A stretch of 64,000 nucleotides of DNA from a candidate division FCPU426 bacterium (GCA_963719085.1 CAVRAL010000001.1:544001-608000), one strand, 5' to 3'. Shown: positions 1-64,000, numbered from the stretch's first letter. Numbers and translations are program-made. The notes: generated by a model from the sequence alone, not told the origin.

Positions 1-1382
1 TGGCGCCCCAGGCTTTAGCGCAGGGAACCTTTCCAACGGTCCAGCAGGCGGGTCTGATTAACCGGATTTTCCAAGAAATTTCCGCTTCCTTTAACGCGCC
101 AGCCTTGGCCGCGCCGGCCCCGGCTTCCTTGACGGCGGCTTCAGTCGCGCCGGCCGCGAATTTGGGGAGCGGTAACCAGAACCAAGCAGTGGGATCCGGA
201 TTAACGAACGAGGCCTCGTCTCAAGCCGCGTTGGACGCGGCGCCCCAGATTTTGAACTCAACGCCCGCTTCGGGTAACCCAAATCAAACCCAGGACACTC
301 AAACTTTTCAGAATTTCCTTAGGTCGTCGGTTGTCTTTGACGCTGAAAAATTCACTTTTTCGGTGGATGAAGTGAACACTCCCGACCCAACGGCGGTCAG
401 TTCGACCCCGGTGACCACGGGCGCGACGGTGAACAATCAGGTTCCGGCCACGCAAGGCGCCTTGCTTCCAACTAATTCACCGCAAAGCGGCTCACAACCC
501 GCTCTCGGGACTATTTCGGCTCCCGCGGCGGTTGTTCCCTTGGCTTTAAGCACTCTGGCCCGGCCGGCGGCGGGGACAACGGTTAATGAGACGGTTTCCG
601 CGGCTTCCATGTTCACCAATTCCGTGATAGCGGCCCAGACCGCGCGGCCGGTCGTAGCTCCGGGTCTTGAGACTGAAAATCTTCAGAATAATAACCAAGC
701 CTTGCCCACGGATCCGAACGTTTCAGCGGTCCAATCCATCAATCCGGTCCTGGCCCAAGGTGTTAATTCGGTCACAACAGTGGCGGAGTTCGCGTCCATC
801 AAAGATCAAGGGAAAACCCAAGACCCCTTGTCGGCCGTTGACAATTCATCCCAGTCCGCCGCGGATTCAGCCGCTTTGGCGGGATCGGGCACATTCTCAC
901 AAGTCGTTCAAGCCAACAGCCAAACTCAAAACGCGCCAATCAACGCGGCGGGCATCATCCAACAGTTCGCCGAGCAGATTTCCCAACACGCCTCCCAGGT
1001 CCACACGGTTTCCCGGTTGAGTTTCCAATTGGTTCCGGAAAGTCTGGGGAAGGTGACCATTCAGGTGGCTTTGGTGGATCAATCGGTTTCGGCCCGGATC
1101 ATCGTTAATAATCAAGATGTTAAAGACGGGCTTCAAAATCACCTGGTTGATCTCAAGGCGGCCTTGAGCCAAGCGGGCCTCCAAATCGACCAATTGCAGG
1201 TCCAGATCCAGGGCGGATCGGCCAATCTATTGGCCCAGTATTACCAATACCAGCAGGAAGGCTCTTCTTATGGGTCTCCTGTTGGCAGTTTCTTGGGGCT
1301 TGGAACCCCTGAAAATGAGGAAAATACAGGGCTTTTGGGAGCGTTTTCCCAAAGAAACTCCCTGGTAAACCTGCTGGTTTAA
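1..1382 (+). CDS. fliK: Flagellar hook-length control protein FliK (5' end outside the window)
   Basis: The frame is open from position 3. A low-complexity Ala/Thr/Gln/Ser-rich region is followed by the FliK C-terminal motif (FQLVPESLGKVTIQV...LKAALSQAGLQIDQLQV). Directly upstream of flgD. Confidence 0.88.
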   Translation, partial: APQALAQGTFPTVQQAGLINRIFQEISASFNAPALAAPAPASLTAASVAPAANLGSGNQNQAVGSGLTNEASSQAALDAAPQILNSTPASGNPNQTQDTQTFQNFLRSSVVFDAEKFTFSVDEVNTPDPTAVSSTPVTTGATVNNQVPATQGALLPTNSPQSGSQPALGTISAPAAVVPLALSTLARPAAGTTVNETVSAASMFTNSVIAAQTARPVVAPGLETENLQNNNQALPTDPNVSAVQSINPVLAQGVNSVTTVAEFASIKDQGKTQDPLSAVDNSSQSAADSAALAGSGTFSQVVQANSQTQNAPINAAGIIQQFAEQISQHASQVHTVSRLSFQLVPESLGKVTIQVALVDQSVSARIIVNNQDVKDGLQNHLVDLKAALSQAGLQIDQLQVQIQGGSANLLAQYYQYQQEGSSYGSPVGSFLGLGTPENEENTGLLGAFSQRNSLVNLLV

Positions 1383-1422
1383 GGGGTTTTTGAAGGTTTT
1401 AGCTTAATTTTTGAGTTTTTGT

Positions 1423-1449
1423 TAAAGTCTGTCAGAGTAATGTCGTTAG
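1423..1449 (+). promoter_or_regulatory. Possible sigma28 (FliA)-type promoter upstream of flgD
   Basis: TAAA-N15-GTCGTTAG against consensus TAAA-N15-GCCGATAA; flagellar context. Confidence 0.4.
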
Positions 1450-1474
1450 GAATTGAGAAGAAGGGGGTGAGTTT

Positions 1475-1885
1475 ATGGCAATACCTGGAGTAGGTAGCAG
1501 TGGAAGCGGCAATGCGGCTAATTCAACGACGGCTTTGGCGTCGGCTTCGAATCAGTTCGTTTCGGAGCAGACCTTTTTGCAATTGTTAGTCACTCAATTG
1601 CAGAATCAGGATCCGTTGAATCCGCAAGACGCGAGCCAGTTCGTGGCGGAACTGTCGAGTTTCTCCTCGGTTGAGCAATTGACGAGCCTGAGCACGAGCA
1701 TGGAAAGTGTTTTGGAATCGTCGGTGACCAACCTGATCGGAAAAACGGTGACGGTGGCCGACTCGACCAGCGCGCAAGGTTATGTCCAAGGGACGGTGAG
1801 CGCGGTTGTTTATTACTCAAATGGTCCCGCGGTGGATGTGAACGGAACGGCCTATCCGATTTCGGCTATTCAAAACGTTCAGTAA
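1475..1885 (+). CDS. flgD: Flagellar hook capping/assembly protein FlgD
   Basis: FLQLLVTQLQNQDPLNPQDASQFVAELSSFSSVEQL motif; lies between fliK and flgE. Confidence 0.95.
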   Translation: MAIPGVGSSGSGNAANSTTALASASNQFVSEQTFLQLLVTQLQNQDPLNPQDASQFVAELSSFSSVEQLTSLSTSMESVLESSVTNLIGKTVTVADSTSAQGYVQGTVSAVVYYSNGPAVDVNGTAYPISAIQNVQ

Positions 1886-1933
1886 AAAGTAGTTAGGGTT
1901 TAACAGGCTTTAAAGAAGGGCGGGTGAGGACAA

Positions 1934-2344
1934 GTGGTTCAGCAAGTTAATTTTAATGACGCTTCCTTAAAACCGATGGATTCGGTGCAGAATCAGGCCC
2001 AGATCCAGATTTTGCAGCAGCAGGCCAGCAAGGCCGCGGAATCGGTTCAGTCGTTTACGGATGTGCTTCAAACGACCGTCAATCAGGGAACGGCTTTAAA
2101 ATTCTCCGCGCACGCGAAAGACCGATTGAGCTTACGCAATATCAATCTTTCGGCGGAGGACGTTTCCCGGATGACGGATGCCGTGAATAAGGCGGCGGCG
2201 AAGGGCGCGAAACAATCCTTGCTGGTTATGAACAACTTGGCTTTTATCGTCAGCGTCACCAATCGGACGGTGATTACGGCGTTGGACGATAGCAACATGA
2301 AGGAGAATGTTTTTACGAATATTGATAGTGCGGTAATTGTGTAA
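1934..2344 (+). CDS. Flagellar operon protein (TIGR02530-like)
   Basis: LKFSAHAKDRL...AVNKAAAKGAKQSLLVMNNLAFIVSVTNRTVITALD...ENVFTNIDSAVIV; typical position between flgD and flgE. Confidence 0.9.
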   Translation: MVQQVNFNDASLKPMDSVQNQAQIQILQQQASKAAESVQSFTDVLQTTVNQGTALKFSAHAKDRLSLRNINLSAEDVSRMTDAVNKAAAKGAKQSLLVMNNLAFIVSVTNRTVITALDDSNMKENVFTNIDSAVIV

Positions 2345-2375
2345 CTTGCCGTTAGGAATTGTGGTGCAGTAAATA

Positions 2376-2444
2376 TCGGGCTGGACCTCTTAGAGGGGGC
2401 CCGAATCAGGGTTGGTGGATTACCAACCTAATACTTCTAGGAGG
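2376..2444 (+). promoter_or_regulatory. Two-hairpin, GGA-containing leader before the flgE ribosome-binding site
   Basis: TCGGGC..GCCCGA stem (2376-2404) with an internal TGGA loop; GGGTTGGT-GGATT-ACCAACCT stem-loop (2409-2429); SD AGGAGG at 2439-2444. Confidence 0.5.
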
Positions 2445-2449
2445 ACGTC

Positions 2450-4318
2450 ATGGGTCTCGAAGCAATGTATAGCGCGATTTCCGGTTTGCAGGGTGATAGC
2501 ACGTGGTTGGATGTCATTGGAAATAACATTTCCAACGTCAACACCACGGCTTACAAGGCGAGCCGTCTCGAGTTTTCAAACCAAATCAGCAACAACTTAA
2601 ACAGCGGCACCGGGGACGATCCGGCGGAAGGCCTCGGCGGAACCAATCCGGAGCAGGTCGGATTGGGTGTCAAGGTGGCTTCCATCGATACCTTGTTTAC
2701 CCAAGGCCAGCTCCAACAGACGGGTATCACCACTGATATCGCCATCACGGGCACAGGCTTCCTCGACGCGAAGGTGGGGGATACAACCTACCTGACGCGA
2801 GCCGGCAATTTGAACTTCGACAGCAATGGAAATTTGGTCGACCAAAACGGCGGCTTGATCCAGGGGTATACTGCTTCGCTCGAATATACTCAAACCACAG
2901 TCGACAACAACGTCCCTCTGGTTGTTACCTCGGCGAATTTGGTTTTGAACAATCAAAACCCGGGCAACATCAGCGACATCCAGATCAAGCCCGACATGGT
3001 AGTTCCGGCCAAAGCGACGACGGTCATGAATATCGCCGGCAATCTGGATTCGTTCCAGCAGGCTGATCAGACCGGAGGTATCCTGGACGTCGCTACGACC
3101 GCTGCGGGGCCTTTGTTGCCCTTTGTTGAAGCACCAGGTGTTACTACAAATGCGGCGGATTTGGTCATTGGTCCCGATGTTCGCGCAGGGGCTCCCGCAG
3201 GCGGGGTGGTTCTCCACCAAACTGGAAACCTTTCCACAGGAAATCCTGTGATCACGGGAGGGGGCGTGCCTTTGGCCACCGCTCGGACTACCAATACGTT
3301 TGCCTGGAATCAACAGCCACCTATTTCGCCAGCAACGGAAACGGTATCGACGGTTTATGATTCCTTGGGCAATCCTCATGAAATCACGACCCTCTATTAT
3401 CAGGTGAATGACTTAGGCGAGGCGGGTGTTAATAACCCGACGGCTGCGGGTCAGAGCCAGGCGGTTTACGCTTGGTATTCGTTTGATACGACGGGTGGCG
3501 TAGCTCCCTTTAGTGGCGCGGTAGTTCCCGCAGGTAGCAACGCTCCGGATTCGAATTTAGTCGGGGGAACCGGTATCGCGGAGGACTATACCCGCAATAC
3601 GGGCGATACCTATGTTGGAGATTTCTTGGTCTTCAACACCGATGGATCTTTGGCCACGACGGGCGGCGCGGATGTCACGGGCGCCAATGCGACCATGGTG
3701 CAAGCCAAAATTTACTTGCCGCCGGCTGATAACAACGCCGGGGTCGCGACTTTGCCTGCCAATTCTCCTTTGCCGACCATTGGTGCCAATATCACCCAAA
3801 TCGGTATGAATTTCGGTACCGCGGGTATTTTGGGAACTGGAGAGCGGGATGGCTTGTTCAGCGATGCGGAAGGAACCTTCCAAGTCGTGAACGGGGTCAA
3901 TACCTACGTGCCGAGCGATACCGCCACCGTGAAGTCGCAAGACGGATACGCGGACGGAACCTTGCAAAGCCTTTCCTTCGACAAGACCGGTACGATTCAA
4001 GGGGTCTTCTCGAACGGTAAGACCTTCGCTTTGGGCCAAGTGGTCCTCACCTCGGTCACCAACCAGGAAGGTCTCGAGAGTGTCGGGAACGGCTACTACA
4101 GCCAAACTGCCAGCTCGGGCCCGTCCTTCACGGGTTTGGCCGGTACGGACAACTTGGGAACAGTGGCGGGGAGCTCTTTGGAAGGGTCGAACGTCGACTT
4201 GACCGTGGAACTTTCCAACATGATCATCGCCCAACGGGGTTATGAATCGAACGCCCGGGTTATCTCGGTCGTCAATTCGACCTTGCAGACCTTGACGCAG
4301 TTGGGCCAAGGCTCTTAA
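2450..4318 (+). CDS. flgE: Flagellar hook protein FlgE (long form, 622 aa)
   Basis: N-terminal SGL...LDVIGNNISNVNTTAYK; YLTRAGNLNFDSNGNLV; C-terminal LEGSNVDLTVELSNMIIAQRGYESNARVI. Confidence 0.96.
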   Translation: MGLEAMYSAISGLQGDSTWLDVIGNNISNVNTTAYKASRLEFSNQISNNLNSGTGDDPAEGLGGTNPEQVGLGVKVASIDTLFTQGQLQQTGITTDIAITGTGFLDAKVGDTTYLTRAGNLNFDSNGNLVDQNGGLIQGYTASLEYTQTTVDNNVPLVVTSANLVLNNQNPGNISDIQIKPDMVVPAKATTVMNIAGNLDSFQQADQTGGILDVATTAAGPLLPFVEAPGVTTNAADLVIGPDVRAGAPAGGVVLHQTGNLSTGNPVITGGGVPLATARTTNTFAWNQQPPISPATETVSTVYDSLGNPHEITTLYYQVNDLGEAGVNNPTAAGQSQAVYAWYSFDTTGGVAPFSGAVVPAGSNAPDSNLVGGTGIAEDYTRNTGDTYVGDFLVFNTDGSLATTGGADVTGANATMVQAKIYLPPADNNAGVATLPANSPLPTIGANITQIGMNFGTAGILGTGERDGLFSDAEGTFQVVNGVNTYVPSDTATVKSQDGYADGTLQSLSFDKTGTIQGVFSNGKTFALGQVVLTSVTNQEGLESVGNGYYSQTASSGPSFTGLAGTDNLGTVAGSSLEGSNVDLTVELSNMIIAQRGYESNARVISVVNSTLQTLTQLGQGS

Positions 4319-4365
4319 GGGTTTCGTTAAAAGTTAAAAGAGGCCGAAAGGTTTCTTGCAGGCTG

Positions 4366-4406
4366 GAAAGGCGACGCCGGATAAAACCCGTCGCCTTTCT
4401 TTTTTT
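4366..4406 (+). terminator. Intrinsic terminator after flgE
   Basis: GAAAGGCGACG...CGTCGCCTTTC inverted repeat followed by a T run. Confidence 0.7.
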
Positions 4407-4482
4407 AAGGTGAGGTAGAATAGAAGGGAAGATAAATTTTTTTATTGAACCCCGGGTCAACCGGCGGTGATTTGGGTGAAAA

Positions 4483-5406
4483 ATGAACTCTCGAAAAATC
4501 CTATTTCTTTTCGTGCTGCTTTTGGCGGGCGGTTGGGGTTGTAAAAACAACTCGACCACCTCTCCCAATTCGGCTCATCCCGTGGACTTTACGGTAGGCC
4601 AGTTCGGGTCCGGTTTTGACGATTTAAATGTTCCGGCCGGGATTGATGTCGATGGCTCGGATAATCTTTACGTTTCAGATTTTGGGAACAACCGCATTAA
4701 ACAATACAACTCAAACGGCACATGCTTGATGACTTGGAGTTCGGCGGCGGCAAGCGTGAGCAATGTGGCTGCCACTATTCAATCGCCTTATGGTTTGCGA
4801 TTGGACGCGGGAAGCAATGTGTTTGAGGTGGATAAAAATGGAAGGCAAATTCAGGAATTTTCCACCTTGGGCGTTTTCTCGAAGAAGTGGGCCCAGCCTG
4901 CCGGGGCCCTTTCGGCTTGGTTGGCGATCAATAAGACATCGGGGGACATTTATGTGACCGATGGGCCGAATTACGAAGTTCACCATTATGATAACGCCGG
5001 AAATTTAATCGGATCATTTGGGCAGCTCGGTTCAGGCCCCGCTATCGGGGATTTCGATGGAATCGGCGGCATCGCTATCGATTCTTCGGGCCAGGTTTAC
5101 GTGGTCGATGAGGGGTCGCGGCGCATTGAGATATTCACTGCGGCGGGAGCTCCGGTGACGGCTTGGAGTTTGGGAGTACGGTCCCCGGTCGGAGGAGTTC
5201 AGTTTGACCATTCGGGAAATCTCTGGGTGATGGATACGGATAATCAGACGATCCTGGAATTTAATTCAACGGGCACGCTGATCCAGACCTGGAAAAACCC
5301 GGAAGGGCAAGCGCAGCCAACCGATATCGCTTTTGACAGTACTGGGGCAATCTGGGTGAGTTACCAAGACACGGGGCAAGCTTTTCTGGTGAAATACGCC
5401 CATTAA
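4483..5406 (+). CDS. NHL-repeat (beta-propeller) lipoprotein
   Basis: Lipobox-like GGWGC after a hydrophobic stretch; repeated PAGIDVDGSDNLYVSDFGNNRIKQY / GIAIDSSGQVYVVDEGSRRIEIF units. Confidence 0.85.
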   Translation: MNSRKILFLFVLLLAGGWGCKNNSTTSPNSAHPVDFTVGQFGSGFDDLNVPAGIDVDGSDNLYVSDFGNNRIKQYNSNGTCLMTWSSAAASVSNVAATIQSPYGLRLDAGSNVFEVDKNGRQIQEFSTLGVFSKKWAQPAGALSAWLAINKTSGDIYVTDGPNYEVHHYDNAGNLIGSFGQLGSGPAIGDFDGIGGIAIDSSGQVYVVDEGSRRIEIFTAAGAPVTAWSLGVRSPVGGVQFDHSGNLWVMDTDNQTILEFNSTGTLIQTWKNPEGQAQPTDIAFDSTGAIWVSYQDTGQAFLVKYAH

Positions 5407-5460
5407 ATTAAGTGTGGCCGCCTTGGAGAAGAAGACAATCCCGTTGGAAGAGGTAATTCT

Positions 5461-5661
5461 GTGATCAAGGTAACCCGCTTAAACGGCCAAGAAGTTTATG
5501 TGAACGCCGATTTGATTCTTTTCGTGGAAAGCTCGCCGGAGACTATTTTGACCCTGGAAAACGGTAAGAAAGTCACCGTGAAAGAAACCATCCCGCAGGT
5601 CATCGATCGGGTGGTGGAGTTTAAGGCCAGATGTTTCCCCAAAGCCGTTAGTTCTAGTTGA
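5461..5661 (+). CDS. flbD: Flagellar FlbD (SwrD) family protein
   Basis: MIKVTRLNGQEVYVNADLILFVESSPETILTLENGKKVTVKE family pattern. Confidence 0.92.
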   Translation: MIKVTRLNGQEVYVNADLILFVESSPETILTLENGKKVTVKETIPQVIDRVVEFKARCFPKAVSSS

Positions 5662-5725
5662 GATAGCTAACTCGTTTTCCCTTTATAAATATTGCTTTTA
5701 AACCCTAAGGGCTTGCCCATTTTAA

Positions 5726-5767
5726 TTGCGTCAATTCCCATAAAGATTGATAATGATAGTAAGATTC
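5726..5767 (+). promoter_or_regulatory. Sigma70-like promoter with an overlapping Fur-box-like sequence
   Basis: TTGCGT-N17-GATAAT; 5749-5767 GATAATGATAGTAAGATTC matches 14/19 of GATAATGATAATCATTATC. Confidence 0.35.
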
Positions 5768-5849
5768 TTGCTAGGTTCATTTTATCCGCTCTCATAACGG
5801 TATCAGGTTTGGCGCCGCGAAATGAGGTCTTTTAAAGAGTTTCAAGGAG

Positions 5850-7331
5850 TTGTTCGTGAATCTTATTAAGACAATTGATCTGTTGTCGCCTGCCCGTCGG
5901 CTTTTACTTTTGTTTATTCCTTTTTTCTTTTTGGGTATTTCCCAATCCTTCGCCCAAGTAACAACTTATGACGATTTTCCGACGGGTGATTCGCCGGTCA
6001 GTAATTGGAGCGTTTCGACCGCGGGCGGGCCCTCAAGTTTTGGAGCGACGTTGGTGTTCGACACCGGCGGTGGACCTCCAGCGGATCCCGCGGCGGGAAC
6101 CGCTTCCAACGCGGCTCTTTCCTGTGTGGGCAATTGTACGGCGACCCAAAATGTGACACTGACCTTTTCCAATGCCGGGTCCACCGCTTTTCAAAATTTC
6201 GTGGCCATTGACGTGTATCCGGAAGGAACAGTCAACCAGGCTATCGCGATGTATGTCAGCGATGGATCAACCACCGTCCAAGCCCCGGCGAAAGACGCTT
6301 ATTATTGCCAGGGCGGGACCGAACTTCCGAGCGCGAACTGTATTTTTGGCCGTTGGAACACCGTTTATATTGACCTGACTTCTTCCGGATTGGCGAATAT
6401 TTCCACGGTTCAATTGGTAGTCATCGGCGCGAACTCTTTGGATGCCCAGCCGATTTTTTATGATTATCTGCGCGCTTGCACCATCAATCCGGCGGTGATC
6501 GCGGGTTGCATTACCCCGACGCCTTCGTTGACTTTTACGCCGACCGTGCCGCCGACAGCGACACGAACCCCGTCCCCTACGAAAACCCCCACGGTCACCT
6601 GGACCCAAACGCCCACGAATACTTTTACGGTGACCCTGACACCCACGGTAACCTTGACTCCTACGCCCACTGTGACTTTGACCAAAACCGTGACGCCGAC
6701 GATCACTTTCACCTTCACTCCGGTTCCAACCTCTACTCCGACCCAAACGCCGGTTCCCAGCTCGACCGCGACCAGTACCTTCACCATCAGCCCGACACCG
6801 ACCAAAACCTTCACCTGGACGCTGACCCCGACGCATACTCTGCCTCCGACCCTGACGCCCACCCTTTCACCGACCGTCACTTTGTCGCCGACTAAAACCG
6901 TGACTCAAACCCCGACTTTCACCATAACGATTTCACCGACCTTTACTCCCACCTTTACGCCGACGGTGACCCTGACGCGCACCAGCACCAACACGCCCGG
7001 ACCCACTGCGACCGCCACCCCCACTTGCCCCAGCCCCCTGTTTCCGAATCCCGTGGATTTCACCGTTGGGCACCGGCCCGTCCAATGCCCGGGTGCCAGC
7101 AATTGCGTGGTCTTTGATTGTTTAACCGCGGGCTCCACATTGAAGATCTACACCATCGCCTTGTCCCTGGTGCGCGAGTTTGATTCCACGGGAACGGTGG
7201 TCACCTGGGATGGATTAAACGGGGAAGAGGATCCGGTCGCGGCCGGCGTTTATTTCTATATCATCCAAGACCCGAAAGGAAACAGGACCATCGGGAAATT
7301 CGCGGTTTCGCACGCTAGGACGAATCCCTAA
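5850..7331 (+). CDS. Secreted protein: Cys-containing globular domain, long Thr/Pro-rich linker, T9SS type-A/FlgD-Ig-like C-terminal domain
   Basis: Signal peptide (...GISQSFAQ); about 170 aa of TPTxTx repeats; C-terminus FPNP...LKIYTIA...WDGLN...VAAGVYFYII...GKFAV. Confidence 0.8.
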   Translation: MFVNLIKTIDLLSPARRLLLLFIPFFFLGISQSFAQVTTYDDFPTGDSPVSNWSVSTAGGPSSFGATLVFDTGGGPPADPAAGTASNAALSCVGNCTATQNVTLTFSNAGSTAFQNFVAIDVYPEGTVNQAIAMYVSDGSTTVQAPAKDAYYCQGGTELPSANCIFGRWNTVYIDLTSSGLANISTVQLVVIGANSLDAQPIFYDYLRACTINPAVIAGCITPTPSLTFTPTVPPTATRTPSPTKTPTVTWTQTPTNTFTVTLTPTVTLTPTPTVTLTKTVTPTITFTFTPVPTSTPTQTPVPSSTATSTFTISPTPTKTFTWTLTPTHTLPPTLTPTLSPTVTLSPTKTVTQTPTFTITISPTFTPTFTPTVTLTRTSTNTPGPTATATPTCPSPLFPNPVDFTVGHRPVQCPGASNCVVFDCLTAGSTLKIYTIALSLVREFDSTGTVVTWDGLNGEEDPVAAGVYFYIIQDPKGNRTIGKFAVSHARTNP

Positions 7332-7333
7332 TC

Positions 7334-8305
7334 ATGATCCCGACTTCTTCGCGCTTGCGCCGGATACTTATTTTTTCATTTTTTTTATCGCTCGGGTTCA
7401 ACCAACTCGCCCAGGCCCAAACCGGCGGCCGGAGCGCTTTCGAGTTTTTGAAAATTTCGCCATTCTCCCGCGCGGTCGGGATGGGGGAAGCTTATTCGGC
7501 GGTGGGTGATGATGTGGCGTCCATTCAATACAATCCGGCCGGTTTGGCCAGTATCTTAAACAACGAACTGGATTTCACTTATCTGTCGCTTTACCAGGGG
7601 GTCAATTTTGAGTCGGTGGCCGTCGCGGTCCCCTTGGAGACTCAGTTACCCGGGATCGGCGGCGTGGTGGCGGCCAATGTGAATATCGTCCAAGGCGGAT
7701 CTTTTCAGCGAACCGATGATTCGGGCAACCCGAACGGGACCTTTACGACGGGCGATGATATTGTGACCTTGGCTTACGCGAAGTCTTTTGGCATGGTTCA
7801 ATTGGGTGCTTCCGGAAAATTCATTCAACAGCAAATTGACACGGTCACCAACACCCTTTTCGCGGCCGACGCCGGGGTCGTGGTAACGCCTTCGTTTCCG
7901 GGGATGCGGGTGGGACTTTCGATTAAAAACATCGGGGCCCAAGACAACAGCGACTATGATTTGCCCATGATCTTGGACGCGGCGATTTCTTACCGCCGCT
8001 ACGAGCTTTTTACCTATCAGGACGACGGGGCCATCAGCGTTGAGACCGATTTTCCGATCCATCCGATCGAGGATCAGGTCGGAATGAGGGTCGGAGCCGA
8101 GTATAATTTTAAGTGGGTGGGAAGCCGGGCGACCTTGCGGATGGGCTATAAGTTTTTGGATCAGAATCTTTCGGGCACCGGGTTCACGGTGGGGGCGGGC
8201 TATTCTTTGGATTTGGACGGCGCCGTGGTTTTCCTGGATTACGCGTTCGCGCCCGAGGATGTTTTTGGGGTGTCGAACCGCCTTTCGCTTTCCACGAAAT
8301 TTTAA
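7334..8305 (+). CDS. PorV/PorQ-like (UPF0164) outer-membrane beta-barrel
   Basis: Signal peptide; FLKISPFSRAVGMGEAYSAVGDDVASIQYNPAGLA motif; ends DYAF...RLSLSTKF. Confidence 0.85.
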   Translation: MIPTSSRLRRILIFSFFLSLGFNQLAQAQTGGRSAFEFLKISPFSRAVGMGEAYSAVGDDVASIQYNPAGLASILNNELDFTYLSLYQGVNFESVAVAVPLETQLPGIGGVVAANVNIVQGGSFQRTDDSGNPNGTFTTGDDIVTLAYAKSFGMVQLGASGKFIQQQIDTVTNTLFAADAGVVVTPSFPGMRVGLSIKNIGAQDNSDYDLPMILDAAISYRRYELFTYQDDGAISVETDFPIHPIEDQVGMRVGAEYNFKWVGSRATLRMGYKFLDQNLSGTGFTVGAGYSLDLDGAVVFLDYAFAPEDVFGVSNRLSLSTKF

Positions 8306-8317
8306 AAGGGTCAACGA

Positions 8318-9325
8318 ATGACCGCGAGGTTTTCCTTAATGAAAAGCGTTTTATTTTCGATTGCCCTATGTTTTTGGGCTTTTCAGGCTTTGGCCCAAGG
8401 CGTGGGAACGACCACGGGGGATATTTTAAAAATTAACCTGGGGGACCGGCCCGCCGGCATGGCGGGGGTTTATACGGCCATGGGGGACGACTCTTACTCC
8501 ATTGATTACAATCCGGCCGGATTGGCGCTTTTAAGATCCACGCAGTTGATTGTGCTGCACTTGGACAGCCTGGCCCAAATTCAATACGAGTATTTGACTT
8601 TCGCCACGCCTTTAGGCATCGACAATACGGTGGCGGCCAACTTGATTTACCGCCATATGCCGCCCATTGACAATAACAATGGAAATCCGGCGGTCAATGC
8701 GGACGATTTTTTGGCCGAAGCCACTTTCGCCCATGTCTTTTCGACCTCGTTAAGGGTGGGCGGGACGATTAAATTCCTCAAAAGTGATTTGGCGAACTAT
8801 ACGGCCTCCGCTTTTTGCGGGGACCTGGGGGTTCAATTGGATAAACTGCCCTATGGCATCCGGGTGGGTCTTGCGATCCAAAACCTGGGGCCGGGTATGA
8901 CGTTCGCGCCCCCGGGCACTTCGCCGCCGCCGAATACGCCTTCCGAACCCTTGCCCATGTTCATCCGTTTGGGGATTGGGACCCATCAGGTGATTGATTC
9001 GACCAAGGATTTAAATTTGGGCGTTGAGATTTTCAAGCCCAGCGACCAAAGCATCAAGGCGGCTTTTGGGGGCGAATTTTGGATTTTCCCCCAGCTGTTC
9101 GCGGTCCGCGCCGGATATAAAATTGAGAATTTTGGCTCCATCCCCTCGGACGCTTCCGCCAACGTTTTCCAGTATTACACCTTGGGCTGCACTTTGACGC
9201 GCCGTGTGGACGATAACGATTTTTCGCTCGACTTGGCCTACGACCCGGGGAATTTTGGCGAGACGGTGGAGGACACTTTTTCTTTCGCGCTCAACTTTAA
9301 GTTTAATGAATTCCGGATTTTTTGA
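8318..9325 (+). CDS. PorV/PorQ-like (UPF0164) outer-membrane beta-barrel, second paralogue
   Basis: Signal peptide; LKINLGDRPAGMAGVYTAMGDDSYSIDYNPAGLA; terminal Phe. Confidence 0.85.
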   Translation: MTARFSLMKSVLFSIALCFWAFQALAQGVGTTTGDILKINLGDRPAGMAGVYTAMGDDSYSIDYNPAGLALLRSTQLIVLHLDSLAQIQYEYLTFATPLGIDNTVAANLIYRHMPPIDNNNGNPAVNADDFLAEATFAHVFSTSLRVGGTIKFLKSDLANYTASAFCGDLGVQLDKLPYGIRVGLAIQNLGPGMTFAPPGTSPPPNTPSEPLPMFIRLGIGTHQVIDSTKDLNLGVEIFKPSDQSIKAAFGGEFWIFPQLFAVRAGYKIENFGSIPSDASANVFQYYTLGCTLTRRVDDNDFSLDLAYDPGNFGETVEDTFSFALNFKFNEFRIF

Positions 9326-9397
9326 CCCAAAGGCCGCCGGCGCGCTTTCGTCTTTCGAGTAAACTTTTTCAACCGGCTTCTTGATCCAAGGTACCAA

Positions 9398-9426
9398 TTG
9401 ACAAGCACCGCGTCCCTTGATAATCT
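9398..9426 (+). promoter_or_regulatory. Sigma70 promoter for tRNA-Phe
   Basis: TTGACA-N17-TAATCT upstream of the tRNA. Confidence 0.6.
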
Positions 9427-9483
9427 CGTCCCTCTTTTGAGGGCTTTTCGCCGTTATTTTGGTTTAAACTCCTCCTCTTGAAT

Positions 9484-9559
<76 letters not shown>

Positions 9560-9658
9560 TTTTTTCACGTTTTTCTCCCGCTGGCTCCGTCCGTGATGCG
9601 AGCGATCCGTTATAATGAATCCGCTGTTTGAGGCGAAGACTCACTTTTTGAGGTTTTT

Positions 9659-11047
9659 GTGAACCCGATCCCGGAAGACATCCTAAAGCCCTGCGACATC
9701 CGCGGTATTTACCCCAAACCCTTGGGCCCTGCACAGGCCTCCCAAATCGGCATGGCGCTTGGCGTTTTTGTGAAGCAATCGGGAAAAGGCAACATCAAAA
9801 TCGTGGTGGGATGCGACGCGCGGGAATCAGGCGAAATCCTCAAACGCAGCCTCTCCCGGGCATTGGTGGATTCGGGGCTCAAGGTTTATGAAGCCGGTTT
9901 GGTTTCCACCCCGCTTTTGGCTTTCGCGACCCGCCAGGTCGGGGCGGCGGTGGGGGTCATGGTCACCGCTTCCCATAACCCGCCCGAACACAATGGATTC
10001 AAGTTTTTTCCCTTGGGCGTTCCGGCTGGGATCCTTTGGCTCAACCAACTGTATGCGCTGATCCGGGCGGGCCAGTTCCGTAAAGGCGCCGGCGTGAGCG
10101 AAAAAAAAGATTTCCTGCCCGATTACCGAAATACCCTGGTGAACCAGATGGGCCGTCACTTTAAAGGGATCAAGTTGGTGGTGGACCCGGGAAACGGTGT
10201 TTCGGTTTTAACCGCGGCCCCGGTTTTACAGACCCTTCGGTGTGAGATCGATTGGCTGAATCCCAAGTTGGACGGACGTTACCCGGGCCGGGGGGCGGAC
10301 AGCGCGAACCCGATAGGGCTGGCGATGCTGGGAGAGCGGGTCAAAAAAACAAAATCCCAATTGGGCATCGCGTTTGACGGGGATGGGGACCGGATCAGTT
10401 TTGTGGATGAAAAGGGCCGCGTGGTTCCCAATGATTTGATGCTTTGCCTTTTCGCCCAATGGTTTCTTCCCAAAACCCGGCAGCCCAAGGTGGTGTTTGA
10501 CGCCAAATGCTCGGATTGGGTGGAGCGGGTGGCGCAGGAAGTCGGCGCGGAATCGATTTTGGAAAAATCCGGCCACTCCTACATCTTTGACCGGATGCGA
10601 AAAGAAAACGCGATTTTAGGCGGGGAAGACAGCGGCCACTTCTTTTTGCCGGGCGGGTTTCCCGGAGACGCCCTATTCGCGGCGTTGAAAGTTTTGGAAA
10701 TCCTTCAAAAAGAGCGGAAACAACTGTCCGAATTTTTTAAGCGTTATCCGGAAAGGGTTTCCACCCACGACGTGCGGATTCCTTTGGAGGCGGCGGCGGT
10801 GACGGCGATTTATGAGAAGTTAAAATCAAAGGCCGAAGGCCTGGGCGCCAAGGTTTCCACGGTCGACGGAGTTCGGGCCGTGTTTCAAGAGGGGTGGGGG
10901 ATCGCCCGGCGGTCGGTGACCGAGCAGGTTTTATCCCTTCGTTTGGAGGCCTCGTCTTGGCGGCGTTTGGAAGAGCTTGCGGGCCAATGGCTGCAGGAGT
11001 TCCCCGAGATTCAAGCGATGGTCCTCAAGAGCCGCCTGAGCGCATGA
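9659..11047 (+). CDS. Phosphomannomutase/phosphoglucomutase
   Basis: DIRG, TASHNP (phosphoserine), FDGDGDR metal loop, GGEDSGH, RRSVTE. Confidence 0.93.
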   Translation: MNPIPEDILKPCDIRGIYPKPLGPAQASQIGMALGVFVKQSGKGNIKIVVGCDARESGEILKRSLSRALVDSGLKVYEAGLVSTPLLAFATRQVGAAVGVMVTASHNPPEHNGFKFFPLGVPAGILWLNQLYALIRAGQFRKGAGVSEKKDFLPDYRNTLVNQMGRHFKGIKLVVDPGNGVSVLTAAPVLQTLRCEIDWLNPKLDGRYPGRGADSANPIGLAMLGERVKKTKSQLGIAFDGDGDRISFVDEKGRVVPNDLMLCLFAQWFLPKTRQPKVVFDAKCSDWVERVAQEVGAESILEKSGHSYIFDRMRKENAILGGEDSGHFFLPGGFPGDALFAALKVLEILQKERKQLSEFFKRYPERVSTHDVRIPLEAAAVTAIYEKLKSKAEGLGAKVSTVDGVRAVFQEGWGIARRSVTEQVLSLRLEASSWRRLEELAGQWLQEFPEIQAMVLKSRLSA

Positions 11048-11463
11048 TTTATTGCGTTTTTATCGGAAGCTTTAAAGACGCCCGCCTTTCCCAGTTGGTC
11101 CGCGAATACGGCAAACGCCTGGATCGGCTCTGGCCCGTCACGGTTATCGAACTAAAAGAAAACACCAAAGAGATCCTGAAATTCGTTGAATCTAAAAAGG
11201 GGCGGGCGACCCTGATCTCGTTGGACGCCCACGGCGAGTCATTGAATTCAGCCCAATTCACCAAAAAAGTCACGCAGTCATCGAAAGACCTTTATTTTTT
11301 TGGTTGGGGAGCCTCCGGGCCCGCGCCGGAAGTGGCCGCTCAGTTTGCCCAAAAACTCAGCCTTTCTCCCATGACTTTTTCCCATGAAATGGCCCGGGTC
11401 ATGCTGATGGAACAGCTTTACCGGGCGGGAGCCACGCTAAAAGGCCACCCTTACCCGAAATAA
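11044..11463 (+). CDS. rlmH: 23S rRNA pseudouridine1915 N3-methyltransferase RlmH
   Basis: LSLSPMTFSHEMARVMLMEQLYRA...GHPYPK; ATG at 11044 overlaps the upstream stop (ATGA). Confidence 0.9.
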   Translation: MIYCVFIGSFKDARLSQLVREYGKRLDRLWPVTVIELKENTKEILKFVESKKGRATLISLDAHGESLNSAQFTKKVTQSSKDLYFFGWGASGPAPEVAAQFAQKLSLSPMTFSHEMARVMLMEQLYRAGATLKGHPYPK

Positions 11464-11557
11464 AATCCGGTAAGATGTCCTTGGTTTTGGAAGGGCCGGA
11501 GCCGGTTTGGGTTGGGCTGTCTGAGGAAAACCGCTGGAAGATGGATCAGGAGGGTTT

Positions 11558-12319
11558 ATGAAAATGACGCGAAAACAAATTTTCTATCCCGCTTTTTGCC
11601 TTTTGGCCTTTGCCATTCCGTTGGGCGGCCAGTGCCAAACCCTGGACGCGCCGGAACCGGTTCAATATGTTTTGGAGGACATTCAAGGTTCCGCTGTCCA
11701 GGTTTTAGAGACCGGGACCGATCAATGGGCGGCGGGTGAAGAAGGCGAGGTTTTGGAGTCGGGAGACGAACTCAAGGTGGGCGCGGACAGCCAAGCCACC
11801 TTGATGCTTCAATCCGATACCTCCGTTCTGGTGAGCGCCAACAGCGATGTCAAAATCGATCAAATCGCGGATAATCACAAGGGCGGTTTTTTCAGCCGGC
11901 TTAAAATAACCGCCGGACAATTATTGGCCGACGTGGTGAAGCATTTGGACGAAAGCCAATCGACCTTCGAGGTGGAGGCCAACGGAGTGGTTTGCGGCGT
12001 CCGGGGGACGGCTTTTGAGGTGAGCGCCCAAGGGGATGATGTGCAGACCCTGACCCATGAGGGAACCGTGGATGTCAAAACCGGCGGCCAGGATAATTGG
12101 GTGCGGGCGGGAAACGCCTTCTCTTTTCGAAAAGGACGATTCGCGGGACAGCGGCTTTTGGATCAAGAGGAAATGGGCCGTTTCGCCAAATGGCGTTCTT
12201 ACCGGGAACGCGTGTTTGAAAAACACCGGCAGCGTTTGGAAAATATCCGCAAGGGCGTCCGCCGGGCCTGGGTTCGCCGGGCCCATCGGCGCCGCTTGCG
12301 CCGGGAAATGAACCAATAG
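11558..12319 (+). CDS. FecR-domain exported protein with an Arg-rich tail
   Basis: Signal peptide; LESGDELKVGADSQATL...FEVEANGVVCGVRGTAFEV...HEGTVDV. Confidence 0.8.
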   Translation: MKMTRKQIFYPAFCLLAFAIPLGGQCQTLDAPEPVQYVLEDIQGSAVQVLETGTDQWAAGEEGEVLESGDELKVGADSQATLMLQSDTSVLVSANSDVKIDQIADNHKGGFFSRLKITAGQLLADVVKHLDESQSTFEVEANGVVCGVRGTAFEVSAQGDDVQTLTHEGTVDVKTGGQDNWVRAGNAFSFRKGRFAGQRLLDQEEMGRFAKWRSYRERVFEKHRQRLENIRKGVRRAWVRRAHRRRLRREMNQ

Positions 12320-12367
12320 GATTTGGCGCGCCGTGGCTTTTTATAAGAAAACATCGTAGGATTTATC

Positions 12368-12394
12368 GAGAGGGCTTTAAGGCCCTCTCTTTTT
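12368..12394 (+). terminator. Intrinsic terminator
   Basis: GAGAGGGC-TTTAAG-GCCCTCTC followed by TTTTT. Confidence 0.7.
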
Positions 12395-12415
12395 ATTTAT
12401 CAGGATAGGGAGTTT

Positions 12416-14470
12416 ATGAACGTTTCCGACCGGCTTTCCACGGTGGTCAAGGGTTTTAAAATTGAGAACCGGCCCCAGCAAAACGACATGGCGGAAGCCG
12501 TGGCCCAAACCCTATTCGAGGGCGGGGTTTTGTTGGCCGAGGCCGGGACCGGAGTGGGCAAAAGCTTCGCTTATTTGCTGCCGGCTTTAGAGCACGCCCT
12601 TCGCCGGGGCGGCCCGGTCGTGGTTTCCACCCATACCCTGACCCTCCAGGAACAGCTTTACCGCAAGGATTTGCCGATTGTGATCAAGGCTTTGGAGGCT
12701 GAGGGACTGGGGCCGATTCAAGCGGTGCTGATGAAAGGCCGGGGCAATTATCTTTCGAAGAGGCGTTTGAAACTGGCGGTTGAGTCCCGGCGGCAAATGG
12801 ATTTCGCCGGCGACAGCGGGGAGGTCATGAAGATCCAGGAATGGGCCTCGGACAGCTTGGAAGGCACGCTTTCAACCGCTGCCTTTCCGATTTCGTCCGA
12901 AGTGTGGACCGAGATTAAAAGCGATCCCTATCATTGCTTGGGTCCCCGCTGCGAGACTTATGACACCTGTTTTTATCATTCGGTCCGGCGGAAAGCCTAT
13001 AACACCCATTTGATCCTGGTCAATCACGCCCTGCTTTTGGCCGATTTGGCTTTGAAAATGGACGAGCAGCCTGGCGTTTTGCCTCCCTATGAGACGCTCA
13101 TTATCGATGAGGCCCATCACCTGCCGGCTTTGGCCGCGGAGCATTTGGCCACTTCGGTCACTTTCTCCGAATGTATGGGCTTGGTGCGCCGACTGCTTTA
13201 CGCTGACGACAAATCCAAAGAAGGTAAAAAAGGATTATTCGCCCTGATCCCGACCTCGGGCGCCGGGGAAGCGGTAATGGATTTTAGAAGCGGCGCGGAG
13301 CGGTTCTTTTCCTTATTAGGGGCGGCCCTAGGGGCTGAAACGGGATCGACCCGGGCCTTTAAATTGCCGGAAAATGCCCCGCCGCTGGAGATGTTGGCCG
13401 ATCCCATCCGCCGAATCGAAAACCTGCTGGAACTGGCCCAATCCTCCGCCACGACCGAGGAGTTGGAACTGGAGGCCAAGGGAACCCGGGAAGAATGCCG
13501 GGGACTGATTCAACGCTTATCTTATATTCTCGACCGGGCTTGGGATGAGGAAGCCTGTTATATCGTGGAACCCGATCCGGCGGCGCTGCGGCGGGGGGAA
13601 ATCCGCGCCGCCTCGGTGAAGGCGGTTCCCTTGGACGCCTCAGCCCTTATCCGGGAACATTTGCTTTCTTCGGTGAAGTCGGTGGTTTTCACCAGCGCGA
13701 CCCTTTCGGTGGGAAAAGATTTCTCCTATTTCAAACACGCCTTAGGTTTGGACGACGGGGAACTGGCGCTTCCGGTCCACACGCTCCAAGCCGGGTCACC
13801 CTTTAATTTTAAGAAGCAAGTCACGCTTTTTCTGCCCCGCTCCATGCCCCATCCCCGCAAGGAAGAGGCGAAATACAACGAGGCGGTGATCGACTATATC
13901 CGGGCTTCCCTGAAAATCTCCCATGGCAAGGCCTTCGTCTTATTTACCAGCTTTAAAATGCTTCGGTTGGTGGCGGAAGCCATTCGGCCGGACCTGGATA
14001 AAATGGGCATTACGCTTTTGGTTCAAGGCGAGGACGGCTGGGACCGCACCAAACTGCTCCAGGTTTTCCGGGAGGACATTCATTCGGTGTTGTTGGGGGT
14101 GAACAGTTTTTGGGAGGGGGTGGATGTTCCCGGCGAGGCGCTTTCCAATCTCATCATTACCAAACTGCCTTTCCAAGTTCCCGAAGGACCCCTGGTCGAG
14201 GCCCGGCACGCTCGGCTTAAAGAACAGGGAATGGAACCCTTCCAAGTCGAAAGCCTGCCGGAGGCGGTCTTGCGCTTAAAACAAGGCTTCGGCCGCTTGA
14301 TTCGAAGCGCCACCGATGTGGGAACGGTGACCATTTTGGACCCCCGTTTGACCAGCGAACGTTGGGGTAAAATATTTTTGAACGCTTTACCGGAGTGTGA
14401 AACCGTTTTTCTCTCAAAACCAGGGACGCCGGAAGCCGCGAAAGTTTCCCGAAGCGGTAAAAAGGGCTAA
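12416..14470 (+). CDS. dinG: ATP-dependent DNA helicase, DinG/YoaA family
   Basis: [39 protein letters not shown]. Confidence 0.92.
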
Positions 14471-14513
14471 ATTGTTCGTTGAAGGGCCCCGGTTTACCTG
14501 TAAAATAAATTCC

Positions 14514-15578
14514 ATGCCGAAACCCAAGACGAAATTTCCCGAAACGCCGGTTCCGGAATTGCCGGAGCAAGCGCGTATAGTGGCCGCGGAAAAAGCGGTC
14601 GAGGAAGAGGAAAACTCCCTAAGACCCCAGCATTTAAGGGATTACGTGGGACAAAGCGCGTTGAAGGATTCCTTGGGGATCGCCCTGCAGGCTGCTAAAA
14701 AACGAAACGAAGCTTTGGAACACATGCTTCTGGCCGGGCCCCCGGGACTGGGAAAGACGACCCTGGCGTCGATCATCGCCAAGGAAATGGGGGTGAATAT
14801 CAGGCCGACCTCCGGGCCCATTATCGAGCGGGCGGGCGATTTGGCCGCCCTTCTGACCAATTTACAGCCTTACGATTTATTGTTTATCGATGAGATCCAC
14901 CGGCTTCCCCGGGCGGTCGAGGAAATTCTTTATCCCGCCATGGAAGATTTTCAGCTGGATATTTTGATCGGCAAGGGGCCTACGGCCCGCTCGATCCGGC
15001 TTCAACTGCCGCCCTTTACGCTGGTGGGCGCCACCACAAGGGCGGGAACGGTGAGCGCCCCTTTGAGGGATCGGTTCGGCCTTAATTACCGGCTTGAGTT
15101 TTACACGGACCAAGAGCTGACGGAGATTGTTAAACGCTCGGCGAACGTCCTTAAGATGACTGTTTCGCAGGAAGGCGCGGCGGAGATCGCCAAAAGGTCC
15201 CGCGGAACGCCCCGGATCGCCAACCGGCTCTTAAAGCGGGTCCGCGATTTCGCCCAGGTCAAGCGGCGGGGAGAAGTGGACGCGGAGGTGGCGGACGCGG
15301 CTTTGAAATTATTGGAAGTGGACGCCTTGGGGCTGGACCGGATGGACCGGCGCATTTTGTCTTGCGTGGTGGAAAAGTTCGCGGGCGGCCCGGTGGGGCT
15401 TGAGACCTTGGCCATCGCGGTGGGAGAAGAGTCGGAGACGGTGGAGGATGTTTACGAGCCCTTTTTGGTGCAGCTTGGTTTTTTACAGCGGACCGCCAGC
15501 GGCCGCAAGGCGACGGCGCTGGCCTATCAGCATTTAGGGTTAAATCCGCCCGCGGGGCAACAGGGGAGCCTGATTTGA
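14514..15578 (+). CDS. ruvB: Holliday junction branch migration helicase RuvB
   Basis: [50 protein letters not shown] at 14514 preferred over 14397. Confidence 0.97.
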
Positions 15579-16837
15579 GAAAGAGCGACCGGCGGAACAA
15601 CATCCTGCTTCTTTATGGGGCCATCACGGCTTTCGGCATTTTTTTAGGTTTGGTTTTCCCCCTTTTAAACGAGCTGAAGACACCCAATCATTTTTGGTTT
15701 TACGCGGTTTGCGTGTCCTGCGGTATTTTCGCCGCCGCCTTGATCCTTTTAATCATCCAAAAGATCGTGTTGAAGCCCCTGGAAGAGTTTCTGGACGCCA
15801 TGGAAAAAGTCACCAAAGGGGATTTAAACGTCTCCATTCAGGGCCATTATTCAGGCGACTTCAACGCCTTGGCGCAGAACTTTAACATGATGATCGAGTA
15901 TTTGGGATCCTCCGTCATCCAACTTAAAAAAAGCTCGGAAGAAACCTTGGCGCTGGCCCAACAGCTGACCCAGACCATCCAGCAAATGCACGGGGCGACC
16001 GAGGAAGTCTCCTCCACCATCCAAAATATCTCCAAGGGCGCCGAGGAACAGGCCGCCAAGGTCCAGGACGCGTTTAATATTATCGATAAGATGGCGGGCA
16101 ACATCCAAACTTCGGCTGAGCAGTTGAGCAGCGCCGAAAAGGCCGTCTCGCGCTCGAAAAAGGCCTCTGAGGCCGGAAGCGAGGCGGTTCAAAAAACAAC
16201 GGCCCAAATGAACGCCATCCATGAGGTGGTCCAAGGCTCCGCGCGGGAAGTCAATGAGCTGGGCGCCCGGTCCAAGGCCATTGGGAAGGTGGTGGACGTG
16301 ATCACCCATATCGCCGACCAAACCAATCTTTTGGCCTTGAACGCGGCCATTGAGGCGGCCCGGGCGGGGGAATATGGCCGGGGTTTTTCCGTGGTGGCGG
16401 AAGAAGTGAAAAAGCTGGCGGATGGATCGGCGGAAGCCGCGAATCAAATCGCCGGGATGATTCGTCAAATTCAAAAGGAGATATCCTTGGTGGTGACCAG
16501 CATGAGCACGGGCGCGGAAAAGGTCACCGAGGGGTTAACGGTGGTGGCGGGGGCGGGGGACGCCTTGAGCGAGATTCAAAGCGCTTCCAACGAAGTCGTG
16601 ACCCAAGTACAGGATATTTCCGCTTCCTTTGAAAACCAAGCCGACCAAGCTTCCCGGGTGGTGGAGGCGATCACGAACATCGTGGCGGTTTCGGAAGAGA
16701 ACGCCTCGGCCACCGAGGAAATCTCGGCTTCCACCGAGGAATTAACGGCGTCGATGGAGTCCATGGTGGCCGCCGCCCGGCAGTTGGAAGGGGTGGCGGA
16801 CCGATTGAGACTGGCCTCGGCGAAATTCGGCGATTAA
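15575..16837 (+). CDS. Methyl-accepting chemotaxis protein (2 TM, HAMP, signalling domain)
   Basis: [37 protein letters not shown]; two N-terminal TM helices with a very short loop; HAMP. Confidence 0.95.
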
Positions 16838-16960
16838 TTAAATCGTTCAAACGCTTTTATTTTGCGGATTATTTTTTGTTGAAAAAAATCGGGATGTTTA
16901 TATATTCGATTTCCGGTTGGCGTGTTTGCCTCACTTTCAATTTAACTAAAGGCCCTACTC

Positions 16961-17905
16961 ATGATTGAAGTCAAAGACCTCGTCAAAAATTACGGCCCCT
17001 TCGCGGCCGTGGATAAAATCACTTTTTCAGTTCCCAAGGGAACCATTTTGGGGCTTCTGGGGCCCAACGGCGCGGGGAAAACCACCACCATGCGGGTCCT
17101 CACCACTTCCTTGCCGCCGACCGGCGGAAAAGCCATGGTGGCCGGCTATGACGTGGTGGAAGACGCCCAGGAAGTGCGCCGGCGTATTGGATATCTTCCT
17201 GAAATCCCGCCGATTTATTTTGAGATGACGCTCATTTCTTATTTGAAATTTGTGGCGGACATTAAAGAAATTCCGAAAGCGAAAAAAGCCAACCGAATCG
17301 GGGAAGTTTTGGAAATGATGGATTTGACTGACATCTCCAAGCGCCTGATCGGGCATTTATCTTTGGGCTACCGTCAAAGGGTGGGGTTGGCCCAGGCCTT
17401 AATCCATGACCCGGAAGTTTTGGTTTTGGACGAGCCGACCCGGGGATTGGACCCGAAACAAATATTGGAAATTCGAAAATTGGTTAAATCCCTCAGTGGC
17501 CGCAAAACCATCATCCTTTCCACACATATCCTGCCGGAAGTCGCCTCGACCTGCGACAACGTGGTGATCATTGACCGGGGTAAAGTGGTGGCGGCGGATT
17601 CGGTGGACAACTTATCCCAGCGCCTGACCGGCGGGAAAACGCTGGAAGTGGAAGTGAAGGGACCGGGCGCCGAGGTGGAAAAAGCGCTGGGCAAATGCGA
17701 GGGGGTCGCGGGTATCCGCGCCTTGGGCCGGGAAACCAAGGGTTTGAGCCGGTTTGAGCTGTCGACCGATGGGTCGCCGGAGACCCGGGAGGCGATTTTC
17801 CAATGCGTGGTCAAAAACAAATGGGTGCTCTATCAATTGAATCCGGTGGGGATGAGTTTGGAAGAAGTATTCGTGAAACTCACGACGAAAGAGGGGACGG
17901 CATGA
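16961..17905 (+). CDS. ABC transporter ATP-binding protein (GldA-like)
   Basis: GPNGAGKTT, LSLGYRQRVG, LDEPTRGLDP, STH. Confidence 0.9.
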   Translation: MIEVKDLVKNYGPFAAVDKITFSVPKGTILGLLGPNGAGKTTTMRVLTTSLPPTGGKAMVAGYDVVEDAQEVRRRIGYLPEIPPIYFEMTLISYLKFVADIKEIPKAKKANRIGEVLEMMDLTDISKRLIGHLSLGYRQRVGLAQALIHDPEVLVLDEPTRGLDPKQILEIRKLVKSLSGRKTIILSTHILPEVASTCDNVVIIDRGKVVAADSVDNLSQRLTGGKTLEVEVKGPGAEVEKALGKCEGVAGIRALGRETKGLSRFELSTDGSPETREAIFQCVVKNKWVLYQLNPVGMSLEEVFVKLTTKEGTA

Positions 17906-18615
17906 GTTGGGATAAAATCTGGGCCCTGGCCAAAAAAGAAATTGGTTATTATTTCGCGTCCTTGGTGGGTTATGTGGTTCTGGCGGCTTTTTTCCTGGCC
18001 ACCGGAATTTTCTTTTCCTTGATTGTCTTGGGAAGCCGGCAAGCCACCATGGTTCCGGTCTTCCAAAATACGGTCATCCTGCTTTTGTTCCTGACTCCGG
18101 GCATCACCATGCGGTTGTGGTCCGAGGAAGAAAAGAACGGCACTTCGGAGCTTTTGCGCACCTCACCCCTCACCTTGTGGGAAATTGTCTTGGGTAAATA
18201 TTTAGGGGTTTGCGTGTTTTTTGGCGTCATGCTGGCTTCCACCTTGGTTTATTTGACCATTATCGCGGTGAATGGGAATCCGGACTGGGGGACGATTCTT
18301 AGCAGCTATATCGGTTACATCCTGATCGCCTTGTCTTTTTTCGCGCTGGGCCTGTTCGTTTCAACCTTGAGCGAAAACCAGATCGTTTCCATGGTGCTGA
18401 CCTGGGTGCTTCTTTTGGTGCTGTGGGTCATGGGGGCCGCGGGCAACCTGGTGTCTGGCCCGGCCGGCGACTTTTTAAAATCACTTTCCATTTCCGGGCA
18501 GACGGATGATTTTTTTAAAGGGGTGGTCGATTTGACCCACCTGCTTTATTTCATGAGCCTGATCTTCGTGGGTTTGTTTTTTTCCGTCAAAGTCCTTGAA
18601 AGCAAGAGGAGCTAA
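17902..18615 (+). CDS. ABC-2 permease (GldF-like)
   Basis: AKKEIGYYFAS, ITMRLWSEEEKNGTSELLRTSP, IVLGKY; ATGA overlap with the ATPase gene. Confidence 0.88.
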   Translation: MSWDKIWALAKKEIGYYFASLVGYVVLAAFFLATGIFFSLIVLGSRQATMVPVFQNTVILLLFLTPGITMRLWSEEEKNGTSELLRTSPLTLWEIVLGKYLGVCVFFGVMLASTLVYLTIIAVNGNPDWGTILSSYIGYILIALSFFALGLFVSTLSENQIVSMVLTWVLLLVLWVMGAAGNLVSGPAGDFLKSLSISGQTDDFFKGVVDLTHLLYFMSLIFVGLFFSVKVLESKRS

Positions 18616-18617
18616 CC

Positions 18618-20237
18618 TTGAAAAGCACCGGATTTTTATCGCAAGCGCGACTTTATAACCAGCCGGTTTTAATCGGCGGGATCGCTTTGGTGGCGGTAGG
18701 TTTATTGGGAATGTTGATCTTTAATTCCACGACTTGGTGGGGATTGGTTTTGACGTTGTCAGGGGTCGCGGCGCTGGCTGTTTTTTTGGCCGCCAATCTG
18801 GCCAATGTGAAAGAAATCGGCCGCAAGCGGAGCACCCAGGTCCGGGCCAATTTGTCCCTGGTCGCGGTGGCCGTGGTGGCCATTGTGATCACCTTAAATT
18901 ATATCGTGTCCCGGCATCCGGTCCGGTTTGATTGGACGTCCAATGGGGTCAATACCCTGGCGTCCCAGACCACGGATGTTTTGAAGGGTCTCAAACAAGA
19001 CGTGAATGTGACCATGCTAATTTCGGGGAAACATACCAATCCCCAGATCGGCATGCAGATCGGCCGGGCCCAGGAACTGCTGGAAGAGTACGGCAAGTAT
19101 TCCACCAAGTTCCACTTTAAAGCCGTGGACGTGGATAAAAATCCCGTGGAAGCCAAACGCCTGGATATCCATGAGTACAATACGGTGGTTTTTGAGAGCG
19201 GGGACAACCGCAAGGACGTCTTGCAGCGGGATTACATTACCTACGCTTTCACCGGACAACAGCCCACGGCGAAATTTGAGGGCGAGTCGGCTTTTACCTC
19301 CGCGCTTTTGAAGATGAGCGATACCTCGCATCCCGTCTTTTATTTCACCACCGGCCACGGGGAGCGGGACCGCAGTAATCCGCAAGGGGACGGGTTGAAC
19401 ACCTTCCAGGAGATGCTTCAAAAAGAGAATTACGATATCCGGGATTTGAACCTATTATCCGCGGGGAAAATTCCCGATGACGCGGCGGTGATCGCCATCC
19501 TGGGGCCGGGCCATTCTTTTCAGCCCTCCGAGATTGCGCTCCTGAAAGAGTTCGTGAAAAAAGGGGGCAAGATCGTGGCCATGGTGGATCCGGCGATGAA
19601 CTCCGGGCTGGAGCCTCTTTTTAAGGATTTTGGCGTGAAAATGGGAAATGATTTGGTGGTGGATACGATGAGCTTCGCCCCCCAGGATCCCCGGGCGGTT
19701 ATTCCGCAATATGAATCCCATCCGATTGTCTCCATGCTCGCGGACCAACGGCTGGTCACAATCCTGCCTTTTAGCCGCAGCGTGGGAAAAACCGATCCGG
19801 GCTTAAAAGGCGCCACGGCCACGGTTTTAATGCAAACCACCGACAAGGGATTTGGGGATACGGATTTAAAAGACCGGGCCTTGAAATATCATCCCGGGCT
19901 CGACCTCAAGGGCCCCGTTCCCATGGCGGTGGCCGCCGAATGGACCCTGCCCGACAAACCGGATACGACGGCCCGGTTGGTGGTTTTTGGAAATTCGACC
20001 TTTGTGACCAATCAAATGGTTCAAGCGCCCGGAAACATCGATCTGGGACTCAACAGTTTCAGCTGGGTTTTGGGGGACACCAATAAGATTTCCATCCATC
20101 CCAAAGAAGATGAGGCCCGGGTTTTGAACCTCTCCAACGTGGGCACGGCCTTCATCAGCTATTTGACCATTCTGGTCTTGCCGGGGGCGGTTTTGGTGGC
20201 CGGGAGCGTCATTTGGTGGCGCCGCCGCTCCTTATGA
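18618..20237 (+). CDS. ABC transporter auxiliary/substrate-binding component (GldG-like)
   Basis: RFDWTSNGVNTLASQT, YFTTGHGE, GPVPMAVA, RLVVFGNSTF, C-terminal TM ending WWRRR. Confidence 0.88.
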   Translation: MKSTGFLSQARLYNQPVLIGGIALVAVGLLGMLIFNSTTWWGLVLTLSGVAALAVFLAANLANVKEIGRKRSTQVRANLSLVAVAVVAIVITLNYIVSRHPVRFDWTSNGVNTLASQTTDVLKGLKQDVNVTMLISGKHTNPQIGMQIGRAQELLEEYGKYSTKFHFKAVDVDKNPVEAKRLDIHEYNTVVFESGDNRKDVLQRDYITYAFTGQQPTAKFEGESAFTSALLKMSDTSHPVFYFTTGHGERDRSNPQGDGLNTFQEMLQKENYDIRDLNLLSAGKIPDDAAVIAILGPGHSFQPSEIALLKEFVKKGGKIVAMVDPAMNSGLEPLFKDFGVKMGNDLVVDTMSFAPQDPRAVIPQYESHPIVSMLADQRLVTILPFSRSVGKTDPGLKGATATVLMQTTDKGFGDTDLKDRALKYHPGLDLKGPVPMAVAAEWTLPDKPDTTARLVVFGNSTFVTNQMVQAPGNIDLGLNSFSWVLGDTNKISIHPKEDEARVLNLSNVGTAFISYLTILVLPGAVLVAGSVIWWRRRSL

Positions 20238-21610
20238 AAAACTTCAGCTCTTCCTTCATCCTGATCGCGGTGGCCCTTCTTTTAGGCGCCTATGTCTTCT
20301 TTTTTGAGCGGGGGCCGGTTAAAAAAGAAGAAAAAAAAGACAAGGTTTTCACCCAGTTTGTCGCGGACGACGTGAAAGAAATCAAGCTTCATCAGCCCGC
20401 CGCCCGGGAGCCGTTGATTGATATCCAAAAAGACAAAGACGACCATTGGCAGATTTTAGCTCCGCTAAAACTGAAGGCCGATGAGGCCGTGATGCGGGGA
20501 GTTTTGATGAATGTGGGCGACATGAGCCCGGAGGATACCCTGGATCATCCGGATGAGCTGGCGGATTACGGTCTCAATACAGGGGCCGCCCAGGCCGATT
20601 TTATTTTTAAAGACGGAACCCAGCAGACCTTGATGATCGGTGATAAGGACATTTCGGGTTCTTCCGCCTATGTGAAACCGGCGAATCAAACCAAAGTTTA
20701 TCTGGTGCCCTCTTACGTGACCGATAATTTCGCCAAATCGGTCGACGACTTTCGGGACCATTCGGTCATCGAGACTGATTTGGTCCAAGCGGACCAGATT
20801 CGGATCACCCATGGCGCCAAGACCCTGGAATTGAAAAAAGACAAGGACAACAACTGGAGTTTGACGCGCCCCGCGGCCGGAAAGGCCGATCCGATGAAAG
20901 TGCGCGATGTTTTGACCGCGGCCAATGACTTGAAGATTGACAAGTTTGAAACGGACCACCCGACGGACCTTAAAATTTATGGTTTGGCCTCGCCCAGCGC
21001 CATTTTGGAAATCGGCTCGTCCCAAGCCGCCGCCAAGGAGCAGGTTCTTTATCTGGGGAGGGATAAGCTGAAAACCACCGATGTCTTCGCCCAATTAAAA
21101 GGACAGAGCGCGGTTTTTTTACTTCCCCAAAGTTTTGAAAAGAGTTTGGACCTAAAACCCAATGATTTTAAAGATAAGACCTTGCTTCAATTTGACGCCA
21201 GCCGGGCCACCCGACTGACGGTTTCCCATAATGGGAAATCGATCGTTTACGTGAAAGACGCTCAGGGGCGCTGGCAATCCCTGGGACGGGATAAGGCCAA
21301 TGACGAAGGCAGCGGCGTTTTGAGTCAATTGGCGCTTTTGACGATCGCCGACTTTTCCGCGGACCGCTCGAAATCAGGGTTGAAACATCCCGCTTATTCA
21401 GCCGAAGTGACTTTTGACGACCAAACGGCCCATCACTATCAATTTGGCAACCGGGATCAGGATAAAATTTATCTCACGGCTAATTTTGGCCCAAAGGGTA
21501 AAAGCCCGGAAGTTTATTTAGTCTCGGCGAGCGTGGCCGCTCCTTTGGAGACTATTTTTAGCGCGCCGGTGAAGGCTTCCGCTCCGCCGTCGCCGACCCA
21601 CGCGCCATAA
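20234..21610 (+). CDS. DUF4340-domain protein (repeated domains)
   Basis: N-terminal TM; repeated W...P...KAD...YGL..P...L.IG units; usual position after GldG. Confidence 0.8.
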   Translation: MKNFSSSFILIAVALLLGAYVFFFERGPVKKEEKKDKVFTQFVADDVKEIKLHQPAAREPLIDIQKDKDDHWQILAPLKLKADEAVMRGVLMNVGDMSPEDTLDHPDELADYGLNTGAAQADFIFKDGTQQTLMIGDKDISGSSAYVKPANQTKVYLVPSYVTDNFAKSVDDFRDHSVIETDLVQADQIRITHGAKTLELKKDKDNNWSLTRPAAGKADPMKVRDVLTAANDLKIDKFETDHPTDLKIYGLASPSAILEIGSSQAAAKEQVLYLGRDKLKTTDVFAQLKGQSAVFLLPQSFEKSLDLKPNDFKDKTLLQFDASRATRLTVSHNGKSIVYVKDAQGRWQSLGRDKANDEGSGVLSQLALLTIADFSADRSKSGLKHPAYSAEVTFDDQTAHHYQFGNRDQDKIYLTANFGPKGKSPEVYLVSASVAAPLETIFSAPVKASAPPSPTHAP

Positions 21611-21650
21611 CCAACTGGTGATTTATCCGTGATTTGTTTATAGTTGGCCC

Positions 21651-22424
21651 ATGCCCAAACGCCCACCGGATCCGCCCCGCCGTTTTACCGACCATTTGAC
21701 CGAACTGCGACGAATGATGATTCGGTTGGCGGCGGCCTGTTTCATCGGCGTGGTGGCGGCCTTTTTAAAATCAGATTGGCTTTTTTCGGCTTTGCTTTAT
21801 CCCTTCACCCAAATTCTGGCGAAATATCCATCCCTGCAGGCGAAGGTTCAAACTTTGCAGACCCTCACGCCGGTGGAAGCCTTTATGGTCAACATGAAGC
21901 TGGCCACGATCGTCGGGCTGGTTTTGGCGTCTCCCTATATTTTGCGGGAAATTTGGGCCTTCGCGGTGCCGGCCTTGAAGCCGACCGAGAGGCAGGCGCT
22001 GCTCATTGTTTTTAGTTTGGGATTATTTTTTTTCGCCGGCGGGGTTTTGTTCGGCTATTGGGTGGTAATTCCCCTGGCGCTCGAGTTTTTGATGAAGTAC
22101 AACCTGAGCTTTCATTTCACGCCCCAATGGACCTTGGAAGGATACTTTAATTTTGTGATGAACTTTTTGCTGGTTTTCGGCCTGGTTTTTGAGCTGCCTT
22201 TGATTTTGGCCGCTTTGGTCAGTATCGGCATCGCGACGCCGGCCTTTTTGGCCCATAAACGAAAACACGCCATTGTGGGCATCTTTATCGTGTCGGCTTT
22301 TTTGGCGCCCAGCGCCGACCCGGTGACCCAAACGATTGTGGCGGTGCCCCTTATCCTTCTTTATGAGGTGGGAATATGGCTTTCATACTTGGCCATGCGC
22401 CAGAAAACGAATTCCTTGCCCTAA
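21651..22424 (+). CDS. tatC: Twin-arginine translocase subunit TatC
   Basis: DHLTELRR, TPVEAF, EIWAFAVPALKPTE, FGLVFELP, ADPVTQ, LYEVGI. Confidence 0.95.
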   Translation: MPKRPPDPPRRFTDHLTELRRMMIRLAAACFIGVVAAFLKSDWLFSALLYPFTQILAKYPSLQAKVQTLQTLTPVEAFMVNMKLATIVGLVLASPYILREIWAFAVPALKPTERQALLIVFSLGLFFFAGGVLFGYWVVIPLALEFLMKYNLSFHFTPQWTLEGYFNFVMNFLLVFGLVFELPLILAALVSIGIATPAFLAHKRKHAIVGIFIVSAFLAPSADPVTQTIVAVPLILLYEVGIWLSYLAMRQKTNSLP

Positions 22425-22441
22425 GGGTTAAAGCGCCTTCG

Positions 22442-22470
22442 TTGACATTTGAATTCTAAGACCCCATAAT
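22442..22470 (+). promoter_or_regulatory. Sigma70 promoter for transaldolase
   Basis: TTGACA-N17-CATAAT. Confidence 0.7.
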
Positions 22471-22512
22471 TTAATGAACACTACATATCCCCTAGGGATA
22501 GCGGAGGCTGTC

Positions 22513-23172
22513 ATGAAATTTTTCTTGGATACGGCTAATTTGGATGAAATCAAGCAGGGTGTGGCCATGGGTTTGGTGGATGGCGTGACCACGAACCCAT
22601 CGTTGGTGGTGAAGGAACAAGGGGTGGATTTTCACACCCGCATTAAGGAAATTTGCGCCGTCGTCAACGGCTCGGTTTCGGCCGAGGTGACGGCGGTCGA
22701 TTTTGACGGCATGATGAAGGAAGGCCACACGCTGGCCAAGCTGCATGACAATGTGACAGTGAAGGTTCCTTTGATCCCCGAAGGCTTGAAGGCTTGCCGG
22801 GCTTTAAGCCAAGAGGGAATCAAGGTCAACGTGACCTTGTGTTTCTCCGCCTCCCAAGCGCTTTTGGCCGCGAAAGCCGGAGCGACTTTTATCAGCCCCT
22901 TCGTGGGGCGTTTGGACGATATTTCCCAAGACGGCATGCAATTGATCAAAGATATCAAGCTTATCTACGACAATTACGGTTTCAAGACCCAGATCCTGGC
23001 GGCCTCCCTGCGCCATCCCATGCACATCGTGGAATCGGCGAAGGCAGGAGCCCATGTGGGAACCATGCCCTTTGGCGTTTTGAAGATGCTCTTCAACCAC
23101 CCCTTGACCGAGAGCGGCCTCAAGAAGTTTTTGGCCGACTGGGAAAAGACGAAGGAAGCTCAGAAGAAATAA
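22513..23172 (+). CDS. tal: Transaldolase / fructose-6-phosphate aldolase (small type)
   Basis: [44 protein letters not shown] before ATG 22513. Confidence 0.9.
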
Positions 23173-23194
23173 GCCGCTCAAAAGACTGGGTTTG

Positions 23195-23227
23195 AAAAAA
23201 GGCGGTCTTCGGACCGCCTTTTTTTTT
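23195..23227 (+). terminator. Intrinsic terminator
   Basis: AAAAAAGGCGGTC-TTCG-GACCGCCTTTTTTTTT, with a cUUCGg tetraloop. Confidence 0.9.
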
Positions 23228-23246
23228 CCAGCCAGAAAGAAGTCCG

Positions 23247-23474
23247 ATGCCTGATTTTTCATCCCTGGGGAAAAGTTTGCTGGTTTTGGGATTGGGGTTA
23301 AGCCTGATCGGAACGGCTTTTCTATTTTCCGAGAAAATCCCATGGTTGGGCCGGTTGCCCGGTGATTTTCGGGTTGAAAAGGGCGGCGTCTCCTTTTATT
23401 TTCCCTTGGCTTCCTGCCTATTGGCTTCGGTTTTGTTGTCCTTTTTCGCATGGGTTTTCTCGAAAATTAAATGA
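23247..23474 (+). CDS. DUF2905 small membrane protein
   Basis: LGRLPGDFRVEKGGVSFYFPLASCLLAS pattern; usual neighbour of spoIID/queA. Confidence 0.88.
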   Translation: MPDFSSLGKSLLVLGLGLSLIGTAFLFSEKIPWLGRLPGDFRVEKGGVSFYFPLASCLLASVLLSFFAWVFSKIK

Positions 23475-24667
23475 AAACATTTTTCATCGCCTGTTTCCTC
23501 GCGGGAACCCTGGCCGGATGCGCTGAAATAAAGCCGGCCTCCGATCCTTTTTTTATTTCCGATACCCCCGCCCCGTCGAACCAATCCCTGGATTCGGGCG
23601 AGCCCCATCCCCGCATTCGAGTGGCCATCCTGGTGCGCCAATCCAGCGTCCATTTGTCCGCTCCTGAGTCTTTTGTTTTGACCGGTTTTTCCCTGGAAGG
23701 AACGCCCGAAGCCGGGGATTCCCATACCCAGTCTTTTCAAGACATCACCTTGACCACCAATCAAATCGACGGGAAACAAGCCTTGTTGACGCCGATGGGG
23801 GAGGGGCAAATCGAGGTGGATCATGAGCCCTACCGCGGTTCGATTGAAATTTTGGACAATGGGGACGGAACCCTGACGGTGGTGAATGACGTGGATCTGG
23901 AAGATTACGTCATGGGGGTCGTGGCGGGTGAGGTCCCCAAAAACTGGCCTTTGGAGGCCCTGAAGGCCCAAGCCATCGCGGCGCGGACTTTCGCGGTTTT
24001 GAAACATCAGGAAGCGATCCGTTCCGGAAGCCCCTATGACCTTGAAAATACCTCTTTGTTTCAAATGTACAAGGGCTCGGGAACCATCAACGATAATATC
24101 CGTCAGGCGGTCGTGGAGTCGGATGAGGAAATTATTACTTATGACAATCAACCCATAGAGGCGTTTTTCCATTCCAATTGCGGCGGGGAAACTTCCGGGT
24201 CCATGAGTGTTTGGAGCCAGGACAAACCCTATCTTCAACCGGTGATTTGTGATTATTGCCGCGGCGGCTCGCATTTTCGCTGGACGGCTGAAATTTTAAT
24301 TAAGGATATGGTCCGGGACTTAAGGGCGGCCGGCCTTAAAATCGGGGATGTGGCGGGGCTAAAAGTTTTGTCACGGGATGACAGCGGGCGCATTTCGGTT
24401 TTAGGCATCCTGGACGCGGACGGGGAATTGAAAAGCATGAAATCGAACGCCTTTCGCATGGCCCTGGGACCGGATCTCATCCGCAGCACCCGGTTTGAGG
24501 CCCAAGTTAAGAATGACCGGATTGTTTTCAACGGGTTAGGCTGGGGCCATGGGGTGGGAATGTGCCAAGAAGGCGCTTGCGGGATGGCGTTGAAAGGGTA
24601 TAACGCCTATGAGATTATCCGGCACTACTACCGGGGGGTATTGGTGGAAAAGTTGAGGGCGCATTGA
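23471..24667 (+). CDS. SpoIID/LytB-domain lipoprotein (lytic transglycosylase-like)
   Basis: LAGC lipobox; YRGSIE, LEDYVMGVVAGE, EALKAQAIAART, GWGHGVGMCQEGA. Confidence 0.92.
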   Translation: MKTFFIACFLAGTLAGCAEIKPASDPFFISDTPAPSNQSLDSGEPHPRIRVAILVRQSSVHLSAPESFVLTGFSLEGTPEAGDSHTQSFQDITLTTNQIDGKQALLTPMGEGQIEVDHEPYRGSIEILDNGDGTLTVVNDVDLEDYVMGVVAGEVPKNWPLEALKAQAIAARTFAVLKHQEAIRSGSPYDLENTSLFQMYKGSGTINDNIRQAVVESDEEIITYDNQPIEAFFHSNCGGETSGSMSVWSQDKPYLQPVICDYCRGGSHFRWTAEILIKDMVRDLRAAGLKIGDVAGLKVLSRDDSGRISVLGILDADGELKSMKSNAFRMALGPDLIRSTRFEAQVKNDRIVFNGLGWGHGVGMCQEGACGMALKGYNAYEIIRHYYRGVLVEKLRAH

Positions 24668-25701
24668 AAACCAGCCTGTTTCACTACAATCTTCCGGCGG
24701 AGTTGGTGGCCCAGCGGCCCCTGGCTCAGCGGGACGCTTCGCGTCTATTGGTTTTGGACCGTAAAACCGGCCGGGTCACCCACAGCCGGGTGAAGGATCT
24801 GGCGCATTGGCTTTTGCCCGAGGACTTGTTGGTGTTGAACCAGACCAAAGTCATCCCAGCCCGGCTTTGGGCCGAAAAAACGGAGACCGGGGCCAAGATT
24901 GAGATTTTCCTGTTGCGGCGGACCCGCCCGGAGGACCCTTACGAATGGGAGGCGCTGGTTTCCCCGGCCAAAAGAATTAAAGGCAATCCCATCCTCAAGA
25001 TCCATCCCAAGGGCGAAGCCGCGATTTTAGAGCCGCTGGGGGAGGGGCATTTCCTCATCCGGCTCAATAAGACCGGTTCGTTTCAAAAATTCCTCGCCCA
25101 AGCGGGGCATATCCCGCTGCCGCCTTATATCCACCGCGCGGATGGGGCCGCGGATTGGAGCCGTTACCAAACGGTGTTCGCCAAGACTGAAGGCTCCGTG
25201 GCGGCCCCCACGGCGGGGCTTCATTTCACCCAAAAATTATTCGCGGATTTGAAAAAAAGAGGGGTGCGGACCGCGCCGGTCCTCCTGCATGTGGGCCTGG
25301 GGACTTTTTTGGGTGTTTCGTCCCCGGATACCGAGGACCATGTGATGCATCCGGAAAGATTCCAGATCAAGGCCCCGGCGATCCGGGCCATCGAACGGGC
25401 GCGGGAAAAAGGCGGGCGGGTGATCGCGGTGGGTACCACCGTGGTTCGAACCTTGGAATCGGCGGTGGACGCCCGCGGGGTTTTAACGGCCCAAGAGGGG
25501 GAGACCCGCCTTTTCGTCACGCCCGGCTACCCTTTCCGGGCCATTGACGCCCTTTTCACTAATTTCCACCAATCCGAATCCACGCTTTTGATGTTGGTCT
25601 GCGCATTCGCGGGCCGGGAAAGGGTTTTGGCCGCCTACGAGGAAGCGATCCGGGAAAAATACCGTTTCTTTTCCTATGGGGACGCCATGCTGATTTTGTG
25701 A
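24664..25701 (+). CDS. queA: S-adenosylmethionine:tRNA ribosyltransferase-isomerase
   Basis: PLPPYI, YQTVFA, GSVAAPTAGLHF, LHVGLGTF, TNFH, YRFFSYGDAMLI. Confidence 0.97.
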   Translation: MKTSLFHYNLPAELVAQRPLAQRDASRLLVLDRKTGRVTHSRVKDLAHWLLPEDLLVLNQTKVIPARLWAEKTETGAKIEIFLLRRTRPEDPYEWEALVSPAKRIKGNPILKIHPKGEAAILEPLGEGHFLIRLNKTGSFQKFLAQAGHIPLPPYIHRADGAADWSRYQTVFAKTEGSVAAPTAGLHFTQKLFADLKKRGVRTAPVLLHVGLGTFLGVSSPDTEDHVMHPERFQIKAPAIRAIERAREKGGRVIAVGTTVVRTLESAVDARGVLTAQEGETRLFVTPGYPFRAIDALFTNFHQSESTLLMLVCAFAGRERVLAAYEEAIREKYRFFSYGDAMLIL

Positions 25702-25781
25702 AAGGATTTTTAAAATAAAAGGCATTTAGCAATGATGCCGCGGGGCAACGCCGCTCTCGCTTGACCCCTCTGTGGGAGAGC

Positions 25782-25862
25782 GGTGTGGACGAAGATAAAT
25801 GCGGATTAGCAGTGAAGCGAATGAAGGATTTTTTCACCGGCGTCCATCCGCGTTTATCAATG
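25782..25862. repeat. Small inverted-repeat element, copy 1 (RRACGCNGAT units)
   Basis: GATAAATGCGGAT (25794-25806) is inverted against ATCCGCGTTTATC (25846-25858). The right arm read on the minus strand, CATTGATAAACGCGGATGGACGCCGGT, resembles 37021-37047. Confidence 0.6.
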
Positions 25863-25879
25863 CGAAACATTTCGGGATT

Positions 25880-26311
25880 CTAGGCTTTGTTGACCATCCA
25901 GGCGGAAAATTCGCCTAAGAATTTTTTAAAACCTTCCAAATGCTCCGGCGGGAAATGATATTTCGAATCCGCCTTTTCCAGGACGCGGCTGAAGCAATCC
26001 AGCCAAATCTTTCGGGCGACCTCATCGATCTCGAAAGGCAAGTGGCGGGCCCGCATCCGGGGCGGGCCGTAGGTTTGGGCGTAAAGAGGCGGGCCGCCCA
26101 AGAGCGTCACAAAAAAGAGGGCTGACTTTTGGGAAGCCTCTTCCATGTCCGGGGGGAAAAGCGCCCGTATTTCTGAATTTCCAAGTTCCTGGTAAAAATC
26201 CGACAGCATCCGAAAAATATTTTCTTGTCCCATTTTCTGGTATATTTCGGGGCTGGGCGGTTGGCCTTGAGGACCGCCGGGCGGCGTATAAATCGGGCTT
26301 TCGCGCTCCAT
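25880..26311 (-). CDS. Truncated (2/2) hemoglobin, group II-like
   Basis: DFY (B9-B10), LFPPD, LLGGPPLY, PRMRARHLPFEID...WLDCF. Confidence 0.88.
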   Translation of the reverse strand: MERESPIYTPPGGPQGQPPSPEIYQKMGQENIFRMLSDFYQELGNSEIRALFPPDMEEASQKSALFFVTLLGGPPLYAQTYGPPRMRARHLPFEIDEVARKIWLDCFSRVLEKADSKYHFPPEHLEGFKKFLGEFSAWMVNKA

Positions 26312-26379
26312 TGTGATTTCTTCCTTGGGCCACTCAATTTGGAAAACAAGGCATTTTAGGCTGGAAAGGGAATGGAAGA

Positions 26380-28584
26380 ATGAAAAAAGCGCCGGTTGGT
26401 TTATGGTTCGCTTTGGCCCTTTTGGGGGTTTGGGTTTGCTTCCATTTCAGGGTTTTGTTCGAGGGTCGAAATTTCGTTTATATGGACGCCAGTTGTTTTT
26501 TTTATCCTTTGTGGAGTTGGGGAGCCAGGGTTTGGAATGGGGGCCACATCCCGCTTTGGAATCCGGACGAGGCCTTTGGTTTTCCTTATTTTACCGACCC
26601 GGAAATGCTTTGTTGGTATCCCCCGAAGATTTTGTTTTACCGTTTGTTTTCCGAAGGGGCGGCGTTTAAATATTTGGACCTTCTTCATTATTTGTGGTTT
26701 TTGGCGGGTTTTTGGATTCTCGCCCGAAAAAGAGGTTTTGGGGAATGGCCGATTTGGATTGGTTCCTTAGTCGTTGGGTTTTCCTTTGTGATGGTGGGTT
26801 TAAGTACTTGGGCGCAGGCGATGTTTTTCGCCGCCACTTGGATTCCTTGGGTTTTTATCGCCGCCGGGATGGCGTGGGAAGGGGAGCGGGGCGGCCTCTT
26901 GTTTTTTTCCCTTTGTTCCGGACTGCAATTGTCCGCGGGCTATCCTGTTTACGCCTATCTGACCCTTTTCGCTCTTTTCGCCGAAAAGGCCCTCGAGGCC
27001 GCGCTCCGATGGAATGAAAACCGTAAAAAATTCTGGCGGGGACTGTGGGGTTTGGGAGCGGGAACGACTTTGTCAGTCTTATACAATTTGGTTTGGATCC
27101 TTCCGTTTTTAGAGTTTTCTCCCGTCAGTAATATCGGCCGTCGGTTGGAACTGGCCTCAAGCCTTGGAGTCTCGAATCTCGCCACTTGGGTGAACCCCTT
27201 TTTTTGCGGCCATCCTTTTTTTGACCATGATTCCACCCCCTACTCGGTGACGGTTTATTTTATGGGGCTGCCGGTGGTTTGTCTTATTCTCTGGGGATTG
27301 GCCAAACGGCGGTTGGGCGGGCCTTTGGTTTTTTCATTTTTTGTTTTTTTAATCTTGAGCCTGGGAAAAACAGCCGGGGTGGGGGAATGGTTGAAACATT
27401 TTGTCCCGGGCTATGGGTGGGTGGCTCGATCGGGTTACTGGATGCCCGTGCTGTGCTTTTTCGCGTCTCGGCTGGTTTTGGAGGCGGTCCAGGCTTTTCT
27501 GGAGAAACACCGGGACCAACGCGTGGATTGGACCTGGTGGCTCATTTCTTTAACCACGGTTTTGACGGCTTTGGCGCTGGGTGTGCCTGATGATCTTTCT
27601 TCCTTTTGGGTTTGCGCTTTCTGCCTTTTGGCGTTGGGGTTCAGGAAGATTCCGCCTTTGGGACAAGGGTGTTTATTGACCGGCGCGGTGTTTTTTTCGC
27701 TCGCGCCGGTCGCGTTAAACCTTCATTTCACGCTTCCTCAATCTTATTACGATGACAAACCGCCGATGGCCCAGGCGTTGGGGGGGCCGGGCCGTCTTTT
27801 TGAGACCCCGGAGTTTGTCGACGCGAATCGCGCGATCTCGGGCCGGGATATGAACGATGTTTATGAAAAATTCAAGCAAACCCTCTTGCCCAATTGGCCG
27901 CTACAATTTGGGATGGAGCAGACTTCCTTCAATAATACGATATTTTTGACCGAATTCCTGCGCTGGTATTTCGCGCCGATGGAAGCGGACGCGTCTTCCC
28001 GAATGAAATTTATCGATTACTTGGGGGGGCGGTACATCGCGGGTTCGGGGGAGTATTCGGGCGCCCAAACGATAAACGCGACTCCCTTGGCGTCTGTTTG
28101 GGAAAATCCGGGCGCTTTTCCCAAATGGTTTTCGGTTTCCAAGGCCTTGCCCCAAGGGGAGTGGGACGCGGATTTTAAGGCCATGGAAGGACCGGGTTTT
28201 AATTTTAGCCGCGATTGTTTTGCGGGTGACCCCGCCACGGCAGGGCCTTATACCCGGCGGGAAGTCCGGCTCGCGGGCTCCACGGCGGACCGGATTGAAT
28301 TGGAAGCCCCGGGAGACGGGCGGGCGCTTTTAGTTTCAAGCGAACTGGCTTATCCCGGATGGCACGCCCTCGTGGACGGAAAAAAACGGCCCTTGGAAGT
28401 GGTGAACCACAGTTTCCGGGGATTGGTTTTGGAAAAAGGCGAGAGCCATGTGATCCTTGATTATTCGCCGGTCTCTTTCCGGTTGGGTATGTTTTTATCG
28501 CTTCTGATGGTGTTTGTTTGGATTGGGTTGCTGTTTGAATTCTTTGTTTCGGGAGCCTCGCGACATGGCCGTTCACGAGTTTAA
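26380..28584 (+). CDS. YfhO-family / GT-C-like multi-pass membrane protein
   Basis: GHIPLWNPDEAFGFP; many TM helices; C-terminal LLVSSELAYPGWHALVDG...VNHSFRGLVLEKGESHVILDYSP. Confidence 0.82.
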   Translation: MKKAPVGLWFALALLGVWVCFHFRVLFEGRNFVYMDASCFFYPLWSWGARVWNGGHIPLWNPDEAFGFPYFTDPEMLCWYPPKILFYRLFSEGAAFKYLDLLHYLWFLAGFWILARKRGFGEWPIWIGSLVVGFSFVMVGLSTWAQAMFFAATWIPWVFIAAGMAWEGERGGLLFFSLCSGLQLSAGYPVYAYLTLFALFAEKALEAALRWNENRKKFWRGLWGLGAGTTLSVLYNLVWILPFLEFSPVSNIGRRLELASSLGVSNLATWVNPFFCGHPFFDHDSTPYSVTVYFMGLPVVCLILWGLAKRRLGGPLVFSFFVFLILSLGKTAGVGEWLKHFVPGYGWVARSGYWMPVLCFFASRLVLEAVQAFLEKHRDQRVDWTWWLISLTTVLTALALGVPDDLSSFWVCAFCLLALGFRKIPPLGQGCLLTGAVFFSLAPVALNLHFTLPQSYYDDKPPMAQALGGPGRLFETPEFVDANRAISGRDMNDVYEKFKQTLLPNWPLQFGMEQTSFNNTIFLTEFLRWYFAPMEADASSRMKFIDYLGGRYIAGSGEYSGAQTINATPLASVWENPGAFPKWFSVSKALPQGEWDADFKAMEGPGFNFSRDCFAGDPATAGPYTRREVRLAGSTADRIELEAPGDGRALLVSSELAYPGWHALVDGKKRPLEVVNHSFRGLVLEKGESHVILDYSPVSFRLGMFLSLLMVFVWIGLLFEFFVSGASRHGRSRV

Positions 28585-29710
28585 ACTTATCGCCAAGGAC
28601 GGGAAAACATCCGCCCGGGCGGGTCTTTTGACCCTGCCCCACGGGGAAATCAAGACCCCTTGTTATATGCCCGTGGGGACCCAGGCTTCGGTGAAGGCGC
28701 TTTCACCGGAGGATGTGCTGGCGTGCGGGTCGGAGATTCTTTTGGCCAATACTTATCATTTGATGCTGCGGCCGGGCGCGGACCTTTTGGAAAAAATGGG
28801 CGGTCTTCACCGGTTTATGCATTGGGATAAGCCCATCCTGACCGATAGCGGGGGCTTTCAAGTTTTCAGCCTGGCGGACCTACGCAAAATTACCGAGCAA
28901 GGCGTTGAGTTTCAATCCCACCTCGACGGGCGTAAATGCGAGTTGACGCCGGAAAGCGCGACCCAAATCCAGCACAAAATCGGAGCCGACATCATCATGG
29001 CTTTTGATGAGTGCATTCCGTATCCCTCGCCCGAGGATTATGTGGAACAATCCGTGGACCGCACCAGCCGCTGGGCCCAGCGCTGTTGGGAAACCCACCG
29101 CCAAAGCGGACGGGAAAAGGCGCAATCGCTTTATGGAATCGTGCAAGGGGCCAACTTTCCCCATTTGCGGGAAAAAAGCGCGAAGGCCCTTTTGGCTTTG
29201 GATTTTCCGGGTTACGCCATTGGGGGTGTGTCGGTGGGTGAGCCTAAGGCCAGTATTTACCGGGTGGTGGAACAAACGGCGCCTTATTTGCCCGCGCACA
29301 AGCCCCGGTACTTGATGGGGGTGGGGACTCCGGAAGATCTTTGGGAATGCGTGGAACGGGGTATGGACATGTTTGACTGCGTGATGCCCACCCGAATCGC
29401 CCGCAATGGAACGGCCCTGACCCGAAAGGGAAGGGTAATTTTAAAGAACGCCCAATACGCGCAGGATGAGCGTCCTTTAGATGAGTCCTGCGGTTGTGAG
29501 TGCTGCCGCCACTATAGCCGGGCTTATTTACGGCATCTTTTTCAGGCCGAGGAGCTTTTGGTGTTGAGGCTGGTCAGCCTTCACAATCTTCGGTTTATGA
29601 CGGAAATTTGCGAGACGATGCGCGCGGCGATCGAGCTGAATCGGTTTTCAGAGGCCAAGCGGGAATTTATGGCCCTGTATTTCGATTCGCCGGCCGGGGC
29701 CCAAGGGTAA
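28565..29710 (+). CDS. tgt: tRNA-guanine transglycosylase
   Basis: MPVGT, NTYHL, TDSGGFQVFSL, GIVQG, YLMGVG, DMFDCVMPTR, CGCECC zinc site; ATG at 28565. Confidence 0.97.
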   Translation: MAVHEFKLIAKDGKTSARAGLLTLPHGEIKTPCYMPVGTQASVKALSPEDVLACGSEILLANTYHLMLRPGADLLEKMGGLHRFMHWDKPILTDSGGFQVFSLADLRKITEQGVEFQSHLDGRKCELTPESATQIQHKIGADIIMAFDECIPYPSPEDYVEQSVDRTSRWAQRCWETHRQSGREKAQSLYGIVQGANFPHLREKSAKALLALDFPGYAIGGVSVGEPKASIYRVVEQTAPYLPAHKPRYLMGVGTPEDLWECVERGMDMFDCVMPTRIARNGTALTRKGRVILKNAQYAQDERPLDESCGCECCRHYSRAYLRHLFQAEELLVLRLVSLHNLRFMTEICETMRAAIELNRFSEAKREFMALYFDSPAGAQG

Positions 29711-29789
29711 AATTTTCCCACCCGGACTAAAAGTATCCGGTCGCCGCTCCCCGAAGCCGCTGATTTGGCCTTTTTAAGGGGTTTTTAAC

Positions 29790-29805
29790 TGGCACGGCAT
29801 TTGCT
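29790..29805 (+). promoter_or_regulatory. Sigma54 (-24/-12) promoter for the histidine kinase
   Basis: TGGCAC-GGCAT-TTGCT, matching TGGCAC-N5-TTGCW exactly. Confidence 0.8.
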
Positions 29806-29817
29806 TTTTATAGACGC

Positions 29818-31605
29818 ATGAACACACTGTCCGCTTCCACCATCGAAAACTTTCTGCCGAACGGGAACCTCCCCCCTTTAGCCTCCGGCTTTTCCAGCCG
29901 GAAAATCACGCTTGGCAAGCGGGATATTCTGGCTTGTTTTCGCTCCTTGGTCCTCTTGGTTTTGCTCGTTCTTCTTTTTTTTAACGACCAGAATGGGGAG
30001 GCTTTATCCGATCCCAAGGCCTATTGGTTGATCGGCGCGTTTTTGGCCACCATCGCCGGCATGTTCCTCATCAAGACCCAATCCTTCGAGAATAAAATGG
30101 TTTTGCCCGGCTTTTTTCTGCTGGATACCTTTTTTATTACCGGCGGCATTTATTTAACGGGTGTGACCGACACGGACTTGTTCCTGATCTTTTTCATCAC
30201 GGTTTTCATCTCGGCCCTTTCCCAGGACATCAAAAGTGTTTTCGGGGTCGCGATCGTTTCTTGCGCGCTTTACGCTTTTCTCCAATATAAAACCACCGGT
30301 GAGTTTTTTTCCGAGGATACGGCCCTTTTGGTCCGGTTTCCCTTTCTTTTCGTGGCCGCCGCCATGAGCGGTTTTATCGCCATGGAAGGGAAAAAAGACA
30401 AAGAGGAAAAGAACCATTTACAAGCCATGAACCGCTTCCTGGCCGAACAAGCCGATTCATCCACCTCCAAGCTTTTGGAAACCAACCGCCGGCTCAAGAC
30501 GCTTTTGGAATATCACCATTGCATCCTCTCGTCGTTGAAAACCGGGGTGATTGTGGCCCGGCTGGATGGGACTGTTCGTACCTTCAATTCGGGGGCCCGG
30601 GAAATCACCGGATTCGTGGAAGCGGAGATGGCGGATCGGAAACTGGAGGACTTGCCGGTAAATTTGGAGCCGGTCGCCCGGGCTTTGCAATTGACGCTTC
30701 AAGAAGAAAAGGGCTGCCTGCAGGATCATTTGGAAATCAAGACGGCCCGTTCGGAAGCCGTGCCGGTCACGTTGGAAACTTCCGTTTTGAAAGGCGGCAA
30801 CGGCCAGGTGTTGGGGGCCATCGCCACCTTGAAAGACACGTCCCTTTTACACCAAATGGAAACCCAGCTTTTGCGCGCCGAGCGTCTTTCGGCCTTGGGC
30901 GAGATGGCCGCCGGGGTGGCCCATGAGATTAAAAATCCTTTGAACGCGATCATGGGTTTTTCCAAGCGTCTTTCGGCCAAGATTGAGGAACCAAGCCTCA
31001 AAAAATACGCCGATATTATCGTGGATGAAGTTCGCCGCATGGACGCCACCATCAATGATGTCCTGGAATACAGCCGGCCCGACCGCGTGAGCAAGGAGCC
31101 GGCCGACATTCATAAAATCTTGGAAGAAACCGTGGTCTTTTTGGGCGAGAAACTGGAGAAGGCGGGAGTGGAGGTGAAACAGGAATTTGACGCCGAGGTT
31201 CCCCTGGTTTCCCTGGATTTGGTCAAGGTTCGGCAAGTGGTTTTAAATTTGGTGCTGAACTCCATCCAGGCGATGGACAAAGGGGGGCGGATTACGCTTC
31301 GCACCCGGGTGACGGAAGGTGTGGCGCCGGAATCGGGCGCTCAAAATGAGGCGCTTGTTTTTCAACGGTTGTTTCTCAAACAAAAGATGGTATTGGTTTC
31401 AATCACGGACACGGGATGCGGCATCCCGAAAGAAAATATGGCCAAGCTGTTCCACCCCTTTTTCACGACCAAAATCACGGGAACGGGATTGGGCCTTTCG
31501 ATTTGCCACAAAATTATCGCCTCGCATGGCGGGACGCTGGATGTTCAAAGCGTGGTCGGGCAGGGAAGCACGTTTATGATTTACCTTCCTCTCGGGGAAG
31601 AATAA
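29818..31605 (+). CDS. Membrane sensor histidine kinase with PAS domain (PilS/NtrB-like)
   Basis: N-terminal TM bundle; PAS (FNSGAREITG); H-box AHEIKNPL; N-box NLVLNSIQA; DTGCGI, PFFTTK, GTGLGL. Confidence 0.93.
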   Translation: MNTLSASTIENFLPNGNLPPLASGFSSRKITLGKRDILACFRSLVLLVLLVLLFFNDQNGEALSDPKAYWLIGAFLATIAGMFLIKTQSFENKMVLPGFFLLDTFFITGGIYLTGVTDTDLFLIFFITVFISALSQDIKSVFGVAIVSCALYAFLQYKTTGEFFSEDTALLVRFPFLFVAAAMSGFIAMEGKKDKEEKNHLQAMNRFLAEQADSSTSKLLETNRRLKTLLEYHHCILSSLKTGVIVARLDGTVRTFNSGAREITGFVEAEMADRKLEDLPVNLEPVARALQLTLQEEKGCLQDHLEIKTARSEAVPVTLETSVLKGGNGQVLGAIATLKDTSLLHQMETQLLRAERLSALGEMAAGVAHEIKNPLNAIMGFSKRLSAKIEEPSLKKYADIIVDEVRRMDATINDVLEYSRPDRVSKEPADIHKILEETVVFLGEKLEKAGVEVKQEFDAEVPLVSLDLVKVRQVVLNLVLNSIQAMDKGGRITLRTRVTEGVAPESGAQNEALVFQRLFLKQKMVLVSITDTGCGIPKENMAKLFHPFFTTKITGTGLGLSICHKIIASHGGTLDVQSVVGQGSTFMIYLPLGEE

Positions 31606-31625
31606 AGCTGAAAGAGGAGATCGTC

Positions 31626-32015
31626 ATGGAATCGAAAAAGTTCACCATTTTGTTGGCGGAGGACGAAGAGGCTTCACGCTTGCTTTATACCGAGGAATTG
31701 GAAGAGGCGGGTTTCAATGTTTTGACCGCGGCCAACGGGCTCCAAGCGCTTGGCATTCTGGAAGACGTGAAGGTTGATCTTTTGATGACCGACATCAAAA
31801 TGCCGGACATGCACGCCCTGGAATTGATTCCCCGGGTCCGTGAGGAGCATCCCCATCTTCCTATTTTGGTGGCTTCGGCTTTTAAGGGCATGGAAGATGA
31901 TTTTGCCTTGAAGGGCTGCCGGATCCAGGGATTTTTCACCAAGCCTGTCAACCTGGACGCGCTCAAGGCTGAGATGGTCAGAATTTTAGAATCCCAAGCG
32001 GTCGCCGCGGCTTAA
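31626..32015 (+). CDS. Single-domain response regulator (receiver only)
   Basis: ILLAEDE, LMTDIKMPDM, VASA, FTKP; SD GAGGAG before ATG 31626. Confidence 0.92.
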   Translation: MESKKFTILLAEDEEASRLLYTEELEEAGFNVLTAANGLQALGILEDVKVDLLMTDIKMPDMHALELIPRVREEHPHLPILVASAFKGMEDDFALKGCRIQGFFTKPVNLDALKAEMVRILESQAVAAA

Positions 32016-32240
32016 ACGTTGGGCCTCCAAGCCCGGATCGAGGGCTCGGCGCTTAACATTTTTGTTCCAATGGACCAATCTGGTCGCACAAAAGAGTAGA
32101 AAACCATCGCGGCCCCGGAATGGTTTGGAACGGCTTCCAAGCCCGCTTGGATCAGTAAAAATCTCCCGCTAAAAGCCCGGTTAAGTCCTGTCCTGAAACC
32201 CAATGTTGTGACAACGTAAAAAAGCCCCTCCGGACCCAAC

Positions 32241-32256
32241 TGGTATGAAGTTTGCT
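32241..32256 (+). promoter_or_regulatory. Sigma54 promoter for gltBD
   Basis: TGGTAT-GAAGT-TTGCT with correct GG/GC spacing. Confidence 0.65.
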
Positions 32257-32459
32257 TGAAAAACCTCACCATATCTTGTAATTTAGCACACCAACCGACG
32301 CCTCTTTAAGTTAAGGCGGCCCCTCGCCGGGCTGCTTTTTTTGCCCTCGGTTTTGCTCAAATGGGAAGTGAAAAACAAGGGAAAATGGGGAACGACACCC
32401 CAACGCGCGCTAGGCCCGCCTAAAGGCGAGGCCCCAGATGGACTTCAAGGAGCTACTCC

Positions 32460-35400
32460 ATGCCGGAACAACCGATTCAAGCGAACCCGAATGAAAACTT
32501 GATGACCCCTTTTGACGCGGGCAAGGATTCCTGCGGGGTGGGTTTCGTGGCCCACCTGAAGAACAAAAAAACACATGAAATTGTCGAACAGGGCATTGAG
32601 ATTCTTTATAACCTCTCCCACCGCGGCGCCTGCGGATGCGAAACCAACACGGGGGACGGCGCGGGCATTCTTCTTCAGATCCCGGATAAGTTTTTCCGGA
32701 AAAACGCTTCCAGCTTTAATGTCAGCTTGCCGCCGGAGGGCGAGTATGGTGTGGGGGCGGTCTTTCTTCCTAAAGATCACGAACAGATCAAGGCTTGCGA
32801 GGACATGCTGACCGCGATTGTCCAAGAAGAGGGTCAAACCCTCTTGGGCTGGCGCGTGACCCCCACGGACAATACCGAAATCGGACTGACGGCGAGGGCC
32901 AGTGAGCCCATTATGAAGCACGTTTTTATCGGCAAGTCCAAAGACCTAAAAGATCAGGACGCTTTCGAGCGTAAATTATTCCTCATCCGTAAACGTATTG
33001 AAAACCAAGTGGCCGCCTCGAAATTGTCGGAAAAAAGCCTGTTTTATATCGCCAGTTTTTCTTGCCGGACCATCGTTTATAAGGGCATGTTGACGCCGGG
33101 ACAGGTCAATTCTTATTTCAGGGACCTGCGCGACAAGGATACCGAATCGGCCTTGGCCCTGGTGCATTCGCGCTTTTCCACCAACACCTTCCCTTCTTGG
33201 GATTTAGCGCATCCGTTCCGTTACATCGCCCATAACGGTGAAATCAACACCTTGCGCGGCAACATCAACTGGATGCACGCCCGCCAGGCCTTATTCGAGA
33301 CGGAGTATTTCTCGAAAGACGAAGTGAAAAAACTGCTTCCCATCATCCGGGAAGGCCAGTCGGACTCCGCTTCCTTTGATAACGCACTGGAAATCCTCGT
33401 GATGACCGGCCGTTCTTTGCCTCATTCAATGATGATGTTGGTTCCCGAGGCTTGGACGGGCCACGCCACCATGCCCCAATATAAGAAAGACTTTTATCAC
33501 TATCATTCCTGCTTGATGGAGCCCTGGGACGGACCGGCGTCCATCGCTTTTACCGATGGACGTATGATTGGCGCCCTTTTGGACCGCAACGGTTTGCGCC
33601 CCTCGCGCTATTACATCACCCAGGACGACTTGGTCGTGATGGCCTCTGAAGTCGGGGTTTTGGATATTGATAACCAGCGGGTCCTGCAAAAAGGCCGCCT
33701 GGAACCGGGAAAAATGTTCCTCATCGATTTGATCGAAGGCCGGATCGTGGATGACGCTGAAATTAAAGAAAAAATCGCCAAGGCCCAGCCTTATGGCGAT
33801 TGGTTGAAAGACAACTTGACCGCTTTGGATAAATTACCCGAAGCCCCGCATGTCCCCGAGCCGGATCATGACACGGTTTTGAAGCGCCAAAGGGCCTATG
33901 GCTATACCCATGAGGATTTAAAAATACTGATGGCCCCCATGGCCACCAACGGGGAAGAAGCAATTGGGTCGATGGGCGATGATACGCCGATCGGCATCTT
34001 GTCGAACCTCAATCAACCGCTCTTTAATTATTTCAAACAGTTATTCGCCCAAGTCACCAACCCGCCGCTCGACGCCATCCGCGAGGAATTGGTCACCTCG
34101 GTCAATACCACGGTGGGCCCCGAGGGAAATCTTTTGGTTCCCAAAGCGGAAAACTGCCGGCAAATCGAGCTCAAAAGCCCCGTGTTGGACAATGATGAGT
34201 TGGCCAAGTTCACCCATATTTCCTACAAGGGCTTCAAAGCGGTCACGATCCCGATCCTTTATAAGGTCGCCGAGGGCGGAAAAGGCTTGGCTAAGGCCGT
34301 CGAGGAAGTCTGCGCTAAGGCTGAAAAAGCCGTGAAGGAAGGCTATCAAATTGTGATCCTTTCGGATCGGGGCCTCGACCATGACCACGCGCCTATCCCG
34401 AGCCTTTTGGCCACCGCCGGCGTGCATCATCATTTGATCCGCCAGGGTCTTCGGACCAAGGCAGGGCTCATCATTGAAAGCGGGGAACCCCGCGAGGTGC
34501 ATCACTTTGGACTGCTCTTGGGATATGGCGCCAACGCCATTAATCCCTATTTGGCCTTTGAGTCGCTGGATGACATGATCCGCCGCAAGGTTTTGCCGGC
34601 CGATATCGACCATAAAACCGCCGTGAAAAAATATATCAAGGCGGCCAACAAGGGCATCGTGAAAATTATGTCCAAGATGGGGATTTCCACCATTCAAAGC
34701 TACCGGGGCGCCCAGATATTTGAGGCGGTGGGGCTGAACCGGGAGTTTGTGGATAAATACTTTACCTGGACCGCTACCCGCATCCAGGGAATCGGGATTG
34801 AGGAAGTGGCGGTCGAGACCGAGCATCGTCACCGGGGGGCGTTCCCGGAACGCCCGGCCCGGGATTTGGACTTGGATTGGGGTGGCCGCTACCAATGGCG
34901 CCGGGACGGGGAAAAGCATCTTTTTAACCCCGACACGGTCCACAAACTTCAAACCGCCGTCCGCACCAGCAATTACAAGGCGTTTAAAGAATATTCCAAA
35001 GACGTGAACGACCAATCCAAAAGCTTGGCCACGATTCGGGGTTTGTTTCAATTTAAAAAAGGCACGCCCATTCCGTTGGACCAGGTGGAACCGGTCAGCG
35101 AAATCGTCAAACGTTTCGTCACCGGTGCCATGTCCTATGGATCGATCAGCAAAGAGGCGCACCAAAACCTGGCCATCGCGATGAACCGGCTGGGGGGCAA
35201 GTCGAATACGGGCGAGGGCGGCGAGGATGAGGATCGCTATGTCCCTGAGGCGAACGGGGATTCCCGTAACTCGGCCATCAAACAGGTGGCTTCGGGCCGT
35301 TTCGGCGTGACGAGCTATTACATGGTCAACGCGAAGGAAATCCAGATCAAGATGGCGCAGGGCGCCAAGCCGGGCGAAGGCGGTCAATTGCCGGGAAAGA

Positions 35401-37007
35401 AAGTTTATCCTTGGATCGCCAAGACCCGCTTTGCCACGCCTTTCGTGGGGCTCATCTCGCCCCCGCCGCACCATGATATTTATTCCATCGAGGATTTGGC
35501 CCAGCTTATCCACGACCTCAAGAACGCCAACAAGCACGCCCGCGTCTCCGTGAAGCTGGTTTCCGAAGTGGGCGTGGGAACGGTGGCCGCCGGGGTTTGC
35601 AAAGCGCACGCCGATCATGTGCTCATCAGCGGGCATGATGGCGGAACCGGAGCTTCCCCTTTAACCTCGATCAAGCACGCGGGCATTCCCTGGGAAATGG
35701 GGTTGGCCGAGACGCATCAAATTTTGGTCAAGAACCGTTTGCGCGACCGCATTGTGGTCCAGGCCGATGGCCAGTTGAAGACGGGACGGGACGTGGCCAT
35801 CGCTTGTTTGCTGGGCGCTGAGGAATTTGGATTCGCCACCGCAGCCCTGGTGGCCGAGGGCTGCATCATGATGCGGGTCTGCCATTTGGATACCTGTCCG
35901 GTGGGGATCGCCACCCAAAATCCGGAACTTCGTAAAAAGTTCACCGGTAAACCGGAGCACGTGGTTAATTTTATGACCTATATCGCCGAGGAAGTCCGGG
36001 AGATTATGGCGGAACTCGGATTCAAAACCATTTTGGATATGGTGGGTCATTCTGAATTGTTGGAGATGAACAAGGCCACTTCCTATTGGAAGGCCAAGGG
36101 TTTGGACTTTTCAGCTATCTTCGCCAAACCGGAAGAGTCGAAATTGGGCCCGGTCTATTGCGTGCAAAAACAGGACCATGGTCTCGATAAGGCGCTGGAT
36201 AACGAAGTCCTGATCGAGCGTTGCATGCCGGCCTTGAACGACAAAAAACCGGTCAAGTTTGAGGTCCCCATCCGTAATATCAACCGAACCGTGGGAACCA
36301 TGCTGGGCGCTGAGATTTCCCGGAAGCACGGCTTGAAGGGTTTGCCGGACGACACGATTCAAATTACCTTTCAAGGCTCGGCGGGGCAAAGCTTTGGGGC
36401 TTTCTTGCCCCGAGGAGTCACCCTTCGTCTCGAAGGCGACGCCAACGATTACGTGGGCAAGGGACTTTGCGGCGGAAAAATCGCGGTTTATCCGCAGAAG
36501 AACATCCAGTTCGTGCCCGAGGATAATATCATCGCGGGCAACGTGCTTCTTTACGGCGCCACCAGCGGCGAGGCTTATTTCCGGGGTAAGACCGGGGAGC
36601 GTTTTGGCGTGCGCAATAGCGGCGTTTACGCCGTGGTGGAAGGCGTGGGAGATCATGGATGCGAATACATGACCGGCGGCCGGGTGGTGGTCCTGGGCGA
36701 GACGGGCCGCAATTTCGCGGCCGGAATGAGCGGCGGGATCGCTTACGTGTGGAACAAGGCGGGCGATTTCGAGGTGCGTTGCAACAAGGAAATGGTGGAA
36801 CTGGACAGCTTGGACGCGGATGACGTGAAGACAATCCAGGACATGCTGCGCAAACATCAAAGTTTTACCGGCAGCACGGTGGCCGAACAGGTCCTTAAAA
36901 ACTGGGATAAGCTGGAAAAGCAATTCGTGAAGGTCATGCCGGTCGACTATAAGAAGGCCTTGCAGGCCCAAAAAGACGCCGCCGCCCAACCGGCGTCGGT
37001 AGCTTAG
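32460..37007 (+). CDS. gltB: Glutamate synthase large subunit
   Basis: DSCGVGF (catalytic Cys), [50 protein letters not shown]. Confidence 0.98.
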
Positions 37008-37020
37008 CAAAGGCAATTGA

Positions 37021-37173
37021 CATTGATGGACGCCGATAAACGCCGATAGCGAAAAAATCACATAGGCGTTAAAGCCGATAGGGTAACGAAGATGTGCTTG
37101 GGGCCGGAAGTTTTATTGTCCAATGTGAAAAAAGTTTGGGTTTTATCGGCGTTAATCTGCGTGCATTATGGTT
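37021..37173. repeat. Small inverted-repeat element, copy 2, between gltB and gltD
   Basis: Left arm CATTGATGGACGCCGATAAACGCCGAT; right arm ATCGGCGTTAATCTGCGTGCATTATG is its imperfect reverse complement. Confidence 0.65.
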
Positions 37174-37216
37174 AATGGGTTTGCCGTGGATTTTTTAAAT
37201 TAAGGAATAGGTCGAA

Positions 37217-38662
37217 ATGGGAAAACCAACCGGATTTATGGAAGCGGGGCGCGAACTGCCCCACAAGCGGCCCGTGGCCGAGCGCATCAAGGATTGGAAG
37301 GAATATTACCTTCCCATGCACCCGGATCACTTGAAGACGCAGGCCGCCCGCTGCATGGACTGCGGCGTTCCTTTTTGCCATCAGGGCTGTCCCTTGGGCA
37401 ATATTATTCCCGATTGGAACGATTTGGTTTACCGCGACCGGTGGAAGGAAGCCATTGAGCGCCTTCACGCCACTAATAATTTTCCCGAGTTCACCGGCCG
37501 GCTTTGCCCGGCGCCTTGCGAGAATTCTTGTGTGCTCGGTATGGATTCCTATACCCAGCCCGTGACGATTAAACAAATGGAAGTTTCCATCATCGACCAC
37601 GCTTGGGAGCAGGGGTGGGTGAAACCCCAAATCGCGCATAAAAAGACGGGAAAGAAAGTGGCCGTGGTGGGTTCGGGCCCGGCGGGTCTGGCCTGCGCCC
37701 AGCAATTGGCCCGGGCGGGCCACGCGGTTACCGTATACGAACGGGCGGACCGCATCGGCGGGCTTCTGCGTTACGGTATCCCTGAATTTAAAATGGAAAA
37801 ACGCCATATCAACCGGCGCATGGAACAAATGCAGGCCGAAGGCGTGACCTTTGTGACCAACGCCAACATTGGCGTGACGATCCCCATTGAGGATTTGCGC
37901 AAGAATTTCGACGCCATCGTGCTTTGCGGCGGCGCCACGCAAGCCCGTAATCTGGATGTTCCGGGCCGTGAATTAAAAGGAACTTATTTCGCCATGGAAT
38001 ACCTGCCCCAATCCAATAAGGTGCAGGAAGGCGACAAGGTGGAGAACCAAATCAACGCCAAGGATAAGAATGTGGTGATCCTGGGCGGCGGGGACACGGG
38101 CGCGGATTGCATCGGCACCGCCGTTCGACAGGGCTGCAAGAGCCTGGTCTCGTTTGAATTGCTGCCCCAGCCTCCCGACACCCGTCCGGGGGATAATCCC
38201 TGGCCCCAATGGGCCCGCATTTTCAGGACCGCGCCGGCCCACGACGAGGGCGGTGAGCGGATTTTCAGCGTGATGACCAAAAAGCTGACCGGCGAGAACG
38301 GCGTTTTGAAAAAACTCCATGGCGTGAAGCTGGAATGGATTCCCCAGCCGTCGGGTCCGCCGAAGATGCAGGAGATTCCGGGAAGCGAATTTGAGATTCC
38401 GGCGGATTTGGTTTTTCTGGCCATGGGATTCCTTGGGCCTGAAAAAAACCCCTTGTTCGAAAAACTGGGCATCGAATTGGATCCCCGGTCCAACGTCAAG
38501 GCGGACGCCAACAAGATGACCAATGTTCCCGGGGTTTTCGTGGCGGGGGACATGACCCGCGGCCAGTCACTGATTGTGTGGGCCATCTCGGAGGGCCGCA
38601 AAGCCGCCCAAGGCGTGGATAAGTGGCTCATGGGCGAGACCCTTTTGGAATCCGTCCTGTAA
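37217..38662 (+). CDS. gltD: Glutamate synthase small subunit
   Basis: MGKPTGF, RCMDCGVPFC, GRLCPAPCE, GSGPAG, GGGDTGADC, RGQSLIVWAI. Confidence 0.97.
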   Translation: MGKPTGFMEAGRELPHKRPVAERIKDWKEYYLPMHPDHLKTQAARCMDCGVPFCHQGCPLGNIIPDWNDLVYRDRWKEAIERLHATNNFPEFTGRLCPAPCENSCVLGMDSYTQPVTIKQMEVSIIDHAWEQGWVKPQIAHKKTGKKVAVVGSGPAGLACAQQLARAGHAVTVYERADRIGGLLRYGIPEFKMEKRHINRRMEQMQAEGVTFVTNANIGVTIPIEDLRKNFDAIVLCGGATQARNLDVPGRELKGTYFAMEYLPQSNKVQEGDKVENQINAKDKNVVILGGGDTGADCIGTAVRQGCKSLVSFELLPQPPDTRPGDNPWPQWARIFRTAPAHDEGGERIFSVMTKKLTGENGVLKKLHGVKLEWIPQPSGPPKMQEIPGSEFEIPADLVFLAMGFLGPEKNPLFEKLGIELDPRSNVKADANKMTNVPGVFVAGDMTRGQSLIVWAISEGRKAAQGVDKWLMGETLLESVL

Positions 38663-38726
38663 TATCAGGCGATCGCCGGGTTGATGGTCCATTCCGTCGC
38701 ACTCCTTTGAAAGCGGGGAAGTCTTC

Positions 38727-41036
38727 GTGGTGAAATACTTCCCATCGGTCCGAGGGTGTCATTTGATTTTGTTCTTCCTGGCATTATCCTTTTTGCTTTA
38801 TCAAAACATCCCCGCTTTTTCAGAAACCATTACGGTTGGGGATACCAACGTTTCCTTAAGCATGGACGGCCACCTTCAAGATTGGCCCGATTGTCGAATG
38901 ATTAATCTGGACAACGCTGATCAGGTGGTTGAGGGGAAGTTTTTTTGGAAAGGGCCGGATGATTTCAACGGCCGTATTTTTATCACCTACGACCAAGAAT
39001 TTCTCTATTTGGCGGCGGTCGTGACCCGCAACGGGACCCCGACTAACGCCAACGCCCCCGCGATCCTTTGGAACGGGGATTGCCTGGAGGTCTATCTTTC
39101 GACCGATCCCGATCCCGCCGACCATCGGCGGTTGACCCGGGGTGATTACCATATCGGCATTTCGCCCGGGACCAAGTGCGCGAATTCCCAAGTCTGGTGT
39201 TTCAACCAGGGGAAAGCCGTGCCGGGAGCGCGGGTAAAAGCCAAGAACTCAAAAAAAGGTTATGTGCTTGAGGCAGCCTTGCCGCTAAAATTTTTCTCGG
39301 GCTTGAATATCGGGCCTCGTCAAACTTGCGGTTTCAATGTGGCTTTGGATGAAGGGGGGGCGGTGAGCGGAAATCGATTGGTTCAAATGGATCTTTCGGG
39401 ACACGCCAACAGTTGGCAAAACCCCTCGGTTTGGAACCGGATCGAATGGATCGGCGCGACCCAGGTTGCGGTGCCCCCGGCTGACGAAGAGGATGAAAAT
39501 TCGATTTTGGTCAAAGACGGAACCCAAGGCGCCATCTTTTTGGGTGTTAAAACTCTCGCCGGAGTTGTTTTGGATAGCGGGGGGAAGCCGCTCGCGGGCG
39601 CGAAAGTGAGCACTTGGCCCGCCACGGAGCCGGTAACCACCGACGCCGCCGGAAAATTCACCCTTGCTCAGGTGAAGGTTTACCGCCAGACGGTCATTTA
39701 TGGGCGGCAAGACGGCTATTACACCTCGCTGGGAGTTCCCAATCCGGCTTCCTGGGCCACCACGATCCGGTTATCGGCCATGCCGGTCTCCGTTTTGGAT
39801 TCCCATCATGGGTTGAATCCTGTTTTTTGGGGGGCGAATATTTCATTGGCTCCGGGTGGTTTGAATCTGCCGACGGATTTGCCGGTGAGTTTGGTCAAGA
39901 CCTTAGGGTTGGGGATTCTCTGGCTCAAAGCGGATGGACTTGAGAATAGGGATCCGGCCGCCCAAAAGGATATCTTGGACCAATGGGTCGCCTATGCCCA
40001 GGCGATCGGGGCCGAGCCGGCGGTTGAGGTCCCGATTGGGCCCAACGCTTCCGATTTGGGAACCGAATGGGCGGGGATGGCCGGGGGTAAAATTCATTAT
40101 TGGACTCTGGGAAACGAACCGGACCGTCCGGCCCCCTCATTGTCCGTTTCTTTTCAAAATTACAACGCGTATGACTACATCAATGATTTTCGGGAATTTT
40201 ACAATTCGGTTAAAAGGGTTGATCCTTCGTTAATCGTTTTAGGGCCGAATTTGGCTTTCCCCGAGGCGGAAGACGCAAAAGACTGGCTGACTCCCTTTCT
40301 GCGGTTTGACGGGGACATCGTTAATCTTGTCTCAGCGGCCCATTACGCGGGTGATTCCCGGGCCCAGGCTTCCGCTTCGAATTTGGCGGAAGACGCCCGG
40401 GTATTCGCGCCGGATTTTCAAACACTCCAGAGCAAGGTTTCTCAAAACTCCGACATTTATATTCCGGTTGTCATCTCCAATGTCGGGCTTTATCCCGCGC
40501 CGGTCTCGATGTCCGCCCTGGGCGCCGCCGGTAGCGATCCGGTGACGGATTTCACGGACGCGCTTTGGGAAGCGGAAGTGGCGGGGACGCTGCTTCAAGC
40601 GGGGGCCTGTATGGGCGCTTTCGGCGACTTGGAAAGGCCGGATGGTTTGGGTCTCATTTCCAAGGGAAACCTAAATCCGGCGGCTTGGGTTTTGAAGATT
40701 TTCGCCGGCCGTTGGAAAGGGGTTCCTGTGACAGCCCAAGTTTTGAAACCATTGATCAGTGTTTACGCGGCGCAGGATCCCCAAACCAAGGATCTGTCGC
40801 TTTTTATTCTCAATCGAAGCCATCAATATTATTGGCTCAACATTTCCCTGAACGGACAAAGCGATGATTTGGCCGTGGACGCGGGCCTTGATTCCCATTT
40901 TCGCTTCGAGGTTCCGGATCAAGCGGTGGCTTCTTTAAGGATTAAGGCCGACCATTCGCCGGGGGACGCCGAGATTTATACGGCGAAGATGGCCGAGGCG
41001 GAACAAGCGCCTTCGGTCCAAGCCTTAAAACCTTGA
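38727..41036 (+). CDS. Secreted multidomain carbohydrate-active-like protein: CBM9/DOMON-like, carboxypeptidase-regulatory-like Ig, clan GH-A-like barrel
   Basis: Signal peptide; MDGHLQDW...YLAAVV...WNGDCLEVY...GYVLEAALP; GVVLDSGGKPLAGAKV..TTDAAGKF; YWTLGNEPD. Confidence 0.7.
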   Translation: MVKYFPSVRGCHLILFFLALSFLLYQNIPAFSETITVGDTNVSLSMDGHLQDWPDCRMINLDNADQVVEGKFFWKGPDDFNGRIFITYDQEFLYLAAVVTRNGTPTNANAPAILWNGDCLEVYLSTDPDPADHRRLTRGDYHIGISPGTKCANSQVWCFNQGKAVPGARVKAKNSKKGYVLEAALPLKFFSGLNIGPRQTCGFNVALDEGGAVSGNRLVQMDLSGHANSWQNPSVWNRIEWIGATQVAVPPADEEDENSILVKDGTQGAIFLGVKTLAGVVLDSGGKPLAGAKVSTWPATEPVTTDAAGKFTLAQVKVYRQTVIYGRQDGYYTSLGVPNPASWATTIRLSAMPVSVLDSHHGLNPVFWGANISLAPGGLNLPTDLPVSLVKTLGLGILWLKADGLENRDPAAQKDILDQWVAYAQAIGAEPAVEVPIGPNASDLGTEWAGMAGGKIHYWTLGNEPDRPAPSLSVSFQNYNAYDYINDFREFYNSVKRVDPSLIVLGPNLAFPEAEDAKDWLTPFLRFDGDIVNLVSAAHYAGDSRAQASASNLAEDARVFAPDFQTLQSKVSQNSDIYIPVVISNVGLYPAPVSMSALGAAGSDPVTDFTDALWEAEVAGTLLQAGACMGAFGDLERPDGLGLISKGNLNPAAWVLKIFAGRWKGVPVTAQVLKPLISVYAAQDPQTKDLSLFILNRSHQYYWLNISLNGQSDDLAVDAGLDSHFRFEVPDQAVASLRIKADHSPGDAEIYTAKMAEAEQAPSVQALKP

Positions 41037-41992
41037 GCCAGGGACAGGCGCGAATGCGGGAAGGAAAACCGGAGCCGGGAATGATTCAAGTGAATCCTCT
41101 GGACTCGCTTGTTTTTTGCTATCAGGCGGTTATCTCGCTGGTCATTCTTTTTTCAAAAATTCCCGATGAGGACAAGACTCGTTTATTGGTTGAGCATCTT
41201 ATCTTTTTTGCCGGTCTTGTTTTGTTTTTGAAGGTGGTTCAGGCTTTTGACAACCCGGCGGCCCGGTTTTTCCGGGAAATGTACCCTTTGATCTTGATGC
41301 TTTTCTTTTACAAGGAAGTGGGCTTGCTGATCCACGGCTATTTTGATTGGAGCCTGGATGACTGGCTTTTGAGCAAGGACTATCAATTGGGGCATATCGC
41401 CCTGTCGGTTTGGCATTTACAGCAGTTTCATCCGCCGTCCCGATTTTTAAACGAGATTTTCAGTTTGGGATACGGCTTTTACCTGGTACTTATCCCGGGG
41501 GCGGCTTTCATCCTCTATTTCCGGGCGTCGCTGGCGGTTTTCAGGACATTTCTATTTTCGATCAGCTTCACTTATTATCTATGTTACTTATTGTTCATTT
41601 TTTTTCCGGCGGAAAGCCCCCGGTTTTATATCCCCGGCCTTCGGGAGTCCCTTCAGGGCTATTACATTTCCGATTGGGTTCATACGGTGGTGGAAGGGAA
41701 CGCCTTTCCCGGCGGATCGTTTCCCAGTTCCCATATCGCCGCCTCGGTCATCTGCCTTCGCGCTTTTCCTTATTTAGGCCGGTTTCGCTACCTGGCGGGT
41801 TTTTTCATGTTGCTTTTGGTTTTGGGGACCATTTACGGACGTTATCATTATTTCATTGATGTGACAGCCGGTTTAGTAGTAGGTTTAGCTTGTTACGCAT
41901 TAGCGCCTTGGCTTCAAAAACGCTGGCCACTCGTCTTGAATTGGAAACAGGAACCCTATGGAAGACCCCAAGAAACCGCTCACGGAGGCTGA
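41033..41992 (+). CDS. PAP2-superfamily membrane protein, Aur1/inositol-phosphorylceramide-synthase-like
   Basis: Multi-TM; FFPAESPRF, FPSSHIA and TIYGRYHYFIDV motifs; start codon uncertain. Confidence 0.75.
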   Translation: MSQGQARMREGKPEPGMIQVNPLDSLVFCYQAVISLVILFSKIPDEDKTRLLVEHLIFFAGLVLFLKVVQAFDNPAARFFREMYPLILMLFFYKEVGLLIHGYFDWSLDDWLLSKDYQLGHIALSVWHLQQFHPPSRFLNEIFSLGYGFYLVLIPGAAFILYFRASLAVFRTFLFSISFTYYLCYLLFIFFPAESPRFYIPGLRESLQGYYISDWVHTVVEGNAFPGGSFPSSHIAASVICLRAFPYLGRFRYLAGFFMLLLVLGTIYGRYHYFIDVTAGLVVGLACYALAPWLQKRWPLVLNWKQEPYGRPQETAHGG

Positions 41993-42368
41993 AAAACAGA
42001 TTTTGCGCCTGGAATCCCTGCGCGCGAGGCGGGAAGAGGATTCCAAACAGTCGGTGGAAAAGGCTTTTATGCCGCCCCGAACCGTGGTGGAACAAACTAT
42101 TGAGAAGCTGAACGCCATGAAGGCCCAGGCCCGGAAGCCCGCCACTGCCCGCCGTCCCAAAATGGAGGGGAAACAAAAGAGCGCGAAAATTCATACCCTC
42201 CAATTGACTGTGTTGGAGCAATTGCTGGCGAAGGACAAGCGGTTGAAGAGCAGCCGGATTATCCGGATCGCCGTCAGCCGGCTTTTGGAGCTTGATTTAA
42301 CGGCCGAGGAAGTGGAGTTGGAAACCCGGATCGGAGAAATCCTCCGCCAAATTAAAAATCGTCCCTGA
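41958..42368 (+). CDS. Hypothetical basic protein, possible C-terminal ribbon-helix-helix
   Basis: 136-aa ORF overlapping the PAP2 stop; pattern KQKSAKI-helix-SSRIIRIAVSRLL. Confidence 0.55.
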   Translation: MEDPKKPLTEAEKQILRLESLRARREEDSKQSVEKAFMPPRTVVEQTIEKLNAMKAQARKPATARRPKMEGKQKSAKIHTLQLTVLEQLLAKDKRLKSSRIIRIAVSRLLELDLTAEEVELETRIGEILRQIKNRP

Positions 42369-42433
42369 TTTTCCCGCCGAAACAGCGCCCCTGATTTTAT
42401 CTTATTCCTATTCGAAACACCCTGGAGATTGAC

Positions 42434-42634
42434 TTGAAGGTTTGGATCAATGGAGAATTAAAGGATCTGGCGGAAGGCGCGCATATGGCCGATTTGATTA
42501 AGTCCCTGGGCATCCGGCCTGAAACCGTGGTTTCGGAATTAAATCTTAAAATTATCCAGGCGGCCGAACGGTCCCAAACCCGCTTGTCGGAGGGGGACCG
42601 GGTGGAGCTGATTCAATTCGTGGGCGGAGGCTGA
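42434..42634 (+). CDS. thiS: Sulfur carrier protein ThiS
   Basis: MKVWINGE...[16 protein letters not shown] with C-terminal GG. Confidence 0.95.
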
Positions 42635-42636
42635 GC

Positions 42637-43431
42637 ATGGCGGCGACTTTGAACAAAATACAATCGGAAGATACCTATCAGATTAACGGCCGGACCTTCA
42701 CGTCCCGGCTTTTGGTGGGAACCGGTAAATACGCGACGAATGAGTTGATGGCCGATTGTTTGGAAGCGACCGGGACCGAGATGGTCACTGTGGCGCTTCG
42801 GCGGATTCCGCTGAATCAAAAGAACGAAAAAAACCTGCTGGACTTTATCGATCTCAAAAAGTGCACCCTTTTGCCGAACACGGCGGGTTGTTACAGCGCG
42901 GAGGAAGCGATTCGGGTGGCCCACTTGGCCCGGGCCGCCGGATTGTCGGAGTTTATCAAGCTGGAAGTGCTTTTTGACGAAAAGACCCTCTTGCCTGATC
43001 CCATCGCCACCTTGGAAGCCACTAAAATTTTAGTCCAAGAAGGTTTCACCGTCATGACCTATACCTCGGACGATCCTGTGATGGCCCAAAAGCTGGAGCA
43101 GGCCGGCGCCCACGCGGTCATGCCGGCGGGTTCGCCCATTGGATCGGGTCAGGGCGTGCTCAATCCCAATAACATCCGCATCATCTTGGAAAAATTAAAG
43201 TGCCCCGTTTTAATCGACGCGGGAGTGGGTTCGGCTTCGGACGTGGCTTTTGCCATGGAGCTGGGCGTGGTGGCGGTTCTTTTAAACACGGCCATCGCCC
43301 ACGCGAAAGACCCTTTGCGGATGGCTTACGCCATGAAGAACGCCTGCGAGGCGGGCCGCCTGTCCTACTTAGCGGGCCGCATTCCTAAAAAGCTGTACGC
43401 CCAAGCCTCCACTCCGGATAAGGATTTTTAA
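42637..43431 (+). CDS. thiG: Thiazole synthase
   Basis: [42 protein letters not shown]. Confidence 0.97.
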
Positions 43432-43434
43432 AGT

Positions 43435-44073
43435 TTGAACGAACTTCAGTCTCGGTTATCGAAGGCCCGGCTTTACTTTATCAGCGGCCTCTCCCCGGGA
43501 TTGCCCGCGTTGGAGGCGGCCCTCGAGGGCGGCGTCCAAATCCTCCAATTGCGCGATTATAATTTGGCGGACGCGGAACTTTTGGAAGCGGCCAAAACCC
43601 TGCGGGCTTTGACCCTTAAAACTAAAACCCTTTTCATCGTCAATAACCGGCCGGATATCGCGGTTTTATCCGAGGCGGATGGCGCTCATGTGGGCCAGGG
43701 CGATATGCCGGTGGCGCAAGCCCGCAAAATTTTGGGTCCGGATAAGATTTTGGGTGTTTCCACCCACGCCCTTGACCAAGCGAAGAGGGCATTGGCCGAG
43801 GGGGCCGATTACATTGGCGTGGGCCCGGTTTACGCCACTCCCACCAAGGCGGGCCGGGAGCCGGTGGGACTGGATTATGTGCGGCAAGTGGCTTCGTTGA
43901 AATCCGCGGTTCCTTTTTTCGCCATTGGGGGAATTGACGCGCAAAACTTAACCCCGGTGCTGGAGGCGGGCGGCCGCCGAATCGCCGTGGTCCGGGCCCT
44001 GGGAGAAGCGAAGCGGCCCGAAGCGGCCGCTCAGACTTTGCTTCAAACCCTGGAAAAATACCCGCTTTCATAA
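43435..44073 (+). CDS. thiE: Thiamine-phosphate synthase
   Basis: QLR, GAHVGQGD, GVSTH, GPVYATPTK, AIGGI. Confidence 0.95.
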   Translation: MNELQSRLSKARLYFISGLSPGLPALEAALEGGVQILQLRDYNLADAELLEAAKTLRALTLKTKTLFIVNNRPDIAVLSEADGAHVGQGDMPVAQARKILGPDKILGVSTHALDQAKRALAEGADYIGVGPVYATPTKAGREPVGLDYVRQVASLKSAVPFFAIGGIDAQNLTPVLEAGGRRIAVVRALGEAKRPEAAAQTLLQTLEKYPLS

Positions 44074-44154
44074 GCTTTTGGACCCTTTCACGCCCTTGAG
44101 TTTGGCACCGACCCAAGCCTATAATTACGAATAAGTTAAATAAGTGAGGTTTTC

Positions 44155-44679
44155 ATGCTGCGCCCGATCGTCCTTTATCCTGACCCCCGGCTCCAACTCA
44201 AGAGCAAGCCGGTGACCCAATTCGACGAGTCCTTAAAGGTTTTGGCCGCTGATATGACCGAAACCATGCGGGACGCCTTTGGCGTGGGGCTGGCGGCGAT
44301 TCAAATCGGCGAGCCGATCCGGATGATGGTCATGGATGTCCATTACGATCAGGAAGACAAAGGGGAAGCCTTGGCCCTGTGCAATCCGGTTCTTTTGGAA
44401 GAAGAAGGGACCGATCTTTCCGAGGAAGGGTGCCTCTCCATCCCGGATTTGCGCGAGGAAGTGGAGCGCGCGCTGAAGGTTAAAATCAAAGCCCAAACCC
44501 TGGACGGCGTCGAGCAGACCTTCGAGTTTGAGGGGTTGCTGGCCCGCTGCGTCCTGCATGAGATCGACCACATGAACGGACAGCTTTTCATCCAAAAAAT
44601 TCCGGCCGTGAAGCGCCTGTTTCTAAAACGCCAGTTGGATCAGTTGAAGAAGAATTACAAAGAATCCGTTCGACTCTGA
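44155..44679 (+). CDS. def: Peptide deformylase
   Basis: GVGLAAIQIG, EGCLS, HEIDH. Confidence 0.97.
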   Translation: MLRPIVLYPDPRLQLKSKPVTQFDESLKVLAADMTETMRDAFGVGLAAIQIGEPIRMMVMDVHYDQEDKGEALALCNPVLLEEEGTDLSEEGCLSIPDLREEVERALKVKIKAQTLDGVEQTFEFEGLLARCVLHEIDHMNGQLFIQKIPAVKRLFLKRQLDQLKKNYKESVRL

Positions 44680-44713
44680 TTTTCCCCCACCTTCCGCGCA
44701 CAAGGCCCTTTCG

Positions 44714-45664
44714 GTGAATCCATTCAAGATTGTTTTTATGGGGACATCGGAATTCGCCGTGCCCATCCTAAAAGCCCTCCGGTTTTCCAGCGACCTGATC
44801 GCGTTGGTGGTGACCCAGCCCGATCGGCCGGCGGGCCGGGGTTTAGAGCTGCGGGCCTCCCCGGTCAAAACCGAGGCCTTGAAATTGGGCCTTTCGATTT
44901 TTCAGCCAGAAAAAATTAAGGAACCGGAAGCGGTTGAGAATATTAAACAGCTGAACCCGGATCTTTTAATTGTGGCGGCTTATGGGCAGATCCTTCCCAA
45001 GACGGTTCTGGAGATTCCGAAAATCGCCTGTTTGAATATTCATGGATCGCTCCTTCCCAAATATCGGGGCGCCGCGCCGATTCATTACGCGGTGATGGCG
45101 GGTGAAACCGAAACGGGCGTCACGGTTATTTACATGAACGAGAAAATGGATGAGGGGGACATTCTTCTGAGCGAAAAAATCCCGGTGGGTGCCGATGAGA
45201 CGACGGGCCGGCTCCATGACCGCTTGTCCGAATTGGGCGCCAAGGCCATTTTGAAATCCATCGAGCTTTTGGCCCAAGGGAAGGCAAAGCGGATTCCCCA
45301 GGAGGTTTCCCAGGCCACTTACGCCCCGAGCCTGAAGCGGGAACAGTGTAAAATTCAGTGGGACAAGACCTCCGCGCAAATCGTGAATCAGGTCCGGGGC
45401 CTTTCGCCCTGGCCTTCGGCCGAAACCGGCTGGAACGGGAAGCAACTGAAGGTTTTCGCGGCTCAAATAGCCGCCGCGGAGGGCTCGGGAAAGGCGCCCC
45501 TTACGGGACAAGTGCTCTCCATCGAAAAAGAGGGTATAACAGTGGCCGCGCTTCAAGGCCGGGTTTTATTGAAAGAAGTGCAGCCTCCGGGTAAACGCCG
45601 GATGAGCGCTTACGACTTTTCATTGGGCCATCCTGATTTCAAGATAGGTGAAACACTCGCATGA
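44714..45664 (+). CDS. fmt: Methionyl-tRNA formyltransferase
   Basis: VFMGTSEFA, VTQPDRPAGRG, NIHGSLLPKYRGAAPI. Confidence 0.97.
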   Translation: MNPFKIVFMGTSEFAVPILKALRFSSDLIALVVTQPDRPAGRGLELRASPVKTEALKLGLSIFQPEKIKEPEAVENIKQLNPDLLIVAAYGQILPKTVLEIPKIACLNIHGSLLPKYRGAAPIHYAVMAGETETGVTVIYMNEKMDEGDILLSEKIPVGADETTGRLHDRLSELGAKAILKSIELLAQGKAKRIPQEVSQATYAPSLKREQCKIQWDKTSAQIVNQVRGLSPWPSAETGWNGKQLKVFAAQIAAAEGSGKAPLTGQVLSIEKEGITVAALQGRVLLKEVQPPGKRRMSAYDFSLGHPDFKIGETLA

Positions 45665-47214
45665 CCGACTCACCGAAGTCCAACTCGCCGATTCTCCCGA
45701 AAAAGTCCGGCAAACCATTTTCTAAAAATCCGGGAGCTGGAGCCCGCCCCTTGAAGGCGCGGCCGTTCAAGGGAAAATCCTCAAAAGGCCCCGGCGGTTC
45801 CGGGCCTCGCCGGCCTGGTTCGTCCGACGCGCGCCGCCCCCGTGATTTTTCCAAGCGGCCTTCCGGTCCCCGGGAAGAAAAAACGGCCCGCCGGGATACG
45901 GTATCCCCCTCCCGTTGGTACGCGGCGGACGCGCTTTTGAAGATTGAAAAGGGTTCCAAGGTGGCGGATGTTTTTAAGGGATTGGGGGAGTTGAAACCGG
46001 AGGACCAATCCTTGAGCCGGGAACTCATTTATGGCTGCACCCGGCAAAAAAGGCTTTTAGACTACTACCTGGCCTCTTTTTGCTCAAAACCCTATCAAAA
46101 ACTGCCGTTTGAGATCCGGATTGCCCTGCGGCTGGGTCTTTACCAACTGATGTTTTTGGACCGGATTCCGGCCCACGCGGCGGTGAATGAATCGGTGGGG
46201 CTGGTCAAAAAAACCCCCTTTCCGGACTTGGCGGGATTAGTGAACGCCTTGCTTCGCGGTGCCGAGACCAAGAAAAATGAGCTGGCGGTCAAAGGCAATG
46301 ACGACATCCAAACCCTGGCGATCCGCTATTCCCATCCCGATTGGATGGTTCATCGTTGGGGCGCGAGACTTTCGCCGAAAAAACTGGAAGCGCTTTTAAA
46401 GTCCAATAACCTGCCGCATCCGGTCTTTCTGCGGATGAATCCGGAACATCCTGAAAAGATTTTAGAAAGCCTTGCCCAGCAGAACTTCAAGGTCGAGCCC
46501 CTGGCCTGGCCGCCCCATACGGCCCAGGTCATGGATAAAGGAATCGGGCTTTTTGAGACGGACAGTTTTCACCAAGGGGATTGGATCGTTCAGGACTGGG
46601 TCCCCCAAGCCATGCTGGAATTGGTGCCGGTGGAGCCGGGACAAAAAATCTGGGACGTTTGCGCGGCCCCGGGTGGAAAAACAATTGGATTGGCTTGGCG
46701 GGTGGGGGCCAGGGGACAAGTCGTTGCCAGTGACGCGGCGCCGGAGCGGCTTCGCAAGCTTCAGGAAAACTTGAGGCGGATTCAAATGAACCAAATTCGG
46801 GTCAATGAAAGCCCTATCGCGAAGCTGCCGCCTTCCCAAAAGTTTGACCTGGTTTGGGTCGACGCGCCTTGCAGCGGAACGGGCGTACTTTCGCGCCGGG
46901 CGGACTTGCGCTGGAAACTGGAGCAAAGAGAAATCGCGGTCCAAGCCACCCGCCAAGTGGAGCTGTTGAATGAGGCTCAGGGACATATTTACGCCAATGG
47001 CTTGCTGGTTTACAGTACCTGTTCCTTGGAACCGGAAGAGAACGACCAAGTGATCGAAACCTTTATCGCCGGGCATCCGGAATACGAGGCTTACTTTCCC
47101 GCGGTCCCGGTGGACCGGCTGGAAATCGAGAAGCAGAAGCATGGGTTTTTATTTTGGCCTCAAGCCGATCACGACGGCGGTTATTTGGCCCTGCTTCGAA
47201 AAAAGATGGTTTGA
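45661..47214 (+). CDS. rsmB: 16S rRNA m5C967 methyltransferase RsmB (NusB-like N-domain, basic N-terminal extension)
   Basis: LRLGLYQL...HAAVNESV; DVCAAPGGKT; DAPCSGTG; YSTCSLEPEEN; follows fmt. Confidence 0.93.
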   Translation: MTDSPKSNSPILPKKSGKPFSKNPGAGARPLKARPFKGKSSKGPGGSGPRRPGSSDARRPRDFSKRPSGPREEKTARRDTVSPSRWYAADALLKIEKGSKVADVFKGLGELKPEDQSLSRELIYGCTRQKRLLDYYLASFCSKPYQKLPFEIRIALRLGLYQLMFLDRIPAHAAVNESVGLVKKTPFPDLAGLVNALLRGAETKKNELAVKGNDDIQTLAIRYSHPDWMVHRWGARLSPKKLEALLKSNNLPHPVFLRMNPEHPEKILESLAQQNFKVEPLAWPPHTAQVMDKGIGLFETDSFHQGDWIVQDWVPQAMLELVPVEPGQKIWDVCAAPGGKTIGLAWRVGARGQVVASDAAPERLRKLQENLRRIQMNQIRVNESPIAKLPPSQKFDLVWVDAPCSGTGVLSRRADLRWKLEQREIAVQATRQVELLNEAQGHIYANGLLVYSTCSLEPEENDQVIETFIAGHPEYEAYFPAVPVDRLEIEKQKHGFLFWPQADHDGGYLALLRKKMV

Positions 47215-48806
47215 ATCGAATCAAAGGATATTTTTTGAGGAAACAAGTTCTTTTTTTATTTTTTATTTTTCTTGTGGTTTTCCCGGGCCTGTCCACGTTC
47301 GGGGAAGAGGCCGTCTTTTATGATTTGATGCTCAAAGGCGGGTTGGTGGTGGATGGCAGCGGGTTGCCGCCTTACCGGGCGGACGTGGCTTTTAAAGACG
47401 GCCGGGTGGCCGCCATCGGCCATTTGGACGAGTCTCAAGCCGGCCAGGTTATCGACGCCACGGGCCAAGTGGTGGCCCCGGGTTTTATCGACATTTTAAG
47501 GCACAATGACATCCTTTGGTCCCGGGAGGAACAGGAGCGGGCGATCCGGGAAGGGATCACCTTGGCCTTATCGGGCAATTGTGGTTTTTCCGTTTTGGAT
47601 GTTCAAAAAAACCTTGAAAAGCTTGATCGAAACCCGGGACTTTTAAATTTGGCGACGCTGATCGGCCAGGGAAGCGTCCGGGATTGGTTCGTAAAGGGCA
47701 ATCGCCAGAAGCCGGCCACGGCGGCCCAAATGGTTTTGATGAAGGATTTTGTGGCCAAGGCCTTGGACCAGGGCGCGTTTGGACTTTCCAGTGGGCTAGG
47801 TTATGAGCCGGGCGAGTGGTGTCAACCGGACGAATTGGAAGCTTTGGGCTCGGTCTTGACCCGTTATCCGCACGCGGTTTATTACACCCACATCCGCAAT
47901 TACCGCTCCAATGTTTTATCGGCCATCCAGGAAGCCATTCAATTGGGTAAAGACGACCAAGTTCCAGTCGTCATCCAGCATTTACTATTTAAATTGCCCA
48001 GCAACTGGGACCAGACCGAGAGCGGCTTGCGGCTTTTAGAGGACGCCCGGGCCCAAGGGCAGTCGGTTTACGCCAGCGTCTATCCTTATGATTTCTGGGG
48101 AAACGAAGTCCAGATTCCGCTCACCCAATTTCTTTACCTAACGCCTGAAACCTACCGCTGGTCTTACTACAACAGCCCCGACCGATTGACCGGGACTTTA
48201 TCCCTGATTCATCGGCGGTTGATGGAATATGGCGGAGGGGACAAGGTTGAAATCACCCGGACCGGCCATAAAAAAGAAGCGGATTGGATTGGTTTGACGA
48301 TCAAAGATTTGGCCAAGCTCCGGGGACTGACTGAGGACGAGACGGTTTTGGCCCTCATCTTGGAAAATGGGAAAGATCTAAAAATCTGCTATCACGGGCT
48401 TTCGGAAGCGGGACTCATTAAAAAAATACAGGCGCCCTACATTTTGTTCGGGTCCGACTCCACCGGCAATATCCCGCATCCCCGGGATGTGGGGGCTTTT
48501 CCCCGGCTGATTGGAACCTATGTCCGTGACAAGCGGGTGGTTCGTTTATCCGAAATTATCGAGCGGTTGACCCGGGAACCCGCGCTTTTGATGGGTTTGA
48601 AGGACCGGGGCTTATTGAAAGACGGCTATTGGGGCGACGCGGTGGTTTTTAATTTTAATACGATCGCCGATAAAGCCAGCGCTTCCGCGCCCTGGGAAAG
48701 GCCCGTGGGCGTCAATACGGTGGTGGTGAATGGCCAGGTCGTCATGCAGAACGGGGAGATGACGGGTAAAATTCCCGGTAAGGTTTTAAGGCGAAGCAAT
48801 CAGTAA
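47211..48806 (+). CDS. Exported amidohydrolase, N-acyl-D-amino-acid deacylase family
   Basis: Signal-like N-terminus; GGLVVDGSG, VAPGFID, GNCGFS, GAFGLSSGL, THIR, GSD, HPR..GAFPR; TTG at 47211 overlaps the rsmB stop. Confidence 0.85.
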   Translation: MNRIKGYFLRKQVLFLFFIFLVVFPGLSTFGEEAVFYDLMLKGGLVVDGSGLPPYRADVAFKDGRVAAIGHLDESQAGQVIDATGQVVAPGFIDILRHNDILWSREEQERAIREGITLALSGNCGFSVLDVQKNLEKLDRNPGLLNLATLIGQGSVRDWFVKGNRQKPATAAQMVLMKDFVAKALDQGAFGLSSGLGYEPGEWCQPDELEALGSVLTRYPHAVYYTHIRNYRSNVLSAIQEAIQLGKDDQVPVVIQHLLFKLPSNWDQTESGLRLLEDARAQGQSVYASVYPYDFWGNEVQIPLTQFLYLTPETYRWSYYNSPDRLTGTLSLIHRRLMEYGGGDKVEITRTGHKKEADWIGLTIKDLAKLRGLTEDETVLALILENGKDLKICYHGLSEAGLIKKIQAPYILFGSDSTGNIPHPRDVGAFPRLIGTYVRDKRVVRLSEIIERLTREPALLMGLKDRGLLKDGYWGDAVVFNFNTIADKASASAPWERPVGVNTVVVNGQVVMQNGEMTGKIPGKVLRRSNQ

Positions 48807-48818
48807 AGAGGCGGCAAG

Positions 48819-49661
48819 ATGAAAATCCCTTTTTGGATCGGTTTTTTGGGATGGGCGGTTGCCCCTGTGGTTTGGGGGGGAGATAGTTTCAAGGTCCCGC
48901 TTTATGATCCGGCGACCCACCAGGACATTCCGGCTCCCGGCCAACCGGCGTTCACCGCGACGCCCACGGCCGTCTTTTCTCCCGTGCCGACCGAGCCGCC
49001 GCAATCCTCCCTGACCCCGGTTTCGACCCGGGCTGGTTCCTTGCCCGGGCCTTTGAGCGCTCCCCAGTGGAATGAGGTGAAGACGGTTCCCGGAAACATT
49101 TCGACGGCTAAAAAAATGACGCCTTGGATGTCCTCGCTTGGAATTGGGCTCGATATACCGGCCGGCGCCCATGTTCAAAAGGGTTATGCCGTGGGGTTTG
49201 ACCTGAATTTGGGAACCGGGTATCGGCTCAACAGCCAGTGGTCGTTTTGGCTTAATTTGGCTTTAGGACAATTCAGCTCCCGGGACGACACGTTGACCCA
49301 AAACAATAACTTCATGATGATTGAGGCGGCTTTTTGGGCGCGTTATCGGATCAGCGAGGGTGATTTCAGCCCTTATCTTTTCGCCGGGCCGGGGTTGGCT
49401 TATAACGAAAATCGAAACGATCAGGCGGCTCAATACGACCCGGGGACGGGCACTTATTATGTTCCCATCGACCAATATGAAGTCGATTTTTTAGCTGAGG
49501 GCGGTTTGGGATTGGATGTGCGGGCGGGGGATGGTTTCCATGTTTTCCTGCAAGGCAAAATAATTTGTGACTTCACCTCAAGGCCATTTGGCAATTACGC
49601 CTCGATGGACAGCCCGGTCCTATTGGTGCCGGTTGATCTCGGGGTCCTGTTCGGCTATTAA
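48819..49661 (+). CDS. Outer-membrane beta-barrel (OmpA/OmpW-like) with a Pro/Thr N-terminal linker
   Basis: Signal peptide; alternating beta strands; SPYLFAGPGLAY; terminal GVLFGY. Confidence 0.7.
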   Translation: MKIPFWIGFLGWAVAPVVWGGDSFKVPLYDPATHQDIPAPGQPAFTATPTAVFSPVPTEPPQSSLTPVSTRAGSLPGPLSAPQWNEVKTVPGNISTAKKMTPWMSSLGIGLDIPAGAHVQKGYAVGFDLNLGTGYRLNSQWSFWLNLALGQFSSRDDTLTQNNNFMMIEAAFWARYRISEGDFSPYLFAGPGLAYNENRNDQAAQYDPGTGTYYVPIDQYEVDFLAEGGLGLDVRAGDGFHVFLQGKIICDFTSRPFGNYASMDSPVLLVPVDLGVLFGY

Positions 49662-49842
49662 ACGGAAGCGATTCCTGTTTCACGCGGGATTCAGTGTCAG
49701 ATGAGGCGACTCTCCGCTCAAAATTCCTCGATTTGTGAACTTGTCGGCCTCATTTCCTTGGTTCTTCACTTCATCATTCCTGAAAAATGACGTTATGCAA
49801 GGGGTGTCCTTGTATTCAAAAGGGCGGTTATGGGGGAATCGG

Positions 49843-51372
49843 GTGGATAAGTTGGATTTGAGAAAATTTCGATCGGTTTTAATAGTTGGATTTTTATTCA
49901 TCCCCGGTTGGGGATTGGCCCAAATGACCGATACCCCGACTGAAACGCCTGTTTTTACCGATACGCCGTCAAGTACCCCGTCCTGGACCGGTACTTTCAC
50001 GTCTACGGCCACGGTTTTTTTATCCCCCACTCCAACCCCGACCGCCACTTTGGTTTTGACGCCTCCTTGCGGAACCGTGAACATATTTGGAAACTCGTCC
50101 ACGGCTAATACCGCCGGAGGGGCCGCTTCGTACAATCCGGGCGAGCGGGCCAGTGTTTTTCCCTTAGCGGGCGGGGGAGTGGTTTACAGTATTTCGCTTT
50201 ACGCCCAAGCCAGCGACGTGGGGATTCCGGTGGTGGCGGCTATTTTTAGCGGTGTGCCGGGCGTGATCGGCGGTTTGATTGTCCAATCGGCGCCTCAAAC
50301 CCTGGTGTTGGGCTGGAATGTCATTCCGGTTCAACCAACTTACTTGAACGCGAATTATTATTGGTTAGCCTATATGTTTGGAGGCTCCAGCTATCATGTG
50401 ACGGCCCAAACCGCCGCCGCGAACAGCGGCGTTTATACGACTTCCACGGTTACTTTCGGGTCTTTCTCCTCCTCCTTTACGGCGCCAACCACTATTTCGG
50501 TTTCAGACGCGATCTATGCCAACTATTGCCTGGCTACGGCAACCCCGACTTATTCTCCAACGATCACCTGGACTCCCACGGTGACCTTGAGCCCGAGCTT
50601 TACCCCGACGCCGACTTTGACGGATACCTTTACACCCAGCTTGACCCCAACCCCCAGCGTGACCGATACGCCGTCCCTAAGTCCGACCATGACGGCCAGC
50701 GAAACGCCTTCGGAGACTTCGACTTTAACCCTCACGGTCACTTTGACGCCGCAGGCTACCGATACGCCGACTTCCACTTGGACGGCCAGTTTGACGCCCT
50801 CTCAAACCTTGACGCAAAGCCCTACCGTGACGGATATCCCAACCGCGACAACGACCAGCGGCCTATCACCCACGGTGACTTTCACCGTAACTGTAACTGA
50901 AACGCCAACCGCTTCCGCGACTTTTAGCCCTTCCTCGACCCCCAGTCCCCTCGAAACCCAGACCTTGAGCCCCACGTTAACGCCCACGGTTTTGTCCACG
51001 ACTACCTTTACCGAGACGCCGACCGCGACCGTTTCGGCGACTTCAACGGCAACCGCGCTTTTGCCCAGTCCGACTTCTACGGCCACCGTCGGAGGGCCGT
51101 CTTCGCCCATCCTTTATCCCAATCCGATCCGTGGAAACGGCCCGGTTCAGTTTCAAGTCGACTTTGGGTCACCCCACGATTACGTGACGGTCCGGGTTTT
51201 TACGACGGCTTTCCGGAAAATTTACGAGACCCAAGACAAAAACGTTCCGGCGGGCGTCTATACAAAGGATCTAACTGGTTTTCAGCTCTCGGATACGGCG
51301 AATGGAATTTATTACGTGGTGATCACAACACCGACCGAGCGGTGGATGGATAAGCTTTTGATTCTTCGTTGA
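49843..51372 (+). CDS. Secreted Thr/Pro/Ser-rich protein with a Cys-bracketed beta-sandwich domain and a T9SS type-A-like CTD
   Basis: Probable GTG start at 49843; signal peptide ...GWGLAQ; TPT repeats; ILYPNP...VRVFTTAFRKI...ANGIYYVVI...KLLILR. Confidence 0.8.
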   Translation: MDKLDLRKFRSVLIVGFLFIPGWGLAQMTDTPTETPVFTDTPSSTPSWTGTFTSTATVFLSPTPTPTATLVLTPPCGTVNIFGNSSTANTAGGAASYNPGERASVFPLAGGGVVYSISLYAQASDVGIPVVAAIFSGVPGVIGGLIVQSAPQTLVLGWNVIPVQPTYLNANYYWLAYMFGGSSYHVTAQTAAANSGVYTTSTVTFGSFSSSFTAPTTISVSDAIYANYCLATATPTYSPTITWTPTVTLSPSFTPTPTLTDTFTPSLTPTPSVTDTPSLSPTMTASETPSETSTLTLTVTLTPQATDTPTSTWTASLTPSQTLTQSPTVTDIPTATTTSGLSPTVTFTVTVTETPTASATFSPSSTPSPLETQTLSPTLTPTVLSTTTFTETPTATVSATSTATALLPSPTSTATVGGPSSPILYPNPIRGNGPVQFQVDFGSPHDYVTVRVFTTAFRKIYETQDKNVPAGVYTKDLTGFQLSDTANGIYYVVITTPTERWMDKLLILR

Positions 51373-51393
51373 AACGCGGCGGGAGTGGAAGCG

Positions 51394-51723
51394 ATGCATA
51401 TTCATAACGACAATAATTACTTGAGAATGCTCGCGCAAAGCCAAGCCCTGGCCCAGGCGGCCGCGGAGTCGGGAAAAGACCGCCAGGTGGACCGGGCGAG
51501 GGCCCAAGCGGCCGAAGCGGTTCAAAAGTTGAATGAAGCGGCGAAAGAAGCCGAAAAGAAAAAAATGGCCCTGGAAGGGGAGCGCGCCGGGGACGGGAAC
51601 CAGCAAAGCGCCCCGGGCTATCGTCCCGCGGGCTATTCGAAAGATGGGAAATTGAGCGAGGAAGGGGAAGGTGATTCGCCCAAGCCTCCGCCAAGTCAGG
51701 GGCGGATTGACATCCGAATTTAA
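51394..51723 (+). CDS. Hypothetical coiled-coil protein ending in GRIDIRI
   Basis: SD GGGAG; Ala/Glu/Lys-rich helix; C-terminal GxIDIxI motif reminiscent of YjfB-type motility proteins. Confidence 0.6.
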   Translation: MHIHNDNNYLRMLAQSQALAQAAAESGKDRQVDRARAQAAEAVQKLNEAAKEAEKKKMALEGERAGDGNQQSAPGYRPAGYSKDGKLSEEGEGDSPKPPPSQGRIDIRI

Positions 51724-51790
51724 CTATTTTCAATCTGAGGCGGAGTTTTTGATTGAATGGGTTTGCCGGATGGGGCGGAAAACGGGTCCG

Positions 51791-51827
51791 AAAATAAAAA
51801 GGACAACCGCTTGAAGCGGTTGTCCTT
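51791..51827 (-). terminator. Intrinsic terminator for the GlsB/YeaQ gene
   Basis: AAGGACAACCGC-TTGAA-GCGGTTGTCCTT, with an A-rich run on its left. Confidence 0.8.
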
Positions 51828-51842
51828 GAACTTTGGAAAAGT

Positions 51843-52097
51843 TTACTTTCTTTTTTTAACGATTCGGACCACATAGAGCAAAAGCAACGCGCCGATGACG
51901 GCTAGAATAATGGAACCCAGAAGCCCATAGCTTCCGATCCCCAGCATGCCGAATAGCCACCAGCCCACAATCGCTCCCAACACGCCGACGACCAGGTCTC
52001 CCCCCAAGCCGAAACCTTTTCCCTTCATTATCTTCCCGGCCAAAAAGCCGGCGATTAAACCGACGAATAAAATATAAACAAGATCATTGATGTACAT
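51843..52097 (-). CDS. GlsB/YeaQ/YmgE (transglycosylase-associated) membrane protein
   Basis: GLIAGFLAGKIMKGKGFGLGGDLVVGVLGAIVG...GSIILAVIGALLLL. Confidence 0.92.
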   Translation of the reverse strand: MYINDLVYILFVGLIAGFLAGKIMKGKGFGLGGDLVVGVLGAIVGWWLFGMLGIGSYGLLGSIILAVIGALLLLYVVRIVKKRK

Positions 52098-52343
52098 GGA
52101 ACTCTCCTTTTCGAAAATGTTGATGGCAGTTTGGGCCTAGTTGAAACTTATAGCAATCGATAGCGGAAGAATCTTTGGGGCGCAAAGCCGCCGGCGGACA
52201 AAAATATCAAAATGATGCCCCGCGTTATCATCTTGATTGTCCCGCCGTTTTCAAGGAAAGGAATTGACCAGTATTTCACGGCCCGCTTCTTGCTTTAAAG
52301 GCGGGGAGGGTGGATGAAATTTAAATCATAAAGGATGTTCAAA

Positions 52344-52490
52344 ATGCTTTATACGATTGCCGTGGTATTGTTGATTCTCTGGCTTTTAGGTTTGGTGAGT
52401 TCTTACACGATGGGCGGTTTTATCCATGTGTTTCTGGTTGTGGCGCTGATTATTGTGGTCATTGGATTTTTGCAAGGCCGTAAATCCTGA
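52344..52490 (+). CDS. lmo0937-family (DUF5670-like) small membrane protein, 48 aa; absent from the ORF track
   Basis: MLYTIAVVLLILWLLGLVSSYTMGGFIHVFLVVALIIVVIGFLQGRKS; SD AAGGA. Confidence 0.9.
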   Translation: MLYTIAVVLLILWLLGLVSSYTMGGFIHVFLVVALIIVVIGFLQGRKS

Positions 52491-52512
52491 TTTTGAGGCC
52501 GAAGGCGTAATG

Positions 52513-52542
52513 AAAAAGGCGGCGGTGGTTCCGCCGCCTTTT
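52513..52542. terminator. Bidirectional terminator between convergent genes
   Basis: AAAAAGGCGGCGG-TGGTT-CCGCCGCCTTTT. Confidence 0.8.
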
Positions 52543-52572
52543 AACAAAAATCTTGAGTTGGAAGCTCGTCTT

Positions 52573-53724
52573 TTAAGCGAGTGGTTTCTCGTAGATGCGG
52601 TATTTCTTGATGATTTTCCCGCCCATGGCCGCGATGCCGTTGTTGATGCCCTCGTTATCTTCCAAGGTCCAGGACAACTCGCCGCCCTTGATTTTGCGCT
52701 TATTGCCGGTCTTTAAGGCTTCCAAGTAAAGCACGGCTTCCAGGCCTTTTTTGCGGTATTCGGGGAGCACGCCCATGGCCATTTCCCGGGTATCGTCAAA
52801 CTTACAGGTGAGGAATTTCACTAGGGCGAAGGGATCGTGCCAGGAAAAAAGTTCCCCGTCCATCTTGATGAGCGCTTGGTTGACATCCGGAACCACCAAG
52901 TTAAAACCGATGGCCTTGCCTTCCACTTCGGCAAACACCACAAAGTCGGGCCAGACGATGTCCTTAAGTTTTTTGACCTGGTAATTAAACTCTTCGTCCG
53001 TCATCGGGACAAAGCCCCAGTTTTTCTCCCAAATTTTGTTGTAAAGCTCTTTCAAAATGGCGGCGTCTTCGTAAAGCTTTTTCATGTTGAGCGGACGAAT
53101 AGTGATTTTTTCCCGCTGTTTCGTGCGCTCGGCGATTTTGACGATGCGTTCGGGCAGCTCAATCTGGGCGCTGAGATACCAGGCGTAAAGATCCTTGGCT
53201 TTGGTCAAGCCCGCTTTTTGGGACAGGTCGTGGTAATAAGGCGGGTTATAGGTCATGGCGATGCGGGCGGGGGAGTCATAACCTTCCAAAAGAAACCCGA
53301 AATAATCGTCGTTCGAGGTAAAGCTGGCGGGGCCGCGCATGCTGGTCATTCCTTCGGCCTTGAGAAATTTTCCGGCTTCTTGGAACAAAGCTTGGGCCGC
53401 CGATAGGTCGTTGACACATTCAAACCAACCGAAGAAACCTACCTTCTCGTTCCAAAACTTGATGAAATTGTCGTCCACGCTGGCTGAGATGCGGCCCACC
53501 ATTTCGTTTTTATCGTCGTAAGCGGCGAAGAGGGCCACCTTGGCGTGCTTCCAGAAGGGGTTTTTGTTGGGGTTTAACAGGCTTCGTTGATCATCCAGAA
53601 AGGGAGGGACCCAGTTGGGATCTTTTTTACCGTCGGCGGTTTTATAGATTTTCCAAGGGAGATGAAGAAAGGCTTCCAATTCTTTTTTGTTTTCGACATG
53701 GATCGGCTTAACCGTGACGGCCAT
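52573..53724 (-). CDS. GNAT-fold acyltransferase, bacterial ceramide synthase (bCerS/YghO-like)
   Basis: FLHLPWKIY..DPNWVPP, VGRISA, GFFGWFE, MRGP, YNPPYY, WEKNWGFVPMT, GVLPEYRKKGL, LSWTLEDN; directly downstream of the SPT-like gene. Confidence 0.82.
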   Translation of the reverse strand: MAVTVKPIHVENKKELEAFLHLPWKIYKTADGKKDPNWVPPFLDDQRSLLNPNKNPFWKHAKVALFAAYDDKNEMVGRISASVDDNFIKFWNEKVGFFGWFECVNDLSAAQALFQEAGKFLKAEGMTSMRGPASFTSNDDYFGFLLEGYDSPARIAMTYNPPYYHDLSQKAGLTKAKDLYAWYLSAQIELPERIVKIAERTKQREKITIRPLNMKKLYEDAAILKELYNKIWEKNWGFVPMTDEEFNYQVKKLKDIVWPDFVVFAEVEGKAIGFNLVVPDVNQALIKMDGELFSWHDPFALVKFLTCKFDDTREMAMGVLPEYRKKGLEAVLYLEALKTGNKRKIKGGELSWTLEDNEGINNGIAAMGGKIIKKYRIYEKPLA

Positions 53725-53774
53725 GGCAAGCTCCTTCAAGAGAATGAGGTTTTATTTGATTCAAAAACCAGGGA

Positions 53775-54956
53775 TCAGGGAATCAATCCGTATTTTTTTC
53801 CAACTTTTTGAAAGCTTTCCAACACGTGGGTGAGTTGGGCGTCGGTATGGGTGGAAGTGTAGGACGTGCGGATCAAAGTTTTTTCGGACGGAACGGCCGG
53901 CGAGACGATGGGCGTCGCGAAGACACCCATTTCGCCCAGTTCCTTCGTGATGGCGAAGGTTTTCATGTTGTCGCCGATCATCAAAGGAATGATGGCTGAA
54001 TCGGTATTAAGCGTGTTCCAGCCCATGGCCTTAAATTCCGAGCGCATGCGCTTGATGATTTCCCAAAGACGCGTGCGGCGTTCGGGCTCCCGTTTGATGA
54101 TTTCCAGGCTTTTTAAAGCCGCGGCCGTATCGGCGGGGGACAGGCTTGCGGTAAAGATAAGTGGACGGCTGTTGTGCCGCAAATAATCGATCACTTTGTG
54201 GGTGGAGGCGATGAAGCCCCCGATGGAAACGAGGGATTTGGAGAAGGTTCCCATGACCATATCCACGTCTTTTTGGACCCCGAAATGGGCGCCGACGCCT
54301 TCGCCTTGCGGACCCAAGACTCCGATCGAATGGGCCTCGTCGACCATGAGCCGGGCGTTGTACTTTTTCTTTAATTCCACGATTTTGGGCAAGTTGCAAA
54401 TATCGCCCCCCATGGAAAAGACGCCGTCGGTCACGATCAGTTTGGGATCATCGGCATGGTTGGCCAAGACCCGTTCAAGCTCTTCCATGTTGCTATGCTC
54501 ATATTTGACTGTTTTGGCGAAGGAGAGTTTTTGGCCGTCCACAATGGAGGCGTGATTCTCCCGGTCGGAGATGATGTAGTCGCCCCGGTTGGCGATGGTG
54601 GAAAGCGCGCCCAGATTGGCCAAAAAACCCGTGGAATAAACCAGGGCTGATTCCATATGGACGTAATCGGCCAGTTTTTCCTCAAGTTCCACCCGAATAT
54701 CCAAGGTGCCGTTTAAGAAGGGGGAACCGGTGCAGGCGGAGCCGTATTTACGAACCGCCTGGACCATGGCTTCCAAGACTTCGGGGTGGGTGACCAGCCC
54801 CAGGTAGTTGTTGGAGCCGACCATGATCATTTTTTTGCCGCCGATGGTCACTTCGGTTCCCATTTGGGAGGTGTTAGGGCGGAAATAAGGATAGACGCCC
54901 GCCTTGCGGACATCGTCCGCGGCCGTCCAATTGTTCGCCTTGTCAAAAATGTCCAT
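53775..54956 (-). CDS. spt: PLP-dependent alpha-oxoamine synthase, probably serine palmitoyltransferase
   Basis: GVYPYFR, GSNNYLGL, FLNGTLD, DRENHASI, TDGVFSMGGD, DEAH, GTFSKSL (PLP lysine); ATG at 54956 with SD AGAGG; flanked by bCerS-like and reductase genes. Confidence 0.8.
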   Translation of the reverse strand: MDIFDKANNWTAADDVRKAGVYPYFRPNTSQMGTEVTIGGKKMIMVGSNNYLGLVTHPEVLEAMVQAVRKYGSACTGSPFLNGTLDIRVELEEKLADYVHMESALVYSTGFLANLGALSTIANRGDYIISDRENHASIVDGQKLSFAKTVKYEHSNMEELERVLANHADDPKLIVTDGVFSMGGDICNLPKIVELKKKYNARLMVDEAHSIGVLGPQGEGVGAHFGVQKDVDMVMGTFSKSLVSIGGFIASTHKVIDYLRHNSRPLIFTASLSPADTAAALKSLEIIKREPERRTRLWEIIKRMRSEFKAMGWNTLNTDSAIIPLMIGDNMKTFAITKELGEMGVFATPIVSPAVPSEKTLIRTSYTSTHTDAQLTHVLESFQKVGKKYGLIP

Positions 54957-55024
54957 GACACCTCTTTTTTGAGTTGTGATCGTTTCGGGTTCCACGCTGT
55001 TTCCTTGCTTCAAAAGGTGCGGGC

Positions 55025-55054
55025 ATTATAAGATAGCGCCGCTATGTTAATCAA
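55025..55054 (-). promoter_or_regulatory. Sigma70-like spt promoter with a palindrome in the spacer
   Basis: Minus strand TTGATT-N18-TATAAT; the spacer holds ATAGCG-C-CGCTAT (55033-55045). Confidence 0.5.
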
Positions 55055-55084
55055 ATTATTTACCCCCCAATTCCCTTAGTTTCC

Positions 55085-56068
55085 ATGAACTTTCCTATCC
55101 TTGTGACCGGCGCCAGCGGATTTGTGGGAGGCCATTTGGTCGAGGCGCTCACCCGTCAAAAAAAGAAAGTCAAACTGCTCGTCCGCTCTTCCAGCCGGCT
55201 GATTTTTAAACGTACCGCGAATCTTGAACTATGCGAGGGGGATGTCACCGACAAGCCGTCCGTCGAAAAAGCCATGCGAGGGGTTGAGACGGTCTATCAT
55301 TTGGCGGGTCTTTTGCGGGGGGCGAATTACGCCGATTACGAAAAGGTCAATGTCGATGGCACGCGGAATATTTGCGAGGCCTTCGCCCGCCAAAAGAAAA
55401 AGAACCGGTTGATTTACGTTAGCTCGCTTTCGGCCGCCGGACCCTCTGAAAAGAATGGCGCGTTGACCGAAGAAATGGCCCCCCGGCCCGTCAGTTTTTA
55501 TGGTCAAACCAAACTCGGCGGGGAAGAAGTGGTGCGGTCTTACCGGCGACGGATGAAAATAGTCATCCTTCGTCCGGGTGCGGTTTACGGTCCCCGGGAA
55601 AAAGACATTCTCGAATATTTTAAAATGGTGAGGCAAGGGTGGGTTTTGATTCCCGGCAAAGGGTCTTTGGAAGTCAGCTTTGTTTATGTGGCGGACTTGG
55701 TCCAGGCGATCCTTTTGGCCGGGAAATCCCCGAAGGCCCCGGGAAACACCTTTTTTGTCTCTGATGGGAAAAGTTACACTTGGGAAGATTACTCAGCGGT
55801 GATCGGGAAGGCCCTCCACCGCCCCTTCCGTGTTTTGCATGTGCCCATGGTTTTAGTCAAAGGTACGGGCTATTTGGCCGATTTAAAGGCCCGTCTTACC
55901 GGAAAGGCGTCCATTGTCAGTACGGATAAGATTAAAGAAGCGCCGGGCCCGGGATGGGTCTGCAGTAACGAAAAAATTGTAAGGAAATTGGGGTTTAGGC
56001 CCCGCTATGATATCGAGCAAGGCATCCGCCAATCGGTCGATTTCTATTTAAAAGCCGGGTGGATCTAA
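55085..56068 (+). CDS. NAD(P)-dependent extended SDR, probable ceramide/3-oxo-sphingolipid reductase (CerR-like)
   Basis: VTGASGFVG, YHLAG, NVDGT, YVSSLSAAGP, YGQTK, RPGAVYGP; divergent from spt. Confidence 0.72.
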   Translation: MNFPILVTGASGFVGGHLVEALTRQKKKVKLLVRSSSRLIFKRTANLELCEGDVTDKPSVEKAMRGVETVYHLAGLLRGANYADYEKVNVDGTRNICEAFARQKKKNRLIYVSSLSAAGPSEKNGALTEEMAPRPVSFYGQTKLGGEEVVRSYRRRMKIVILRPGAVYGPREKDILEYFKMVRQGWVLIPGKGSLEVSFVYVADLVQAILLAGKSPKAPGNTFFVSDGKSYTWEDYSAVIGKALHRPFRVLHVPMVLVKGTGYLADLKARLTGKASIVSTDKIKEAPGPGWVCSNEKIVRKLGFRPRYDIEQGIRQSVDFYLKAGWI

Positions 56069-56093
56069 GCCGAAAAATTTGGGGGAGACGACG

Positions 56094-57206
56094 ATGAAAT
56101 ATTTTCTTTTGGCTTTTTGCTTGTTGATGACGAGTTTCACCAAGGGTTGGGCCCAAGAGGGCTCCGTGGATTCGCTGCTTCCCCCCGACCACATTTTGGA
56201 GGATGTTCCCTGGCTGGACGATGGCGGCAAAGTGGAACAAAAGGGTCTTTTCAGCTTTGAGGATATCCGGGCGGTTGACTCAAAAGATTTACTTCTGATC
56301 TACCGCTCCTCGGACTCTTCCGAGGATTTGACCCAGCCTCATTCCCAAACCCTGGTGGTTTGTTTTTATAACCCGACCCAAAAAAAATATGAAAAAGCTT
56401 ATTCGGAAGAAGGACAGGAAATTCAATGGGTGAAAGTGGTGTCCGATATTTCGCTGAAAAAAAGCTTTCTTTTCGTGGACCGCTTGAACGCGGACGGACA
56501 GCAGGTTTTAAAGGCCTACGCCTGTTTGAATAATGTCATTCAGCCGGTTTTGGAAGCGCAAACAGCCCACGTTTACGCCGGCTTTTTGAACGATGCGAAG
56601 GGATTCTCGGTTCTCTGCTCCGACAAGGTCATCCCTCAAAGCGAGGCGGACGCGGAGCATTTGTTTAAGTGGAATGACGGGAAATCCCTTTTTGTGGAAG
56701 CGGCTTCCACGCCGGCGGATGGATGGATGGGTTCCTCGATCGCGGGCGCCGGATCGGTTGTGGCGGTGGCGACACCCGTCGCCTCAACTCCCCAGCCGGT
56801 CGCGGCCGCTGTAACGCCGCCATCAGCCGCGGCGACTCCGGTGGCCGTGATTTCAACTCCGGCCCCCGTGGCGGCTTCCACGGTGTCCAAGGATTGGTGG
56901 GGAACGCCTTTCGACGCCGCCGGCGCGTCGGCTAAGTTGGATAATGAAATTGTGCCGCAAGCCGTGAAGGCCGGACAAATGGCGGTCTTGGGCAAGAAGG
57001 CCAACGGCTTCTTCCAAAAGGCGCGCGAACAGGGCGTCAACGCGCCGGCGTTGGCCAAGATGAGGGCCGGTTACTACTTGGCGGTGGCCTCCACCCTTTC
57101 GGGGATGAGCCAGGATAAAGACGCGGCTTACTATTTGGATTTGGCTTTGAAGCTTGACCCGACTAATGCCCAGGCTCTGGATTTAAAAACGAAATTAAAA
57201 TCCTGA
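56094..57206 (+). CDS. Exported hypothetical protein with an Ala/Pro/Thr linker and C-terminal TPR-like helices
   Basis: Signal peptide (...KGWAQ); ATPVA-type linker; [15 protein letters not shown]. Confidence 0.7.
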
Positions 57207-57227
57207 GGGTTCTGGCTTCGGCGCGCA

Positions 57228-57260
57228 ATAAAAAAGCCGCAGACTTTGGGTCTGCGGCTT
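57228..57260 (-). terminator. Intrinsic terminator after tRNA-Leu
   Basis: AAGCCGCAGAC-TTTGG-GTCTGCGGCTT, with an A run on its left. Confidence 0.8.
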
Positions 57261-57267
57261 AACATAA

Positions 57268-57351
57268 TGGTGCCCGAGGCGGGACTCGAACCCGCACGGG
57301 TTTCCCCATACGCACCTCAAGCGTACGTGTCTGCCATTTCACCACCCGGGC
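57268..57351 (-). tRNA. tRNA-Leu(GAG)
   Basis: Minus strand GCCCGGG...CTCGGGC-ACCA, 84 nt; anticodon arm TACGC-TTGAGGT-GCGTA; long variable arm. Confidence 0.97.
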
Positions 57352-57386
57352 CTGTCAATCAAGAAATCAGAGGTTGAGGGGAAGTC

Positions 57387-57414
57387 ATTATACTTAGCGA
57401 CTTTTGATTGTCAA
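57387..57414 (-). promoter_or_regulatory. Sigma70 promoter for tRNA-Leu
   Basis: Minus strand TTGACA-N16-TATAAT. Confidence 0.85.
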
Positions 57415-57456
57415 CCAAGCCGGTTTTAGGTTTGATTTTTTGTTGAAGAGGTCTTC

Positions 57457-59796
57457 TTGGTCCTGAATGGTTTGTTATTTCTTATTTTGGCCGCGCTTGC
57501 CGCCGGAACGGGCTTTTCGGCGCTTCTTCCCTCACTCGGCGCTTTTTTCGACATTCCCTGGACACTGGATGTTTTTTCGAAAACTTGGGAATTGAAACTG
57601 GCCGCTCTTTTTTGGAGCGGGGGGATCGTATTGGGGCTGGCGGGTTGGACTGAAAGTTTTCGGATTTTTTTATTCGGGCATGACCGTTCTGCGGAAATAG
57701 GTCCCCTTTGTTTTGGCATCAGCTTGGCCGGGTTTTCCCTTTTTGTTTTCGGGTTAGGGGTGAGTGGAATCTTCTTTTCGCCCTTGGTGGTAATTTTCTT
57801 TTTTGTCCGCGTTCCGGCGGGCATGAGACTGCTGTCCGGACCCTGGTTTCACTCCTGGACGCCCGCGCAAAAAGGACTTCTTTTGGCGGGCTTGCTGCCC
57901 TGGTTTTTCGAGTACGCGTCCCCGCCCATCCTGTTTGACGCGGTTTTAGACCATTTTCGGTTCGCCGAAGAAGTCGCTCGCCTTCATCAAATCCCATTTC
58001 ATTGGATCAATCACACGGGTGATATCCCCAAAGGCGCGGAGTTAATCTGGGCGGGTTTTTGGGCCTTGGGCGGTGAAACGCTTGCCCATTTATTAAGCGC
58101 GCTTCCTTTCGCCGGACTTATCTATCTTGGGATGAGTCTGGCCCGTCGTCTTCAGCTTCCCGAATGGCCCGGTGTTTTTATTTTGGTGGCTTGTCCCTTT
58201 TGGATGGCGCTTTTTAGCTGGGGTTACGATGAAGGCTTGCTGGCTTTTTATGAGGTGTTGGCGCTTGTCGGTTTGATGATCGGGTTTGGGAAAAATAAGT
58301 CACCGGCGGGCTTGGGACTTTGTTTCTTTTTTCTCGGCGCGGCCCTGGGAGTGAAATACACGGCTCTATTCGCCTGGGCGGGAATCACGGCGGTATTCAT
58401 ATATCAGACGTTTTTTGAAAAGGACCGGGTCCGGTTTGACCTCCGATGGGTTCTTTTCGCGCTGATCCCTTGCCTGCCTTGGCTTTCGCGCGATGCGCTG
58501 GCCAATGGAAATCCCTTTTACCCCATGGCGTCCGCTTGGTTTGGGGGACCGCCGGGATACAATTCGTCCCTCGAGGCGGACCTCTGGCAGGATACGGGCC
58601 GGGGAAGCGCCGGACTGACTTGGATGGGTGCGCTCAAAACCCTTTGGGTTGATTTTGGTACCGGGCGAAACCAAGTGGGGGCGGTTTTATCCCCCCTTCT
58701 TTTAATGGCGGTTCCGCTTTGGGGAAGGCTTCGAAAATTTTCAACAGCGAGGTTTTTGTTTTTATTCGCAGTTGTTTTTTTTGGCGGCTGGATTGTTTTT
58801 TGCACCAACCTTCGCCATGCCGCCGGCGGGTTGTTGGCGCTCGCCCTTTTGTCCGGGTTAGCTTGGGCTTCGGTTTTTAAAAGTTCCCCCAAACTTCTGC
58901 GATGGGTTTTTGGTTTGGGTTTGATCGTTTCATTTTGGATGGTCTGGGTCGCCCAAATCAACACGACCCTGCCTTATGGATGCGCGCTGGGATTTCAAGA
59001 CCCCTTGACGCGGCTCAAAAGAAACTATGTCATGGATTTCGACACCTTTTCGGCTTATGAGGCGATTGAAAAGTCCTCCGCGGCCGTTGATAAGTCGATG
59101 GCTTTCGCCGTTTATCAAACCTATCCTTTGCGGCGGACCGCCTTTGTTGATTTTTTCTGGAAGCAGCCTATTTTTTTCAATTGGGTTTCCCAATGCCAAA
59201 CCGCGGGACAATTGGCCGAGAAATTAAAGCGGGAAGGGGTCGTTTGTTTTCTTTATCAAAGGTCGGAATCGGCTTTTATGTCGAAAAAAGAAAAAGATTT
59301 TCATTGGAGCGGAATGCCGATCGATGAATATACTCGCTTTTGGGAATATTACACCGAACCCATCGAGATTTTTGAGAACTCCTCGGTTTATCGGATCCTC
59401 GCGACGCCGCTCCCGGAGCCGCGGAAACTAACCGACTTGCCGGGACTGGAGGAAGCGGAAGGGGCGGCCTTGTTCGCGGACCAGCAGAAGGGGCAATGGC
59501 AAGCGGCCTACCAGACAGCGGCGGATTTGACCCGCCAGCGGCCCGAAATTGGATTTGGCTGGGAAAGACGGGCCTATTACGCGGGACGGTTAGGCGATTG
59601 GAAAGAGGCGGTGAAATCGGGTGATCGGGCGGAAGGGTTGGGGAGCGAAACTTTGGATTTGTGCGATACAATGACCTTGAGTTGGGTTCAATTGGGGCAA
59701 CCGAAGCTTGCGGTTTCCTGGAATGAAAAGCGCGAGGCTCGTTCTCGCTGGTTGGAGGGATTAAAGCTTGAATCCTTATCTTTTGAAGAGGAATAA
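57457..59796 (+). CDS. GT-C fold (ArnT/PMT-like) membrane glycosyltransferase-like protein with C-terminal TPR-like helices
   Basis: More than 12 TM helices; PPILFDAVLDH, GVKYTA, PW..RD....GNPFYP motifs; start uncertain. Confidence 0.7.
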   Translation: MVLNGLLFLILAALAAGTGFSALLPSLGAFFDIPWTLDVFSKTWELKLAALFWSGGIVLGLAGWTESFRIFLFGHDRSAEIGPLCFGISLAGFSLFVFGLGVSGIFFSPLVVIFFFVRVPAGMRLLSGPWFHSWTPAQKGLLLAGLLPWFFEYASPPILFDAVLDHFRFAEEVARLHQIPFHWINHTGDIPKGAELIWAGFWALGGETLAHLLSALPFAGLIYLGMSLARRLQLPEWPGVFILVACPFWMALFSWGYDEGLLAFYEVLALVGLMIGFGKNKSPAGLGLCFFFLGAALGVKYTALFAWAGITAVFIYQTFFEKDRVRFDLRWVLFALIPCLPWLSRDALANGNPFYPMASAWFGGPPGYNSSLEADLWQDTGRGSAGLTWMGALKTLWVDFGTGRNQVGAVLSPLLLMAVPLWGRLRKFSTARFLFLFAVVFFGGWIVFCTNLRHAAGGLLALALLSGLAWASVFKSSPKLLRWVFGLGLIVSFWMVWVAQINTTLPYGCALGFQDPLTRLKRNYVMDFDTFSAYEAIEKSSAAVDKSMAFAVYQTYPLRRTAFVDFFWKQPIFFNWVSQCQTAGQLAEKLKREGVVCFLYQRSESAFMSKKEKDFHWSGMPIDEYTRFWEYYTEPIEIFENSSVYRILATPLPEPRKLTDLPGLEEAEGAALFADQQKGQWQAAYQTAADLTRQRPEIGFGWERRAYYAGRLGDWKEAVKSGDRAEGLGSETLDLCDTMTLSWVQLGQPKLAVSWNEKREARSRWLEGLKLESLSFEEE

Positions 59797-59797
59797 T

Positions 59798-60160
59798 TTG
59801 ATCAAGAGTCTTCTCCTTTCATTGTTTGTAGGCTTGTTCGCTCTTCCGCTGCGGGCGCAAACGGCGAGCTTTGCTTTGGATCATAATATTTTTCTGGCCG
59901 TCCCGGGCGCGGCCGTGACGACCACCTTTACCGCCAGTTATTCGGGCAAGGGAACCTTGGCGGTCTATAACACGGCGGGTGAAATCATCCAGACCTTGTT
60001 TCCGGCCAGTTCGGGAAACCAAGTGAACGCCAATCAAATTTATTCTGTGAGTTGGGACGGTAAAAACACAGCCGGTAAAAGTGTGGCGTCCGGAATTTAT
60101 ATTTTTCGCTTGAATTTAAACTTAGGCAGCTACGAAAAAAGGTTGATTGTTCTGCAATAG
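59798..60160 (+). CDS. Stand-alone FlgD-Ig/T9SS-CTD-like exported protein
   Basis: Signal peptide ...PLRAQ; LAVYNTAGEIIQTL...WDGKNTAGKSVASGIYIFRL...KRLIVLQ; TTG at 59798. Confidence 0.8.
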   Translation: MIKSLLLSLFVGLFALPLRAQTASFALDHNIFLAVPGAAVTTTFTASYSGKGTLAVYNTAGEIIQTLFPASSGNQVNANQIYSVSWDGKNTAGKSVASGIYIFRLNLNLGSYEKRLIVLQ

Positions 60161-60162
60161 GC

Positions 60163-61488
60163 TCACTTTCTAAAACGGCCGTACCGCAGCGGGTTGGCCG
60201 GGATTCGGCACTCCTCGGCGATCCGCATGACGCCGATTTTTCCTTTTTTCCTCAATTCCAAAAGTTTGGCCGCCATCTGGGTTCGAAGTGCTTCGGGCGA
60301 GAGGGGATTAATGTAAATTTTGGTTCCCCCCTCAAAACCGGCTTGGTTGATCGTCCGCCATTTAATTAAAACGTGCCAGGGAATGGCCTGTTTTGAGTCC
60401 CGCGGCGAATAGTACCATTCCTCATTGCAGGGAATCAGATTGCCGGTGGCGGCGTGACAGGCATGGACTAAATCGGAAAAACCCCGTAATTCTTTGGGAG
60501 TGTGTTTTTCCGGCCTGACTTGGGCGCTTTTGGAATAAACCGCCAAGGTGGGATAGCGGTGCCCCAATTCACAAAGCGCCACCGCTTGCTTGTTTTCAGC
60601 CAGAATCAGGCCATGGTCCCTTGAAAAATTGACGATCAAATCGTTGTAAATGTTCGGCCTTTTTTTCACCGCTTCCAACTCGCGTTGAATGGAGGGCCCC
60701 CACTCATCCATGCCCACCAGTTGCTTATGAAGGTGATTGAGCGAGGCCCCCGCGGGTTGCAGCCAGTTTTGAAAAACGGATATATATCGGATCATGGGGT
60801 TCTGAGCGTAAAGGTCCGTCAAGGCGTCAAGGGTGAAACGGAAAAATTGAGCGTGTTCTTCCGGGGACATCTCGCCCGATGAATAGTATTGGTTGTCATT
60901 TCGAGCGTTGGGGATGTAGTGCCGGCCGGCGATGATGAGGTCGTGGGATCCGTAAAAAAACGCGTCCGCGCGGAAAAGTTTTTCTTTTTCGCTTAGCTGG
61001 GACAAATCCGCGGGTGAGTAGCCGGAGAAGGTGAGTTTGGTTTCGACGATTTTTAAGGCGTGGGCCAAGCCCACCGAGTCTTCGAGATAGGCTTTTTTGC
61101 GCCGGATTTGGGCGGGGGATGGCCGAAAACCGTGGTTTTTCATCCAGTAGTCATAGGTCACGATCTCAAAAAGATTCGCCACCCGTCGAAATACCGCCCG
61201 CGAGCCCTCATAAAGGCCGGGATTCAGATGGTCGATTTTTTTGTAGGAGCGATTTTTATTTTGAATCAGGCGGCTTTTTTCCGGCGGGGTTTTCAAATAA
61301 GACGAGCAACAAAAGTCGCAATAGTTTTCCTTTTTGACCGGACGAAGGGGTTGGGCGGGGGCCGCGGCGCGGCGAATGGGACGATGCGCCCGGGAAGGAA
61401 CGGTCCAGACTTCAGTCCCGCTCAGTGGATTGCGGTGTTTTAGCGTTCCATCGGGCAAGGTGTGATAAAAGTTTTGATTTTGGGTCAT
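60163..61488 (-). CDS. DUF4921 family (GalT/HIT-like) protein
   Basis: DGTLKHRNPLSGTEVWTVPSRAHRP, TPPEKSR, NLFEIV, FQNWLQPAGASLNHLHKQ, GFEGGTKIYIN. Confidence 0.85.
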   Translation of the reverse strand: MTQNQNFYHTLPDGTLKHRNPLSGTEVWTVPSRAHRPIRRAAAPAQPLRPVKKENYCDFCCSSYLKTPPEKSRLIQNKNRSYKKIDHLNPGLYEGSRAVFRRVANLFEIVTYDYWMKNHGFRPSPAQIRRKKAYLEDSVGLAHALKIVETKLTFSGYSPADLSQLSEKEKLFRADAFFYGSHDLIIAGRHYIPNARNDNQYYSSGEMSPEEHAQFFRFTLDALTDLYAQNPMIRYISVFQNWLQPAGASLNHLHKQLVGMDEWGPSIQRELEAVKKRPNIYNDLIVNFSRDHGLILAENKQAVALCELGHRYPTLAVYSKSAQVRPEKHTPKELRGFSDLVHACHAATGNLIPCNEEWYYSPRDSKQAIPWHVLIKWRTINQAGFEGGTKIYINPLSPEALRTQMAAKLLELRKKGKIGVMRIAEECRIPANPLRYGRFRK

Positions 61489-61618
61489 GTGTTGAAACCA
61501 TTGGATTCAAAGGCTTTGGGACGTTAGGATAGGATTGTAGCCAAACCTTGTCCAAGCCGCAACGGCCATCAAACCCAAGCCGGGCAGGGTCGGGATTTAT
61601 TCCGCCGGGAGCGCCGCA

Positions 61619-62386
61619 TTGAAACTACTTTGTATGACCGATTATTCCGGCGCCGAAGAAATTTTGTCCTCGATTCCCACCCTGATCCAAGAAGAAGATC
61701 CCGACTTTATTTTTTATTGCGGCGGTTCCATGAAGGGCGAGCTCCGCTTGGCCGAATACCAGATGGCCCACCGGTTTCACAGCAAACCCAGTTTGGATAA
61801 CCCGGAAATTCAAAAAGAGATGAAGGCGGACACTGAGCACCTTCGCCAGTTTATTTTGGCTTTGGCCGACAGCCGGAAATCGGTTTATATGGTCCCCGGA
61901 TATAATGACGCGCCCGAGTCCGCTTATTTCAAGACGGCTTATGATTTCGCCCGGATTTATCCCAATCTTTACCCGGCGCATGAAATGCTTTACCGGGAAG
62001 ATTCTTTCATGGTGGCGGGTTTTGGGGGCGAAATGAGCGAGTCCGAGGATGAACGTGAGTTTATCCTGCAATATTCTAGGCCTTGGATCGAGTTCGCTTC
62101 CCGGCGGCTTCAATATTTTACCGGCGACAAGATCCTGCTTTTTCATTCGCCTCCGGTTTGCCGTTTGGATGTTTCCGATGGGGAGCATTGCGGGGTTCTT
62201 TTGATCAATCAAATGATTGAAAAGCTTTCGCCCAAACTGGTTTTATGCGGCCGGGCGACTTCGGGCCAGGGAACGGTCAAGATGGGCGGCGCGGTGGTGG
62301 TGAATCCAGGGCCGGTTTCCAAAGGTCATTACGCGATCATCGATTACCCTTCGCTGGCTGTTGAGTTTAAGAATTTTTTTAATTGA
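61619..62386 (+). CDS. Calcineurin-like metallophosphoesterase fold (TT1561-like) with degenerate metal ligands
   Basis: MKLLCMTD, YCGG, VPGYND, LFHSPP, VLCG, VVNPG motif order. Confidence 0.7.
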   Translation: MKLLCMTDYSGAEEILSSIPTLIQEEDPDFIFYCGGSMKGELRLAEYQMAHRFHSKPSLDNPEIQKEMKADTEHLRQFILALADSRKSVYMVPGYNDAPESAYFKTAYDFARIYPNLYPAHEMLYREDSFMVAGFGGEMSESEDEREFILQYSRPWIEFASRRLQYFTGDKILLFHSPPVCRLDVSDGEHCGVLLINQMIEKLSPKLVLCGRATSGQGTVKMGGAVVVNPGPVSKGHYAIIDYPSLAVEFKNFFN

Positions 62387-62446
62387 GGACGTGGTGGATT
62401 CACCCAACCCTCAATTGATCGCTCATCCCATTTAAAAGAGCCCGTA

Positions 62447-63424
62447 GTGTCCTCTCTACTTTCCGTGAAAAATCTAAAAGTCTCCATTCGTAATAAAGAA
62501 ACCGGAAAGTCCGGCTGGGTTTTGCGGGGGATTGATTTTGATTTGGCCTCCGGCGACCGGGTAGCTCTGGTGGGAGAATCGGGCTGCGGTAAAAGCGTAA
62601 CCGCTTTGACCCTGATGGATCTCTTGCCCGCGCCGCCGATGGTTTGGGCGCAGGGCGAAGTTCGCTTTAAAGAGCGTGATTTAAGAGCTTTTTCGCCCGA
62701 GCAATGGCGGTTGATTCGTGGCGCCGAGCTTTCGATGATTTTTCAAGATCCTTTCAGTTCCTTAAATCCGGTTTTCAAGGTCGGGGATCAAATGCTGGAA
62801 ACCATTCAAGCCCATAAAAAAATTCCACGGGAAGAAGCGGTTCGGCAAATTCTTGAGCTGTTCCGGGAAGTGGGATTGCCGGACCCGGATAGGATTTATC
62901 ATCAGTTTCCCCACCAATTATCGGGCGGGATGTGCCAAAGGGTAATGATCGCGATGGCCGTTTCTTGCGGGCCTTCTTTGCTGATCGCCGATGAACCGAC
63001 GACCGCGTTGGATGTGACGGTTCAATCGCAAATACTGGACATGCTTTTTCGAATGACCCGGGACCATGGATTAGGGCTTTTGTTTATTACCCATAATTTA
63101 CCGATCATCCGTGACTACGCCCATCGGATCATTATTCTTTACGCCGGACAAATCGTGGAAGAGGGAACCCCCGAACAAATTTTCGGGCATCCTCAACATC
63201 CCTATACGGAAGGTTTGTTGGCGGCTCTGCCGGACTTAAAGCAAAAGGGAAAAGCGCTTGCCAATATTCCCGGTCAAGTGCCATCGCCGTTTGAGGCGCA
63301 AGAAGGATGCTGTTTTAGCGCCCGTTGTTTAAAGGTTCAAGCGCGCTGCCGAGCGGAAAATCCGGAGTTGATAAAAAATAAAAAAGGCCATGGTTTTCGA
63401 TGCTTTTATCCGTCCGAAAAGTAG
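62447..63424 (+). CDS. oppD: Oligo/dipeptide ABC transporter ATP-binding protein (OppD/DppD)
   Basis: [55 protein letters not shown]. Confidence 0.9.
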
Positions 63425-64000
63425 TTAAATCTTTTGTCCAAAAGAAAAGCTTTTGGGGCAAGCCCAAGGGTTTGGTGCGGGCGGTGGACGGGGTTTCCTT
63501 TGATGTGCAGGCCGGTGAAATCGTGGGTTTGGTGGGGGAGTCGGGTTGCGGTAAAAGCACCCTGGTCCGGGGAGCCTTAGCCTTGATGTCTTTTACCGAA
63601 GGGAATGTGTTTTGGGACGAGGTGGATATCGCGGCCTTGAGCGGCGATGAATTGCGGAAAAAGAGAAAAGATTTTCAAATGGTTTTTCAAAATCCTCAAA
63701 CCGCTTTAAACCCCAGGCGAAAAATCATAAAAAGCTTGATAGAGCCCTTGGAAATTCACGGAATCTCCACCGGCTCGAATAAAAGACAAGGCGCGGTTGA
63801 AATGTTGGAGCGGGTGGGACTTTCGGAAAGCGACTTGGATAAGTACCCCCATGAATTTTCCGGCGGGCAAAGGCAGCGCATTGGATTGGCGAGGGCCATG
63901 ATGTCGAGGCCGAAATTGATTGTTTTGGATGAGCCCGTGTCCTCTTTGGACGTTTCGGTTCAGGCTTCTATCTTAAACCTGTTGGTCAATTTAAATCGGG
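63400..64000 (+). CDS. oppF: Oligo/dipeptide ABC transporter ATP-binding protein (OppF/DppF), 3' end outside the window
   Basis: My translation from ATG 63400: [50 protein letters not shown]. Confidence 0.9.
   Translation, partial: MLLSVRKVVKSFVQKKSFWGKPKGLVRAVDGVSFDVQAGEIVGLVGESGCGKSTLVRGALALMSFTEGNVFWDEVDIAALSGDELRKKRKDFQMVFQNPQTALNPRRKIIKSLIEPLEIHGISTGSNKRQGAVEMLERVGLSESDLDKYPHEFSGGQRQRIGLARAMMSRPKLIVLDEPVSSLDVSVQASILNLLVNLNR

Follow-up and report, generated by a model that had tools for sequence, protein, structure and literature searches.

A compact cluster of three adjacent genes in the window, as we call the whole 64-kb stretch of DNA analysed here, quite probably forms a self-contained module for the (dihydro)ceramide backbone. 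It consists of a Spt-like alpha-oxoamine synthase (AOS), a tandem-GNAT protein and an extended SDR, and the family membership of the three genes is evident from sequence, fold, trees, synteny and fusions. An earlier note on this DNA had taken the combination of Spt, a bCerS-like GNAT and a CerR-like SDR for probable ceramide synthesis, a reading that family scores, trees, synteny, fusions and homology to the published E. coli and Sphingomonas genes now support. The features of the cluster are as follows.

53775-54956, minus strand: Spt-like AOS, 393 aa from the ATG at 54956 (Pfam, NCBIfam, PDB, trees)
52573-53724, minus strand: predicted tandem-GNAT N-acyltransferase of the YghO / CC_1154 (bCerS) family, 383 aa (homology, fold)
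55085-56068, plus strand: extended SDR, probable CerR-like reductase, 327 aa (Pfam, motifs, linkage)
54957-55084, no strand: Spt/SDR divergent intergenic region (sequence read, consensus scan)
52518-52538, minus strand: terminator-like GC hairpin and T run, about 35 bp past the GNAT stop codon (consensus scan)

The earlier note had described three ORFs, a 50 bp gap between AOS and GNAT and a divergent extended SDR; all of these are present in the sequence at the limits it gave, as are the motifs it quoted (GTFSKSL, DEAH and NHAS in the AOS; DPNWVPP, GFFGWFE, YNPPYY, NWGFVP and SWTLEDN in the GNAT). The open frame of the AOS (53775-55013, minus strand) extends to a TTG at 55013, with the ATG at 54956 as the likely start, and that of the GNAT (52573-53739, minus strand, 388 aa) likely begins at the ATG at 53724, giving 383 aa. 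The AOS lies upstream of the GNAT on the same strand and its stop (53775) is separated from the GNAT ATG by the 50 bp spacer, so that the two genes are probably co-transcribed. Each would have its own Shine-Dalgarno sequence, with GAAGGAG immediately 5' of the GNAT ATG and AAGAGGTG 5' of the AOS ATG. The SDR is divergent from the AOS, with 128 bp between it and the AOS ATG, and would be transcribed from a shared divergent promoter region. A consensus scan of this intergenic region found a promoter-like TTGATT-18-TATAAT at 55054-55025 on the minus strand (10/12 matches), which we treat as a lead only since the region holds no excess of such sites over shuffled sequence (2 found against 3.4 expected). 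Terminator-like sites numbered 12 against 7.6 expected, and the hairpin behind the GNAT is weak when taken alone. Over the window as a whole an Rfam scan gave two tRNAs only and no rRNA.

The GNAT acyltransferase and the SDR

The GNAT protein aligns over its full length with E. coli YghO (33% identity, E 1e-66, residues 3-382) and is 32% identical to the N-acetyltransferase of the Sphingomonas sphingolipid cluster, and the family alignment shows invariant columns along the whole length. Pfam gave a weak match to PF00583 (E 1.8e-4, residues 229-351 of the 388-aa ORF) and the ESM Atlas returned generic GNAT clusters only. The AlphaFold model (pLDDT 92.6, pTM 0.90) has a predicted tandem-GNAT fold, its best matches being the tandem-GNAT structures 2wpw, 7q3a and 5kgh (TM 0.57-0.61), with MshD and N-myristoyltransferase also among the top folds. 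According to an orthology statement in PMC9386255, yghO (ECD_02850) and CC_1154 are listed together as the gene for the acyl-CoA N-acyltransferase that dihydroceramide synthesis requires. Through this statement and the homology to YghO and the Sphingomonas protein, we predict that the GNAT is a member of the bCerS (CC_1154 / CCNA_01212 / YghO) family.

The SDR matches the Pfam families Epimerase (PF01370, E 3.6e-39) and 3Beta_HSD (E 1e-32) and carries TGASGFVGG at residue 8, SSLS at 113 and YGQTK at 139, which match TGxxGxxG and the catalytic residues Ser...YxxxK of extended SDRs. In NCBIfam the highest-scoring model was HpnA (hopanoid-associated sugar epimerase), far under the cut-off (119 against 368). 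It aligns at full length with the E. coli epimerase/dehydratase encoded between the ACP and the acyl-AMP ligase of the yghO cluster (25% identity, E 5e-38), an identity that by itself does not establish orthology because SDRs are broadly alike. As to genomic context, the best matches among 1231 plasmid-collection records were SDRs adjoining GNAT/AOS clusters, the best of 7 SDR-matching places in an 11.8-Mb Nonomuraea record adjoins a GNAT, and 42 of 80 loci have an SDR relative linked to the GNAT. The tie to the defined pathway runs through the E. coli gene and the paper's orthology statement, and we regard the SDR as a probable CerR-like reductase.

Published work disagrees on the order in which these two enzymes would act, and the window itself holds nothing that would settle it. 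We give some, though limited, weight to a eukaryote-like order in which the SDR would first reduce 3-ketosphinganine to sphinganine and the GNAT would then acylate the sphinganine. For Caulobacter either order has been put forward (PMC11087976), and a 3-ketosphinganine reductase activity has been shown in Bacteroides thetaiotaomicron (PMC9278070). The window SDR has no visible N-terminal signal and its Rossmann motif starts from residue 8, so that nothing puts it outside the cytoplasm. Acylation before reduction is favoured by the Caulobacter data, in which deletion of cerR leads to accumulation of oxidised ceramide and CerR is periplasmic while Spt and bCerS are cytoplasmic (PMC11087976).

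The Spt-like alpha-oxoamine synthase

The AOS belongs to PF00155 (Pfam, E 7.6e-59) and has the features of the PLP-dependent AOS fold, including the Schiff-base lysine and the His/Asp motifs; in the 393-aa numbering NHAS lies at 134, DEAH at 206 and GTFSKSL at 236, and these motifs align with those of Sphingobacterium SPT. Its top NCBIfam model is NF047600, CFB-group SPT, at 518.9 bits, followed at a distance by bioF (390.4), Kbl (384), ALAS (281) and the CqsA type (235). The trusted cut-off of NF047600 is 640 bits, and a score under it does not exclude an SPT since this equivalog model was made for a single group. Among solved structures the best match is the SPT of Sphingobacterium multivorum (8guh and 3a2b, 416.9 bits; next best 288.8), with an end-to-end alignment covering residues 24-407. 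In both models and structures the lead of SPT over BioF/Kbl is about 128 bits. Identity is 49-53% to the AOS of Bacteroidales (Parabacteroides, Bacteroides, Phocaeicola, Prevotella) against 37-40% to annotated Kbl/BioF.

Phylogenies gave the same picture. In a 70-row tree the AOS falls in a clade of 60 (SH-aLRT 96) together with the Bacteroidales sequences and all GNAT-adjacent AOS except one (L070); this clade adjoins the E. coli B-type and Sphingomonas SPT, and Kbl/BioF stand apart. A site-mixture tree had a clade of 31 of its 38 rows (support 97) that includes the window AOS, the two known types of SPT and all the cluster AOS retained for it, and split off Kbl/BioF with support 95. Both trees come from quick searches and carry SH-aLRT values as their only support, and HemA, CqsA and the cysteate acyltransferase were compared with the AOS by score alone. 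The earlier note had named a grouping with BioF or KBL as one result that would tell against its reading; the AOS is separate from both in each tree, and on scores and trees together we reject a Kbl/BioF identity. By its sequence the AOS is SPT-like and of the Bacteroidetes/delta-proteobacterial SPT subgroup, its substrate being a prediction.

This placement bears on the supply of the acyl chain. A phmmer search of the 64-kb window (E up to 10) with the sphingolipid ACP and acyl-ACP synthetase of E. coli and Sphingomonas as queries found no homologue, in agreement with the earlier remark that the cluster lacks an ACP gene. That this would be an oddity does not hold. It is in the alpha/beta/gamma-proteobacterial SPT subgroup that a linkage to ACP and acyl-ACP synthetase has been described (PMC9386255), so that its absence is expected for an AOS of the other subgroup.

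It is unlikely, in our judgement, that the AOS instead uses alanine, glycine or cysteate and that the product is a 1-deoxy-sphingolipid, a sulfonolipid-like or another N-acyl amino-ketone lipid. Substrate choice is not readable from the sequence with the methods used, 1-deoxysphingolipids are abundant in environmental bacteria (PMC11334938), and the shortfall against the SPT equivalog cut-off fits such a reading too. The sulfonolipid (capnine) pathway, with its cysteate-C-fatty acyltransferase and 3-ketocapnine reductase, has a parallel chemistry in which an AOS is followed by a reductase and N-acylation (PMC9304779, PMC11211663). The solved cysteate enzyme is a clear relative of the window AOS at 252.8 bits, yet Sphingobacterium SPT is nearer, in score as well as in its end-to-end alignment and shared motifs, and the annotated neighbours include no gene for cysteate synthesis. 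The AOS moreover groups with the Bacteroidales genes of the trees, which we take to be SPTs. Bacteroides is named among the SPT holders in PMC9386255.

Linkage across genomes and known systems

To return to the three genes as a ceramide module, their arrangement recurs widely. Among 80 genome loci that carry a GNAT relative, an AOS immediately precedes this gene on its own strand in 55, which is far from chance; 32 of these 55 also have a divergent SDR and thus the exact layout of the window, and another 10 have a co-directional one. As 22 of the 80 relatives had no AOS inside the fetched flanks, an association with SPT may not hold throughout the GNAT family. The divergent layout is also found on plasmid pAUEa of the cultured Aureispira anguillae, and Streptomyces and Rubrobacter have AOS-GNAT-SDR operons. 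Two natural AOS-GNAT fusion proteins were found (P0309 and P0322), with 55% and 46% identity, respectively, between their AOS halves and the window AOS. The window's own lineage, to which three of the loci belong (L004-L006, 76-84% identity), makes up a clade by itself in both trees. A search with QueA gave about 100 relatives at 56-89% identity, followed by a tier near 54% that is spread over Thermovibrio, Muribaculum and Lachnospiraceae. We rejected further neighbours as cluster members because they recur only in these three loci: the TPR protein at 56079-57206, the 779-aa membrane protein at 57457-59796, the DUF4921 protein and the metallophosphoesterase.

A chance neighbourhood of a Kbl/BioF-type threonine or biotin enzyme with an acetyltransferase and a sugar epimerase, which the generic annotations ('aminotransferase class I/II', 'GNAT N-acetyltransferase', 'NAD-dependent epimerase/dehydratase') and the HpnA match of the SDR would fit, is highly improbable given the distance of the AOS from Kbl/BioF in trees and scores, the conserved linkage and the fusions, and given that no biotin or threonine dehydrogenase genes adjoin the AOS, unlike in the BioF and Kbl reference loci.

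The cluster can be compared with several known or sequenced systems. Caulobacter crescentus has the same three enzyme families and proposed chemistry, its set comprising Spt (CC_1162), bCerS (CC_1154), CerR (CC_1164), AcpR (CC_1163) and AasR (CC_1165) (PMC11087976, PMC9386255). The connection runs through the window GNAT and SDR, which are homologous over their full length to the E. coli genes listed with CC_1154 and CC_1164 (PMC9386255). Whereas Caulobacter has AcpR and AasR, the window has neither an ACP nor an acyl-ACP synthetase; the window Spt falls in the other SPT subgroup and all three window genes are adjacent. The yghO cluster of E. coli B / BL21-type strains (SPT, AcpR, epimerase, AasR, YghO), whose SPT has been assayed (PMC9386255), contains homologues of all three window genes. 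It differs in having five genes including the ACP and acyl-ACP synthetase, an SPT of the proteobacterial subgroup and a divergent yghO, and in adjoining lptF-lptG. In E. coli K-12 the yghO region is defective. The Bacteroidales SPT-like AOS share a clade with the window AOS in both trees, but in the two loci that we opened the neighbour is a diacylglycerol-kinase-family gene and no GNAT or SDR lies beside it. Clusters in Ignavibacteriota, Bacteroidota and Chlorobiota MAGs and in Aureispira anguillae have their genes in the order and orientation of the window, with GNATs 40-48% identical to the window's.

Proposed pathway and significance

In the scheme that we infer, with regard to substrates, products and the order of acylation and reduction, 3-ketosphinganine would arise from the condensation of L-serine and a long-chain acyl thioester by Spt, a PLP enzyme. 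Since no dedicated ACP is linked, acyl-CoA is the most likely thioester. The tandem-GNAT of the bCerS/YghO family would attach a second acyl chain to the amino group, and the extended SDR would reduce the 3-keto group with NAD(P)H.

The lipid may be destined for the outer membrane. A PAP2_3 protein is encoded in the window at 41033-41992, and in loci of Acidobacteria and Gemmatimonadota its relatives come immediately after the cluster, leading us to entertain, as a rather doubtful suggestion, that they might be an uncharacterised bacterial ceramide head-group transferase. The host would in that case be a flagellated lineage with PorV/PorQ-family genes that is not known to make sphingolipids, and it might produce an outer-membrane phosphosphingolipid by means of the ACP-less module together with this protein.

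The enzymes, their clustering and their spread over dozens of phyla are already published, Spt-like genes having been reported from about 40 phyla, many with bCerS and CerR alongside (PMC11334938, 2024), and the window does not change this picture. It does offer a clean, minimal and ACP-free module that is suited to heterologous expression, and the natural Spt-bCerS fusions as well as the cluster-linked PAP2_3 family merit specialist attention. The cluster would give one further uncultured lineage the genetic means for ceramides, and so add to a growing list of ceramide-capable bacteria that bears on how outer membranes are constructed and on how environmental lipid records are read.

Organization and conservation of the three-gene cluster

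The interval that the earlier note had read as a probable ceramide cluster is filled exactly by three long open reading frames (ORFs), and all the motifs quoted there were found in them. A consensus scan added two putative signals:

52573-53739, minus strand: GNAT-type protein, putative bCerS, long ORF
53775-55013, minus strand: alpha-oxoamine synthase (AOS), long ORF
55085-56068, plus strand: CerR-like extended SDR, long ORF
55054-55025, minus strand: promoter-like site, TTGATT-18-TATAAT
52538-52521: terminator-like hairpin, just past the GNAT stop

With the likely starts at ATG 53724 for the GNAT (383 aa, the length of its entry in the public protein set; GAAGGAG 7 nt upstream) and at ATG 54956 for the AOS (393 aa; AAGAGGTG upstream) we reproduced the reported 50-bp spacer between the two genes, and a 128-bp divergent region separates AOS and SDR. 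The promoter-like site and the hairpin are compatible with an spt-GNAT operon. Shuffles contain consensus matches of this kind at least as often as the window.

To place this arrangement, genomes were scanned with the GNAT family alignment, giving 80 loci from many phyla in which ORFs were called and searched with the window's three proteins. In 55 loci the GNAT relative was immediately preceded by an AOS in the same orientation; of these, 32 had a divergent SDR as in the window, 10 a co-directional SDR and 13 none that reached 100 bits. The AOS was farther off in three loci and absent from the fetched flanks of 22, including Nitrospirota, Cloacimonadota and some Chlorobiaceae (upstream room was below 1.3 kb in 5 of the 80). 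In the GNAT tree (84 rows; two loci excluded for short ORFs) the AOS-adjacent rows are intermingled with those that lack a neighbouring AOS. An exhaustive search of the GNAT family had among its representatives two natural AOS-GNAT fusions, P0309 (777 aa) and P0322 (780 aa), which share 55% and 46% identity with the window AOS in their AOS halves.

Directly after the SDR gene lies the gene of a 375-aa secreted TPR protein (56079-57206, plus strand), followed by a tRNA gene (57271-57351, minus strand) and the gene of a polytopic membrane protein of 779 aa that ends in a TPR-like tail (57457-59796, plus strand), the latter without Pfam or NCBIfam match. Both proteins are kept beside the cluster only in L004-L006, the loci of the window's own lineage. 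Since the other window neighbours were found beside the cluster only in this lineage, the module consists of the three genes. In the E. coli (L001 1349-3495) and Sphingomonas (L003 4285-6578) records lptF-lptG adjoins the sphingolipid genes; Sphingomonas is not known to have LPS, making the adjacency there a curious one.

The GNAT-type protein and the SDR

Judged by sequence, the window GNAT is a member of the YghO/CC_1154 family. It gave only a weak Pfam GNAT signal (E 1.8e-4) and zero NCBIfam matches. The family is conserved over its full length and large: 6611 of 8000 candidates scored in a word-indexed search reached E <= 1e-3, an exhaustive search of 50%-identity clusters gave 1194 at E <= 1e-30 and 3717 at E <= 1e-10, and tblastn matched 45 plasmid records, 42 of them with at least 80% query coverage. 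The gene context was read in three of these records. In E. coli, yghO (33% identity, E 1e-66) has as neighbours genes for an AOS, an ACP, a fatty acyl-AMP ligase and a member of the epimerase/dehydratase family. In Sphingomonas parapaucimobilis some 6 kb separate an N-acetyltransferase (32%) from an AOS, an ACP and an NAD(P)H-binding protein, and the Streptomyces record holds an operon AOS-GNAT-epimerase.

The SDR is of the extended type (TGASGFVGG at residue 8, SSLS at 113, YGQTK at 139; Pfam Epimerase E 3.6e-39), and its alignment with the gene in the E. coli cluster is full-length, at 25% identity and E 5e-38. It matched 1231 records of the plasmid collection, the best including Bacteroidales oxidoreductases and the Streptomyces, Rubrobacter and Aureispira SDRs within AOS-GNAT clusters. 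Also among the best is an 11.8-Mb Nonomuraea record with 7 matching places, of which the top-scoring one is an SDR gene located some 100 bp past the GNAT gene. These best matches and the synteny suggest orthology to the cluster reductases. The gene lists of PMC9386255 name as 'aca' (CC_1154, yghO ECD_02850, Swit_3908 and others) acyl-CoA N-acyltransferase genes that dihydroceramide synthesis requires, and as 'epi' (CC_1164, ECD_02852 and others) dehydrogenase/epimerase genes; PMC11087976 gives the present names of the Caulobacter enzymes as bCerS and CerR. It is through these lists, with the E. coli genes as a bridge, that the window GNAT and SDR are tied to Caulobacter bCerS and CerR.

An AlphaFold model of the GNAT (57-sequence alignment; pLDDT 92.6, pTM 0.90) best matched the tandem-GNAT proteins 2wpw, 7q3a and 5kgh (TM 0.57-0.61). 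In such proteins acyl-CoA is usually bound by one half. Further fold matches were MshD, FemX and N-myristoyltransferase, and no solved bCerS structure was among those listed. Among the family representatives P0241 (784 aa) is the whole GNAT protein duplicated in tandem and P0382 (494 aa) a PilZ+GNAT fusion, a domain pairing that may point to regulation by c-di-GMP in some lineages.

Affinity of the AOS to serine palmitoyltransferases

Sequence scores and trees alike place the window AOS (PF00155, E 7.6e-59) as serine palmitoyltransferase (SPT)-like. Its top NCBIfam model was the CFB-group SPT NF047600, at 518.9 bits against a trusted cut-off of 640, with BioF at 390.4, Kbl at 384, ALAS at 281 and the CqsA type at 235 bits. 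Among all PDB sequences the Sphingobacterium SPT (8guh and 3a2b; 416.9 bits, residues 24-407) came before a BioF/Kbl enzyme (288.8), Sphingomonas SPT (about 280) and E. coli Kbl (270); the cysteate-C-fatty acyltransferase scored 252.8 bits. In the plasmid collection, which contains mislabelled chromosomes too, the top matches were Bacteroidales AOS genes (49-53% identity), annotated Kbl and BioF reaching 37-40%.

The AOS tree comprised 70 rows: the window, 55 genome-locus ORFs of at least 340 aa (shorter ones excluded) and 14 references from annotated records, namely E. coli B-type SPT, Sphingomonas SPT, two Bacteroidales AOS, a Phocaeicola plasmid AOS, Streptomyces, Rubrobacter, Aureispira, Priestia, two Kbl and three BioF. 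A 60-row clade (SH-aLRT 96) holds the window AOS together with the Bacteroidales genes and every GNAT-adjacent AOS except that of L070; this clade adjoins the E. coli/Sphingomonas SPT pair and is separate from Kbl/BioF. A quick site-mixture search on a 38-row subset united the window, both SPT types and all cluster AOS kept in a 31-row clade (support 97), with Kbl/BioF separated at 95. Grouping with BioF or Kbl, the outcome named in the earlier note as contrary to its reading, thus appeared in neither tree; for HemA, CqsA and the cysteate enzyme the comparison was by score only.

The AOS of L070 (Proteobacteria MAG, ORF start 8646) forms a very long branch in the part of the 70-row tree that holds Kbl/BioF, and is either a divergent Spt or another AOS type recruited beside the GNAT. 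The SPT-like AOS of a Priestia megaterium (Bacillota) plasmid (L087 5001-6215) shares 47% identity with that of the window and groups with Myxococcota/Streptomyces cluster AOS; no GNAT or SDR is nearby, and the genes next to it code for a methyltransferase and an acyltransferase-family protein.

According to PMC9386255, SPTs fall into two subgroups, one of Bacteroidetes and delta-proteobacteria and one of alpha-, beta- and gamma-proteobacteria, where an ACP gene usually precedes spt. The window AOS is in the former, so that a cluster without ACP is expected. Relatives of E. coli/Sphingomonas AcpR (sphingolipid ACP) or of AasR (acyl-ACP synthetase) were found nowhere in the 64-kb window, extending the earlier remark that the cluster holds no acyl-carrier protein gene.

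Genomic setting and predicted pathway

A 319-aa PAP2_3 (PF14378) membrane protein is encoded 11.6 kb from the cluster (41033-41992, plus strand), with a 4-bp overlap between its gene and the stop of the CBM9 gene upstream. Yeast phosphoceramide synthases of the Aur1 type belong to PAP2_3, and the protein may be a ceramide head-group transferase. In 4 of the 80 loci (Acidobacteria, two Gemmatimonadota and one other; L022 7196-8041, L026 7250-8152, L042 4045-6021, L072 1604-2965) a relative comes immediately after the AOS-GNAT(-SDR) genes, in the same orientation. Six Myxococcota loci have weaker relatives at a distance of 4-5 kb, and in L071 a weaker relative is the next gene downstream, in opposite orientation. 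NCBIfam and PDB sequence searches with the protein returned no match.

Elsewhere in the window a few kb separate flagellar hook genes (FliK-like, FlgD, TIGR02530, FlgE) from a tandem pair of PorV/PorQ-family outer-membrane genes (together 3-4318 and 7334-9325), and a small secreted protein (59768-60160) carries an FlgD_ig/CHU_C type IX-like tail. Flagella together with type IX secretion-like parts are an unusual mix. A 545-aa protein with a long Thr/Pro/Ser-rich middle (49735-51372, plus strand) had no Pfam match, and its sole relative was a weak one in L004.

Our data demonstrate three enzyme families, their linkage and a fold, from which the reaction steps can be predicted. Spt would form 3-ketosphinganine from acyl-CoA and, as the presumed amino acid, serine; the GNAT would N-acylate it and the SDR would reduce the 3-keto group. 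Which of N-acylation and reduction comes first is disputed in the literature (PMC11087976, PMC9278070), and the window data decide for neither. It is possible that a different amino-acid substrate leads to a 1-deoxy or other variant product. The predicted ceramide pathway has its precedent in PMC11334938, which applies the same three-gene criterion, reports MAGs from 38 phyla to encode Spt-like proteins and the three genes to be often clustered, and extends the list of phyla with potential producers from 9 to 40. Both the three-gene pathway and its broad spread over phyla are thus already published, and the window is one further member.
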